Positions 1 through 64,000 are shown, counted from the first letter of the stretch. The stretch is 64,000 bases of DNA from Gnetum montanum (GCA_015680685.1 MNCI01002773.1:266010-330009), one strand, 5' to 3'. Made by a program: numbers and translations. The notes: generated by a model from the sequence alone, not told the origin.

Positions 1-1455
1 TCACCTTCTTCTTTTGCTACTTGTTCCAATAAGCTATGTACTTCATGGGCTCTAAGTTGTGAGAGTCTCCCTTGGGCATAAGTTGCAAGGGTTCTTCTAG
101 TTTCATGCCTTAGCCCATCCACGATGTGGTGAAGTTGATCCCATTGAGCATACCCATGGCCCAGGCAACGAGGTAACAATGTGTAGTAGCGGGCCATGGT
201 AGCATCCAAGGGTTCATGTGTACCTTACTTCCAGCCTTGGATCTGCTTATGCAAATTGGACACTCTGGAGTACATTTGATACTTTTTGTTGAAGAGTTCT
301 AGCATCGTATCCCACCTCCTGATGGTTTCTGGTTCTAAGGACTGGTACTAGCTCTCTACTTCTTTGGTGAGTATCCTTGGGAACAACTTAAGTTTTTGCC
401 ACTCATTTTCTATATTCTGCAAGGCATAGGCATTGTGGAATGCTCGTAAATAATTTTGCAGATCAGCATTATATCCCCCTTCAAATCGTGGGATGTTGTT
501 CATGTCTAATCATTTGATTTGACTATCCTTTGAATGCCTTGTGGGAATCCTAACTACCTCCGTTATGTCAAGCATACTTCAGCTTATGAGTAGGGGCTCG
601 TCATGATCATCTCTTTCATGATGCCTGTGATGTCTGTGTTGTTCCCTACTCTCCCTACGTCCTTGCCCTTATCCTCTTTCTCGACTTTCCCATCGAGGTC
701 TTTTGTCCTTCTTACTTTTATCCTCACCTTTATGTTCATGGTGGTTGCGCCCAAATGTGGAAGGAGAGGATGAGTGATGTGAAGAAGGGGAAGAAGAAGG
801 GGAACCATCACCATGACGATGTTTCTTGCCTTCTCTTTGGCTGCTACGGCTCCGATCATGGTGACGATATAAGTGCCCATCCTTAGCATAAGTGGTTGTT
901 CCCTCTGTGAACAGTTGGTGCTCATGGACATCAGAACCAAGGATATGTATCATTGATCGTAGGTTTTGATACCCAACCTCCTCATCATCGTTAGGAGGGG
1001 GAACATCTTTTGCTAAAGAACCCATGATAAGGGGTTCCTCATCTCCTATTTTGCTAAGGACGTGCGGGACCTTGTCCTTCAACAGTGCATGTTGACTCTC
1101 CTGCCTTAAGTCTCTCATATGTTGGGCATCTATGGGATAATAATCCCTTATGTCAAAATCTTTCGCAACGTATTCAGCATATAGCTCAGTCATGCCTATT
1201 TGTGCCAAGGCATGGAAAAACATCCAAGGGGCTGATCGATCTGGGGGTAACATGATGTTACCTTGCAAATCTCTCCATCGCAGCTATTTGTCTTGATGGA
1301 GGATAAAAGTGAAGTCTGGAATATACTCATCAGGATGAGTATAAACTATCTTATATTGTTTAGGACTTGGTTGATTTGGGTTATGTTTTTTATCTTGCCG
1401 ACTGTCTCGTGTATGGTCCTTAGGTGGTGAGTTGCTCATATGAAAAGAAGGCATT
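1..1455 (-). pseudogene. gag: Athila-like Ty3/gypsy gag ORF, decayed; continues left beyond the window
   Basis: ORF 669..1268 continues in the same minus frame through TAA/TGA stops into a retrotransposon gag core (KLKLFPRILTKE...WDTMLELFNKKY...RYYTLLPRCLGHGYAQWDQLHHIVDGL). It lies just downstream of the PBS. Confidence 0.8.
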
Positions 1456-1578
1456 GTTATTGGTGTGCTAATTTACCGTTATATAAATTTTTTCTCTTTT
1501 GATTAACCCGAAGGTTCGTTAAGGCTCACAATGATGTGAGTGATATCCCTTATGTTCTATATGGCGTACAACACTTAG

Positions 1579-1596
1579 TCCTCGGCAACGGTGCCA
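1579..1596 (-). promoter_or_regulatory. Primer binding site, tRNA-Asp type (Athila-like)
   Basis: Minus strand reads TGGCACCGTTGCCGAGGA, 1 nt from the LTR end. It matches the Athila consensus TGGCGCCGTTGCCGGGGA with two transitions. Confidence 0.85.
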
Positions 1597-1597
1597 A

Positions 1598-2652
1598 TGA
1601 TGAGTGGTGAGGTACCCCTACACTCAACCATACGAAACGAGCGTAGCACACGCGATCCGGTCGAACTCCGCAGACTAAATGCCTAAATGCCCCATGGAAC
1701 ACTTGGGGTTAATCATTTGTTGTCTTCCCAGACTTGTTGTTGTCACGATGTATCGTTAAGTAAGTCCGAGGTATATGATTTTTATGGTCTTTTATGGTTT
1801 TATGTCTTCTATACTAAGAGCGAAGGGTTGAGAAACTAACTAACTCTAACTAAGGGTCTAAGTGTAAGTTAACTAGTGTCAGCATCCGTTCCCACTTACC
1901 ATACACACCCTAAACTATGCAATTGTGGCTACCAAATGCTAATTGTTACTGGGATCACCACACATAATGCACATGCTCGAAGTGGTTGTACTGAGGTACT
2001 TAACTAGAAGGAAAGGGTTGAGAGAGTCTAACTAGCCTATGTGCGATGAGTAGCCGATTCCTTGACTAACCGTACAAATCTGCCATGCACAAATACCACT
2101 GGGATTACCAAATGTAGATCCTAGATACACCACTGGGTTACCAAGTAGTCACACGAGATGCTCGTAATCAAGTCGTACTCATACCGCATGCGATGAGTAG
2201 CCGATTCCTTGACTAACCGTACACATCCTTAGATGCTCGTAATCAAGTCATACTCATACTGCATTCTAGGAAAGTAATAAATAGTAATTAAATAAAATCC
2301 TATTCCATGCACTGCAAGGTTTATCCACAAAGCTCGTCCTTATTTCTGTACACAACTTGCATTCAGGTACAAAGCTGCTTAAATAAAGATCCGTTCACTT
2401 GGGGACTCCTACTGCGGGCACATGGAAAATATTCTATCTCTAGAGTGATCAAACTGCTAGAGTTTCCCTACTTCTAGACCAAGATGAGAAATGAGGGGAG
2501 TGCCACCTCTTATTTATAGATTTGATGGTGGACCGTAATATCGCAGGGGACAACGTGATATCATGTACGCGATATCACATGGGATGCGATATCGTGACGG
2601 CCGCGATATTGCATACGCGATATCGGGGTGCATGCGATATTGCATCTCATCA
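1598..2652 (-). mobile_element. 5' LTR of the Athila-like element (about 1055 bp)
   Basis: 7-bp inverted termini TGATGAG...CTCATCA, PBS adjacent on the left, and LINE RT coding sequence starting immediately on the right. Internal duplications at 2043-2076/2190-2223 and 2157-2183/2232-2259. Confidence 0.85.
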
Positions 2653-5600
2653 GCAACTGATTCCCTATCACTCTTTTCAATGTTATCTACAAAATTATTG
2701 CTAAAGCTATAGCTAATAAATTAAAACCTTTTCTTCTTCATCTCATCAGCAAAGAGCAAACTAGTTTTGTTCAAGGTAGATATATCTTAGACAATGTTGT
2801 TACTACTATTAAGGGCTTGCATTTGACTTCTTCCACTAATCAAAAATCCATTCTTCTTAAGCTTGAATTTGTGAAAGCATATGACATGCTTGATTGGTCC
2901 TTTTTAAGATGTATAGTTAAGCATCATAACTTAGGTACTATTTTTGATAGACATATTGATCTTGTTTTTATTAGAGGCCTCTTCAATTATTTGTATTCAT
3001 GGAACCTTCTCTAAAGTTCTTAAGCTTTAAAAATCATTTTGATAGGGAAGCCCTTTAGCTCCTTATCTTTTACCCTTGCTACTGATGCTCTTGGAGCTAT
3101 TCTTAGAGCTCACAATGATTCTATGAGGTTAAGAGGTATCTCTCTTCCACAAAAGGGAAAGGATTTCATTTATAGCTCGTTTGCAAATGACACATTTCTC
3201 CCTTTTCTTGAGGACCATAATAATTTTAACACTTCCTTGGATTACATTGACATCTCTTGTAGAGGCTTAGGAGCCAAAATTAACTGGAACCAAAACACAA
3301 GCTATTTAGTCTAGCTTCTCTTCAAGGCCTACTTGGACTTATCATTGTAATATCAAGTGGTTTTCTCCCAGAGATGTTTTCACCCTTTTGGGTATCCCAA
3401 TAGTTTTATTCTCTACTTCCACTACCCTATGGAATAATGTGGTGAAAAAAGTGAAACATAAGGCTTTGAAATAAGCTTCCAAACCCTTATCTCTTGTAGG
3501 TAGATTTATTGTAGCTAACCATATTCTGAGCTCCACTCACATGTACTACTCTTCCTTCATGGCTCCTTTTAAATCTTCCTTTTAGAGCATCAAAAAAATT
3601 CTTAGGAAGTTTTTATGTAGGAATAAGCAAAATTGCAAAGCTTTTCATCAAGTTACTTGGGATATTTGCATTTTGAGAGAGGAACATGGGAGCTTGGGCC
3701 TCCCATCTATTGAGTACCAAAGTATTCTCTTGGCCTCTAAGTGGGCCACTCATTGTATAGAAGGTAATGAAGCTTGGAAGATCCTATTTAGGAATAATAT
3801 TTCTTATCATGGTAATCACCATAGATGGAAGAACACTCTTTGGAGAAATTGGATCATTTTCAGAGGTCCTTAGAAGATTATAGGTTCATTCCTGTTCAAG
3901 CAAATTTAAGAGTGTTGGAGTCAACTTAAAGGTTTTTTGCAATGGAAACCTACCTAGTTAAGCTTGAACTCTTTGTCAATGCACTCCATCTAGTGGTCAC
4001 CTATTTTCAAAAGGAATATGGGTTGTATTTATGAAGAATTTTTTCATAGAGCTAATCATTCTGCTAATCACAATCTCCACCACGTTGCTCAATTATTTTC
4101 TATTAGGAATGATTCTACTACCCTGTGTTCGAAACATGCTAAAGTTAAATGTGGGTTTCAAAGATAGGATACTCCTATTTAAAAACATGTTAAGCATGTT
4201 CTTTCCAACTTTGGTGTTCCTAAGTTGCACAATACTACTCCTTGGTATGATGACTGGTTTTGGCTTGATGGTTCTCCTCTGCATTCCCTGCACCTTTCTA
4301 AGCCAAATCTTGGTTTCATGCATAAGAATTCCAACTTTCCACTTTAAATAGAAGATGGAGTGTGCAACTTGAGGATCATCATTGGAAATTTATTTTTCAT
4401 CATGTTTGGACTTCCAAGGTCCAACCTGTACCGTCCGAAATCGTCGGTCTCCGGCTGGAAGGAAATAGAAATCAGGGGATCACCGGACATGCACAGAAGA
4501 CCCTACCTTCACCTATGGGCAAGCTAGAATTTAACGAAGGCAGAGTACCTTGAATGGTCCACATGCGGATCAGGCAAGGATTTCCCCAAACGTACACCAA
4601 AGTGCTATACGTTGGGTTATACGTAAATGGCGTAATAGGCGTAAAACAGAGCGTAGACAGCGTAACTGATGCGAACGGAGCGTAAACGTAAAAGAGCGTA
4701 ACCCGTATACTTGCAACAATTAATGCAAGCTGCAACAGATTTTAGGAAGAAAATGTAACAATGGTATTTCAAAATGAGTGTTACAATGCACCGGTCTAAC
4801 GCAGTTGTGGCTTGGACACAAGGTGGATGAATAGCCCCAGTGGATGCAGGGATGACTATTGGCTAGTTCAAACTGTAGGCACAGTGCAGAGGCTATATGC
4901 TTAGCGTACAGGGTTGTCTAGCGTACAAGGTTCTCTGCTCTGGTTCTTAGCATCTCTCTGTTTTTCTCTGGTTTGTTTCAAATTGCCCCTCTCGATCTAG
5001 TGAAAAATTGGGGTTTTAATATAGGTTTAGGGTAACACGTGGCACATTGATCGGGTGCAAAAGAATAAAATTTACAGGTATACAACATATTATATCTGTT
5101 GGGCTAGTGTATACGCTGGGCATGGAGGGCGTATACGCTGGATGTTCTGGGCATATACGCTGATGGTTGCTTTGTTCATGAGTTGATGCCTTGTACTAAG
5201 TCTTGCTCTGCAGTGCTATTTCCAGGCCGTCTTCGGGGGTTGCTTGCTGGGCGTATGCATCAGTCGTACCTGCTGAGCGTACATGTGAGGCATGTACGCT
5301 GGGAGTATATGCTGGGCATATACGCTGTGAATGCAACCTGGGGCGTATACGCTAGGCGTATATGCTAAGAACATCGGGCGTATACGCTGAAAACACATAC
5401 TTAGTGTAAACTAATTATTTCAAGCTCCGAAGTTGCCAGATTTGATAGTAGATGCTGTGGTCATCTGTGGGTCCCTGGGACCTGCTTCTCATTGAGTTCG
5501 ACTTTGCTTGAAGCTGTTGACGGGGCCTCAAGCTTTAGCCATGCAGAGGAATGTCATGACTTAGCTCGGTTCTTGTTGGAGAAGTACTAAGCTCGAAATT

Positions 5601-6030
5601 TTGTGGTGTTTCACAACCTAAGCATCATTTCTTTTTCTGGTCCTTGATTCATCAAGGTCTTCCCATTGGGCATAGGCTTCACTTCTTATGAGTTGATTGT
5701 CCTAAATGCACCATTTGTCAAGTCGATGACTCTTTTGTGCATGGTTTTTGGGAATGCTCATTCTTAGGACAAATTTGGAAGTGGTATCAATCTCTCTAGG
5801 TTTTTATTTCTAACCAGTTTGTTGGTTTCCCGCTATGTATCTTCAATGATGACTATGTTAAGCAACACCTTCAAAAGGCTTGGAAAATTCTCCTATTTAA
5901 GATTGTTTTCTTTATTTGGAAATGTCATTTAGATGCCTGGTATCAAAACACCAACCACACTAAATTTGACTACAGTAGAAGTGCTCTTTTGCTAGCAATG
6001 TTCAACTTCAATGTTAAGAACTAGGGTTTG
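2653..6030 (+). mobile_element. Degenerate L1-clade LINE ORF2 (RT plus zf-RVT), interrupted by a solo LTR
   Basis: Translates as N*FPITLFNVIYKIIAKAIANKLKPFL...EQTSFVQGRYILDNV...LLKLEFVKAYDMLDWSFL...SFANDT (YADD-like)...GAKINWNQ...GSLGLP. The zf-RVT segment WTSKVQP|KHHFFFWSLIHQGLPIG...CTICQVDDSFVHGFWEC joins across the solo LTR. 3' end approximate. Confidence 0.9.
4427..5613. mobile_element. Solo LTR (1187 bp), Tat-like terminus, 5-bp TSD CAACC
   Basis: TG...CA ends flanked by CAACC at 4422-4426 and 5614-5618; the LINE reading frame resumes across it. The right end TTTTGTGGTGTTTCA matches the LTR ends of elements 1 and 2. Confidence 0.9.
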
Positions 6031-7393
6031 ATAATAATATTACTTTCTCTTAAGGTATGTCCCTTTTGAGTTGCCTATTTTATTTTTTAGCTTTCATCTT
6101 AGGGTGTGTGATAAGCCTTTGTCTTGTTGCAATGGTAGGGGGGTCACCTCACAACTTTGGACTTTGTTAAGGCTTTGATTTTTAAGGTTTTTACCTCCGA
6201 TTTATGGCTTACCTTAACAANATAGGGAAGAAGAATCATGGTTGTTGCTTTATTGAATTTTTACTTGGTGCTATATTTGGCCTCTGCAACTAAGGCATCT
6301 GTTGTAGAGATCTACCCATTGAAGAATGATAAGCTCTATGTGAATATTACAAAATGGGGAGCTAGACTTATTTTAATCTATGTTCTTGATGCTAAGGGTA
6401 TGGATCATCTAGTCAAATTAAGGTTTTTATTTATTGAAACTATTGTCTTGCACGTTTTTAAATCTATTGGATTGGTGTGAATCAAATTAATATATATAGC
6501 ATAATGTCTATATCTTTTTCTTTCAACAAATTTACTTATTTTTATCTTGATCCAATTTCTAAAAAATTGTTTACAATTTTTTGATCCAATCTAATTTGAT
6601 TTTTCAATCTATGCTATACAACTCATTTGATGCATCCTGTCATTGAGTAGGATTCCCTAGATGTAGTGACCCTATACTAACCTTGATATATTTGTATTAT
6701 CATATATATTTGTAGATGCTAGCAATATGTTTGTTTGTTTGTTTTTATTTCTTTATTTCCTTCCTTTTTTTTTCTTTTAAATCTTAAAGAAAAAAATTCA
6801 AACTCATTGATTTTGTGTTGATTTGAAATCTCCGGTAATGTGCTACTAGTGTGTTGTTTTTTCAAAGTTTATTGCCTTAATATTTCAATCTTGAAATTGT
6901 CAAATTTTTTCTACTAGCTCTATTGTTTGCAATTCTTGACAACTATTAACTAGCAAAATAAAAGCTTGTACTTTGTTGTTTACAAAGTGTTTTGGTAGTT
7001 CAATAAGATTGTCATTTATGAAATTGCTTGTTGAGCTTGGAGGGTTTGAACAATTTGTAATACTTAGATTGAACTGAAATAACTTTATTATGAAGGGTTT
7101 CATCATGTTTAATTTATCTCACCTAAATTTTTGAGATTTCACACAAATCTACTTCCTTTTCTTCTTTCTTTTAAAATCCATTGAATCTTGCTCAATTTCT
7201 AGTTTTCTTATGGAACTTTCTCTTTAGGAGAAAATTAGGAGTAGATTTTGGTAGAATTGAGCTCAAGCATTTTTGTGAAATTTTATTTGGTTCAAGTAAT
7301 GTACTATATGGACTATATAGACTAAGTGACTTAACAAAATATGAATCTTTAATGACTCACAGTATTTAACAAGGTTAGCTAAATTTCTTTTAT

Positions 7394-7721
7394 NNNNNNN
7401 NNNNNNNNNNNNNNNNNNNNNNNNNNNNNNNNNNNNNNNNNNNNNNNNNNNNNNNNNNNNNNNNNNNNNNNNNNNNNNNNNNNNNNNNNNNNNNNNNNNN
7501 NNNNNNNNNNNNNNNNNNNNNNNNNNNNNNNNNNNNNNNNNNNNNNNNNNNNNNNNNNNNNNNNNNNNNNNNNNNNNNNNNNNNNNNNNNNNNNNNNNNN
7601 NNNNNNNNNNNNNNNNNNNNNNNNNNNNNNNNNNNNNNNNNNNNNNNNNNNNNNNNNNNNNNNNNNNNNNNNNNNNNNNNNNNNNNNNNNNNNNNNNNNN
7701 NNNNNNNNNNNNNNNNNNNNN
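7394..7721. other. Assembly gap (328 N)
   Basis: Run of N. Confidence 1.
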
Positions 7722-8181
7722 ATTTTACAAATATTTTCCTGAGCCTTTTATTCTTGGAAAAGCTTATTTGCTTGAAGAGTACATTCACCTATTTGAGTTA
7801 GCTTTAGCTTATGTAAATATTCACCACCAAGATCAAGCTTATAGCTTGTTTATAACAAATTTAAAGGATATGGCTTAAATTTGGTATTCAAATTTGCCAA
7901 GCAATAGTATCACAAGTTAGGATGATATGAAAAATCTATTCTTGGCTTAGTTTGGTAATCAATTGGACCAATTTCAACTATACTATGGGCTAGTACAAGC
8001 TAAGTAAGGAGTCAAGGAGACAATTTGAGTAATAATGCTGTAAATGATAAAATGGGGGTTGAAGAAGTGGGAGCATTTATAAACTCATTTGGCCCATTTT
8101 TCTATTTGACCAAGATCCATTTTCTCCATTTCATAAACTTGTTACTCAAAAAGGGATAAAACTCATGTGGCCTATCTCACT

Positions 8182-10473
8182 TGTTATGTCTGAAAACATC
8201 GGTGGCTGGAACATCGAGAGGTTATCAGGCATATAGCCTAACCCCAGATCCATGAGAGGGTTGTGCTAGAGAAAACAGAAATGGGGTGCGTTGAACAGTA
8301 TAGTTGATCAAACAAGGACTTACATGGTGTACAATAACATTTTGTGAACAATGGTTTTAAAATGTGATGCATGGAGATCGAAACGAAGGAAAATGTAGCA
8401 TACAGAATAATAAAAGCACATCAGAGTATGTAATTGAGCAATAAGTGTGAATCGATACACAATGATGCAAAATATATGCTATAATGAAATGAAAGGAGAA
8501 CTTGGGTGAAAGAATGCACCACCCCAAAATCAGGGGATTCAGCTTTTGTTTAGCTGATGAAGGTGTACAACTAATGTGCAGTGTTGGACAGGCACAACTA
8601 ACAATGGAATGATATGGCCATAGCTCTCGGACTACTGCCAATGGCATGTTAATAGGAATTGTTGAGCCAATCCTTGCTGAATTAAGAACTGCTACGCTGG
8701 GTTGAAGAGATATCTGGGCAGTCGTACTATTAGGGTTTGCTATTCATCAACCTTCTGCTTGCCAACCTCCTTGCCAAAGCCAATTGCTAGAAAGCCAATT
8801 GCCAAGATGCCAATCTCTAAAAGCCAATCACAAGAAAGCCAAATTCAAAAGCCAACCCCTTGAATGCTATTTGTTGGGGTATTTATAGGGCCAAGAGCGA
8901 GAGAGAGATGTGGTTTGGATGCCACATGTCCTGGGTCCCACATGGCACAAATCGTGGATGTGCTACACTAACATGTGGTGCTACGCTAATGTGCTATGTT
9001 GTGGTGCTACACTGATGTGCTATGCTGTAGTGCTACACTGAGTGGGATGAGGATAGAAATAAAACTTGCTGAGCTGTGACCATATCATTCAGACTGTATG
9101 TGCCATAATCTAGGGAACTACCAAGTTTTTACAAAAAATGCTCACAAAAAATGCAAAGTGGAGACTATGCTCCAAGACTATGTCTTCCCCTCTCTTACAA
9201 GTAGGGTCAAGCAAAGAGACAATTCTTTGGATCGACAAGGGATGCAAAAACAAAGAAAACTACTTATCTTGTCTGTCAAGGAGATGTTGGAGTACAGATG
9301 ACCATCGCCAACCGAGTTCTAGAACTTCTGGCAATGTCTTGAGGCTTCTCCGTGAGTGTTACACTATCTATGCTGCCCAGTGTAGCAGCGTAGCATGAAC
9401 ACTTTCCTTGCTATGCTATGTTATGTTGGTAGTGTAGTGCAGCATAGCACTCCTCCTTTGCATGAATTTTGTCTAGATAACTGAGAATATCATTCTAACA
9501 TCTAGTTAGGCAAGCAACTTCAGCAATTGGAAACCTTGCTTTTCATGTTGAAAGGTCCTAGGACTTGCTGATTTCATCCTTAGGACACTTTTGGGCTTTG
9601 AGTCCTTACTATGTTGTGCTACACTATGTAGCATACCATAGCGTAGCAGTCAGTTTGGCATGAATTTGAGTCAAAACTTGTAATGATGTGGTAGGAGACT
9701 TTGATTGAGACTTGAAGGCAAAGTGGGACAAGCAATTTTGGAGGTCAAAGCATGGCCAAGTGTAATTCTTTTGCTAGAATGGCTTCTTGGAAGATTTTCT
9801 TGCATTATCACCCTGCTACACTGTGTAGCATAGCACAACGTAGCATCTAGTTTTGCCTGAATTTTGCATTACTCTGCAAGTGTTCTATTGTGGGATCTTG
9901 GCCATGTCTAGAGGTCAACGTAGAACAAGCATTTTTTCATGGTTAAGGCATGGGCCATTATGTTTACTTCATCAAAATAATCTGAGTAGAGATATTATGA
10001 CATTAGAATCCTACTATGCTATGTAGCATAGCACAACGTAGTACTTAAATGGAGATGATTTTTGATGAAATCTGCCACATTCTCCTACATCATGTTGATC
10101 ATGCTTCAAGGATGAAGTGGGGTGGGTATCCTGGAGGATTGAATCCTTGCCAACTGCATCTTTGGTACTTGATCAGTCTCCACACGGCCTGCTACGTTGT
10201 GTAGCGTAGCAAGTTTTGTAGTTAGAAAACTTGCTAAACTATTTAGTCCATCCTAAAAACCTTTGAAAACTCCTAGCATGGTCCCTTCAATGCTCCATTT
10301 GTGTGAATTGGCTCTGCAACTGGGTGCTACGCTGACTGTGGTGAAGAGCGTAGTAGGCATACTTGAACATAATCTTGTAGGCACTAGGACTTCCAAGGTG
10401 TTGAACCATTTGTGCGGTTCATCATGGCATTACACCTAGAGAATCATGATGGCCCAAAATTGATGGTGTTTCA
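8182..10473 (-). repeat. 3' LTR of element 1 (2292 bp)
   Basis: Colinear with 25744-27996; followed by the PPT (minus strand CAAAGAGGGGCTAG, 10474-10487). Confidence 0.95.
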
Positions 10474-11919
10474 CTAGCCCCTCTTTGTTGACGTCTGGAG
10501 GATTTTCTAGAGAGACATCGACAAAGAATATGAAACACCATGAAGAACAAGACGCCAACATCATTCTTTAGTGCCTACTTAGATGATGCTTCACTATGTT
10601 TGAGAGTGCTTGGAGAGCAATGTAAGATAGGGGGCAAGGGACGAATTTGAGGAAATAGGGTTAGGGAAGAAATGAATGTAGAATGCGACACTGTGAATAC
10701 TGTTGCCATAGTGCAATCCCTTGTCAGAATGCTTATAAGGAAGTTAGCACACATGGTGTCTTCTCTTTAGATCTCGGCCTCTCACCAGAGTGCTTAGAGA
10801 TGGTTGATCTATAGTTGAAATGATTGCAAAGTAGCTATCATGCCATTTTTTGGGCACTCTTTCTTTGAGCTTTTGTGTTTTGTGCTTTATGTGCTTTTTG
10901 TTGCACACCCATGTTCATTTGAAGGCAATCTTGTCATCAATGTAGGATAGGTGTTTCCTCCCTGAGATAAGCTATGTTACATCCATGTGGGGCTTTGACC
11001 TACCTATAGAGGCTTCCCATGGGACGAGTTGTGTTATGTCTGTCATGGGCCTAGTGGTTGAGCATGGGAAACGGTTTCATGTGTATTGGAGAAGCTTGTG
11101 AAGAAGATGTCAAAAATTATAAGGATAGGGAATGGAGGTTAGGTTGGTTGAAGGGATAATAGGGTATGCACTCTCAAGTAGCTAGACTAGTTGAAGTGGG
11201 TACTTTGAAATGATGTAGTGTCTTGCTCTTGTGGTGGAACACATTTTTGAACGATGCCATCTTGGCTTTTATCCTACAAACACAATAGAGAGAAAACCAA
11301 AAAAAATAACCATCGTGTGAAGTAGGGGCAAAGTCTTGCTTACCCAGGACACTGCTAAGGTGGCAAGTGTTATGTATGACATGTGCAATGTCCAAAGCAG
11401 GAAGGCTAGTACAGGCTTTAGTAGTGGTAGGTTGGAAAGTTTCAACGACCCCATCAAAAATGAGCACTGAAGAGGCTAGGAGTAATAATGATGGAAGCGC
11501 TCAGGAATCCTTGCCAAAGGCAAGCATCATGAAATCCAGCTACAGAGTAAGAAGCTTATCAGCTAAATGCCTTCTTGGATTTTGATGATGGTGAGGGCTG
11601 GAGGATGGCAGCATTGTGGCTAGGCCACAATAGTGCTAAGACTCCAACAGTAGGTGCTGACAGCGAGAACTATGACCAAGATGATTGGAAGTGGTAGCGG
11701 TAGCTTCGAAAGGTCAGCAAGATGTCAAACGACATCTCTAGAAGATCAGCAAGATGCTAGGGATGACGATGTTGCATGTCTCTCAAAGGGTTTTTTCTTG
11801 ATGACGTGAACTTCATTATGGAATTGCAACATCCCACCCCATCTGCCTAGGAAGCCCAAAGATATGCACGCTCACTTGTTCACAAGTTCACATGTATTAA
11901 TCGGGAGGTGTTACACTGC

Positions 11920-12240
11920 AAACCCAGTTTTAGGTCCTTGCAGACTACTGAATGTGCTAGTTTAAGGTCCCAGCAGATCATGATGTGCTAGTTTAAGATC
12001 TTGGTAGACCGATGTGCTAGTTTAAGGTCCTAGCAGACTGCTGTGCTAGTTTAATGTCGTAGCAGATGGGGGATGGCCAATTTAATGTCATAGTGGACCA
12101 TGATGTGTGTGCTAGTTTTACATCATGGCCCAAGGATAATTTGTGGATGCTAGTTTTATTTCATGGCCCAAAGACATGATATGCCAATTTAACATCATAG
12201 TGGATGTTTTGTGCCAATTTTATGTTGTAGTGGATGATTT
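11920..12240. repeat. About 10 tandem copies (about 30 bp) of the TGCYAGTTTAAGGTC-N6-GACC motif downstream of integrase
   Basis: For example ctagtttaaggtcccagcagatc, ctagtttaaggtcctagcagact and caatttaatgtcatagtggacc. Confidence 0.85.
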
Positions 12241-12276
12241 GCTTAGCATGCTTCATGTTCGGTGCAATCTTGCATA

Positions 12277-15200
12277 TTAAGTGTAGTATGGCTTTAGGTA
12301 CAAATGATTGACAGGATTTGGGAATTCATTGCCATCTATGTCAGCCAGTTTGAATGCCCCATTCTCATATGCTTTTGTGACTACAAAGGGGCCTTCCTAG
12401 TTGGATGAGAATTTGCTCTTGGGTTCACAAATGGCCATGAGGACTAAGTCCCCCTTTTTGATCGGTCGTTGGTGCAAATTGCAGTGATGTTTCCACTGTT
12501 GCTTGTCTTGGTACCATTCGATGTGATTAAGTGTTTGGGTGTGCTCCTCCTCTACGAAGTTAAGGTCAATGATCCTTGACTCATTATTTTGAGCCTCATC
12601 CATGATGTTTGAAAGGATCATTCGAAGTGATGGGACCTACAATTCAAGTGGTAATACCACTTCAGATCCATATACAAGACTGTACGAAGTCTTACCTATA
12701 GTTGTTCTACATGTCGTGCGATAAGCCTAAAGCACATAAAGGATTTGCTTGTGCCATCGGCTCTTACTGATGCTAAGAATATTTTTCAAAAGATTGATGA
12801 TGACTTTATTGGTAGCCTTTGCTTGGCTATTTTCCTAGGTGTAATATGACAATGAGAAAGAATGTTTGATACCAAGATGTTTGCAAAAGGCTTTGGTTTT
12901 TGCGCTACTGAACTATGGCTCGTTGTCAGTAACAATAGTCATGGGAAGGCCAAATCGTGTCACTATGTTGTCTAGAATGAACTTGCGAACCTGTTGGAAC
13001 ATGGTCTTTTTGAGGGGAATAACTTCTATCCATTTTGTAAAGTAATTGGTTGCGGTAATGAAGAAGCTATGCCCTGTAGAAGACTTAGGTGTAATGGGTC
13101 CTATGATGTCTAGTCCCCAATGTTGGAAAGGCCATGTGATCTGTGTAGTATGTAGTTCGGTAGGTGATACGTGTATAAGGTTTCCATAGTGTTGACACAC
13201 ATCGCATGTTCTAACCTTGGCAATGGAATCACATTTCATGTGAGGCTAGTAGTAGCCCAGACACGTGATCTTTGCTACCATAGCTCTAGGAGCTATGTGC
13301 TCTCCACACAATCCCTCATGGACTTCATCGACAATTTTTTGGAGTTCATCCCCACTAACGCAAGCTAGCAATATCCCATCATCAGAGCGTTTGCATAGAG
13401 TGGCGTCTCCTACGAGGACATATTGCTGTGCTCATTTTTGCACTGCATCCTTTTGGGTAGGTGTTAGGTCATGTGGGGGGTTCCCCATGTTGGCGGTATG
13501 TTTTAATGTCATCATACCACTCTCGAGTATGTACTACACTTACAGATGCTATATTTTCCATGTGAACTATGGGGTCGGTGCATTTCACTATTGCAACAAG
13601 TAAGGTGGGAAACATGTGTGGAGGCACACTCAAGCCCAGCGTTGCTAAGGCATCTACTATAGTGTTTTCATTGTAGGGCACATATTGGACATCTATGGTT
13701 GCAAACTACTTTAGTAAGTATTTGGCTAGATCACAGTAAGGTTGTAAATGGTGTGCCTTGCAAGCGAATACCTCTGTAACTTGATTGATGACTAGTTGTG
13801 AGTCACCTCAAATTGCTAAACTTTGGATCCCCAATTCTCGGGCTGCTAGGATGCCCCTAAGGAGACGCTCATATTCTGCCACATTGTTTGTACAAAGGAA
13901 TGTGAAGTGAAATGCGAAAGGTTGGATTTCCCCAGAGGGGAATGTGAGAATTGTAGTGGCACTACCACCTTGCATAGTTAAAGCCCTGTCAAAGTGGGGA
14001 ATAACTTCAAAGTCTGTTAGTACTGGGCTTATGCTATTAACATGTTCATTTGAGAACTTAGGTTCTATCACTACCTAGTCATTATTAGGTGAGGCTATAA
14101 GTTGTGTAGCTATAGCTTGACCTTTTACCGATGGTTGTGCTACATAGTGTAGATCAAATTCTGCGGTTATGGCCTTCCATTGGGCTATCCTACTACTTTT
14201 GTATATGTTGGTTGTAATAGCCTGAAGTATGTTATTATTGCAAATAATGTTTACTTGACTTCAAAATAGGTAATGCCCCCACTTTTTAAGCACAAACACT
14301 AAGGAAAGAAAAATTTTCTCTACTTCATTGTATTTTTCTTCATAGGCTACCACTATATGACTTAGATAGTAGACAGGGATTTCAGAACCATCATCCCTCT
14401 TTTGGCATAGCAACGTGGTGATAGACATGTTTGAACTAGCTAGATAAATGTAAAAAGGTTTGTCTCTCTGTGGAGGGTAAATAGTGGGAAGCTAGACAAG
14501 CTCTTTCTTTAAGCTATCAAAAGCTTCTTAACATTGGTTGGTCCATTCAAAGTTGACTCTCTTTTTTAGTAGGTGTTGCATTAGATGCAATTTGTCAATT
14601 AACCTTGTGATAAATCTTCTTATGAATTGTACCCTACCCAGTAGCCCACGTAACTCCTTAAGGTTTGGAGATGGTGCCAAGTTAACAATGGCCTTAACTT
14701 TATCGAGGTCCACATGTATCCCTATTTCTGATACTACAAAACCTAGCATGCAGCCAGGTTTGACTCCAAAAACACATTTTTTGGGGTTGAGGTGTAGTTC
14801 ACGCCTGCGACAATGTTGAAGGACCAAGTTTAGTTCATTTGCATGATCAGTAGCCTTTTCAGATTTCACAGCTATATTGTCCACGTAATCATTTAGCTTT
14901 TCTAAAAGATAGTCACTAAAGATGTAAGTCATCACCCGTTGATACATTGCTCTTGCATTCTTTAGCTCAAAGGGCATCATTGTGTAGTAGGAGGTTCCCC
15001 AAGGGGTCATGAAGGTAGTTGCCAACTGATGCTCTAGGTTTATGCGAATCTAGTTATAGCCTGAGAATCCATCCATAAAGGATAGTAAGGCATGGCTTGT
15101 CGTAGTATCGATGAGTTGGTCGATGCTAGGCAATGGGAAATTGTCCTTAATCATTACCTTATTCAAATCCCAGAAGTCTATACAGATTCATATACCCCCA

Positions 15201-15800
15201 ATTTTCTTTGAAATGACTACGATGTTTGATACCCATTCTGAATAATCAACCGCCTGAATGAACCCAGCTTGATAAAGTATAGTGATTTTGCTATGCATAG
15301 CTAAGGTAATCTCTGGTTTGATCTTGCGGGCCTTTTGTTTGATTGCTTGACTTGTGAGTCTAGTATGATATTATGTTGTATGATGCGTGGGTCTAAGCCT
15401 GGCATGTCTTTGTTTGACCATGTAAACACTTTGGCATTATCATTAGGACTCTAAAGATGCTTTTCTTAACTTGTGACTCTCGTAATATGCTCACTTTTAA
15501 TGTTCTTGCTTCCCCCTTGGATGTTTTCATAGGTATTTTGATAAGAGGGTCTTAAGTTACATCACCGGCCTCTAAATCTAGAGTTTGGACTAGATGTTCA
15601 GGCCAGTCCAGGGATGTTTCTAAGGATGCTATGTTGGTATCATAGGGGGAAGGTTCCAAGTCTACCAACTCTATGTTCAAGTGCCTCATGAGTTTGCCAT
15701 GGAGACTCGTCAAAATTAAGGGCGAATGAAGATCATCATACATAGCCATTTTTCCAATCAAACCTATCACAATAAGCAAAAAAACAAAGTCAAGTGATAC
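12277..15800 (-). pseudogene. pol: Element 1 pol: RT, RNase H, archaeal-type RNase H, integrase (stops and frameshifts)
   Basis: RT (MPFELKNARAMYQR...DYVDNIAV...LNPKKCVFGV); aRH (FDRAL...CTNNVAEYERLLRG); integrase (CDVCQ...WPFQHWGLDIIGP...YFTKWIE...IVTDN); C-terminal GPF motif ending LKPYYT*. Confidence 0.93.
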
Positions 15801-16207
15801 CTGCTTAAGACAACAACATGTAATGAATATATGCAAAGCAATGATGCAACATTAAAGAGTTTACAATTTGAGGTCTTAGTGGACCACGATCATGCAAAAT
15901 TTCATGCCGAAAATTGCCAATTTAAGGTCATAGAAGACCGTAACCATGCAATGTTGTAAGTTAGAATTGCCAGTTTAAGGTCATAGCAGATCGTTATCAT
16001 GCAACATTACAAAAATGAGGCAAAAATTTTGGTGTATTTACATGTTATGCTGCAATTATGTGCTACGCTGTAGTAGACACGGTGTATCCCATGCTATGCT
16101 TCAGTAGATAGGGGTGTTTCATGTTACGCATGGAACGTGGAACATCCTGCGTTATGCGCAGGACATGGAATACCCCGAAAAGTAACATGTGTTTTAACTA
16201 CATAGGC

Positions 16208-16215
16208 TATAAATA
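16208..16215 (+). promoter_or_regulatory. Candidate TATA box of the antisense accessory gene, element 1
   Basis: ggcTATAAATAggg about 135 bp upstream of the inferred ATG at 16347. Confidence 0.5.
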
Positions 16216-16346
16216 GGGGATTACCCATGGTAAGCTTGTTATTTTCACTGTTAGAGATAGCATCCAGAGCATAGCGTGGTTGGGCTAAGAGACAGTGTAG
16301 CAGTCACAGTGTAGCAATCGATACACCTAAGTTTGTTAGCAGGACA

Positions 16347-19300
16347 ATGACGTGTAGGAGCAAACATAGCCATCAGGGCCTTGCCAATGTAGATGAAGGG
16401 AAACACACCTTGCAATGTCTCCCTAGGGCATGCATTGAGGAATGGTAGGAGGCCCCATCAACTCGGTAAGTCGCTATGCTACCTTTGCCCACATTGTGTG
16501 ATTTGTTGCATTGGACTACTATTGTCATTTCTTTGGCCGCTACCGCAGCTGCTATGCTACGATTACTACGCACCGCTACCATGGTTGCTATTGTTGTAGG
16601 TAGGGTGATGTATCGTTTTGAGGATTTTAGAGGTTTGGGCAGTGTAGCATGCGTCCCATGTAGTGTAGCACATGTTTTGGTTTACTTTTGTTCCATTTCA
16701 TGCAACGGGATAGGGCTAGGGGCTATGCAAATGTTATGTGTTTTTTCTTAGGTTATGTTACCCTTGTCAGCGTGATCGATAGGCTACGTTGTGTTTTTAG
16801 TGCTACATTATTATATTGCTACACTACTACACTATGTTGCTATGTTGCTACATTACTACTTTATGCATGATGCAACTATTATGCTATGCAGGGCATAGTT
16901 GTGGAACTGTGCACGACACAGTTGCTACTTTGCATAGGGTGCACTTGCGACGCTATGCTACGTGTAGCGTAGCTGCTACTTTGTGCAAGGTGTACCTGCT
17001 ATGCTACGCTATGCGTAACATAGCTACTATGCTACGCTATGCGTAACATAGCTACTATGCTATGCAAGGTGTACCTACTATACTATGCTACATGTAACAT
17101 AGTCGCAATGTTGTGCAGGGTGTACTTGCTATGCTATGCGTAACACCCTATTACACTGCAGGTAATGTAACTACTATGCTATGCGGGAAAAGTCATAAAA
17201 GTGGAACTTATCCTTGACAAATGTTTGGCTTTGTTTCATCATGCCAAGGACATAATATTTCATACTTGGAAAAAACTTGTACACCAAAGGCTAAGCTATG
17301 CTATTCTATAACCATCACTTGCACACTGTACTAACACTTTGTGCTATGCCATGCAGGGTCATGTTGAAACCCATCTTGATCATGATTGAGCTAGTTGGAG
17401 TTCTATGTTAGTGCACCTGTGGCCAACGTCTCCCCTACCCATGCGTGAGTAAGGGACTAGGCGGTCTAGTTTCGGGAAGGTGTGCGAGAGTTCCTAGAGT
17501 TCCTCCTTCGCCACTTTAGTGTGATAGTGTGGTCACAATTGTTGACCAAGATAGCTGCTATTCTTATTGAAATGCTATTGCCCGAGGCAAACTGAGGCAT
17601 CTTGAAGTTTATGATTGATGGGTCTATTGAAGGAGAAGGGGTTGGGATCTCAAATCAGTGCCCAAGAGGTTTGAGATGCTTGTGTTGGATTTGGGCTATG
17701 CTCAAATTTAAGTGTTACCATANCCAACACAAGCATCTCAAACCTCTTGGGCACTGATTTGAGATCCCAANTTGGCATTGACCCAAATAGCCTTACAAGA
17801 GTTCTCTTCTACCAGGAATGTGCAAGCCTATGTTATAGAACAACTTGAAATTGAGTTTAGGACCTACCCAACCAAGTATGCTAAGTTTTACCTAAAATGC
17901 GAAGAAATTGAATGGTTGGATGGCAAATGGACCTCCCAACGTGCGCCTACCATGGAAGAAGTTCTGGTGGAAATGCCACCATTCCCCATGCCATTCGCAC
18001 CTAGTTAGTTAAGTTATGCATGTCCCTTAATATGCCCTTGATTGATCAATTTATTGATTATGTTATCTTTGGTTTTTTTATCATTTTGTTTGATTATTGT
18101 AGTAGAGGCTGAATCCCAAAAGGTTACGGTAGTTACCCTAGGTCATGATGAAACTAACCTCTTCTTCAAATATGGTGAAGTGGACAAGACACAATGCTAG
18201 TTATGCAATGGGGCCCTAGCCACCCTTGTTCAAAATTTCAAGGAGGCTATGCTTATGGACCTATTCGTAGCAGTAAATCCAAGCATTCCAGCTACAGAGA
18301 TGCTCTTCCTTGTTGATTCCTTTATAGAAAGGGCTTACTGCTTTTGCATGCAGGTGCATAATGTGCTGGTGGTGTTTGAGATCACCAATAGCCTTTTCAT
18401 AGATCTCTTCAGTGTCCCTTTCGATGGCTTACATGTAGGGGAGAAGACTAGTAGAGATGTAAACCATCGAGAGGACATAGAAGAGTGGCTAGGGGCGAGC
18501 AAAGATCTAAGGGGATTTACATGCACAAGGTCAAGCAAGAGGTAGCCCATAAGGTTTACCCTATCTTGTGAGCTTGTGCTTTCCCCAAATTACTCTCCCA
18601 AGGAAAAATCCTTGGGGTAGAGCAAGCTTGGATTATGTGGGATGTCATGGAAGAAGGGACTCGCTATAATTGGGCCAAGTATCTCGTCGAGGGTTTGCGG
18701 GCCAAAATGGTTAAGCTTCGTGAGAAGCTTGATGCACGTTTTAATGTGCATTTCACCTTTTTCATTACTTGCCTATGATGGTTTGTTGAATTCTTGGTGG
18801 TCTAAGAGAATGACATCTGGGTGCTACAGGATCGCACCAAGATATCCAAACCATGGATCTACCAAGTGTTCAGCACCACTTGATCCCAGAACCCCCCAAA
18901 AGCTATAGGGGAGTCTTTTTCGATAACATTGAGGGATCAGGTGGGACGGTCCTTTCATGTACTAGACAGCATTGGACCAGCACCTCCCACTAACATAGGT
19001 AACGATGTAAGGGGGGCTCGCCTTATTGCTGAAATAATAAAATCAAAGTTGCAACGTAAGAAATATCGTCCCGTGGAAGAACCTCCATGCACTAGTGAAG
19101 AAAGAGGCAGAAGGTTATGAATCAAGGTTCGCAAAGTATAGCCCACAGTTGCTAGTGAGTATGGTTTAATTGTTTTTTTATTAGACTAGCATGCTCACTT
19201 CAAATGTGTTTGATAGATGAAGAAGAGGAAGCTTTGGCCCCTGAGGTAGGGGCCCCTGCTATAGAAGAAGAAGAGGCCCCGACTGCAAAGGAGGAGGCCC

Positions 19301-20797
19301 CTACTATTAAGGAAGAGGCCCCTATTGTAGATGAACCCTTCATAGAGTATGCTCTAGCACCTGAGAGGCACATGATGATTGAAGACGCTGCCACATTATT
19401 AAGTCAGCTTGAGGGAGAAAGGCTACAATTTGACGTTGGTGAGTTTGACAATTTGCTTGACAATGTGTCAATGGGCGATCCCCCCACTCTTACCTCTAAG
19501 GGTTTGCTAGGTAGGAGCTTTGCACTATCATTCATGTCATTTTTTAGTTTTATTTTCCTCTTCTTCACCATGTTAACATGCTTTGTTGCACAGTGGACAC
19601 TACTACTAAGGCTCCCGATTCTTCCTCCTCATTTCACCTCCAACCATGGATCGAGACCCTAAACAAGTTTTCCTTTATGGAGGGGGTAGCCGATGACATG
19701 ATTGATTGCCTAAGGAAAATTGATCTGAAAATAGGTGTGTCTGCATTACTACATTTGCACTCTATGTTGTCATATTTTTACCATCGTCTCATGACTAATG
19801 CTTCCTCATGTTGGGTATAATAGCTTCTCGGGTGAAGTGGGACCCAAGCTAGGCAGTCGAAGTTGACGTTGTGCTTGAACTTCCCCCCAAAGGTATCCAA
19901 GGTGCCTCATAATGTATACGAGGAGGTGAGTAAGTACATCCTATACTCAACATGATCCCTGTGGGAGTGCAAGCATGTCAACGAAGATCTTTGGAAGCAG
20001 GTCCAGAAGTTGGAAAAGGAAAAAGCTAGCCAAGTAGTTGAACTGGAAGATCTACGGTGAAGGAATGAGTTCTTGATGGCCCATGACACTTCCAATGGTA
20101 GTTGGCATATGACTATGATTGATTATGAAAGATATTGGTCAACCATACAGGGTTAAAATGAGGCTACCCATGAAATAATTGAGCAATGCTTGCAGATGGA
20201 TCTACTAGCCCAGAAAAACTAGGACCGGAAAAACTAGGACTAGTGCCAAGGTGTATGAATGGGGGCAAGCATAGAAAAATCATAAGCACATGTACAAGGT
20301 GGAACGTGCTACCTATCGTCAGAAATATCGAGATGCTTCCATTGAGTTGCATACTCATAAGCTATTTCTTGATGTAATCATCACTACTAGGGCCTTTGAT
20401 AAATTTACAAAATAGGTAGTGGTCAATGAGTCTCCTAAGAGGGAGATGACCTTGCCTTTCGGGGAGACCACCATTGCCACCTTTTCTCTAGGGCTGCCCA
20501 CTGGGATGGCTGTGGAGAAGGGGAAGATTGTTGCGAGTGTTGACTTGGGGGAAGAAGATTGGAAAAACTTGATCGAGAAGGAGATTCTATGGTGCTTAGT
20601 GGCTGGCATGGATAAGATACCCTCGAAGATGGATGTGGGCCCATCTTAGGTTAGCCACTCTTTATTGTATCACAGTCTATTTTGTGAGAGCCTTATCATA
20701 GTTTGATTCATTATTTTATTTTTGTTTTATGTAGGTCCCAAATGAAGGCACGGGACCTAGTGGAACAAGAGATGAAGATATTGGCGAAGACTTGTAG
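16347..20797 (+). pseudogene. Antisense multi-exon accessory gene of element 1 (FCP1/NIF-like HAD domain, plant-transposon ORF-like domain, acidic repeat, coiled coil)
   Basis: Inferred exons 16347-16465, 17357-18003 (contains an N-flanked artefact), 18103-19154, 19217-19510, 19594-19734, 19824-20649, 20735-20797, all bounded by GT-AG. Translates KPILIMIELVGVLC...FREGVREFLEFLLRHFSVIVWSQLLTKIAAILIEMLLP...LQEFSSTRNVQAYV. Homologous to 51111-56729. Confidence 0.8.
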
Positions 20798-21199
20798 CGT
20801 GATGAAAAAATTTTTTATTTTTGTTTTTCTATTTTATTTTTTATAACCTTTATTGTATGGACTCAAATTTAATGTAGAGTAAAGGGTGAAACACTTATTT
20901 CATTTCTTTTGGTTAATATTTTATTAATGTGCTGGGGCTCCTTGTGGGCTCCTTGTTCTAGTTTAAGGCCATTTTGGGCCATCGTGACATAATTTTTGAG
21001 GGTCGGTTGCTAGTTTTAGGCCTTAGTGGGCCATGGAAATAGTTTGAGGCCATTCCGGGCCATTGTTGAGACAATTAACACAAACGATGGTCATGATGCA
21101 AACAGTGGATATAATGCAAATAGTGAACATAATGAAAAATTAAGACTAAAGAAACAAGAGTATTAAGGTCAAGCATTCACAAAAGTGAATTAGAGGTAG

Positions 21200-24100
21200 G
21201 CTCTAATTACACAATTGTTTCCTAACCCATTGTGCACTAGGTAGAGTGTATGGCTGGGAAGCTTTGTGGTGTTATTCCTCTATGTTGTTGTCTATTGTTT
21301 GGAAAGGCAATTCAGATCAAGTGGTTTCCTAGTCTAAGTTGGTAGTTTTGGGTAGCTCATTTGTTGAACATGGGGGTTCATTGTGGATGGGTGATGCATT
21401 TTCAGAGATTTCTATCTCTGACTCTTGTTCTATGTCTATATTATTTATAGCCCGGGGGGCTATTTTGTCACCAAAGATCACCACCTCTCCACCCACATAG
21501 GGTAGGTGGATTTCTTGGTGTATGGGTGAGGAGACTACTCTTAATTGGGCTAACCATGATCTCCCCAAGATCAAGTTAAACCCAAGCATCTCCTCCACCA
21601 CAATGAATTCTACGCTAGTGGAGAACTGGTCCTCTACCACAAAGTTGATATTAATAGTGCCTTTGACTACAACACACGTTCCATTAAATGATTTCATATA
21701 GGAAGTTACTATGGGCTTGATTTGATCCACCAGGTCCAACTTGTTAACAATGGGAAATGAGATCACATTAGTGGCCACCCCATTGTCAACGTGTACTCTG
21801 CGTATTTTGTATTAACCCATTTGAATCGTGATAATCATGGGGGCAGTAGTTACTTGGCCCTTTTTAGGATCATCTTTGATGGCTTTGTCTTGAAATTCTA
21901 AGTGGGTTGGCCATGGTTCTTCAGCCATAGGGGGAATCATAACAGTGTGGATGGCTTTCTCTTTAGCTGGTATGTTTTCATTAACTAAAATAGATGCTAA
22001 CATGTGAACCAAAGCCTCATGATGCACCGTAGAGGTCATGATTAAGTCATATAAGCTTAATGTTGTATTATTTTTCTTTGAAGCTTGTTTAACTTGCAAA
22101 AGTGCATCTAGGAAATCTTGCCCATTGTCTGGTTGTTTACTCATCTTTACTTCTTCTATGTGTCCTAAAAGGCGAATCTCCTGAGGAGGAGTGGGTTTAG
22201 ATTGAATGACAAGTTTTGCTGGCTCAGAGGGCTATGGTTGTATGTTACCCATAGCCTTTGATGATGAAGTCATGGGCACGATCGATAGAGGGGTGGGCTT
22301 AGGGGGATCAAATGCAGTATGTTCTCTAGACAACTTGTCCGCTAGATGCTCTTCACGTTTCCTCAAATGGAAACATTGTGATGTAGTTCCTATCGTTGGA
22401 CCTTGGGTTGCAGAGGGAACTGTATGCTTGGGAACTTTGATAATGAAAGGTGCCTGAGTTGTTGTGGTAGCAGGTGGTGTAGTCTTAAGCCCAAAAGGTG
22501 TGATAGATGTCTGAGGGACTTTAATGAAAAATGGGGTTTGTGACCTAGTTTTTTTTGATACTTCAGGTTTTCATGGAGGTACACGAAGCACAAATGGCTC
22601 ATGTTGTGATTCTGTGTTATCATCCATGCCAATAGCATTAATAGTATAACCTGTATTGTTAGTATTCAATGAGTCTTTGTAAATGTTCATCAATTGGTTT
22701 TCAGGTCGAATAGGACTACTCTCATCCAACACCAACTTACCTTGATCGATCATTCGTTGAATATCATCTTTTAGTGCCAAGAAATATTCTATGTCATGCC
22801 CGCAAACTTGATGATAATCACAGAAGCACTCTAGTCTAAATTTCCTAGGTACTGGTGGGTCGTTAGGCGTAACCATAGAGGGGTCATGAAGGACTTCATA
22901 GTACCTTTGATGCCGTTTAAGAGTCTCCTCTGACATCCATTTATGTTGAATGTGCCCAGCTCCCAGCAATTGTTTTAGAAGCTTAGATGGCTTGATTGGT
23001 ATGGTAGTGTATTTTGAATGGTCCTTGCACTCAAAATTTGGCCTTGCTGAAGTTTGGGCAGTAGTTGCTAAGGTTGAAGGTTGGCTAGTGCTACTAGGGC
23101 TGGGTGCTGTGTTGGTTGTGGCATGAGTTTTAGATGATTTATCCATCTATTTACCCTTGTTGGTTTCATGGGCTACAACAGCTACTATGGTTATCGTAGT
23201 TTTGCCTCTCTCCTTGTCCTTCTTTGTGTGTGCATTTTTATATGCTACATAGGCTGGATCCCTACTAGCTTCAACCACATCTTGGATACTCTTGGTTTGA
23301 GTGAATGCCTGGCTAAGGGAATGCGGAGCCAAGTAGTATAGCTTGGATTCAATGAAATATTTTACCACACCTTTGAAAATGGCTAGTAAATGGACGTCGG
23401 TGATCGGTTCACGAATTTCATTTAGGGTAGCGCTCCATCGTTGTATGAACTTTTGTACGGATTCTAGTGGCTCTTGTTTAATGCTCATAAGTTGATCCAA
23501 AGTGACTTTTAGCTTTAGGTTATATTTAAAGTGAGTCACAAATTGACTTAATAGTTCTTCCAATGTTGAGATTGAGGTAGGGGGAAGCACGTAGTACCAT
23601 TCTAAGGCTTTACCCTTCAAGGACATGGCAAATACATTGATGATGGCATGGGGCCATGGCTGTAGTAGTAGGGATTCAGACCTGAATGTAATGAGGTGGG
23701 CATTCGAGTCACCCTCTCCATTGTATTTTGTGAACTGGGGTAGTTGTACCCCAAGAGGCAATGTTAGCGTAGGAATGGTTGGACTAATTGGGTCATCTTA
23801 ATAGAAGTCCATGAGATGGAATATTTCTGAGCTAGAAACTTTAAGCCATTTAATTTTGTTAGTAAGGGTCTAGATGAGCTAGAAAGCTTGGTCTAGACCT
23901 GGAGGTGTCATAGGGGGTTGCGGGGCTACAAGAGCAGCCATCATTGGTGGCTCTGTTGGTGTGGCTGCTAGTCCCATTGGGGGCACTATTTGAACAACCC
24001 CTACTAGTGGTGTCATTTGAGAGGGCCACAACCCAGTAGGTGGTGCCACTAGGGTGGCTACCATTAGTGGCACTATGGATGTGGTTATCTGTCCCATAGT

Positions 24101-24970
24101 TGGAATAGTCTACAACCCCACATTCGGTTGCATTACATGTGGAGCTTGGTATGTTTGGGGTTGTGCATATTGCTGCATATGAGATAGTTGGGTCGTGGGA
24201 TTGAGGTTGGACTTGCTACTGATGGTGGAATGTTTATAGAGGGGGGAATAGGCACAAAACTTACATGTAGCTATGAGGTGGGCATGGTGTGCACGTACAT
24301 TAGTGTGGGGGGTTACAGACGTTTGGTGTAGAGTTGGAACATACTGGGAAGGATGATTGGCAGGAAATGAGGTTGAAGGGCCCGCTTGCTGATATGTTGA
24401 TGATGTTTGATGACTACCTATTACCAAAGAGGGTTTGCATTGTAGCCGTGTCGTGGTAGTAGTAATAGAGATGGGAAATTGTGACTAGTGTGAATGGGCA
24501 ACAAAGGTGGAAGGGATAGTCGTGGTGTAGATCAGGCCATCACCTTCAGAGTGGGAGTCCAACTCCTCTTGTCCATCCTGAAATGGTTCATCATAATGGA
24601 AGGCTGTGTCCCGTTCTCTTGACCTACTTAATTGTATAATTTGGTTTAGCACCCATTGATACATTTTGGTCAATGGGATAGTGGTATCAGGAGTAGGGAT
24701 GGACTCCCTCCTATTCTAATGGATGAACTCAAAGTTGCATTTTTCTTCAAATTCCTAACGGTCTAATGGTAGATTCTCTTGGGATTTTGCACACAAAAAA
24801 TTATATCACTCTTCATCTTGGGGCAAAAATTCATGGGATTGTTGTCGTAGTCTAAGGGACTGTCGCTGTACTAGCACTAGACTAGGTGGTCACTTGGGGC
24901 CTACCATATGTTGGACAGAGTAGGATACTTCCAAGTTCATGGTGGAAATCGAAGTGGTTGTAGGATTCAT
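21200..24970 (-). pseudogene. gag: Element 1 gag and aspartic protease
   Basis: Gag core (LPQFTKYNGEGD...SLKGKALEWYYVLP...KQEPLESVQKFIQRW); Tat-type zinc knuckle (CDYHQVCGHDIEYFLALKDDIQRMIDQG); protease (VHVDNG...FNLILGRSWL...SSPIHQ). Both ends approximate. Confidence 0.9.
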
Positions 24971-25039
24971 CTTTTCTACACAAAATAGGTGTAAAAGGGA
25001 GAGATACATGTGAGAAACGGTTGGAAAACAATAGGTTTT

Positions 25040-25545
25040 CACGCTAAATGGTAGCATAATGCAGTGGATAGCGTATCGTAGTAGACATCATAAAACAATG
25101 GAAGCACTACACTGATAGGATTGCTACGCTACACAAAATGTAGGCAACATAACACAGTGGATAGGAAGTGTAGTATAGTAAATAGTTTGAAAATGGCTAC
25201 ACTGACAGGGTCACTATGCTACATGGGGCATAGGTAGCGTAACCTGGTAGACGGTCAGCGTATCATAGTGGATAGTGTAGGAACTACTACACTGACAGGG
25301 TTGCTATGCTACATGAAATGTAGATAGCGTGACACAGTAGATAGGCAATGCAACTCAGTAGATGGTCTAACGTAACATAGTAGATAGTTAACATAACATA
25401 GTAAACTATTTGGAAAACGCTATGCTGGCGGGGTCACTACACCACACAAAACACTGGTAGTGTTCCACAATAGATAGTTTTGGACTTGCTACGTTGATAG
25501 GGACACCATGGTACATGGGACACAAGTGATGTAACATAGTAGACT
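25040..25545. repeat. Degenerate tandem repeats in the element 1 5' UTR
   Basis: Recurring ctacactgacaggg..gctatgctaca and agtagatagg units. Confidence 0.7.
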
Positions 25546-25710
25546 ATTTTGGGCTTTCAGCCTGCAGGGTTCCAGAGGAACCATCATAGCGACCAATCTG
25601 CACCACTTGATGCGTAGACAACCATAGGGATGTCACGTCTATGCTAGCAGGTTACTAGTGATGGGGTATAGACAGGTTGCAGGATTACCCATGGCACAGG
25701 GAGGAGACAC

Positions 25711-25738
25711 GAAGGTTCAAGCTCTCCTTCTAGTGCCA
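25711..25738 (-). promoter_or_regulatory. Primer binding site, tRNA-Asn(GTT) type, element 1
   Basis: Plus strand gaaggttcaagctctccttctagtgcca resembles the plant tRNA-Asn 3' end (GGAGGTTCRA.CCCTCCTTCTAGCGCCA, recalled). It sits 5 nt from the LTR. Confidence 0.8.
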
Positions 25739-25743
25739 AAAAC

Positions 25744-27996
25744 TGTTATGTCTGAAAACGTTGGTGGTTGGAACACCGAGAGGTTATTGGACGTACAACC
25801 TAACGTCGGATGCATGCGAGGGCTATGCTGGAGAAAATGGAAATGGAGTGCCCTAAATGGTCTAGTCAATTAGATAGGGACTTACATAGTGTACAATAAC
25901 CTTTTGCAAACAATGGTTTTAAAATGTGATGTGCGGAGATCAAAACGAAGGAAAACGTAGCATACAGAATAATAAAAGCAGATCAAAGTATCTAACTAAG
26001 CAATAAGCATGAACCGATACACAATGATGCAAAATGTATGCTATAACGAAATGAAAGGAGAACTTGGGTGAGAGAATGCACTACCCCAAAATTGAGGGAT
26101 TCGGCTTTTGTTTAGCTAATGAAGATGTACAACTAATGTGCAGTGTTGGACAACCATAGCTAATAATGGAACGATATGGTCACAGCTCCCGAATTGCTGC
26201 CAATGGCATGTTAACAGGAACCATTGAACCAATCCTTGCTAAATTAAGAACTGCTTCGCTGGGTTGAAGAGAGATCCAGGCAGTGGCACTGTTAGGGTTT
26301 TCTATTCATCAACCTTCTGCTTGCCAACCTCCTTGCCAAAGCCAATTGCTAGAAACCCAATTTCCAAAATGCCAATCTCTAGAAGCCAATCGTAAGAAAG
26401 CCAAATTCAAAAGTCAACCCCTTGAACATTGTTTGCTAAGGTATTTATAGGGCCAACAGTGGGAGAGAGATGTGGTTTGGATGCCACATGTCCTAGGTCC
26501 CACATGGCATGAATTTTGGATGTGCTACACTGACGTGTGGTGCTACGCTACAGGGCTATGCTGAGTGGGATGAGGCTAGAAATGAAACTTGCTGAGCTGT
26601 GACCATATCATTTAGATTGAATGTGCCAAAATCTAGGGAATTGTCAAGTTTTTACAAAAAATTCTCACGACAAATGCAAAGTGGAGACTATGATCCATGA
26701 CTACGACTTCCCCTCTCTTATGAGTAGGGTCAAGCGTAGACAAAATTTTAGGGATCGACAAGTGATGCAAAAACAAAGAAAATTACTGATCTTGTCTATC
26801 AAGGAGATGCTGGAGCAGATATGACCATCACCAATTGAGTTCTAGAACTTCTGGCAATGTCTTGAGGCTTCTTTGTGAGTGTTACACTATCTACGCTGCC
26901 CAGCGTAGCAGCATAGTGTGAACACTTTGCTTGCTACGTTGCGTTATGTTGGTAGAGTAGCGCAACGTAGCACTCCTCCTTTGCATGAATTTTGTCTAGA
27001 TAACTAAGAATATCATTCTAACACCTGGTCAAGCAAGCAACTTCAGCAATTGACAACCCTACTTTTCATGTTGAAAGGTCCTAGGACCTACTGATTTCAT
27101 CCTTGGGACACTTTTGGGCTTTGAGTCCTTGCTACGCTGTGCTATGCTGTGTAGCGTAGCACAACGTAACAGTTAGTTTGGCATGAATTTAAGTTAAAAC
27201 CTACAATGCTTTGGTAGGAGACTTTGATGGAGACTTGAGGGCAAAGTGGGACAAGCAATTTTGGAGGTCGAAGCATGGCCAAGTGCAATTCTTTCGCTAG
27301 AATGGCTTGTTGGAAGATTTTTTTGCATTATCACCCTGCTACTCTATGTAGCATAGCACAACATAGGACCTAGTTTTGCCTGAATTTTGCATTACTCTAC
27401 AAGTGTTCTATTGTGGGATCTTGGCCATGTCCTGAGGCCAAAGTAGAACAAGCATTTTTTCATGGTCAAGGCATGGGCCATTATGTTTACTTCATCAAAA
27501 CAATCTAAGCGGAGATATTGTCACATTAGAATCCTGCTACGCTGTGTAGTGTAGCACAACATAGCACTCAAATGGAGATGATTTCTGATAAAATTTGCCA
27601 CGTTCTCCTACGTCATGCTAATCATGCTTCAAGGATGAAGTGGGGCGAGTATCCTGAAGGAATGAATCCTTGCCAACTGCATCTTTGGCACTTGATCAGT
27701 CTCCACATGGCCTACTATGCTATGCAGCATAGCAGGTTTCACAGTTAGAAAACTTGCCAAACTGTTTAGTCCATCTTGAACACCTTTGACAACTCCTAGC
27801 ATGGTCCCTTCAATGCTCCATTTGTGCTAACTAGCTCTACAACTGGGCACTACATTGACTATGGTGAAGAGTGTAGCAGACACACTCGAACACAACCTTG
27901 TAGGCATTAGGACTTCTAGGGTGTCGAACCATTTGTGCGGTCCATCATGAAATTACACCCAGAGAATCATGATGGCCCAAAATTGATGGTGTTTCA
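25744..27996 (-). repeat. 5' LTR of element 1 (2253 bp)
   Basis: Colinear with 8182-10473 and adjacent to the PBS. Confidence 0.95.
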
Positions 27997-28569
27997 TCAC
28001 TATTTGGCCAAGTCCCATTTTGCCCATTTCAACCCCAATTCAAATACTAGGTAGTACATGTCATAAATATACATGACTTTATGACCTAGAAATGGAAATT
28101 GCTACAATAGCAATATTTCCATCTAACAAATGGATAAAATCAAATTTTCAACCTTTGTACTTGGCCAATGTGCAGTTTCAACATTTAAAAAAGGAAATGA
28201 TTGCATGGAATTCAAGATGGGTAAAACACATAGGAAGCCACTATTTGAAATGGGATAAAATCCATTCAACCCATTTCACTATTCCCCCATTTTGAAAAGA
28301 AACTCACAACAGAATATAATAGCAAATTCCAAAATTGGCCCCCATAGTCTAGAAAAAGGCAATTACAAAATGAAATGGGAAAAAGCCATTTGTTCCAATT
28401 CTCAAATGGGGTAAAACCAATTTTTGCCATTTCATTAAAAGGCCTAAACTAGAGAAAACACATCTTTTCCCATTTCATTAAATGGTGTGAAATGGAAAAA
28501 ACACATTTTATCCCATGTTATTAATAGGACACAAAATGGAGAAAATGTCATTTCTCTCATTCAACAATT

Positions 28570-29732
28570 CTAGCTAGAAGAATAAGTGACTACTACGAGC
28601 TACAAAACCTCATTTGGATGTTCAACTTTAAATGTAAATAATTTGTAGCCTATGGGATATACTAGCACCAGCTCATCTAGGCAAATTAGCCTAGGTTAAT
28701 CATGATCCACAAGGTATGGAGAAAAAGATGAAGGCACTTCTAGATGTCTTTCAACTTTCGATAGTAGTAAGAAGGTAGCCTAAGTCTCTAGAAAAGTAGG
28801 GATGTGATGAAGGATACTCCACACCATAACTACCTTCGCATTTTGGTATAGACTTCATCTCATCTTTATCTATGCAATAGGCACATGCTAATTTTTGCTA
28901 AAAGTGTCCAATTTCTTTGTACATTGCACCAATTTTGTATACATGCAAAATGGCACTCAAAAGTTGTTTTGTTTATTAGAGTTAGTATGTTAGTTTCATA
29001 ATCCCTCAAGTTTTGTAAGAAATTTGATTTTCTTTTGTTCACTTGAGGATGAGTTTTTAGTCAGTCATGGGGGTATGATGAAGTGTCAATAAGTTAATTG
29101 CATTAACACATGATCGTCAATGTTGCCCCATCAACGCATCCTTTTTGATACATTCCTAGATGCATTAGTGCATTTGCATTGATGCTAATCCATCAAAAGC
29201 TCAGATAAGTATGCATACCAATTGTATTTATGATACCTTTGGTCACTCTCTTAGCCAAACTATTGTAGTTTTCTTTTGTAGGACTTAGCAAAATTTCCCT
29301 TTTGAGTGCATACAACATTGATTAAATTGATGAATTTTATTCGAGTGAAATATGTACCTAGACATAGTTTCATGAATGAAAATAAAATTGAGATTTTTTC
29401 TCTCTATTGTAGTACTTGGATTAGCTTAAGTTAACTTTCAAGCATTTTATCTTACATGAACTCTAGTTTCTTGTACTTAAGCATTTAATATTTTATTTTA
29501 TAAGTAATGTAGGTACAACCACTTCAAGTAGAACATAATAATGCTTGATAATCCTAGCAATGAATACTTGGTACGCCCAATAGTAAGCACTTGATAACCT
29601 AGCAATGTTACTACACATTTAGGATGTGTACAAAAAGTGGGAATGGATACTCCACGTTTAGGTTAATTTAGTTATTAATTACTAAAGGTAAATATGTGAA
29701 TAATTCTTCCTTTAATATTTTTACAGACATCA
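28570..29732 (+). mobile_element. 3' end of an Athila-like element: extra-ORF tail, PPT and partial LTR starting at 29076
   Basis: ttttagtcagtcatgggggta|TGATGAAG is the reverse-orientation counterpart of 40225-40252. The upstream peptide remnant and the LTR repeats (cttgataatcctagc / cttggtacgcccaatag) match 40430-40560 and 39655-39725. Right end approximate. Confidence 0.7.
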
Positions 29733-29949
29733 AATGATAAAAATTATAAAAATAAATATCTTACACCTTCACCATATTTAGTCATACAGAAAAAGCTAAC
29801 ACAAGTAATGATTGGGAAGACAACGACCAGTAATCACATGTTTTACTATTTAGGACATATGTTACTTAGGTAGAAGGAGTCCACAGAATTTTATCAAATT
29901 GTGCATACATGCTTGTGATTCATATGATTAGGCCACTACTCATCAATAA

Positions 29950-30400
29950 GCTTACCTCTAATGTAGTCATTAATAGCTTTCTTGAAAATTCCAATAGTTC
30001 ATCATTAGGAAAGTATTGGGTGAGCTCCATTGATGCTAAAGTACATTGAAAGATAAACATAGAAATGGATTTAGTGGATACCTACTTGATGGCTAATAGT
30101 TTCCATAATGTGTCACCACTGCTAATATTATATATGAACCTTTCCACAAAGGTAGTAAAGAGGTGCTTCAAGGAGGTGATAGACCCATGAGGAAGGGCTT
30201 TATAGCATTCCAGTGCTTTGCCTATCAATGAGTTTGAAAAACTATGAAGGATAGTATGAGGATAGCTTGCCAATAACATGTATTTATTACAAAATTAGTA
30301 AATTTAGGTAATGAAACTTTCTTGAGAACTTGGATAGGTGGAATTAAGGGACTAATGGTGTCAATGAGGAGATGAGTAGTGGAAATAATAGGGATTTCCC
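29950..30400 (-). pseudogene. gag: Tat-type gag fragment
   Basis: SLIGKALECYKALPHGSITSLKHLFTTFVERF aligns with element 1 gag SLKGKALEWYYVLPPTSISTLEELLSQFVTHF. Confidence 0.75.
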
Positions 30401-32249
30401 TATGTAATGTTGTGGCTTTTCGTGTCTAATCCTCATTAGCTTACAATTTGGATGATAAGTCTTAAAGTAGGAGCATTAACTTAGGTGGAATAACATGGAT
30501 AGATGACATGGAGGAAACACCAACCTATAGCTCAATTTGTAGAAGAGCCATCTTATGGTATAGGATGGGCACGTTGGGACATTTTTTATATTTTTAGTTA
30601 TTTAATTTAAGAATTGAAGTAAAGAGAATTAATTGGGAATTAACTACTCAACTATCTAATGATCCTTAAGCTTACTAGCCTAACATAAGCATATAAGTCA
30701 AAAAATATCTATTTTATTAAGAAAATACCTCTCTTTTCTTTGTACCTATTTTGACTAACTCTTGAATTCTTTATTCAATTTGAATAGAAATCACTTGATT
30801 CTTTTTTACCTCATCAATTTTAACTGAAGTACCCTGTATCCATTCCTTATTATAGCTAATTTCAATAATCAACTCTTGGAAATTAGGCTGTAGTAAGTAA
30901 GAGTAATCTAAAGCTTTACCTTCTTTGGCCTATTCTAACATAGAGTTCACAGTAGCCAACTTTTCCTCCAGTTGTACACAACTTGCTCTTTGTTTTCTAG
31001 CAACAATTCTTTAATAGTATTCATAGCCTTGAGTTTCTCATTTTTCATGAAAAATTCTTTGAGCTTAGTTATTTGATTATTGGCTACTTTTCCCATATCT
31101 TTAATTAAAACTACTATAGTGCAAACATATCCCTATGGGACATCAGAAGCTTTTAAGCTCCAATTTCAGGATAATCTTTCTTATATAGAAAGATGATACT
31201 CACTTTAGTGTCTAGCTTAGTTAAGAGCTTCTGGTTGATGATGATCCTTCTTTTATCTTGACTTTGATGGACTAAGATGCTTCTTTTATTAAGTAGCCTA
31301 AGGTGAAGTCTAAAGTTATTAAAGCTAATGATGAGCTCTCCCCTTTCTTCTGCTATTACTGTTGTAGCTCTTGGAGTCTTTGTTGCTCAAGCATGTCATG
31401 TTGTTATTGTTGCTACAATTGTTGTTGCTCGAGAAGCTTTTGTTGCTATTTTTCTTTATTAGCCTTTATTCTTTCAATCCTTATTTTTTTGGATGCCTTC
31501 ATACTTGCATACTTAGCTTCATTTGATAAGAATCTTTCATCAGGCATGGCCTCTTCCAGATCTTGTAGCTTCCATGAGAAATAATTTTCTTTCATTAGAG
31601 CTAACTATTCATTAGAAAAATCTCTATCCAAAGGATGATCTCTTCCTTTTATCCACATACATACCTCAATAACTAGTTGATTGCAAGAAGAGGCTAGAAG
31701 CNATCCACATACATACCTCAATAACTAGTTGATTGCAAGAAGAGGCTAGAAGCTTCATAGATAAGCTTCTTTTCAATTATTCTAGTGCTTCTGCCTTGGC
31801 TTGATTTACCTCTTTATTTGTAGCTTTTTGGTAGACCACATCTATCTCATCTAGATAATGAACCTTGTGAGTCTTGGCAATTGACAATATCCTCGTTGAA
31901 GCTAGAGGAAAATCACATTGTTCTTTATATCTCTTAGCCATATCTTTTAGATGCCTTGCATTATTGAATTTTCAAAAGCTGAATTTCAAAGAATAGACTA
32001 CCTTATGCTTGTAATAATGTCTCAATGGTATCTCCCAAATTTTTCTTTCTACTTATAAAGTTGCAAAATATGAAGCTATAAGCCTTGCAATCTTAAAATC
32101 CTATCCCTCAAACCATGTTATCAAAATTTAACTATAACATACATGTAGAAAAATAGCTCCATGGCATTTGCTCCTTATTTCATTAATAATTTATTGAATT
32201 ATCCGTGGTGGGAAGGCTCCTAACATGAACTTAAATAAACAGTGGGAAG

Positions 32250-33092
32250 ATTGGCGGGCTTGATAATGCAAGGAAATGTTTTATCAAATGCTAAAGAGAA
32301 CTTTTGTATCTTGGAGATCGATTATTTCTGCTCATTTGTAGAACCAGCAGAGCGAGGAAGGTTTAAAACTTTATAGATCAATGGTAGAAGCTGGATTCAT
32401 TGCGAACACTGCAACATTCGGAGAGCTTCTCAGAGGCTGTGCCACTTTGCGTTTACTGGAAGAAGGGAAGCAGCTGCATGCTCATGTTGCAAAATCATGT
32501 GCAGAACTGAACTGTTTTTTGGGAAGTTCACTTCTGAGCATGTATGCAGGTTGTGGCTTAATTGAGGATGCTCTGATTGTTTTCAAGATGATTCATACCA
32601 AAACTGTTGAGTCATGGAATGCAATTATCTTGGGATTAGCTTATCATGGGTTAGGATCAAAGGTTCTGGAAATCTTTGCAGATATGCAGAAAGTAAAGGT
32701 GAAACCTAATGACTGTACTTTCAGCTGTGTGATGTTGGCTTGTGTGAATGCTGGGCTTGTCATACAGGGCATATCTATCTTTGAATCTATGGTGCCAAAA
32801 GCAGAGCATTATGCTCTGCTAATTGGCCTCAAGGGACGAGTAGGCAAGATTGAGGAAGTAGCAAGGATTATTAGAAGGGCAAAATGTGAGCCTGTTTCTC
32901 CTCTTTGGAGAGCCTTATTGTGTGCCTGTCGCAGTCATGGAAATGTCAGGATGGGTATAACAGCAGCTGAGAAAATCTTTGAGTTGGATCCAGAAAACCC
33001 AGCAACATATATGCTATTGTCAACCATATATGGTAATCAGGGATTTTTGCATGATGCAAAAAAGTTGAGGGTTGAGGGTATGAAAAAGGGAT
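32250..33092 (+). pseudogene. PLS-class pentatricopeptide repeat protein fragment with E domain
   Basis: L2/S2/P/E motifs (TFGELLRGCA...GKQLHAHV...SLLSMYAGCGLIEDALIVF...SWNAII...EHYALLI...WRALLCACRSHGNV...AAEKIFELDPENPATYMLLSTIY). Upstream there is a frameshift near 32283 and a TAG near 32339; the 3' end is cut at MKK by a retroelement fragment. Confidence 0.9.
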
Positions 33093-33700
33093 ACGAATCC
33101 AAAGAAAAATATCTTTGGGGTCAAATCAATAAGCTTGCTATGTCATATTCATCAAAGAGGAACAGTAATAGATTAAATGATAATTCAAGTAATCCAAAAC
33201 AAAGAACATCCAAATAATAAGAAATCATTAATAATAAGAAATCATTAGGCTCATTCACCAGAAAGATAACCCTTATAAGAAGATTTGTTCCTAAATTCAT
33301 AGAGCTAACTAAACCCTTACTTTTGATCCTGAAGAAACACGTGAAAGTCAGAAAGACTTCAAAGTTAGTAAGAGCATTAGAAAAGATTTAAGAGATAATA
33401 ATAGAAACACCATACTTAGTAAAGCCTAAATTGGAAGAATATTTCTGGCTATATTCTTTCACTTCCAATGATTCAATTACAGCAGTGTTAACTTAGAAAA
33501 GTTGAGAAGGAGAAAATGATATTGAGTGTTATGGTTATTAGTTAAAAGAATCAGAAAATAATTATTCTGAGCTCGAGAAGTAGGTATATGCTATTATTAG
33601 GACCTTAATGCATTTTAAGTATTATCTTCAAACTTCCAAAGTTCATATAGTGATAGTGGAACTGGTTGTAAGGCATATTGCTAAAAAATATGTTAGCTTA
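33093..33700 (+). mobile_element. Gypsy (Tat-like) RT C-terminus and RNase H fragment, strongly AT-drifted
   Basis: NPKKNIFGVKS..LLCHI; RRFVPKFIELTKPLLLILKK; TPYLVKPKLEEYFWLYSFTSNDSITAVLT; ESENNYSELEK*VYAII...HFKYYL. Confidence 0.8.
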
Positions 33701-34665
33701 GAGGTAAAAGTAAACCTATATCACAATTTCAATTCCCTCCCTAAAAAGGAATTTTGAAATTTCTAGGAACAAATGGATGCTTTTGAAATTAAATTCATTA
33801 AGAATTATGTGAATTTTTTAAAATTCAAACAATGTAGTAAGACAAAAAAGAATTTGAAACTGAAGCTAAAACTGAAATAGAAATATTTTCTTTAAGAATT
33901 TTTGTTCACCAAAAGGTATAATGCAGTAGTTATTACACTTATTTCTCATCAGCAGGGCAGTTGTGGGTTCAAGTTGTAGGTTTGATACTCTGCATTTTAT
34001 AGTGTTTTAGTAAAATATCTTTTTGTACTACATAACGATACCCCTGGAAAAAGTTAAACGTAAATTATCCGCGCTTAGAGACTTATTGTTGGGAATAGAC
34101 AACACCAACAGCTTGGTTTTCATATGATGACGGTCTGTTCAGTCTGCCTTTTAAATTTAGAAAAACTTATTTAAAACTATTCCATTTCTGAACTGCATAC
34201 TTGGTCCATCCAACGCTACGGTATACTGCATTTGAAATATGTAAGATATCCAATTAGTACTGTTAGATTTTGTTTAGTCGCAGTAGGAACGCAATGCTGC
34301 ACATTGAGTTCACAATTCATTAAAAGTTTTGGGATAAAGGCTGAACATGAACATATTTTGGAATTAGCATTTACAAATTCTATAGTAACCTTTGAACCGT
34401 ACAAAAGAAAAAAAAATCCAAAATTTGCTTCCTCCGTATAATGTACAATCTGATATCACATAGCAAACCATGTCTCTCAATGACCCTCTTGTACCCACAT
34501 GCCACATCTAATATACACAAGAACAAGGTGCAGCTTCTAGATTTGCAGGACCTGTCACAACCATGAAAGATCAATCTGACCAGGCTTTAACTGTAGCTGA
34601 AACCAGGACACTGCCGGGGCTCAACAGTAATACAATAATTACCATGTATTTTCGAGATAAATCAG

Positions 34666-35430
34666 TCAAAGCATTTCTGGAATCAGCTCTCTATCAAATA
34701 AATAGCAAAACTTCCCATTATATTGCAACCATTCAACACATTGACCCACTGATTTTCTCGAGGAATTTCTCTCCATACAATTTTGAATGGCATTCCCAAG
34801 CTTTGCATCTACATTTTGACACACCCATTGCAGCAAGCTTCCTGAGTTGATGGATGCTGCTTTGGCAAATCTTTCAACTAGCCTTGGTAACTAAACTTTC
34901 TTCTGGTTGTGAACACTTTACAGTTGCTTGAAGGAATTGTCTTTTTGCTCTATCAAGTTCTTCAACCACATTCTTTGCAGTATAGATGTGCACCTATGCA
35001 TAGTATGAAATTCTTATAATGCTGACAAAACAAAAATTGTAAAGTTCCTCTACACGCAAAAACATCGTTAAAAGTTTATATACTGCAAGTATTAAGAAAA
35101 CATCATATGCCAAGTTAGAAATGCTGAACAATGACTCAGGTTCATCCGTATTTGGCTCCTAAAGTACGTTTTTCTTCTCCCATTTTGATCCTTGCTCCAG
35201 TTGAAAGCAGTGTTTCAAGCCAATTAAAATATGCATGTAAAGACAAAAATAGCAGTTAATGCCTCGTACTGCTGCTTTTAACACTGAAGAAATTTAGAAA
35301 CATCTACAAGTGCCATAACAATATAGCTGAGAAAATTTCTTACCTGCACAGGTCGATATGTCCTACAACAAAGAATTAAATGTTCGATTGCCATTGCACT
35401 TATAGAATAACCCCCAATTTTATATGCAGC
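34666..35430 (-). pseudogene. Last three exons of a MIP1 leucine-zipper/DUF547-family gene, unprocessed pseudogene
   Basis: Exon 35344-35430 (AAYKIGGYSISAMAIEHLILCCRTYRPVQ); exon 35084-35222 (WLETLLSTGARIKMGEEK; acceptor AG lost, internal stop); exon 34666-34993 (VHIYTAKNVVEELDRAKRQFLQA, frameshift, KKV*LPRLVERFAK...VEWLQYNGKFCYLF). Confidence 0.85.
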
Positions 35431-36385
35431 CTGGAAATATTTGAGACATGATTAAGCTAAATAAATGAAATAATAACACTAATTCAACAAGAAATATATA
35501 TTTGTGAGGTCTTATACAGGAACTTCACTACTGTTTACATGGTCGAATTTACTGCAGAACAGTCAAAAGCACCAATTTACAGCTCAAATTTGCTACTTGA
35601 AAATTATAAAATTTTTCTGCTTTCTTTTTTGGTTGCCCTGACATAGTGGACATTTTAAGATCGAGACTTAACATTTTGCCAAGACAGAATTTAGGCTCAG
35701 AAAATCATTTAGGATTTACCTGTTAAATTGAGAGATGCCAGTGAATTGAAGAAATCAAATCGTATTTTTGTGAGATGCCACTGAATTCATTTCAAATCAA
35801 ATTTCTGTTAACTGCAGGAATCAAATCAAAATTTCATTACCCATCAAATTTAAATTTAATCACTTATTTTAGATAGGAATCTATCCCCATAAAATGCGCA
35901 TTCTAATTTTAAATGAAAATTTAAAATCAAATAGGATAGGCTCACGAACTTATATGCACCCAAGGGTATAGTGAAGGTGGTCATCAAACTCTAAATTCCA
36001 ACAACCCTAGATCCCAGACACTACATATTTAAATTTAGACAAATGAAATGGAATAGATCTTAGCAATGAACATGATTGTCCACAAAATTCAATGAACATG
36101 GAAGACACTGCATTTTTAAATTTAGATGAAAAAAAAATTGAATCGATGGAAGATACTACATTTTTCAAATAATCAGACCATCCCTTAGATCGGTGGTAAA
36201 GTATTTATTTCCGAAGCTGTACAAGCTCAGGTCCAACCGCCATTTGCTCATCTATAAACCCTATGAGTAATGATTCTTTAATGAGGATGCATAGTTGTTA
36301 TTTTACGTTCCCTGAATTGACCGATATTGACACAATTTGAAAATACTAGCGAACACGTTACCGGTGTTTTTTTGTTTTTTTACGT

Positions 36386-36604
36386 GCATGTCTCTCAAAC
36401 ATAACCAATGGAGAGCAATTTGCCACAGCAAAGCCCAATTTGCTACATGAAAGCCCATGCTGATAAGAATCTACAGTATGAGAAGCCTTTAGTACTCTGG
36501 AGGAACCATGCATGTCTCTGCAACCTAATCAATCAATGGAGAGTAATTTGCCACGCCTAAGCCCATAGCCATCACAATCTACAATAATTTAAGAAGCCTT
36601 TAGT
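36386..36604. repeat. Imperfect two-copy tandem duplication (about 100-120 bp)
   Basis: gcatgtctct...caatggagagYaatttgccac...aatctaca...agaagcctttagt occurs twice. Confidence 0.7.
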
Positions 36605-37175
36605 TTAAAATCAATTGGAAGCCGAATAGGAATCTGCTTGTAGAATTACTGCATTTGAATTTGTTTTTATTTTTATTGATTTTTTAAGTTTAATATATTG
36701 TATATTGTATGCTACCCAAAAACTAAAATTTCTATATTTGATTTTCCACTCTAACTGAGCTCTTGGATGAAAAAAAAAATGGAAAATGCTGCTCCTAACA
36801 TGAGTGCATATAAGTGTTCTCTTTTGTAAATATGTTTTTCTTTCTCCTCCTTTTTGGGGATCGGTGGTTCACACATAGGTTCATAGACAGAGGATTGAGA
36901 TCTTTCGACCTCCTCCCTTAATAATCTATAGAGTTTGAACCTTAATCATTCTAACATGATCAGTTGTGAAAGATGCTAAAAATCAAATGAGTTCCCTAGG
37001 CATTATACTACCATTGTAAAAAATATTCATTTGAATAATAATAAAAATAACCCTTGAGAAAATTTACAAATTTTAACTTCTTGCATATTTTACTTACATT
37101 TGATAGCCTCTAGGATCACAAACAAAGATAAAAATAGTTCTAATATTCCAATTGATAAGGACATCACCCAGCCCA

Positions 37176-37716
37176 TGTAACATCCTCAAACTATGTTTTT
37201 TGTGTGTATTGTTTGAGTCTTAGATGTTTTTGTATTTTTATATTATTCTACATGTCCAAGAAGCAAGAGAAGGCAATTGGAAGTACATCCTATTTGTGAA
37301 ACTTTCAAGAAAAGGTTCAATCTTTTACAGAGCTCTCTATCAAAACATCTTCAGGCTAGTCAAGATGTCTCTAGGTAGGTCAAGATGTCTCATGCGGAAG
37401 TGATTAGCCAAGCAAACTTTGGTGTTGGATTACCTTAACAATTATTTTGTCATGGAGAAGTCACCTCGTCTGTGACTAATCCATGAGTCGTATTTGTGGA
37501 GGAATAGTCCAAAGTCAAAAAGATCATCAAGACATGAAACAATTAAATCTAGATTCAATTGAAAACACCACACTTATGGTTGTCACCCATAAGTAAAATC
37601 AATAATACTTCACCTTAACTTCTAACATTAAGTTCAAAGATGCAATAAGTTAATTAAACCAAATTGAAATTATATTAATTTATCAAAATCATAGAAGTTT
37701 ACAAAGGGATGTTACC
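37176..37716. mobile_element. Probable degenerate LTR
   Basis: Inverted termini TGTAACATCC...GGATGTTAC(C); no TSD found. Confidence 0.45.
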
Positions 37717-37721
37717 TAATT

Positions 37722-38340
37722 CGTGACCCTCCTCTACTGTCTCCACAATGCAACAATTTCACAACCTTAAAACATTGTTGGTTATTAATTGACACAAAGC
37801 CTCAACACTCTTCTTAACAATTGAGTACATAAAATCTAATTTGTTGTGGGTTTGCTCTTCAATATCCATCACCCTCCTTACATTTTGAGATTCTTATTTA
37901 TACTGGGGATGATGTACAAAAATAATCTTTTGAATAATCAATTGATACCAAGGATGTCGATATCAATTGATGAAATCTCGATAGAAGTGGATTACTAATC
38001 CTGTTATCACAATTGTCAATGCTAATTGCCTCCTTCTATATAAAATGATATCCCAAGTTCTTCTTAAGTCTTCTCATGCCAAAATTCAAGGTATCAATCT
38101 ATATCACATCCACTATAGGAATCGATATAACCGCAATCAATCCTCATTGTGCCTACGATTCCTTGTGACATAGAAGCTATAAAGATAAATCCGTTCTTAT
38201 TGATATATACTATTGGAATCAATTATCTTCAGTATATATAAGTACTAAAAAAATAAAAATGCTACTCTAGGATGTTAAAAACTGAACAATTTCGGGGTTC
38301 ATCACAACCCCCAACTAGCCTATGGCTAGTGCTTGGTCAC
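37722..38340 (-). mobile_element. Probable 3' LTR remnant with an Athila-type PPT region
   Basis: ...GGGGTTCATCACA at 38306 is followed by acccccaactagcctatggctag (minus-strand purine tract next to TGTGATG). Left end approximate. Confidence 0.45.
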
Positions 38341-39311
38341 AAAGGTGAGAGACATATATATATTAAAGAAACATTGATATAACTATAGTTGTTGCAAGAA
38401 ATATAAAATCATTATCATCTATGTAAAATGACATTAGGCGCTTGGAATGCTAGTATATTGTTGAATATATATTAAAATAGTTATCAGTTCTTGCACAAAA
38501 ATTGAAGGGATATAATTGTTCATAAACAAAAATAAATAAAATTTCCCACTATCCATTGTCCATAATATATAACATTTACATAATTTTAAAAACATCAACA
38601 AAAAAATAAAAGTTTTGAGGCTTGATTAAGCCTTGGATCTTATTTTTAGTTCCATATCCTCCTCGAAATGAGAGGGTTCAGCCCCCTCATTATCATCATG
38701 GATTTGAGGGTGGACATGTTTTTTAATGTCTGCCACACTCTTGTCCATAGTGGTGATAGTGGAGTTGACCTTTTGCAGTACTGAGGGATCTCCCATTGAG
38801 TGGATTGAAGTTAATGTAGCTAGGATTGAACTTCATCCTAGAATCCATGAAATTCACTAGACTCAAGTGCTAGTGAAGAATCGGGCTCCCCTTCAACATT
38901 ATTAGTGAAGGAGATAGGAATATAAACTTATGCAAAATAGACCATATACATTTCCTAATCTCTCAAAGATTAGAAAACACTTGCACAAGTGTTGTATGCT
39001 CTTAATCCTTCTCATACCTTATGTACTTATAGCCTTGTAAGTATATGCACTTATAGCTTGATATCCTAGTCTACATTTTACTTATTCATGCTATTTCGTT
39101 TTTAACTTACGTTAAATTCAAATTTGAGTATAGCTTAAAGTTTACTTCTATTTTGCATTCTTTTTACTTTTAAAGCCTTTTCGTTTCTTTTTGCTTTTCT
39201 TAAAAGAAAAAACAAAAATATCATAAAAATTTTAAAACTGAAAAAACCATAAAAATCTTAAAATAGAAAATGTGCTTTCTTTTAGTATGATTTGTCATGG
39301 CTTTAAACTAG

Positions 39312-40231
39312 TAATGAGTGGTGGAGTAATCCAACACCCAACCATAGGAGATGCAAGTGTTCACACGTAGCCTTGTCAAATTCCATGGAAAAGGCAATGT
39401 GATTATGCTAGTAGTTGATTTAAGATCATGATCGTTGTCTTCCCACATGAGTTAGTAAAATCGATGTGTATGGTTTAACTCACGGTGAGGTGTATGATAT
39501 GTTGATGTTGTAGGGCCATTCTTCTAGCATTCATTGTAAAGAGTGAAAATAATTCTAAGTCTAAGTTTAACTATAGTGATAAAGGAATCGAATCTAGCCT
39601 ATGACGATGAGTATTCAATATTGATCTTCCATTCACACCTTGAACTTCGTACAACTACTACTAAGATTACCAAGTACTTCGCTATTGGGAGTACCAAGCA
39701 ATAGTACTACTGGGTTACCAAGCAATTATACTTAAGTGTTCAAGATCAATCGTACTCATTCCACTTAACAATATTAATAGTAAAGTGCATAGAAAGTAAA
39801 TCAGTAACTAGGGAAATAGTAAATATTATACTAAGTCAAAATGATAAACATTAGTCTAAGTAAATAGTAAATAAGTCTAAGTGATGCTGCAATGATGCAA
39901 AGTAATCTCAATCTTTATTTTCGACAATGAAATTTGTCCAAGGACATGCCACTCAAATAAATACTACATGCAATCACTTAACAATGCACTATAGGCATAC
40001 ATTGCTAAGTGCTAAGTACTAAAATCAAGAAAATAATATGATAGAGTTTTTCTAAGGTTGGAATGAAATTGTTGTTTGGACCGTGCACCTAAGTGTCGTA
40101 TTTATAAGCTTGCACATGTCTTCGATATTGGATATCCAACATTGTAGCTTGTGCCTCGATATTGGGGATCTAATATCGCAGCTTCGATATTGGATGCCTG
40201 ATATTGCAGCCAATCAAAATATGATTCATCA
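39312..40231 (-). mobile_element. 3' LTR of an Athila-like element related to 1598-2652
   Basis: The start taatgagtggtggagtaatccaacacccaaccata aligns with tgatgagtggtgaggtacccctacactcaaccata at 1598. It shares the ctgggttaccaag and gatat(t/c)g repeats, ends in TTCATCA and is followed by a PPT (tatcccc). Confidence 0.75.
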
Positions 40232-41992
40232 TATCCCCATGACTAACTAAAATCTCAATTTACATGACACTATCTACTATGTGCATGAATTTGAAATGTC
40301 GCAATGTTTACAAAAATGATACAAGATATGACATGAAAACTTTAATAAAAAATTTTTGGTGAAGCTTGATGTAGCCTTATGTAGTTCCTGGTGGTAGTGG
40401 CTCCTCCATCGGTTGCTTCCCCTTGTCATCAAGCTTCTAAAAGTTGTATCGGTCTAGGAGTGCCTCAAGTTTCTCCTATTCCATTCTTGGGTAATGCATT
40501 GTCCATGCTTGTTGTGCAATGTGTGATGGAGTAGGTAGATCCCATGGGCATGATAGCTGTAGAAACATTTGATTCATCTTGACATACGAGGTTGTAAACT
40601 ACCTCCTATCCTCTTCAAATGCTTTGGCATTTTCACGTGATTCATGATAGTTAGTCAATCTTCTAGCTAGGTTTTCTACTACATCTTTCTGTCCTTGGTA
40701 GCTAGCCTTTATTACTTTCAATTTAGAGTTTTCCACTTGAAGTTTCTGTAAAGAATCTTTACAATTCGCAAACTCTTTCTTGTACAAGGCATATGTGGCT
40801 ACTACTTACTATTCTAGCTCATTTCTAGGCCTACCTATTGTTAACATGGCCAAGTTAGCATAATGGCGGTTAGCTAACCTCATGTACTCTCTTAGGTCCT
40901 CAATCTGTAGGTCTTTATTTTTCACCTCCACTTGGTGGATATGGGTGTAACTGTCCAGGATGAGTTGCCAGTCAGGATTCTTTGTTGATATGAAGCTAAT
41001 TTTGGCCTTTGCCATCTAGATCTCTTTTTCATTGATCTACTTGTATATGTCCATTTGATCATGGAAGTGTTTCTTGAGCCTTTCATGTTTCTTTGCCTCA
41101 TTTTTCCATGCACTTATTTCAATAGCTAACTTTTGATAGATAGCACATATCTCCCCATTGAGAGGGTTTGATTTTCTCATGTGAGGTGGTTGATATCTTG
41201 GTTGACCCTCACTAGTTATTCCCTTAACTAGTGAATGGTCTCCTCTAGGACGTTTTTCCACTTTTTCACAATGGTTAACCTCATATTATTATCAGCAAGT
41301 TATTTATTTTCCTCTTGGACAGTGGTAAGTGCATTAACATGTGCATACGTTTGTGCTTCTTCTATGGAGATATTTCATACTGCTTTCTCCTCCTCTATTA
41401 TCATCTGTTTAGTTTACTCAATCAAATGGTTCATTTGCTATATCCTAAATTTCTCTATCTTGTTGGGTACAATAAATTGTGTGGGATCTCTTCGTTCAAC
41501 TCTTAAGGCTATGAGCTCTTCTTGTAATTTCAGAATTTCATTTTTTGCATGCTCTGCTCTTATCTCTATCATGACTAGTTTTTATTTTGTAGTGATGAAC
41601 TAAGACTGTACTATAGTGACATCACTTGGGATATCGAAGAGTGTTATCATGACTTGTCCATTCTACAGTAGTCTATCAAGAACATCTTCATGGTCAGTTG
41701 GAGTCATTGAGGTTCTAGCTAACATTTGAGCATCTCTAGCTCCAATTAGATCTATCAATGACACAATAGGTATGTTGAAGAATTCCTTGATGTGATCAAT
41801 GATCACTTCTGCTGCTCTTGCTACATCTTGGTGTTACATCATCACAACAGTGGATCCATATTTAGTCTCAAGCATCACTTGGAATGATGTAGCATTCCTA
41901 GAGATTTGTTGTGGCCATTAGACCTCTCCTCCAAACTATAGTGAGATTTGTTGACTTGTTGGATTTTCTAAAACTATGGGTTGGATGGCACT
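40232..41992 (-). pseudogene. 3' extra ORF (coiled-coil rich) of the Athila-like host element, left part
   Basis: Chain of minus-strand ORFs 40599-41261, rich in K/E heptads, located just upstream of the PPT; interrupted by element 2. Confidence 0.6.
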
Positions 41993-43476
41993 TGTTGCAA
42001 CTAAGAATTTCCATCATTGGAAATACCAAAGATCCTTAGTGTAGCAATTTCCCAACCTTAAATCCCCAAGGCCTCCGTAGAAAAAATGGGATTTGAGGCA
42101 CCATGGCTAGTCCAACAAATCAACAAGGGACTTATGACATGAAAAACATAGAAATACAAATAGATCTAAATAATGCACAAAAAATAAATTAATATACCTT
42201 GTACAAAAAACCAAAAAATTAAAAATTTATTAATAAAAAATAAATAATAAGTTAGAGAAATGTGTATAGGTAGTGCCTAAGTAGGTAGCAAGGGGGGTTC
42301 ACTTGAATGGAGTTTAGGGTCCATTGAAGTCAGTGCAGTCAACTTCATAATCGAGATGTCCTACCACTCCCAATGCTATTGAACCTCTAGTGCTACAATC
42401 TTAGATATGCAATGTTGGCTACTATTGAGGGGTGAGAAAGGTGAAAAATTTGGATGCCAGTTTACTCCACGTTGGGGTTTGGAAATCCTAGAAGTGTAGT
42501 GTTGACATCAAAAATCCATAAATCTCAAGGCTATAATGCTTCCACATTTGGGTTCAAAAGAATGCAAGTATGGGAACTTTCAAGAGCTCTTAAGTGCTTG
42601 AGAATGCCCAAGTATGGAATTGTAGGAAATTTTGTATTGTGTGAAGTGCTAAACCTTGAAAAAATTCTAGAACCTATAAATGGTGTTGGAGGTTGATTTT
42701 TATAGGTTCTAGACCATGAATGGGGCTACAAAATGGCTATGATTTGTTTGCAAAATTGCTATAAACTGGATACAAATTGGCTGCCAAATTTAGATGAGAT
42801 GGGTGTCCAAATTTGGGTGGTAACTATAAATAGTAAGTGCTTCCCCCATGGCCATTCTATTTACTATAAATAGTAAGTAGGGCACACCTTCCACACTGGA
42901 GATGAATCTTCCATGTTGATCTCTCCACCATGCTTGCTAAAGTGGTTAGTCAATGTTGAAGTGCATGAAGGGATAAATTTTGGTTTTTGTGACTTCCATG
43001 TTGGGGGATGCAATTTTCAACCCTAAGGGTAAAGATTCCATGTTGGGGAGAAACTTCGACACTAATGGAAAAAGGTTTCCAGGCTATGCATGTAGTCTCC
43101 ACACTGAAGGAAGAAAGTTTCCAAAACTCCCATCCTTCCATGCTAGGGGTAGGTGAGATTTACCCCCTACATGTTTTTCCAGTGTAGAAAAGTGTATGCC
43201 CCTCATAAAAGCCATTAAATTTCCTTTTTTGGCATTCCAAAAGGCATTTTTGATCCCTCCAAGCCCAAATATAGACACTAGGTAACTTGTTTTACTTGGG
43301 GAATGAGGCTTTAACCACTTATGAGGCATTTTTCAATACCAAAAGTATAAATTATTGAAATTGTCCACTATGCATTAAAATCTTTACATTTACATTGATG
43401 TTTTACCTCAAGTTTCATGGGGTGAAAGATACATGATGAAAATTGACTATAAGATGCAAATTTTTGTGGTGTTTCA
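41993..43476 (-). repeat. 3' LTR of element 2 (1484 bp)
   Basis: Colinear with 61958-63417. Confidence 0.95.
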
Positions 43477-43726
43477 ATGGTCACTCTTTGTTGGTGTTTA
43501 GAGGATTGACCTAAGAGGCACTAACAAAGAATACAAAACACCATTGCATATTATAATGCTGCAATGCATATAGGCCACATGAGAATTATTCTATCCAAGT
43601 CACCAAAGTTGCTAGTTTAAGTTCGTGATGGACCATGGTACTAGTTTAAGGCCCTGGTAGGTAGTGTTGCTAGTTTAAGGTCATAGCAGACCATTGAAAG
43701 TAGGCTCACTTGTTGATGATTATCGG

Positions 43727-46700
43727 CTACATGTAGTATGGCTTTAGATATGAATGATTAATTGGATTGGCAAGATTATTCCCATCCATGTTGGCTATAA
43801 TAAATGCTCTATTCCCATAGGCTTTGGTGACAAGGAAGGGACCTTCCTAGTTGGTTGAGAATTTGTTCACATGCTTGTAGATGGTCTTGAGGACTAGGTC
43901 ACCCTCCTTGATCTTACGCATGTTCAAGTTATGGTGATGTTATCACTTTTTCCTCTCTTGATAGTGCTTGATTTAAGCAAGTGCTTGCATATGTTTCTCC
44001 TCCATCGAATCTAGGGTTTCTATCCACAACCTCTTATTCTGCTCATTTTTGATGAAGTTGGTCAAGTCTACTTGGAGTGATGGAACTTGCATTTCAAGAT
44101 GTAAACAAATTTCAGAACCATAAACCAGACTATAAGGGGTCATATCGGTTGTCATGTGATAGGTTGTTATGTATGCCCATAGTGCGTGGACAAGCCTCTC
44201 ATCCCACTTGCGCTTACTATTGTTGAGCATATTTTTGAGTAAGTTGATGATAACTTTGTTGTCGACTTCTACTTGTCCATTAGCTTGAGGGTAATATAGC
44301 GATAAGAAAGAATGTTTAATGCCTAGGTTGTGATAGAAATATTTTGTTTCATGGCTACTAAATTATGTTCTATTGTCTATAACTATGATCATAGGTGTAC
44401 CAAAATAGGCTACAATGTTATTTAAAATGAATTTGCAAACTTTTTTAGATGTAGTCTTTCTTAGGGGAGTAGCCTCAACCCACTTTGTAAAGTATTTAGT
44501 TACAATGATGATGAAGTTATGCCCTACTGGAGACTTAGGTGTTATAGGTATAATGATATCCAACCCCCATGATTGAAATGATCATGATATTTGAGTGGTG
44601 TGTAACTCAGTCAATGATATGTGTATAAGGTTGCTATATCATTGGCATGTGTCATAATGCTTATCCTTCTATAGGAAGTCATTTTTCATATGAGGCCAAT
44701 AGTAGCCTAATCATCTAATCTTAGCAGTCATATCTTTACATCCTATATGTCCTTCACAAATACCCTCATGAACCTTCTCTAGGATTATTCTAGCTTCAGT
44801 TTTACCTAAGCACTTTAGGAGTATGCCATCATAGGATCGTTGACATAGTGTGTTATCACCTACGATGACATATTGCTTCGATCACTTGTGTATGACATCC
44901 TCTTGAGTAGTAGTCAAGCCTTGTGAAGATTTACTATGCATAAGGTAAAATTTGATACCATCATACCACTCCCTAGTAGAAGAAGTATGGATGATGGCCA
45001 TAACGATATCCTCAATGTTCTGTGTGATGGGAGTAGCACAGTCCATGGTTAAGGTGGGCAACTTGCCAAACACATCTAGAGTCATACTAAGGGCACACAT
45101 CACAATTGCATCATTTATGGCATTCTCATTTTGGGGTATGTGTTGGATATCAACATCCATGAATTATTGAAACAACCACTTTCCTTGGTCATAGTAAGGT
45201 TGTAAGTGCTTAGCTTTGCATGCATAGACCTTGGTTACTTGGTTAACCATGAGTTGTGAATCACCTTTGATCGCTAGGCATCTAATTCCTAGATCATGAG
45301 CTACCATCATCCCTTTGATCTAAGCTTCATACTTCATAATGTTGTTGGTACATAGAAACTCAAAGCGAGAGGCAAAGGGTTGGATTTCACGAAATGGAAA
45401 TGTTATGATGGCAATGGCATTGGCCCTATGAGCAATTGAAGTTCCATCAAACTACATGACTACCTCATAGCCCTCAAGCACTTGGCTAACAACTTTAATA
45501 TTTTCATTAGGAAACTTAAGATCTATGGTTTCTTGGTCATTAACAAGTAAAACTGTGAGTTGTACAACTATAGCTTGACCTTTCATTGGGGATTGAAAGA
45601 CATAATGGAGGTTGAACTTTGTAGTTATGACTTTCCATCAAGATATATGGCTACTTTCATTGATATTAGTCATTATGGCTCTAAGTATGTTATCCTTGCA
45701 AATCACATTAACTTGGCTTCTAAAGAGGTAGTGTCTTCACTTCTTCAATGAAAAGACTAGTGTTAGACAATACTTCTCCACTTCAGTGTATTAGGTCTCA
45801 TGGCATACTAACACATGGCTAAGGTAGTATACAAGCATTTCTACTCTGTCATCATGTTTTTGACAGAGTAAAGAAGCAATGAATGTATCAGAGATGGAAA
45901 GATAGATGTAAAATGGTTTACCCTCTTGTGGAGGAAAAACTATCGATAGTTGTGTTAATTCTTACTTAAGGTTTTTAAAGGCCTCTTAGCATTGAACCAT
46001 CCACCCATAGTGAACTCCTTTCTTAATTAAGTGATGCATGGGTTGTAACTTATCCGTAAGCCTAGTGATAAGTCTGTGAATAAAATGTAATCTACCTTGT
46101 AATCCCCGAAGCTCTTTAGGTTGGTAGATGTTGCTAATTTTGATATGGCCATAATCTTATCAGGACTGACACAAATCCCTACTTTAGATACTACAAAGTT
46201 AAGCATCTTACCAGTCTTGACACCAAAGACACACTTCTTAGGATTGAGTATTTGAGGCATCATTTAAGCACAAGTTCTAGGTCATTAGCATGATCATTGG
46301 TCACTTTGGAATTAATGGCTATATCATCCATGTAATCATTAAGCAAACCTAGCATGTAGTCACTAAATATATAGTTCATGGCTTGTTGATAGATCACTCT
46401 AGTATTCTTAAGGCCAAATGACATCATATTATAGCAAAAGGTCCTTCATGGGGTCATGAAGGTCATGCTAAGTTGGTACTCTAGGTTGATCATAATTTGG
46501 TTATATCTCGAGAATCCATCCATAATGGACAACAAGGCATGTCTAGCTATAGTATTGATAAGTTGATCAATACTAGGCAAAATAAAGTCATCCTTGATAG
46601 TCACTTTGTTTTGGTCTTAAAAATCAATGCAAATATGGATACTCCTATTTTTCGTAGGGACTACCACTATGTTGGACACCCATTACATGTAGTTGATAGT

Positions 46701-47221
46701 TCTAATGAAACTATCTTGATAGAGCTTTAAGATCATCATGAATTTCCAAGGCCAAATCAAGTCTAATGTTGTGCACTTTTTTCTTAACTAGTCTAATGCT
46801 AGGGTCTAGTATGATGTTATGCTAGACTAAACATGAATCTAGGCCTCAAATGTCTTCATAGGCCTTAACATTGTAGGACCTTGGTGATGTCTTAAGCATA
46901 TTGAGGTTTGAGTGAAGAGCTTAGTTTAAGGGTTTTCTCCTTACCACTGTGTGTTGTGACTAGAACCTCAGCCAAAGAGTCTTCAATTATGTCACCTGCC
47001 TCTAAGTCAAGGGTGTTGACTAGGTTTTTAGGTCATTCTAGAGGTTTTTCTATAAAGGCTATGTGATCTACAAGACTCTCAGGCTCAAGATCTAGGCAAT
47101 CAAGGTTGATACATTGTTCAACATCACCATGAGATCCATGTAGACACAAAGGCAAACTAATTTTCTCTCGAGTACTCATACATTGATTATGCATATCAAC
47201 GAAAGGCATATTAAGTGGCAC
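43727..47221 (-). pseudogene. pol: Element 2 pol: RT, RNase H, aRH, integrase (decayed)
   Basis: LNPKKCVFGVKTGKML; FEFLCTNN..KYEA; GDSQLMV; DIIIPITPKSPVGHNFIIIVTKYFTKWVEA; WDERLVHALWAY...TPYSLVYGSE; ends LKPYYM*. Confidence 0.92.
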
Positions 47222-47999
47222 CTAGGTAAAAGTGAACAAATAATGCTAAAATGCTATAAAATTAAGAAAATACATGCAAATATAAGGAAAACAAGGCCAT
47301 CCAAGGTCATCAATAGGATGACAACAAGCAAAAAAAGTGCAATAAGCACCAAATAAAGTTTAGACCAAGGTTAAACCAAGTAAAGTATAAGGATCAAGAC
47401 TACAAATGGTCAACAAAGGCCATGAGTTTGCCAGTCTTAGGCCTTAGTGGGCCATGGTCACATGATGTTAAACAAGGGTTAGGAAAGATCAAACCCCACT
47501 ATTTGATACCATTGAAAGGCCAAAAAGAGGTAAATAAATTTATAATAAGAAAAATAAAGAGCATATAAGGTTTTATAAAGCCCATAGAAGGTCAACAATG
47601 AAAAATGCAACACCAGTCCAAAAATAAGCTAAAATACCATGTAATAAGGTAAAAAATCAAACAAAACAAGCTATATATGATAAAATTTACCTAACATAGG
47701 CCAAAAATGATTAATTTTTGCTAGTTTTAAGCCTTAGTGGGCCATGTTTTGAGGCTACAACAATGTTAGGTGGGTTTGGACATCAATTAGGACTATTTTT
47801 TAGCTATTTGGACTCAAAAATCAAGTGTTTTGAGGCTTCTATGCTAGGTTTAGCATATAAACATGGACCCTTAGCATGGTTTCAGGGTGCTTAGAGATAC
47901 AAAATCAAGGGTTCAAGACCTTCCCAAGGTAGCATAGGGTCAAATCCATCAAAATTGGGCACTTCGGAGGTTTGTAAAGGTCAAAAATCAAGTTCTAAA

Positions 48000-50660
48000 G
48001 CCTTTTTCCCCTTGTTTCAACAATAGCCAGCATGGAAGAAAAGGGGGCTTAATATGAAAAACCAAAACCTTAGCCAAAACAGGGTCAAATGAGGTCAAAC
48101 AAGTAGCTGGAACCCAAATCTAGAAGTTATGCATCCTCTAGCTTCATTTTGAGGCAGTTTGAGGCAAATTTGAGTGTCAAAACATGTCAAAATGGCATTC
48201 CCCATTTTTTTCATGTTGAGCATAGTATCCTCAATGTGGAAGAATGGGGAACAAATTTTTGTGAATTCAAAGTAACTTAGAAGCACTTTAATAGGTTTCT
48301 AGGCTTCTAGGGCTGTAGACTTTGATTTTACAAGTTTTTGGTTAATTTTGAGCATGTTTGAAGACTGTTTAAGGGTACTTAAGGTCTTCCCCCTTATTTC
48401 CATGTTGAGGAAGTTAATCTAGTGTGGAAGAATGGGGGAATGAATTTTGGAGTTGAATTAAGATCAAACAAGGAAAATCTCAAGGCTATGAGCTCCTAGG
48501 CTTATATGGCGTAGATCTTTGGCTTCCAAGAGTGTCATCTTGCAACCAAAAGTAAAAAAGTAGCTTTTTCGCCTTGTTTCCATGCTACCCACTATGGAAG
48601 GGGCCTCCTCTAGCTGGATGAACCAAGAACCTTAGGTCTAGGCCAATTTGAGTCACAATGGACCATGCAGTCAGCCTTCAGAGTTGCTAAGGCTAAGGGT
48701 TATGTCTCCATGTCAAAATCTAGTAGTTTTGAGTACTCTCAAGTGGTTTTTGAGCTTCTCCCTCTTTTTTCATGTTGAGGCTAGGGAGCTCAATGTGGAA
48801 GACTAGGGGGAAACCATTTTTTGACCATCTAGGATCAATTTCTTGAGGTTTGAAGGCTCTAATGACTGTTGACATGGTTCTAGAGTGCATGTGAGGTTAT
48901 TTGATGTTATTTTGAGGTGTTTAAGAGCTCTAAAAAAGTCTCCCCCTTGAGTTTCCATGCTAGGGATACTATGCTCAATGTGGAAAAGGGATCCCCTATA
49001 GGGAAGAATCATAAATCTTAGATCTGGGCTAGTTATGACCTTAATTAATTGTGCATGTATGCCTCTAGGATTACTGAGGTCAATGAATAGGGTTCGAAAT
49101 CAAGTTTGGCCAATTTGGAGATTTCCTAGATGGTTTTTGAGCTTCCCTCCAATTTTCCACACTAAGGATAGTATGCTCAAAATGAAATACTAAGGGGAAG
49201 AATCTTTTTGACTTTTTGCATTGTTTCTTATCATGCATGTAGGTCTCCAAGGTTGCTAGTGTTGATTGCTGCTTCCTAGTGTCAAAATTCAGTCATTTCA
49301 AGAGTTTTTGAGTTGTTTTGGGGCTCTCCCTTATTTTTCCACACTAAGGGAAAGTCTTTTTGGCCACTTATGATCAATTTTGATAGTCTTGAGGGTCTGA
49401 GGATGTGTAATTGAGGCTCTTAGACACACATAGGGCTTTTTGATGTTTGTTTGACATCGCTAGAGGTTATTTTAAAGTCTTCCAAAATTTCCTCCCTTTC
49501 TTCCATGTTGGGTAGCATGGAAGATGTGGCTCTTAGTGTGGATGAACTTAGGAACCCTAGTTTTTACCATTTTCCATCATCTTGGCTATGCATGCATGCT
49601 TTTAAGGTTACTGGCATTAACTATTGATACATGATGTCCAAATTTTTCTTTTTCAAGTGTTATTAAGTAATTTTTAGGCTTTCCTCACTTTTTCCATGTT
49701 GGGGCTTTCTTGCTTAGCATGGAAGATTGGGGAGAAGGGCGTTTTAGCTTTTATGGTTAAATTAGACTATGCATGAGTGTCCATAGGATTTTTGGTGTTG
49801 GACATCAGTGTCTAAGGTTAAAATATGGTCATTTTGAAGGATGTTAGAGGGTTTTTAGGCTTTTCCCTTCTATCCACATTGAAGATTGTAGGCTCAACAT
49901 GGAAGAGGTATCCCTCAATCAAAAAAGTCAGATCTAGGCTAGATCAACAGCCAATCGACCATGCATGTCAACCTCCAGGGTTATTGAGGTTAACAATCAA
50001 TACTCAATGTCAAGATCTATCAATTTGAAGGCTTCTAAGTGCCTCATGAAATCTCCCCCTTTCTTCCATGCTAGGCATGATGGCCCCAACATGGATGAGA
50101 GGGGGATGGTATTTTTATGCCATATTTGACTACTTTTGGAACATTTAGGATCCCCAAAGGATCCTAGCAGAGTCTAGGGGTCACCATGCATTAAGAAATA
50201 GTTACTAGGAAGTCAATTTAGGTTATTTTTTGCCTTCCCCCATCCATCCATGTTGAGGGTGAGGTGGTCAACATGGATGAAGCCTCCCTCAGCATTGAAA
50301 CACAAAATCCCAAGGTTTTGACCAATTCCAACTTGGTTTGATGAGTTTTTGGTTTTGCCAGTGATGCTCAAAGGGATTCTAGGTCATGCAGGGTCCACAT
50401 TAAAGTTAAACTTGTGCTAGATGGGTATTTGCATAGGGATAGGTGTTACCCTTCTCCTTCTACTTTAGGCATTGTTTCCCTAGCATGGAAATCCATGGAA
50501 TCTAGCTTTGTTCATGTCTCATCCACTTTTGAGAACCTAAGGTTGAAAAAGGAAAGTTTTGGTTACCAAGAAAAGGGAAAAATAGTTGTATTTTAATGAT
50601 TTTATGAAATGGGAGGCATGTTTCCACACTGGACATGGTGTCCTTAGCATGGATGCATGG
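48000..50660. repeat. Array of about 15 hairpin motifs at about 187-bp spacing
   Basis: CCC..TTCCAYRYTG-N10-15-CARYRTGGAA..GGGG starts near 48006, 48200, 48388, 48570, 48758, 48940, 49143, 49326, 49492, 49681, 49863, 50054, 50236, 50450 and 50621. Confidence 0.8.
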
Positions 50661-51110
50661 GAGTTAAGGTTGCAATATAGTTTTAAGTGTTAAAACTGGA
50701 AAAAAGCTCAACGTTGGGGCAATTTCTAGTCAAAAGAGAAGGCATAGGGTGGGGCCCATAATATAAAAATTTAAAATTTTGAAAAGTGAAGTTGTTTCCC
50801 ATCCAAAACTAATGTGACTATACTTTCCCCTTTTTTCACTTTAGTGCACATAGAGTTATGGTGCATTGAATTAGTAGCTGGGGTTTTAAGGTGTGTGTTT
50901 AGGTTTTAGATGTGCTTTTATTATGAAATCTCACAAGTTTTCATTACAATTGTCATTCTAAATCAATGACACATTGGAGGAGAGCTCTAGTAGAAATTTT
51001 TGTTGCAAAGAACACCAATCTTCAGCCTGGAAGACTTCCATCTTCCTTGAACTAAGAGTAGAAAACCTATTTCTCCATAGATTTTAGCAATTCTCAATGT
51101 TGAGCCTACC

Positions 51111-54100
51111 ATGGCACCAAAGCAATGTGGAGGAAAGAATAGAAATCCTACAATCTAGAAGATGGATGAGCATTTTAGAGAGTTATCAGAGGTTCCTAGG
51201 CCTATCACCATCCATGCCTCAGCCATCACCACTCCTAGGTAGGTATTTTTACCTATTTTTGCCTTTGTTTTCTATGGTTTTTCTAGTCTTGTTTTCCATG
51301 TGTTGGAGCCATATTTTTCTAGATCAACTTTGGTTAAGGGATTAAAATGGAATTATGATGAAATCCCACCTTCTACTTTGGCCATTTCCACATAGATCCA
51401 TGGTTCTTTCATTGCTTTAGCTTTTGTAGATTTGATTTTAAAAATAGGGCTTGCTATTTTCATGCTTTTTTCCCAAAATATTTGGATAGGGCCGTTTTTT
51501 TAGATCCAGGTCTTATGATTTCTTAAAATTAAATTTTAACAAAATACTACCCCACAATTTTGGTGTGAATTTTAGTGAGTTTCAATCATTTTGGCTATTT
51601 CGATTGTTTCCATGGCTATATGAAATCTAGATTTTGAGGTTTTTGAAGTTTTGGCATGAAAAAGTGAGTAATGTTTTGTATTGTTTCTTGGGATAACAAC
51701 TACATATTTGTGAAATTGAATGTCATTTTTTGTAGCCCTTCTTTTAAGCTTTCTAATGGCTATTTTCTCATTTAATTTCACCTTGAAATGACAATTATGG
51801 CTATTTTCCTAATGTTGCACAGTTAGGTATCTCATGCCGTTTTTATAATTTCATATAATCTTGCAGCTTTTCTCTAAGGAAAATGCAAAGATTTTGGATA
51901 TTTATAGTTATCACTAAGTAGGTTTTGGCTTCAGGTTTCCAACGGAGGTGAAATCACTCTAATTGGACTTGAAATGAATTTTCTACAAATTTTTTACTAA
52001 GCATGTATAATAAGGATGTTTGTGCCATTTTTGAATTATTGTCCAAATTGATGAAATTTTCCTGCATAAACGCCAAAGGTTTTAAATTTTTTCTAAGCAT
52101 GGATCTATAGGGCTCCATTTAAGCTTTCAAATAGTGGTGGAATCACTCCATTTGGAGCTCAAATGAATTTTTGCAAATGTGTACCAACCCTAAGTGAAAA
52201 AGGTTAATGGTGATGGCTAAATTTTGGCTATGCTTTATGGAGATATGGTTATGCATCTTTGGTTATAGTGATCATGGCCATAAGATTCATAATTTTGAGA
52301 TTCTATTTATGGAAAAATCACTAAAATCAATGTTCAAATGATTTTTTAATGAATTTTTTGGTTGTGGTTGTGTGAACAAGGAAAAATCATGGTTGTAGCA
52401 CATTACCCAATTGGAAACAAAAGTGGTTGATATGTATAGCTTATGCTTTTCTTTTGTCAACATGTAAAATGAATGCATGATTTTTTTAAGACAAGTAAAA
52501 GCGTTTTTTATTTTTAACAAGCTTTTACAATGGCTACATGGTTTTTTCTACATGTATGATGCTTTTACTATGGCTTAGATGTTTATTCCAAGTTTATGCA
52601 TGCTTTGCATAATTTAGATGTTTTTTTTTCTAAACTTATGTTTTCTTTTTTCTAAATTTATGCATAATTCAGATGTTTTTTCCAAATTTATGCATGCTTT
52701 GCATAATTTAGATGTTTTTCTAAACTTATGCTTGCTTTTTCCTAAATTTACACATAATGTAGATGCTATTTTCTAAATTTATGCATAACTTAGACCAAGT
52801 TTTAGTTTTAGCTATAATGTTTTGGCTGTGATATTTTGGTTATGGTAATAATTCTTTGATGGAATTTTTAAAGTTAATTTAGACAAACACATTAGAGCTT
52901 TTTACATAGGCTAATTTCACCTCAGACTAGATGTGTTTTCCAAAATTTGCTAAGTAATTCTATAATGTAAGGCTATGCAAGGTTGTAATAATGTTTTATC
53001 ATGAATTCCTTAAGCTAATTTAGATAAACACCTTAGAGTTTTTTACATAGGCTAATTTCACCTATGACCAAATATTTTTTCTAAATATTCTAAGTAATTC
53101 CAATTGGTCACAATGTTTTTGATTTACTTCATGTAGGATCTTTTTAAGGCCTATCTTCATCATCGTGGACTTGGTGGGTATCTTGTGCTACATTGGTCAT
53201 CCAATTACCAACACTCCGCTACATGACATACATTTTGGAAAGCTCTTATTATGGTTGTAGCCAAGGGTAAGGGAATTCCTTGCCTACCTTCTTAAGAACT
53301 TTTGTGTGATGCTGTGATCATACTTGTCTACGAATATAGCTGAGGTCATAGTGGAGACCTTGTTACATTAGGCATCTAGCTTGATCATCAGATTCATTAT
53401 TAACAAGCTACCCATTAAGATAGTAGGCGGACTAGTAGATGCCACAAGCCCATGTTACCTTATAGAGATCTAGATGATGCCAAAGTATAGTTGGTATAAT
53501 GTTGAAAATACTCTAATGGTGGCACATAGAGCACACACATTATTCTAGAACCCACCTAGCACCATGTATCATCTACAAGGATGAGCATGGTTATTATAAT
53601 GCTTTTATGTTTTTTCTTAATTATCTTTCCTAATTTCATCAATTTTTCAAATTTCTTGCAGAAACAAGGTCAATGATCAAGGTTTGGTCATTAATGATCA
53701 AATATTGGTAGTGGCTCAAACTACTTTGATGAATTCACTAAGAGTCCTCAAATTAGAATTGCCATGTATCAATAGTTAAGATGGGACTTTAATGCATACA
53801 CTTCAAGATTCAACCTTGTACATGAAGTGTAAGGATGATAGAATGATGCACAGCTAGTGGGTAGATGTTGATAGCATGGATCAAACCCTTGTAGCTAGGA
53901 CCTCCACTCAAACCACACTAAAGAAGAAAATGAAAGGTAAACATAAAGGTTATAGCTTTAGTGTTTTATGGCTATAACTTTGAGTGTTTTATTGATTTTC
54001 TTGTTTGTTAAAATTGTTCATGCTGATGCTAAACTTTGGTTATTTCTTTGCAGGACCTTCCACCTCGATTGATGTCACTATAGCACTTTTAGGTTCATGT

Positions 54101-56729
54101 CATGAGGATACCCTCATCTTGAAGTATGGTGAGGTGACATCAGCATAGGAATGGATAAAGGGATAGACACCTTGGTACATTCAAGAAAACATCTAGTGTG
54201 TAGGTTTTCTTGATGTATTTATGGTACATATCCCTTCTGTTCCTGTGTGAAGATGTTGCATGTCATAAACTCCTTCAATGAGAAGGTTGGTCATTTTAGC
54301 ACCATCATCCAAGATCTGAAGCTAAAAATGGATGTTGGTGTTGGCCTCTTTTGTAACTTGTTTGATGTTCCTTCTAATGGGGAAAGGGTTCCTACTAGGA
54401 TAGTAAGGAAAGTAAGGCATCGTGACGAAGTTCTGGAGTGCCTTGGTTCCAACATTGGCCACTTTGGAATTTTAATGGATAGCTTCATGAACCCTAATGC
54501 AATGGAATCATATCCTTTATTCAGGTCTTATGTGTTTCCTAAACTATTATCACAAAAGGAGGTAATCAGCTTAGCACATTGGTGGACCTTTAAGACGGTC
54601 TTGATGGAGAGCATTAGATTTGATTGGGCGATTACTTTGGCTACTGGGCTTTAAGAGGAGATCCTTAGACTCTATGTTGATACCTCTATGATAATCCATA
54701 TGCACTTTGCATTTTTTTCAAGTTATCTAAAGAGGTTTGCAAATTTTCTAGTGGTGTATAGGAATGGACAATGGGTTTTCCAAGACCCAAGTCAACTTTC
54801 TAGGCCCTGGATAAAGCACATTTATGTAATAGTGCATGCCTAGAACCCACTAGAGGAGATGGATGATACATTATCCATTACCACTAAGAATCTTGATGTT
54901 AGGTAGTATGAGTCTCTTGACAATACTGAGGATGATGAGCCTCTCACATTTCTTGCTAGTATCTAGGATGCCAGATGATGATGTATGAAGGCCAAATGGG
55001 TAGCTAGAGAGAAACTCAAGAGGTCTATGAAGGAGGCACCCCCAACATCAAATCAACCTACTTCAAAGAAGCTTAAGTTCAAGCTTAGGTCATCACAATA
55101 GGTAGTTACAGGTATGCTTTGTTTGGATATTTCATGTTTTAAAGCTTATTGATGCTTTATGGTTTGATGTATTAATCTGTTTTCTATGTGCTATGGTTGT
55201 AGACAAATGTTAGGCTATGGTAGCCCAAGCTATCGTGGAGGTAGAACAAAGACATGTAGAAGAGGCACTTCTAAAGTAACCTGTGTTTGAAGGCTTTGTT
55301 GATGTAGATATAGATGATCTAGATACCTTGTTTGGTGAGGTGGTATTGGGTAAATCCCCCGTCATCATCCCTAAGGAGGAAGAGGAAGAGAAGCTAGGTA
55401 TGCCCATGCCTTAATATTTTTGTTATATCTTATTGTTTATCTTTGGTTATCATCCTAACATTTGGATGATTATTATGCTTATAATAGTTTCTAAACCACT
55501 AGCACAAGCTCCCATACCTAGGTTTCATGTGAAACCATGCGTAGAGACTCTAAACAAAGTGGAGTTCATGCATGGGATGGCTAAGGACATCATTGATCAA
55601 TTGCATCAGGTTACACTTGAGATAGGTAAGGATTTTATTTTATATGCTTTAGTCATAGGCTATGGTTGCGTTATGGCTATCTTAGGTTATGCATTATGCT
55701 TTATGGATATATTTTATGCATGTGTAGTGCCTTCTGTGGAATGGGACCGTAGCAGAGACATGGAGATAGACTCCTTATGTAAGCTTCCCTCTAATGTATC
55801 TAGTATACCTATGAAGTTGTACGAGACTACTACTGCTTTAGCAATGTTATGTGCAAAAACTTCATGGGAGTTAGAGGGGTCCAACAAATCCCTATGGAAA
55901 GAAGTTGTAGTCTTAAGGAAAAAGACTCAATGGGAGGAGGATACAAATAGAGATCTCTGAGATTTTAAGGCCTTTGTGGAAGCCCACGTGGCTAACCTAG
56001 GAAAGTTTTGAACTAGGGAGATCATGTGGGCCTACTATTGGCATGTTGTTCAAGACAAAGTAGCAATTCTACAAGAAATGGTGGAACAACATATGCAGAT
56101 GGACCTTATCTCCTAGAAGATTGAGGACTAGAAGAATTACTACACTTGGGTCTTAGAGTGGAGCAAGAAACAAAAGGTCCACAAGCGATAGTATAAGGAA
56201 GATTGTGGGGCCTACCTAAAGTGACTTAAGGAGGAGTTTATTGAATGATGTGAGAGAGAGTTTTTCATCCAAGGGATCCAGGTGGAGAGTGATTATCAAT
56301 TTTTTGAAAGTAATCTCACAGTGAAGCAATCCCCTACTCTTTAGATTACCATTTTTGAAGGTGAGACCTCTACTGATATTACTACCCAGAAGCTTCCTGC
56401 TTGGACTATTATAGATAGGTCTAGCATCCTTTCTAGCATTGATCTTGGGGATGTTGACTTGGCCAACATGATAGAGGACTAGATCCTTAATCATTTTGAG
56501 GAAGGTCTTCCACTTCTACCCTTGGAGGTCATGGAGTAAGAATACCCATAGGTTTGATATGTTTTAGTTTTGAGTTTAAGTATGGCTTTGATTTTGAATA
56601 TGGGTTATTAATTGGCTATACATTATTGCATTTTAGGCCTCAGGAGACATTGGCATCCCTAGTGGTGAGGGTGAGAATGACCCACCACTTCCTCCTCCGG
56701 ATGGCACTCAGCAACCTCCATTAGTTTAG
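51111..56729 (+). pseudogene. Antisense 8-exon accessory gene of element 2 (FCP1/NIF-like HAD domain, plant-transposon ORF-like domain, coiled coil)
   Basis: ACCATGGC start (MAPK). Inferred exons 51111-51238, 53137-53589, 53662-53936, 54054-55111, 55203-55397, 55488-55625, 55728-56551, 56637-56729, with GT-AG T-rich introns. Exon 2 reads RPIFIIVDLVGILC...*PRVREFLAYLLKNFCVML*SYLS...YNVENTLMVAHRAHTLF*NPP. The exon 2/3 junction is the least certain. Confidence 0.82.
52530..53100. repeat. Tandem repeats in intron 1 of the antisense gene
   Basis: atgcataatttagatgttttttctaaattt units at 52530-52800, plus a duplicated block taatttagaYaaacac..agagYtttttacataggctaatttcacc near 52875 and 53016. Confidence 0.75.
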
Positions 56730-57399
56730 CTTGTTGGCTATTTTTTTTATTTTAATGTTGATGGCTATGATTAGCCAAGACTACGTTATAGATGGTTGTT
56801 ATTCTTTGACATTCTTGTAATAAAGTGTGGCCATGGCTTATTTATGTTATGGACATTTTAACTTTAAGTTTAAATTTTGGTTTTATTTTTGGCTATATGT
56901 ATTTATCGTTGTAGTAAACATTGTCAATGGCTATGTTGACGTTTTGGTTCTAAATAGAAAATCAATATGATCAAAGAAATATAATAAAAGGGATGTTTGA
57001 TAGTTTTAGGCCATCATGGGCATAGGTTATATTTTGTTGTATGGTTATGACTACATTGCCACTTTAAGATCCCAGTGGACCATGGTTTAATTGTGGCTAG
57101 TTTTGCTAGTTTTAGGCCATGATTGGCCATGTTGTGTTGTTTTGGTAGATGTTTCCAATTTAAGGCCATGGTGGGTCATCATGCCAATTTCAGGTCTTAG
57201 TAGACCAGATATGAAAAATAAGTATATTCATAAGGCTTTTTCGATGTTTGTAATATAAGTAAAAATAAAGAGAGGTTGTAGCAAATAGGTAAAAATGCAA
57301 ACAAACTTAGGCTACATACATAGGCTACATGCATAAAGAGTAAAACAAAAAATGCATAAAAAGATATAATAAATTATCAAAGAAAAGTAAGGCTATATG

Positions 57400-60300
57400 G
57401 CTATCAATGCATCTGGTCATAGGGGCATGGGAAGGTTAAGGTAAACCTCACTTATGTAGATTCTTCCTAATCTTTGTAAGATTAGGATGTAATTAAGGCC
57501 TACTCTGCACAAGCTTCTATTTCCCATCTTCTTCACTTATGATGTTAAAAGGAAGTTCATCCCATAATGTATCCCATTGCTTATAATTGTCATTGTTGGC
57601 TTTCTTGGATTGTTTCTCTTCATGGCTGGGAGCTACTTCTTGAAGCTCAACTTCAAACCCTTATTCTATGTCTATGTTATTGATAGTCATAGGAACCGCG
57701 TTATCACCATGAATGATGATTTCACCAACTTCGTAAAGAAGGTGAATTTCATGATGGATGGGAGAGAACACAACTGATAATTGAGCCAACCAAAGGCTTT
57801 CTAGGATCAAGTTGAATCTTGGAATCTCTTCCACCATCAAGAAGTTGGCAGTTATAGAGAATTGCTTTCCTACTACAAAATCCAAGGAGATGGACCCCTT
57901 GATGGCAACCCTCAATCCATTGAAGGACTTAATAGCTATAGTGGTTGTAGATTGTATTTTCTTAGTTAAGCCCAAGCATCCAACAATGGTGCATGGGATG
58001 ATATTGGTTGTAGATCTCTTATCAACATGCATTCCATAGATTTTAAACTATTCTATGCATATGGTTATGAATAGAGGGGTTGTAGTTACTTTTCCATTTT
58101 GGGGATTAATGTTAATTTTTCTATTGTGAAATGTTAAGGGTATTGACATCTCCCCCCTTGATGAGGGAGCAATCATCACTACATGGATGGACTCCTCATT
58201 AGCTAAGATATCCTCACTAATGGGTATGAAAGTTAACATTTTGATTAGCACCTCAGGATGTGTGGTAGAAGTCATGATCAGGTCATACAAGCTTAAGGTT
58301 GTATTCTTTTGCTTGAGGGTTTGCCTGACATGGTCCATTGCACTAAGGAATTTTTTATCATTGATCATGGGCTTGTCACCCCGGTTGTGCTTTACTTCCC
58401 CCATGTGTCTCAAAATGCAAACTTTAGCTTTAGGTTGTGGCTATTGTGACTCTTTCTCTTTGTTTTGGTTGTGGGTTTTTGTGTCCTCCTATGTCCTTTT
58501 TGTTGGAGTGGGTTGAGCATAGGAGGTCATGGGTATAGTCAAAATGGAAGTGGGCTTTAGTGGATCCACTTCCTTTTGTGCCTCCATCTACTTGTCACCC
58601 TTGTTATGAGGTTTTTGCTTATGCTTCTTCCTCTATTTGGCTGAAATGTTTTGCTTGTTAGCTATTGGCTATGAGGAAGAGGCAATAGCATTAGCTACCA
58701 CAATAGGTCATTGTGATGTTGGTTGGGCTACGACTACTTGGATTATATTGGGTTGGGGGCCCATGATGACAAAATATTCCTTGGGAAATACTCATGATAG
58801 TGCTTTTATGATAAAAGGGGTTCTTGAGCTATGGGAATCTAAAGAAGACCTTTCATTGTAGAGGGGTACTTGAATCATGAATGGTTCTCTTGCAGGTCTC
58901 TAATCATCATCAATGTTGGATGCTGAAATAACATAAGGGTTGTCATTAGCATTCAATAGGTCCTTGTAGGCTTGCATTGATTTTTTTTGTGGTTGAACTA
59001 TATTGGAAGCATCTAAGACTAGCTTTCCCTATCTATTATCCTTTGCAGGTCATCCTTAAGCATAAGGTAGAATTCTATGTCATGACCAAGCAATTGATGA
59101 TAATGGAAGACATGGTCTAGCTTGAAGTATCTAGGAAACTAGGGATCATCCTTTGTTGCCCAAGTGGGGTCCTTGGCTATTTCACATAGCTGCTCATGTT
59201 TCATTCAAGTAGCTTCAATTATTTGTTTGTGTTACATGCGTCCACTTTTTAATAGTTGGTCTAATAGCTCTAATGGTTTTATAGGGAAGGTAGTGTATTT
59301 GAACTTGTCCGTTTGTTCAAAGTTAGGTTTGGTTGTTATTGATGTAGTGGCCCTAGAGGTCAATGGTTGGTTATTGTGGTTATTAGTAGTAGCCTTGGGT
59401 GGATTGGACTTCAAACCTTGGTTTGTAGTCTTTGTTTCTCTTGTCATAGTTGCTATGGTCATGCTATTTTGTTTTCTCTTTTCTTTGTATCTCTAAGAGT
59501 GTTGATTTTTATATGCTATATAGGCTAGATCATGACTAGCCTTTGCAACATCCTCTATATTTTTAGTTTGAGAGAATGCCTAGCTAAGGGATTGTGGATC
59601 AAGGTAGTAGAGTTTAGACTTGATGAAGTCATTAACTACTCCCTTAAATATGGTTAAAAGATGAGTTTTGACTATGGGCTATGGTATTTCATTGAGTAGT
59701 CTATTCCATCTCTAGATGAACTTATATATGGATTCTAAGAGCCCTTGCTTGACCTTCATGAGTTGATCAAGAATTGTGTTAGGCTTCAAGTTATACTTGA
59801 AGTAGTTGACAAACTAGGCTGCTAAGTCCTCTAAAGAGGATATGGATCCTTTGGGTAATGCATAGTACTAATCAATTTCTTTCCTAGTTAAATACATAGG
59901 GAAAATCCTCATGATGATATGAGGCCATGGTTGTAAGAGTAAACATTTAGATTGAAAGGTAATAAGATCACATTAGGATCACCTTCTCTATTATATTTGC
60001 TAAATTGGGAAATAGGAACACTAGGAGGAAATGTCAAGGGTGTGACTATAGAACTAATGGGATCATCCTGGTAGAAGTTCATAATCTTGATAGTTTGTGA
60101 AGTAGAGGCCTTAAGCCTCTTCAACTTCTCCATGGGATCCTGAATCATCCAAAAAGCTTGATCCAATCCCTGTGGTGGCCCTGTTTGCTATGGAGTTTGC
60201 AGATATGGCTATGGCATTTGTTGCGAGGCATGTGGCCTTGCTATGGGTTCCAAGATGGAAGAAAGAGGTTGTGTCATGGTCATAGCTTGTGGACCAAACA

Positions 60301-61079
60301 AAGAAAAAGAGATATATGCTAGTACTTGAGGCATAAATAGGATAAAGGGGTGTGTGATCCTTGTGTTGCTTAGGGTCCCATGGTGGATCCCACGTGTGTA
60401 ATTAATGAAGTTTTGGTGGTAAAAACCATTGTTGATAGTTTTATATATCGAGACTATGTGGTAAATGGCATAGATAGGTTATGGATCATAGTTTGTGGCA
60501 TCGATTGAGTTTGATGCATGTCTATGATTGATGTGGGATCAGCTATGATAAGGTAGGAAGGAATGGAAGATGATGGCACCATGCCCATGGGAAAATAAAA
60601 GCATTATAGGAAGGTGCTATGACCTGGGAAGTGTTTGTTGGAACAGTCCTCCTAAGATGTTTTGAGACTTAGATTCTACCTTAAATTCATCCTTCTCTAT
60701 TGTTCCTTAGAGCCATGCTTGTCATCTTCCTCTTCCATGGCAATCAATTAGGCTAGGATGCTAGCATAAATGTCATTAAGAGAAATTTGGTCATACAAGG
60801 AAGGGATGTACTCCTTTCCACCCTTATGTATGAGCTCAAACTCCCTCTTGGGCTCTACTTCCATACATGGAATTAGCATGTTTGCATGTATTTAGCATAA
60901 ATGAAGTTATAACAATATTCATTTATAGCTGCAAAATTAGGACTATCCCCTCTAGCCCTCAAAGATTGCCTACACTAAATGATCACATAATCTTTGGGGT
61001 CATAGACCCTCATGGCTTGTTGGCTAGGATCTTTGCTAGTGAGGGTGAAGAGAAATTTGGTGGACTATTGGAAAGACAT
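57400..61079 (-). pseudogene. gag: Element 2 gag and protease
   Basis: PISQFSKYNREGDP; KYTTFPIKPLELLDQLLKSG; TTLSLYDLIMTST; MHVDKRSTTNIIP...FNLILESLWL...FSPIHH; colinear with element 1. Ends approximate. Confidence 0.88.
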
Positions 61080-61934
61080 GGCTATAGTATTGAAAATGGC
61101 TTAAAATAGGCATAAATCGTAAAATTGAAGTAAATTCTAGTGAATGGAATTCAAAACATTTTAAAGAAAATAAGAATAGCAAAAAATGAGGTACTTACTA
61201 TAATTAGTAAGTGGGGGATAGGAGGGGTTTACCCCCTTACCAAGAATGGAAAGTTGAAAACATTGGTGTCAAGCCTCAACCAAGTTGGCCTCCCAACTAC
61301 CTCTACATTGGGTATGCCAGGGGGAGGGGTGAAGAAGGGCATTGAGATAATGAAAATATCACATCTTCTAAGTCAATGTTGATGAGGGGGAAGGTTGAAA
61401 ACCAAAGTGGAAAGTTTAGGTTTTCCTACTAAAAATTGGTTTTAGTAAGATGCCAATTCTCTTAGCTTAGAAAAAATGAGGGGAAGCTAACTTTCTCAAC
61501 TTGGAAATATGGGGGAAAGCTAACTTCTAGAAGTTGGATGGCTTCTAGAAGGGTTGAACCATCCAATTTAGAAACTAGAGAAATTGGTTGAAACATTCAT
61601 AATAGGTGTTGTGAAATTTCAGCATCCAAACCACCTGTAACTTTCATGCTAAGGTTTCTACTACAAGGGAATTTTGTCAGCCAAGGGAAATAAGGAAATG
61701 CAAAAAAAAAAATCATTGCTAGCTTTAGAAATTCACAACAATAGTTGTAAAACTTTTCAAGCCCAAACACCTACCACTTCCATGTTGGATTTTGGGAGTA
61801 GAGGGGAATGAATCGTAGCATTGATTGTAAGGTAGATTTGAAGGTTTTGGCTAAAGAAATCAAGGAAAAGCTTGCAAATGACAACATGAGCAATGAAAAA
61901 GAATAGATTTGGTCATAGAATTTAGATCAAGGTG

Positions 61935-61949
61935 CTTCTTCTAGTGCTA
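61935..61949 (-). promoter_or_regulatory. Degenerate tRNA-Asn-type PBS, element 2
   Basis: Plus strand cttcttctagtgcta versus element 1 ctccttctagtgcca; 8 nt from the LTR. Confidence 0.7.
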
Positions 61950-61957
61950 AGAAAAAT

Positions 61958-63417
61958 TGTTGCAATTGAGAATTTTGGTTATTGGAAAAACCAAAGATTC
62001 TTAGTGCAGTAGTTCTCCAACCCCAAATCCTCAAGGCCTCCATAGGAAAAATGAGATTTGAGGCACCATGGCCAGTTTGGTAGATCAACTAGGAACTTAT
62101 GAAATGCAAAATGTAGAAATACAAAAAGATTTATATAATGCACAGAAAATAAGTTAATATACCTTGCATACAAAACCCAAATCTTAAAAACTTTATTGAG
62201 AGAAAATAATAAATAATAAGTTAGAGAAATGTGTATAGGAAATGCTTGAGTGGGCAACAAGGGAGGTTCACTTAGGTAGGGCTTTAGGATCCATTGATGT
62301 TAATGAAGTCATCTCCACAATCCATATGTCCTATCACTCCCAATGCTATCGAACCTCCGATGCTACAATCTAAAATCTGGAATGTTGTCTACTACTAGGA
62401 GGGGGTGAGAAACGTGGAAAATTTGGATGTTAAATTGCTCCATTTTGGGGTTTGGGAATCCTAGAAGTGTAGTGTTGACATAAAAAAATCAACAAATCTT
62501 AAGGCTATAATGCTTCCATGTTGGGGCTCAAGAGAATGCAAGTATGGGAACTTACAAGAGCTCTTGAGTGCTTGAAAATGCCCAAGTATGGAATTGTAGG
62601 AAGTTTTGTATTGTGTGAAGTGCTAAACCTTGAAAAAATTCTAGAACCTATAAATTATGTTGGAGGTTGGTTTTTATAGGTATTGGGCCATGAATGGGGC
62701 TGCAAAATGGCTACAAATTGGTTGTAAAATGGCTACAAATTGGCTGTCAAATTTTGGTGAGATGGGTGCCTAAATTTGGGGGGTTGCTATACATAGTAAG
62801 TTCTTTCCCCATGGCCACTCCATTTACTATAAATAGTAACCAAGGCACACCTTCTATGCTGGAGATGAATTTTCCATGTTGAGCTCTCCACCATGCCTAC
62901 TGAAGTGGCTACTCAATGTTGAAGTGCATGAAGTGATGAATTTTAGTTTTTATGGCTTCCATGTTGGGGGATGAAATTTTCAACACTAGGTATGAAGACT
63001 CTATGCTGAGGGATGAAGGTTTCCAGGCTATGCATATAGTCTCCACATTGCAGGAAGAAAGTTTCCAAAACTCCCATCCTTCCATGTTGGGGGTAGATGA
63101 GATTTATCCCCCTTCATGTGTTTCTAGAATGGAAAAGTGTATACCCCTGATAAAACCCATCAAATTGTCTTTTTGGCATTCCAAAGGGTATTTTTGATCC
63201 CCAATCCCAAATATAGATAATAGGTGACTTTTTTCACTTGGGAAATAAGGCTTTGACCACTTTTGAGGCATTTTTCAGCCCCAAAAGTATAAAGTATGTG
63301 AAATTACCCACTGTGTTACAATCTTTACATTTACAATGAATTTTTGCCTCACGTCTCATGGGGTAAAAGCTACATGATGAAAATTGACTATAAGATGCAA
63401 ACTTTTGTGGTGTTTCA
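61958..63417 (-). repeat. 5' LTR of element 2 (1460 bp)
   Basis: Colinear with 41993-43476 and adjacent to the PBS. Confidence 0.95.
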
Positions 63418-64000
63418 GCACTATCAATGACTCTATGAAGGTTGGCCTCCTCCCTTGTTTCCCAACTGATGGTTTCTACAATCTATTGTAGATGACTCAA
63501 CGATGGTCTCTAATCCTACAATGGCAGTGGTGGAACTTGTTATTGTTGCTCATGTTGTTACTCTTGTTGCTCTTCACCATGGTCTTTTCTAGGTGGTGTT
63601 GGTTTGAGCAATTCAGCATATGAAGCATTTTGGGCTCTTCTAGGAACATCATTAGTATATCCCAGGACTTTAGTTGGCTTGCAAAGCTTCTTGATAAGGT
63701 AGAGAAATGAAAGTTCTAGCTTTCCTTCCTTCCTTTCATCAAATTGCCTTTGAATTTCCATAAAATAGAGTTGTGTGAGGATGACATTGTATTTGCCCAT
63801 CAAAATCATACTTTTCCTAGTTGCATAAGTGGATAGTAAAATGAATCCTTTGGTTGGAAATAGGTGATAGGTGCCAACTTTGAAGTAAATTCTTTCTTCC
63901 AAAGTTAGCTCATTATAGCACTTATCTTCTTTGCCATATGCTCATTTCACCCATAGTTTTTTGGTTTTAGGATTTGATCAAGTGGTAGATGTGCTAACCT
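63418..64000 (-). pseudogene. Continuation of the Athila-like host element extra ORF, right part
   Basis: Minus-strand ORF 63558..63902 lies beyond the TSD, on the same strand as the ORF chain at 40232-41992. Confidence 0.55.

Follow-up and report, generated by a model that had tools for sequence, protein, structure and literature searches.

How a gene with introns comes to lie in reverse orientation inside the pol region of a retrotransposon, and what such a gene might encode, is the question raised by a 64,000-nt stretch of Gnetum montanum DNA (the whole of which is called the window here). A sequence-only reading had proposed that a retrotransposon in this window carries, between protease and reverse transcriptase (RT), an antisense gene with an FCP1/NIF-like domain. 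Our preferred answer, to which we assign a probability of about 0.7, is that the locus is a decayed accessory gene of a large Tat/Ogre-like Ty3/gypsy family whose product had a NIF/FCP1-like N-terminus. Two complete elements in the window supply the framework:

8182-27996, minus strand: Element 1 (E1), the other complete retrotransposon, from a related family, 19.8 kb, TSD TCACT
41993-63417, minus strand: Element 2 (E2), complete Ty3/gypsy LTR retrotransposon, 21.4 kb, TG..CA LTRs, 5-bp TSD GCACT
43976-47222, minus strand: E2 pol part 2 (RT, RNase H and integrase remnants), in stop-free pieces, opening behind a conserved acceptor-like site
57664-60400, minus strand: E2 gag and protease remnants, the protease remnant itself at 57664-58047

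The termini and TSD of E2 were read directly, and its LTRs (41992-43476 and 61957-63417) are 83% identical; those of E1 are 86% identical. Gag, PR, RT, RNase H, and integrase were all identified in E1, with Pfam matches to Retrotrans_gag, gag-asp_proteas (weak), RVT_1, RT_RNaseH_2, and rve. Between the two elements, amino acid identity is 52 to 62% for E2 pol part 2 against E1 pol and 47 to 53% for gag-PR, and pol is about 65% identical at the nucleotide level (about 35% divergence). Protein homologue searches returned only relatives of at most 55% identity for an E1 RT piece, proteins of Persea americana included, and no relatives for E1 gag. Membership of both elements in the Tat lineage is plausible. 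The piece of E1 that follows the RT_RNaseH_2 match (13811-14074) carries a TNNVAEYE-like motif; as a putative second RNase H it gave no relevant Pfam match (only a chance-level Hyr1, E 0.1). The interval from integrase to LTR is short, at about 0.5 kb in E2 and 1.9 kb in E1.

A long spacer separates gag-PR from RT-RH-IN in both elements (5.5 kb in E1, 10.5 to 11 kb in E2), and in both it holds the antisense cassette. The gene in E2 indeed lies on the strand opposite gag-pol, between the protease and the RT remnant (about 45989-46724, minus strand). Before RT, an acceptor-like YAG^GTRYCACTT is conserved between the elements (at about 47222 in E2), and no shared sense-strand donor could be placed after the protease in the E1/E2 comparison. 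The remainder of the E2 spacer is rich in short repeats:

47427-47746, plus strand: copies of the boundary motif AGGYC-N6-GRCC on the RT side of the cassette (repeat family D5)
48000-50660, no strand assigned: array of a palindromic motif (TTCCATGYTRRG...CTCAAYATGGAA) at a spacing of about 180-200 bp (families D1 and D2, inverted pairs I1-I6)
57001-57219, plus strand: copies of AGGYC-N6-GRCC on the protease side of the cassette

The palindromic array is present in E2 only, upstream of the antisense ATG. Copies of AGGYC-N6-GRCC also occur at further junctions of E1 and E2, beyond the cassette flanks.

The exon structure that had been proposed, with eight exons, seven GT-AG introns, and about 1050 codons, was recovered: each of the eight blocks has YAG^...^GT boundaries, and together they sum to 3164 nt (about 1055 codons). 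The strong start context was likewise present, as ACCATGG within ACCATGGCACCAAAG (51108-51122, plus strand).

51111-51238, plus strand: exon 1, with the ATG in its ACCATGG context; 1 in-frame stop
53137-53589, plus strand: exon 2, the NIF/FCP1-like HAD region, with motif I IFIIVDLVGILC, motif II PRVREFLAYLLKNFCVML*S, then YNVENTLMVAH..NPP; 6 in-frame stops
53662-53936, plus strand: exon 3; 2 in-frame stops
54054-55111, plus strand: exon 4, a large central domain, with a frameshift near 54243, about 11 stops, and a basic patch, SKKLKFKLR, at its end
55203-55397, plus strand: exon 5, an acidic linker
55488-55625, plus strand: exon 6, 46 codons, stop-free in E1 and E2, 49% amino acid identity between them
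55728-56551, plus strand: exon 7, a charged, heptad-like C-terminal region, ending in an in-frame TAG common to E1
56637-56729, plus strand: putative exon 8 or 3' UTR segment, resembling E1 20735-20797 (..G.PSG..E.D..)
16393-20797, plus strand: the E1 copy of the gene, broken too, in blocks 16393-16465, 17357-18003, 18103-19154, 19217-19510, 19594-19734, 19824-20649, and 20735-20797

The "exon 8" block may be 3' UTR, because an in-frame TAG immediately precedes the last donor in both copies (E2 56549-56551, E1 20647-20649). Where the description as a spliceable gene failed is in the state of the copy itself, which is interrupted by about 33 in-frame stops and frameshifted at least once. Both copies of the antisense gene in the window are dead.

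Comparison of the two cassettes by tblastx yielded colinear plus-strand matches confined to the exons, with summed E values down to 2e-66, although the cassettes are only 45 to 61% identical in nucleotides. The positions and phases of introns 1, 3, 4, 5, and 6 are common to E1 and E2, as is the position of intron 7. Exon 2 corresponds to E1 17352-17557 (58% amino acid identity over motif I; 61% nucleotide identity over 218 bp). Repeat-pair searches, relevant to the concern that a separate pair of LTRs or TIRs with a TSD might mark an independent nested insertion, found no LTR, TIR, or TSD around the cassette itself. The proposal of an accessory gene belonging to the element family was thus upheld: because two complete elements about 35% diverged in pol keep the gene at one place, in one orientation, with shared intron positions and phases and with codon periodicity, we read it as a family-level accessory gene that has come down with the element by descent rather than by nested insertion.

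A codon test in the plus frame gave pN 0.44 and pS 0.81, in a comparison of two copies over blocks selected by tblastx, a choice that favors the chosen frame; the other five frames had higher pN (0.46 to 0.54) and lower pS (0.41 to 0.73). Per block, identity was 0.21 to 0.44 at third codon positions and 0.49 to 0.95 at the first and second. As judged from these two copies, the exons show the codon-position pattern of past purifying selection, with divergence some 1.5 to 2 times faster than that of gag and pol (amino acid identity about 30% versus 47 to 62%). No splice joints were seen in RNA reads over E2 51050-56800, where the reads mapped at 80% likeness were sparse, mostly less than 90% alike, and spread over intron 1 and the exons alike. 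A possible exon 6-7 junction, suggested by one loose end at 55612 (6 reads in X4), does not keep the frame and was left out of the count.

As to what the gene encodes, all three motifs quoted for exon 2 are present (53152-53187, 53261-53320, and 53492-53557), and profile searches, run exon by exon and piece by piece on the fragments between stops, yielded one relevant match, in the E1 copy:

17470-17592, plus strand: 41-aa NIF-matching piece of E1, FREGVREFLEFLLRHFSVIVWSQ..., aligned to positions 40-77 of 160 of Pfam PF03031

This match (E 3.1e-4, 20.9 bits) falls short of the gathering cut-off of 21.8 bits, and correction for the roughly 50 pieces scanned against Pfam gives an E value of about 0.015. 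Motif II is precisely where it falls; motif I precedes it by about 28 aa, and the hhhhD motif follows. No other E1 or E2 piece matched Pfam NIF; the 10 pieces of the E2 copy had no Pfam match at all, NCBIfam gave none, and searching PDB sequences with either the NIF-like piece or a two-row profile returned nothing or chance-level matches to coronavirus nsp12. The order and spacing of the motifs fit, with residues partly lost: motif I is IIVDLVGIL in E2 and IMIELVGVL in E1 (the first Asp being Glu in E1), motif II is VIVWSQ in E1 and VML*S in E2, and motif IV is MLVLDLG in E1 and LMVAHR in E2. The catalytic DxDx(T/V) was found in neither of these decayed copies, the second Asp being Val in both. 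The FCP1/NIF identification therefore fared unevenly: motif order and the sub-threshold match in E1 speak for it, the lack of any Pfam match among the E2 pieces against it, and we regard the assignment as weakly supported. With Val in place of the second Asp of motif I (DLVG / ELVG), the sequence suggests a binding, noncatalytic "pseudo-phosphatase" domain.

The rest of the protein was more reticent. A 146-aa piece of exon 4 had no relatives in a protein homologue search, and an exhaustive profile search with the E1+E2 exon 4 alignment found no homologue of the central domain among 1.84 billion representatives; two bacterial repeat proteins from that search share just "LYSVPxDGS" and were judged spurious, as was one 1.2-kb contig (L001) from a metagenome scan, whose sole match was the seeded 8-mer. 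ESM Atlas gave no usable match, and the AlphaFold model of the exon 4 piece (pLDDT 40) was unusable. No piece matched Pfam PMD (PF10536) at E up to 10, nor Transposase_28. The exon 4 motifs LF.VP.DG..V and Y.W...L are presumably PMD-like and serve as a lead only. The basic patch is a possible nuclear localization signal.

Several other explanations deserve weighing against a decayed family gene. That there is no gene at all, and that open reading frame fragments and GT-AG pairs have fallen together by chance in AT-rich spacer DNA, might be argued from the many stops and from the absence of a database homologue of the E2 copy; the exon-limited, colinear similarity to E1 and its codon-periodic signal contradict this, the least credible of the alternatives. 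Scarcely more credible is an independent insertion of a mobile element or gene fragment into one retrotransposon copy: the 11-kb gap between protease and RT and the short motif arrays on both flanks of the cassette would suit it, but the same cassette occupies the same site in E1 at about 35% nucleotide divergence, no terminal repeats or duplication bound it, and the flanking motif recurs at other element junctions. A host gene transduced once into an ancestral element and carried since as a neutral passenger we consider improbable. Such a passenger would account for two heavily broken copies, for sparse RNA reads without splice joints, and for change outpacing that of gag and pol; yet these copies also have damaged gag and pol, a sign that the damage tracks the age of the insertions, and between long-split lineages the third codon positions have reached saturation whereas the first and second have stayed conserved. 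The introns retain their positions and phases, and exon 6 is unbroken in E1 and E2 alike; a passenger would have lost its frame over such a distance.

The strongest rival, though still unlikely in our estimate, accepts a real family-wide gene and ascribes the NIF/FCP1 likeness to chance, the gene being one of the Tat-type extra ORFs already known (PMD, with or without a coiled coil) that moved into the spacer between gag-PR and RT and diverged too far to be recognized. The exon 4 motifs, PMD-like as a lead only, would agree with this, as would a sole profile match below threshold and a profile of the same segment that gives chance-level PDB matches. Tat elements do carry PMD and PMD-CC extra ORFs (PMC4408406). 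Against it stand the failure of the PMD profile to match and the placement of the NIF match, exactly on motif II at a corrected E value of about 0.015, with motif I and hhhhD correctly ordered and spaced in E1 and E2 alike.

If the gene is a decayed accessory gene with a NIF/FCP1-like start, its life cycle can be sketched. An internal promoter on the spacer's RT side would have driven its transcription, and the spliced mRNA would have encoded a protein of about 1050 aa comprising, in order, the NIF/FCP1-like HAD domain, a large domain without detectable relatives, the basic patch, the acidic linker, and the charged C-terminal region. The sense strand would remove or bypass the entire cassette, as in Ogre-type split pol. 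The introns would persist because the element replicates through a genomic RNA of the complementary strand, on which their splice sites are never read; that an antisense orientation shields introns from being spliced out of genomic RNA is logically sound. With low confidence, we suggest that the product was a nuclear factor aiding the element's own transcription or countering host silencing. A bolder version, which we hold doubtful, places the antisense gene in a pol intron and combines a dead CTD-phosphatase-like domain, a PMD-like chromatin module, and a coiled coil, which together would engage RNA polymerase II or the silencing machinery. In the host, PMD proteins and a (pseudo)phosphatase are partners in the case of MAIN/MAIL1 with PP7L, and the element's gene would be a parallel to, possibly even the evolutionary source of, that partnership.

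Extra ORFs are known in plant LTR retrotransposons, and almost none has a recognizable biochemical domain. An antisense multi-exon gene with a CTD-phosphatase-related domain that has lost a catalytic residue would, if true, offer a testable hypothesis of how giant retrotransposons interplay with host transcription or silencing, as well as a natural example of antisense placement in a retroelement shielding introns from loss.

Among known systems, Ogre elements reportedly have a pol split by an intron that separates protease from RT (Neumann et al. 2003; Steinbauerova et al. 2008; both via PMC9289625). The elements described here are similar in that a noncoding stretch parts gag-PR from RT-RH-IN and an acceptor-like site, known here from sequence alone, is conserved before RT; they differ in that the spacer extends over 5.5 to 10.5 kb and holds an antisense multi-exon gene. 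To our knowledge, the Ogre intron has not been described as holding a gene. The predicted protein resembles the NIF/FCP1/SCP/CPL phosphatases (PF03031, HAD superfamily) in its motif II region, and its motifs I, II, and IV come in a fitting order at fitting distances; it departs from these phosphatases in Val for the second Asp, a score below cut-off, a large unrelated C-terminal fusion, and its location on a transposon.

The extra ORFs of Tat elements encode PMD, PMD plus coiled coil, or Tr28 plus coiled coil (Ustyantsev et al. 2015, PMC4408406; Steinbauerova et al. 2011). Like the gene described here, they occur as accessory genes throughout a lineage of large non-chromovirus gypsy elements in which gag-PR stands apart from pol, have a charged C-terminal part, and are sometimes antisense; unlike it, those in sense orientation precede gag and the antisense ones follow pol, ahead of the 3' LTR, whereas here the gene sits between protease and RT, with about seven introns and a NIF-like start. 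The antisense aORFs of Retand, Grande, and RIRE2 (Vicient & Casacuberta 2020, PMC7264820; Vicient 2025, PMC11963269) are a further parallel, as conserved antisense coding inside plant LTR retrotransposons with tandem repeat arrays nearby, and a regulatory or nuclear role has been proposed for them (PMC7264820; PMC11963269). They show no clear likeness to other proteins and no phosphatase-like domain (PMC7264820), and no E1 or E2 piece gave a Pfam match to a domain of their type. A NIF domain in retrotransposons is not reported in the aORF reviews (PMC7264820, PMC11963269), the Tat survey (PMC4408406), or the main text of a study that screened 121 angiosperm genomes for noncanonical domains; neither the antisense placement between protease and RT nor the NIF-like domain is described in those plant transposon papers, and we view the gene as a variant of the known Tat/Ogre extra ORFs. 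Further afield, HBZ of HTLV-1 is a spliced antisense retroviral gene (PMC7264820): its protein is unrelated, and it lies at the 3' end of its element rather than inside the pol of a plant retrotransposon, yet it too is an antisense protein gene in a retroelement, with an own promoter, splicing, and a regulatory role such as we presume for the gene described here.

The DNA around the antisense gene is plant nuclear and contains two complete Ty3/gypsy LTR retrotransposons, here called E1 and E2, each on the minus strand. In both elements a long spacer without sense-strand coding splits gag-protease (gag-PR) from reverse transcriptase (RT):

8182-27996, minus strand: element E1; 2.29-kb LTRs 86% identical; target site duplication TCACT
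~21331 to 15852: spacer of E1, 5.5 kb
41993-63417, minus strand: element E2; ~1.5-kb LTRs 83% identical; target site duplication GCACT
~57660 to 47180: spacer of E2, 10.5 kb, containing the stretch under study

Pfam matches in E1 followed minus-strand order (Retrotrans_gag, a weak retropepsin, RVT_1, RT_RNaseH_2, and rve). The two elements are colinear, with identities of ~65% (nucleotide) and 52-62% (amino acid) in pol and of 47-53% (amino acid) in gag-PR. E1 gag had no match in protein databases, and the best matches there for E1 RT were at most 55% identical, with no close relatives of the element among them. Also in the window were several ORF fragments resembling a LINE (non-LTR) reverse transcriptase (2661-3870, plus strand), an assembly gap of 328 Ns directly left of E1 (7394-7721) and, between E1 and E2, a PPR-like open frame of 291 codons with an E-type tail (32342-33214, plus strand) that is probably a host gene.

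On the plus strand of E2, an ATG at 51111 in ACCATGG context opens a series of eight exon-like blocks, each with YAG before and GT after it, totalling 3164 nt or ~1055 codons, in agreement with the unit of about 1050 codons and strong start context described by the sequence-only reading:

51111-51238, plus strand: block 1
53137-53589, plus strand: block 2
53662-53936, plus strand: block 3
54054-55111, plus strand: block 4
55203-55397, plus strand: block 5
55488-55625, plus strand: block 6
55728-56551, plus strand: block 7
56637-56729, plus strand: block 8

The three peptide motifs quoted in that reading were all found in E2. The E2 copy is not the spliceable gene of that reading: its frame is interrupted by ~33 stops and is shifted near 54243. 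Searches were run only on stop-free pieces of the sequence as it stands. The exon 7 frame closes with TAG immediately before the last donor in both copies (E2 56549-56551, E1 20647-20649). The block after exon 7 is alike in both (E1 ..GTGPSGTRDEDIG.., E2 ..DIGIPSGEGEND..), but joining it would need phase 0. The TAG may be the true end of the protein, which would put the last intron in the 3' UTR, or it may be a decayed codon common to both copies.

A translated comparison (tblastx) of the two spacers showed that E1 carries the same cassette at the same place, and this is decisive for a gene as against a chance series of blocks. All matches were colinear and on the plus strand:

E1 17352-17408, E2 53132-53188, plus strand: translated match
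E1 18512-19102, E2 54466-55056, plus strand: translated match
E1 19632-19754, E2 55523-55645, plus strand: translated match
E1 19845-20234, E2 55748-56137, plus strand: translated match
E1 20251-20622, E2 56150-56521, plus strand: translated match

The introns and remaining spacer gave no translated match between E1 and E2 except for a short boundary motif. Canonical splice sites in E1 lie at codons homologous to those of E2, with equal phase at five introns: phase 2 at intron 1 (before R-V/I-..-L-K/R-P-I) and phase 1 at introns 3, 4, 5, and 6; the position of intron 7 is likewise common to both. Intron 2 was not assessable in E1 because a 53-nt stretch (17718-17770, inside exon 2/3) repeats 17642-17694 in inverted orientation (96% complementary). 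Single Ns at 17723 and 17771 mark the bounds of this duplicate, for which an assembly artefact or small rearrangement is the probable cause. Intron 1 of E1 carries a short tandem array (16847-17188; units of ~51 and 28 bp, GCTATGCTACG...).

Within the aligned blocks, identity was ~0.49-0.95 at codon positions 1 and 2 and 0.21-0.44 per block at position 3 (0.27-0.33 in the three longest), the latter near random except in exon 6. Nei-Gojobori estimates in the plus frame were pN 0.44 and pS 0.81, versus higher pN (0.46-0.54) and lower pS (0.41-0.73) in the other five frames, for two copies and for blocks whose selection by tblastx biases toward the chosen frame. Exon 6 has zero stops over its 46 codons in either copy. 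With DNA only 45-61% identical, the cassette would not be detectable without protein-level constraint. Because matches are limited to exons, intron sites are kept, codon positions differ in this manner, and exon 6 is stop free, we conclude from the two sequences that the cassette gene was under purifying selection during divergence of the two element lineages, its protein (~30% amino acid identity overall) changing faster than gag and pol.

An independent nested insertion, the alternative that the sequence-only reading had set against its own, would place a pair of LTRs, TIRs, or duplications around the cassette; none was found, and the cassette occupies the same site in two long-split elements. 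It is not a nested insertion. The flanks do carry repeats. The window has 10 copies of the motif AGGYC-N6-GRCC where 0.75 would be expected (9/10 on the plus strand), in short arrays on both cassette flanks (15858-16004 and 20962-21070 in E1; 47427-47746 and 57001-57219 in E2) and in additional copies near LTR-internal junctions (43678 and 24888). At least 10 copies of a palindromic motif (TTCCATGYTRRG ... CTCAAYATGGAA) lie ~180-200 bp apart across 48000-50660, immediately upstream of the antisense ATG; this array is present in E2 only and makes up much of the extra length of its spacer.

The proposed FCP1/NIF (CTD-phosphatase-like) domain fared better in E1 than in E2. E1 17470-17592 (FREGVREFLEFLLRHFSVIVWSQLLTKIAAILIEMLLPEAN) matched Pfam NIF (PF03031) in its motif II region (profile positions 40-77 of 160) with an E value of 3.1e-4 and 20.9 bits, below the gathering score of 21.8; corrected for ~50 pieces scanned against Pfam, E was ~0.015. 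In both copies, D/E-L-V-G-h-L (E2 IFIIVDLVGILC, E1 ILIMIELVGVLC) comes after a hydrophobic strand some 28 residues upstream of the matched region, and another hydrophobic strand lies downstream of it, with an Asp in E1 (MLVLDLG); in order and spacing these features agree with HAD motifs I, II, and IV. Stop-free pieces of E2 gave no Pfam match, but the homology of its exon 2 to exon 2 of E1 is clear; PDB sequence searches and NCBIfam yielded nothing useful for the region. We put the probability that the N-terminal region is NIF-like at roughly 0.7. If so, it is probably a binding module rather than a phosphatase, judging from two dead copies, since Val replaces the second Asp of motif I, DxDx(T/V), in both lineages.

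Exon 4 had no relative in a word-based protein search or the ESM Atlas, no match in Pfam (including PMD, the plant mobile domain, and Transposase_28), and no genuine relative among 1.84 billion representatives searched exhaustively with a profile, where the sole matches, to bacterial repeat proteins, were judged spurious. Its AlphaFold model was unusable (pLDDT 40). Its motifs LF.VP.DG..V and Y.W...L may resemble PMD, a likeness that we treat as a lead only. In both copies a basic patch closes exon 4 (SKKLKFKLR in E2, KSKLQRKKYR in E1); acidic exon 5 follows, and exon 7 has a charged, heptad-like sequence.

Reads from same-species raw RNA runs, of which six were available, were mapped on E2 51050-56800 at 80% likeness, giving only 52-225 reads per run. 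Because most were <90% alike and partially aligned, these reads stem from other copies. The predicted junctions did not appear: no splice joint was seen among these sparse reads from diverged copies, and cover of intron 1 was about that of exons. In one run (X1), first-mate-minus pairs from diverged relatives exceeded the others ~2:1, which would fit plus-strand RNA if the library were dUTP-stranded; the three oligo-dT runs were strand balanced. The E2 copy is not detectably expressed, a result for this copy rather than for the family.

On the sense strand, a pyrimidine-rich (T-rich) tract with YAG|GTRYCACTT precedes the RT frame in both elements (minus strand; E1 ~15817, E2 ~47222) and resembles the acceptor of the Ogre-type intron, which reportedly lies between the gag-PR and pol parts (work attributed to Neumann, 2003, and Steinbauerova, 2008). 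This acceptor-like site suggests a giant sense intron of the Ogre type that would enclose the antisense gene; no shared donor was placed downstream of protease in E1 and E2.

Among known systems, Ogre has a putative intron separating its gag-PR and pol parts (PMC9289625), and Tat-lineage elements, in which gag-PR stands apart from pol, have extra ORFs for PMD (alone or with a coiled coil) or for Tr28 with a coiled coil (PMC4408406). The antisense aORFs of Retand, Grande, and RIRE2 mostly carry TRP28 and were without clear likeness to other proteins in a 2020 review (PMC7264820); Retand was surveyed in 2025 (PMC11963269). For non-canonical LTR-retrotransposon domains in 121 angiosperm genomes, the main text of one screen lists PMD, G-patch, AIR1, DUF1409, YgdH, L26, B3, ArgoL2, and 2-ODD, without NIF (PMC9289625), and a full-text literature search for FCP1 homology and retrotransposons returned one, unrelated paper. 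Extra ORFs of Tat elements sit in sense upstream of gag or in antisense between pol and the 3' LTR (PMC4408406), whereas the cassette of E1 and E2 lies inside the pol split. On this comparison, the cassette belongs with the extra ORFs of Tat/Ogre-like elements, already known in kind; new are its location inside the pol split, its antisense architecture of seven introns and, probably, its NIF-like domain.
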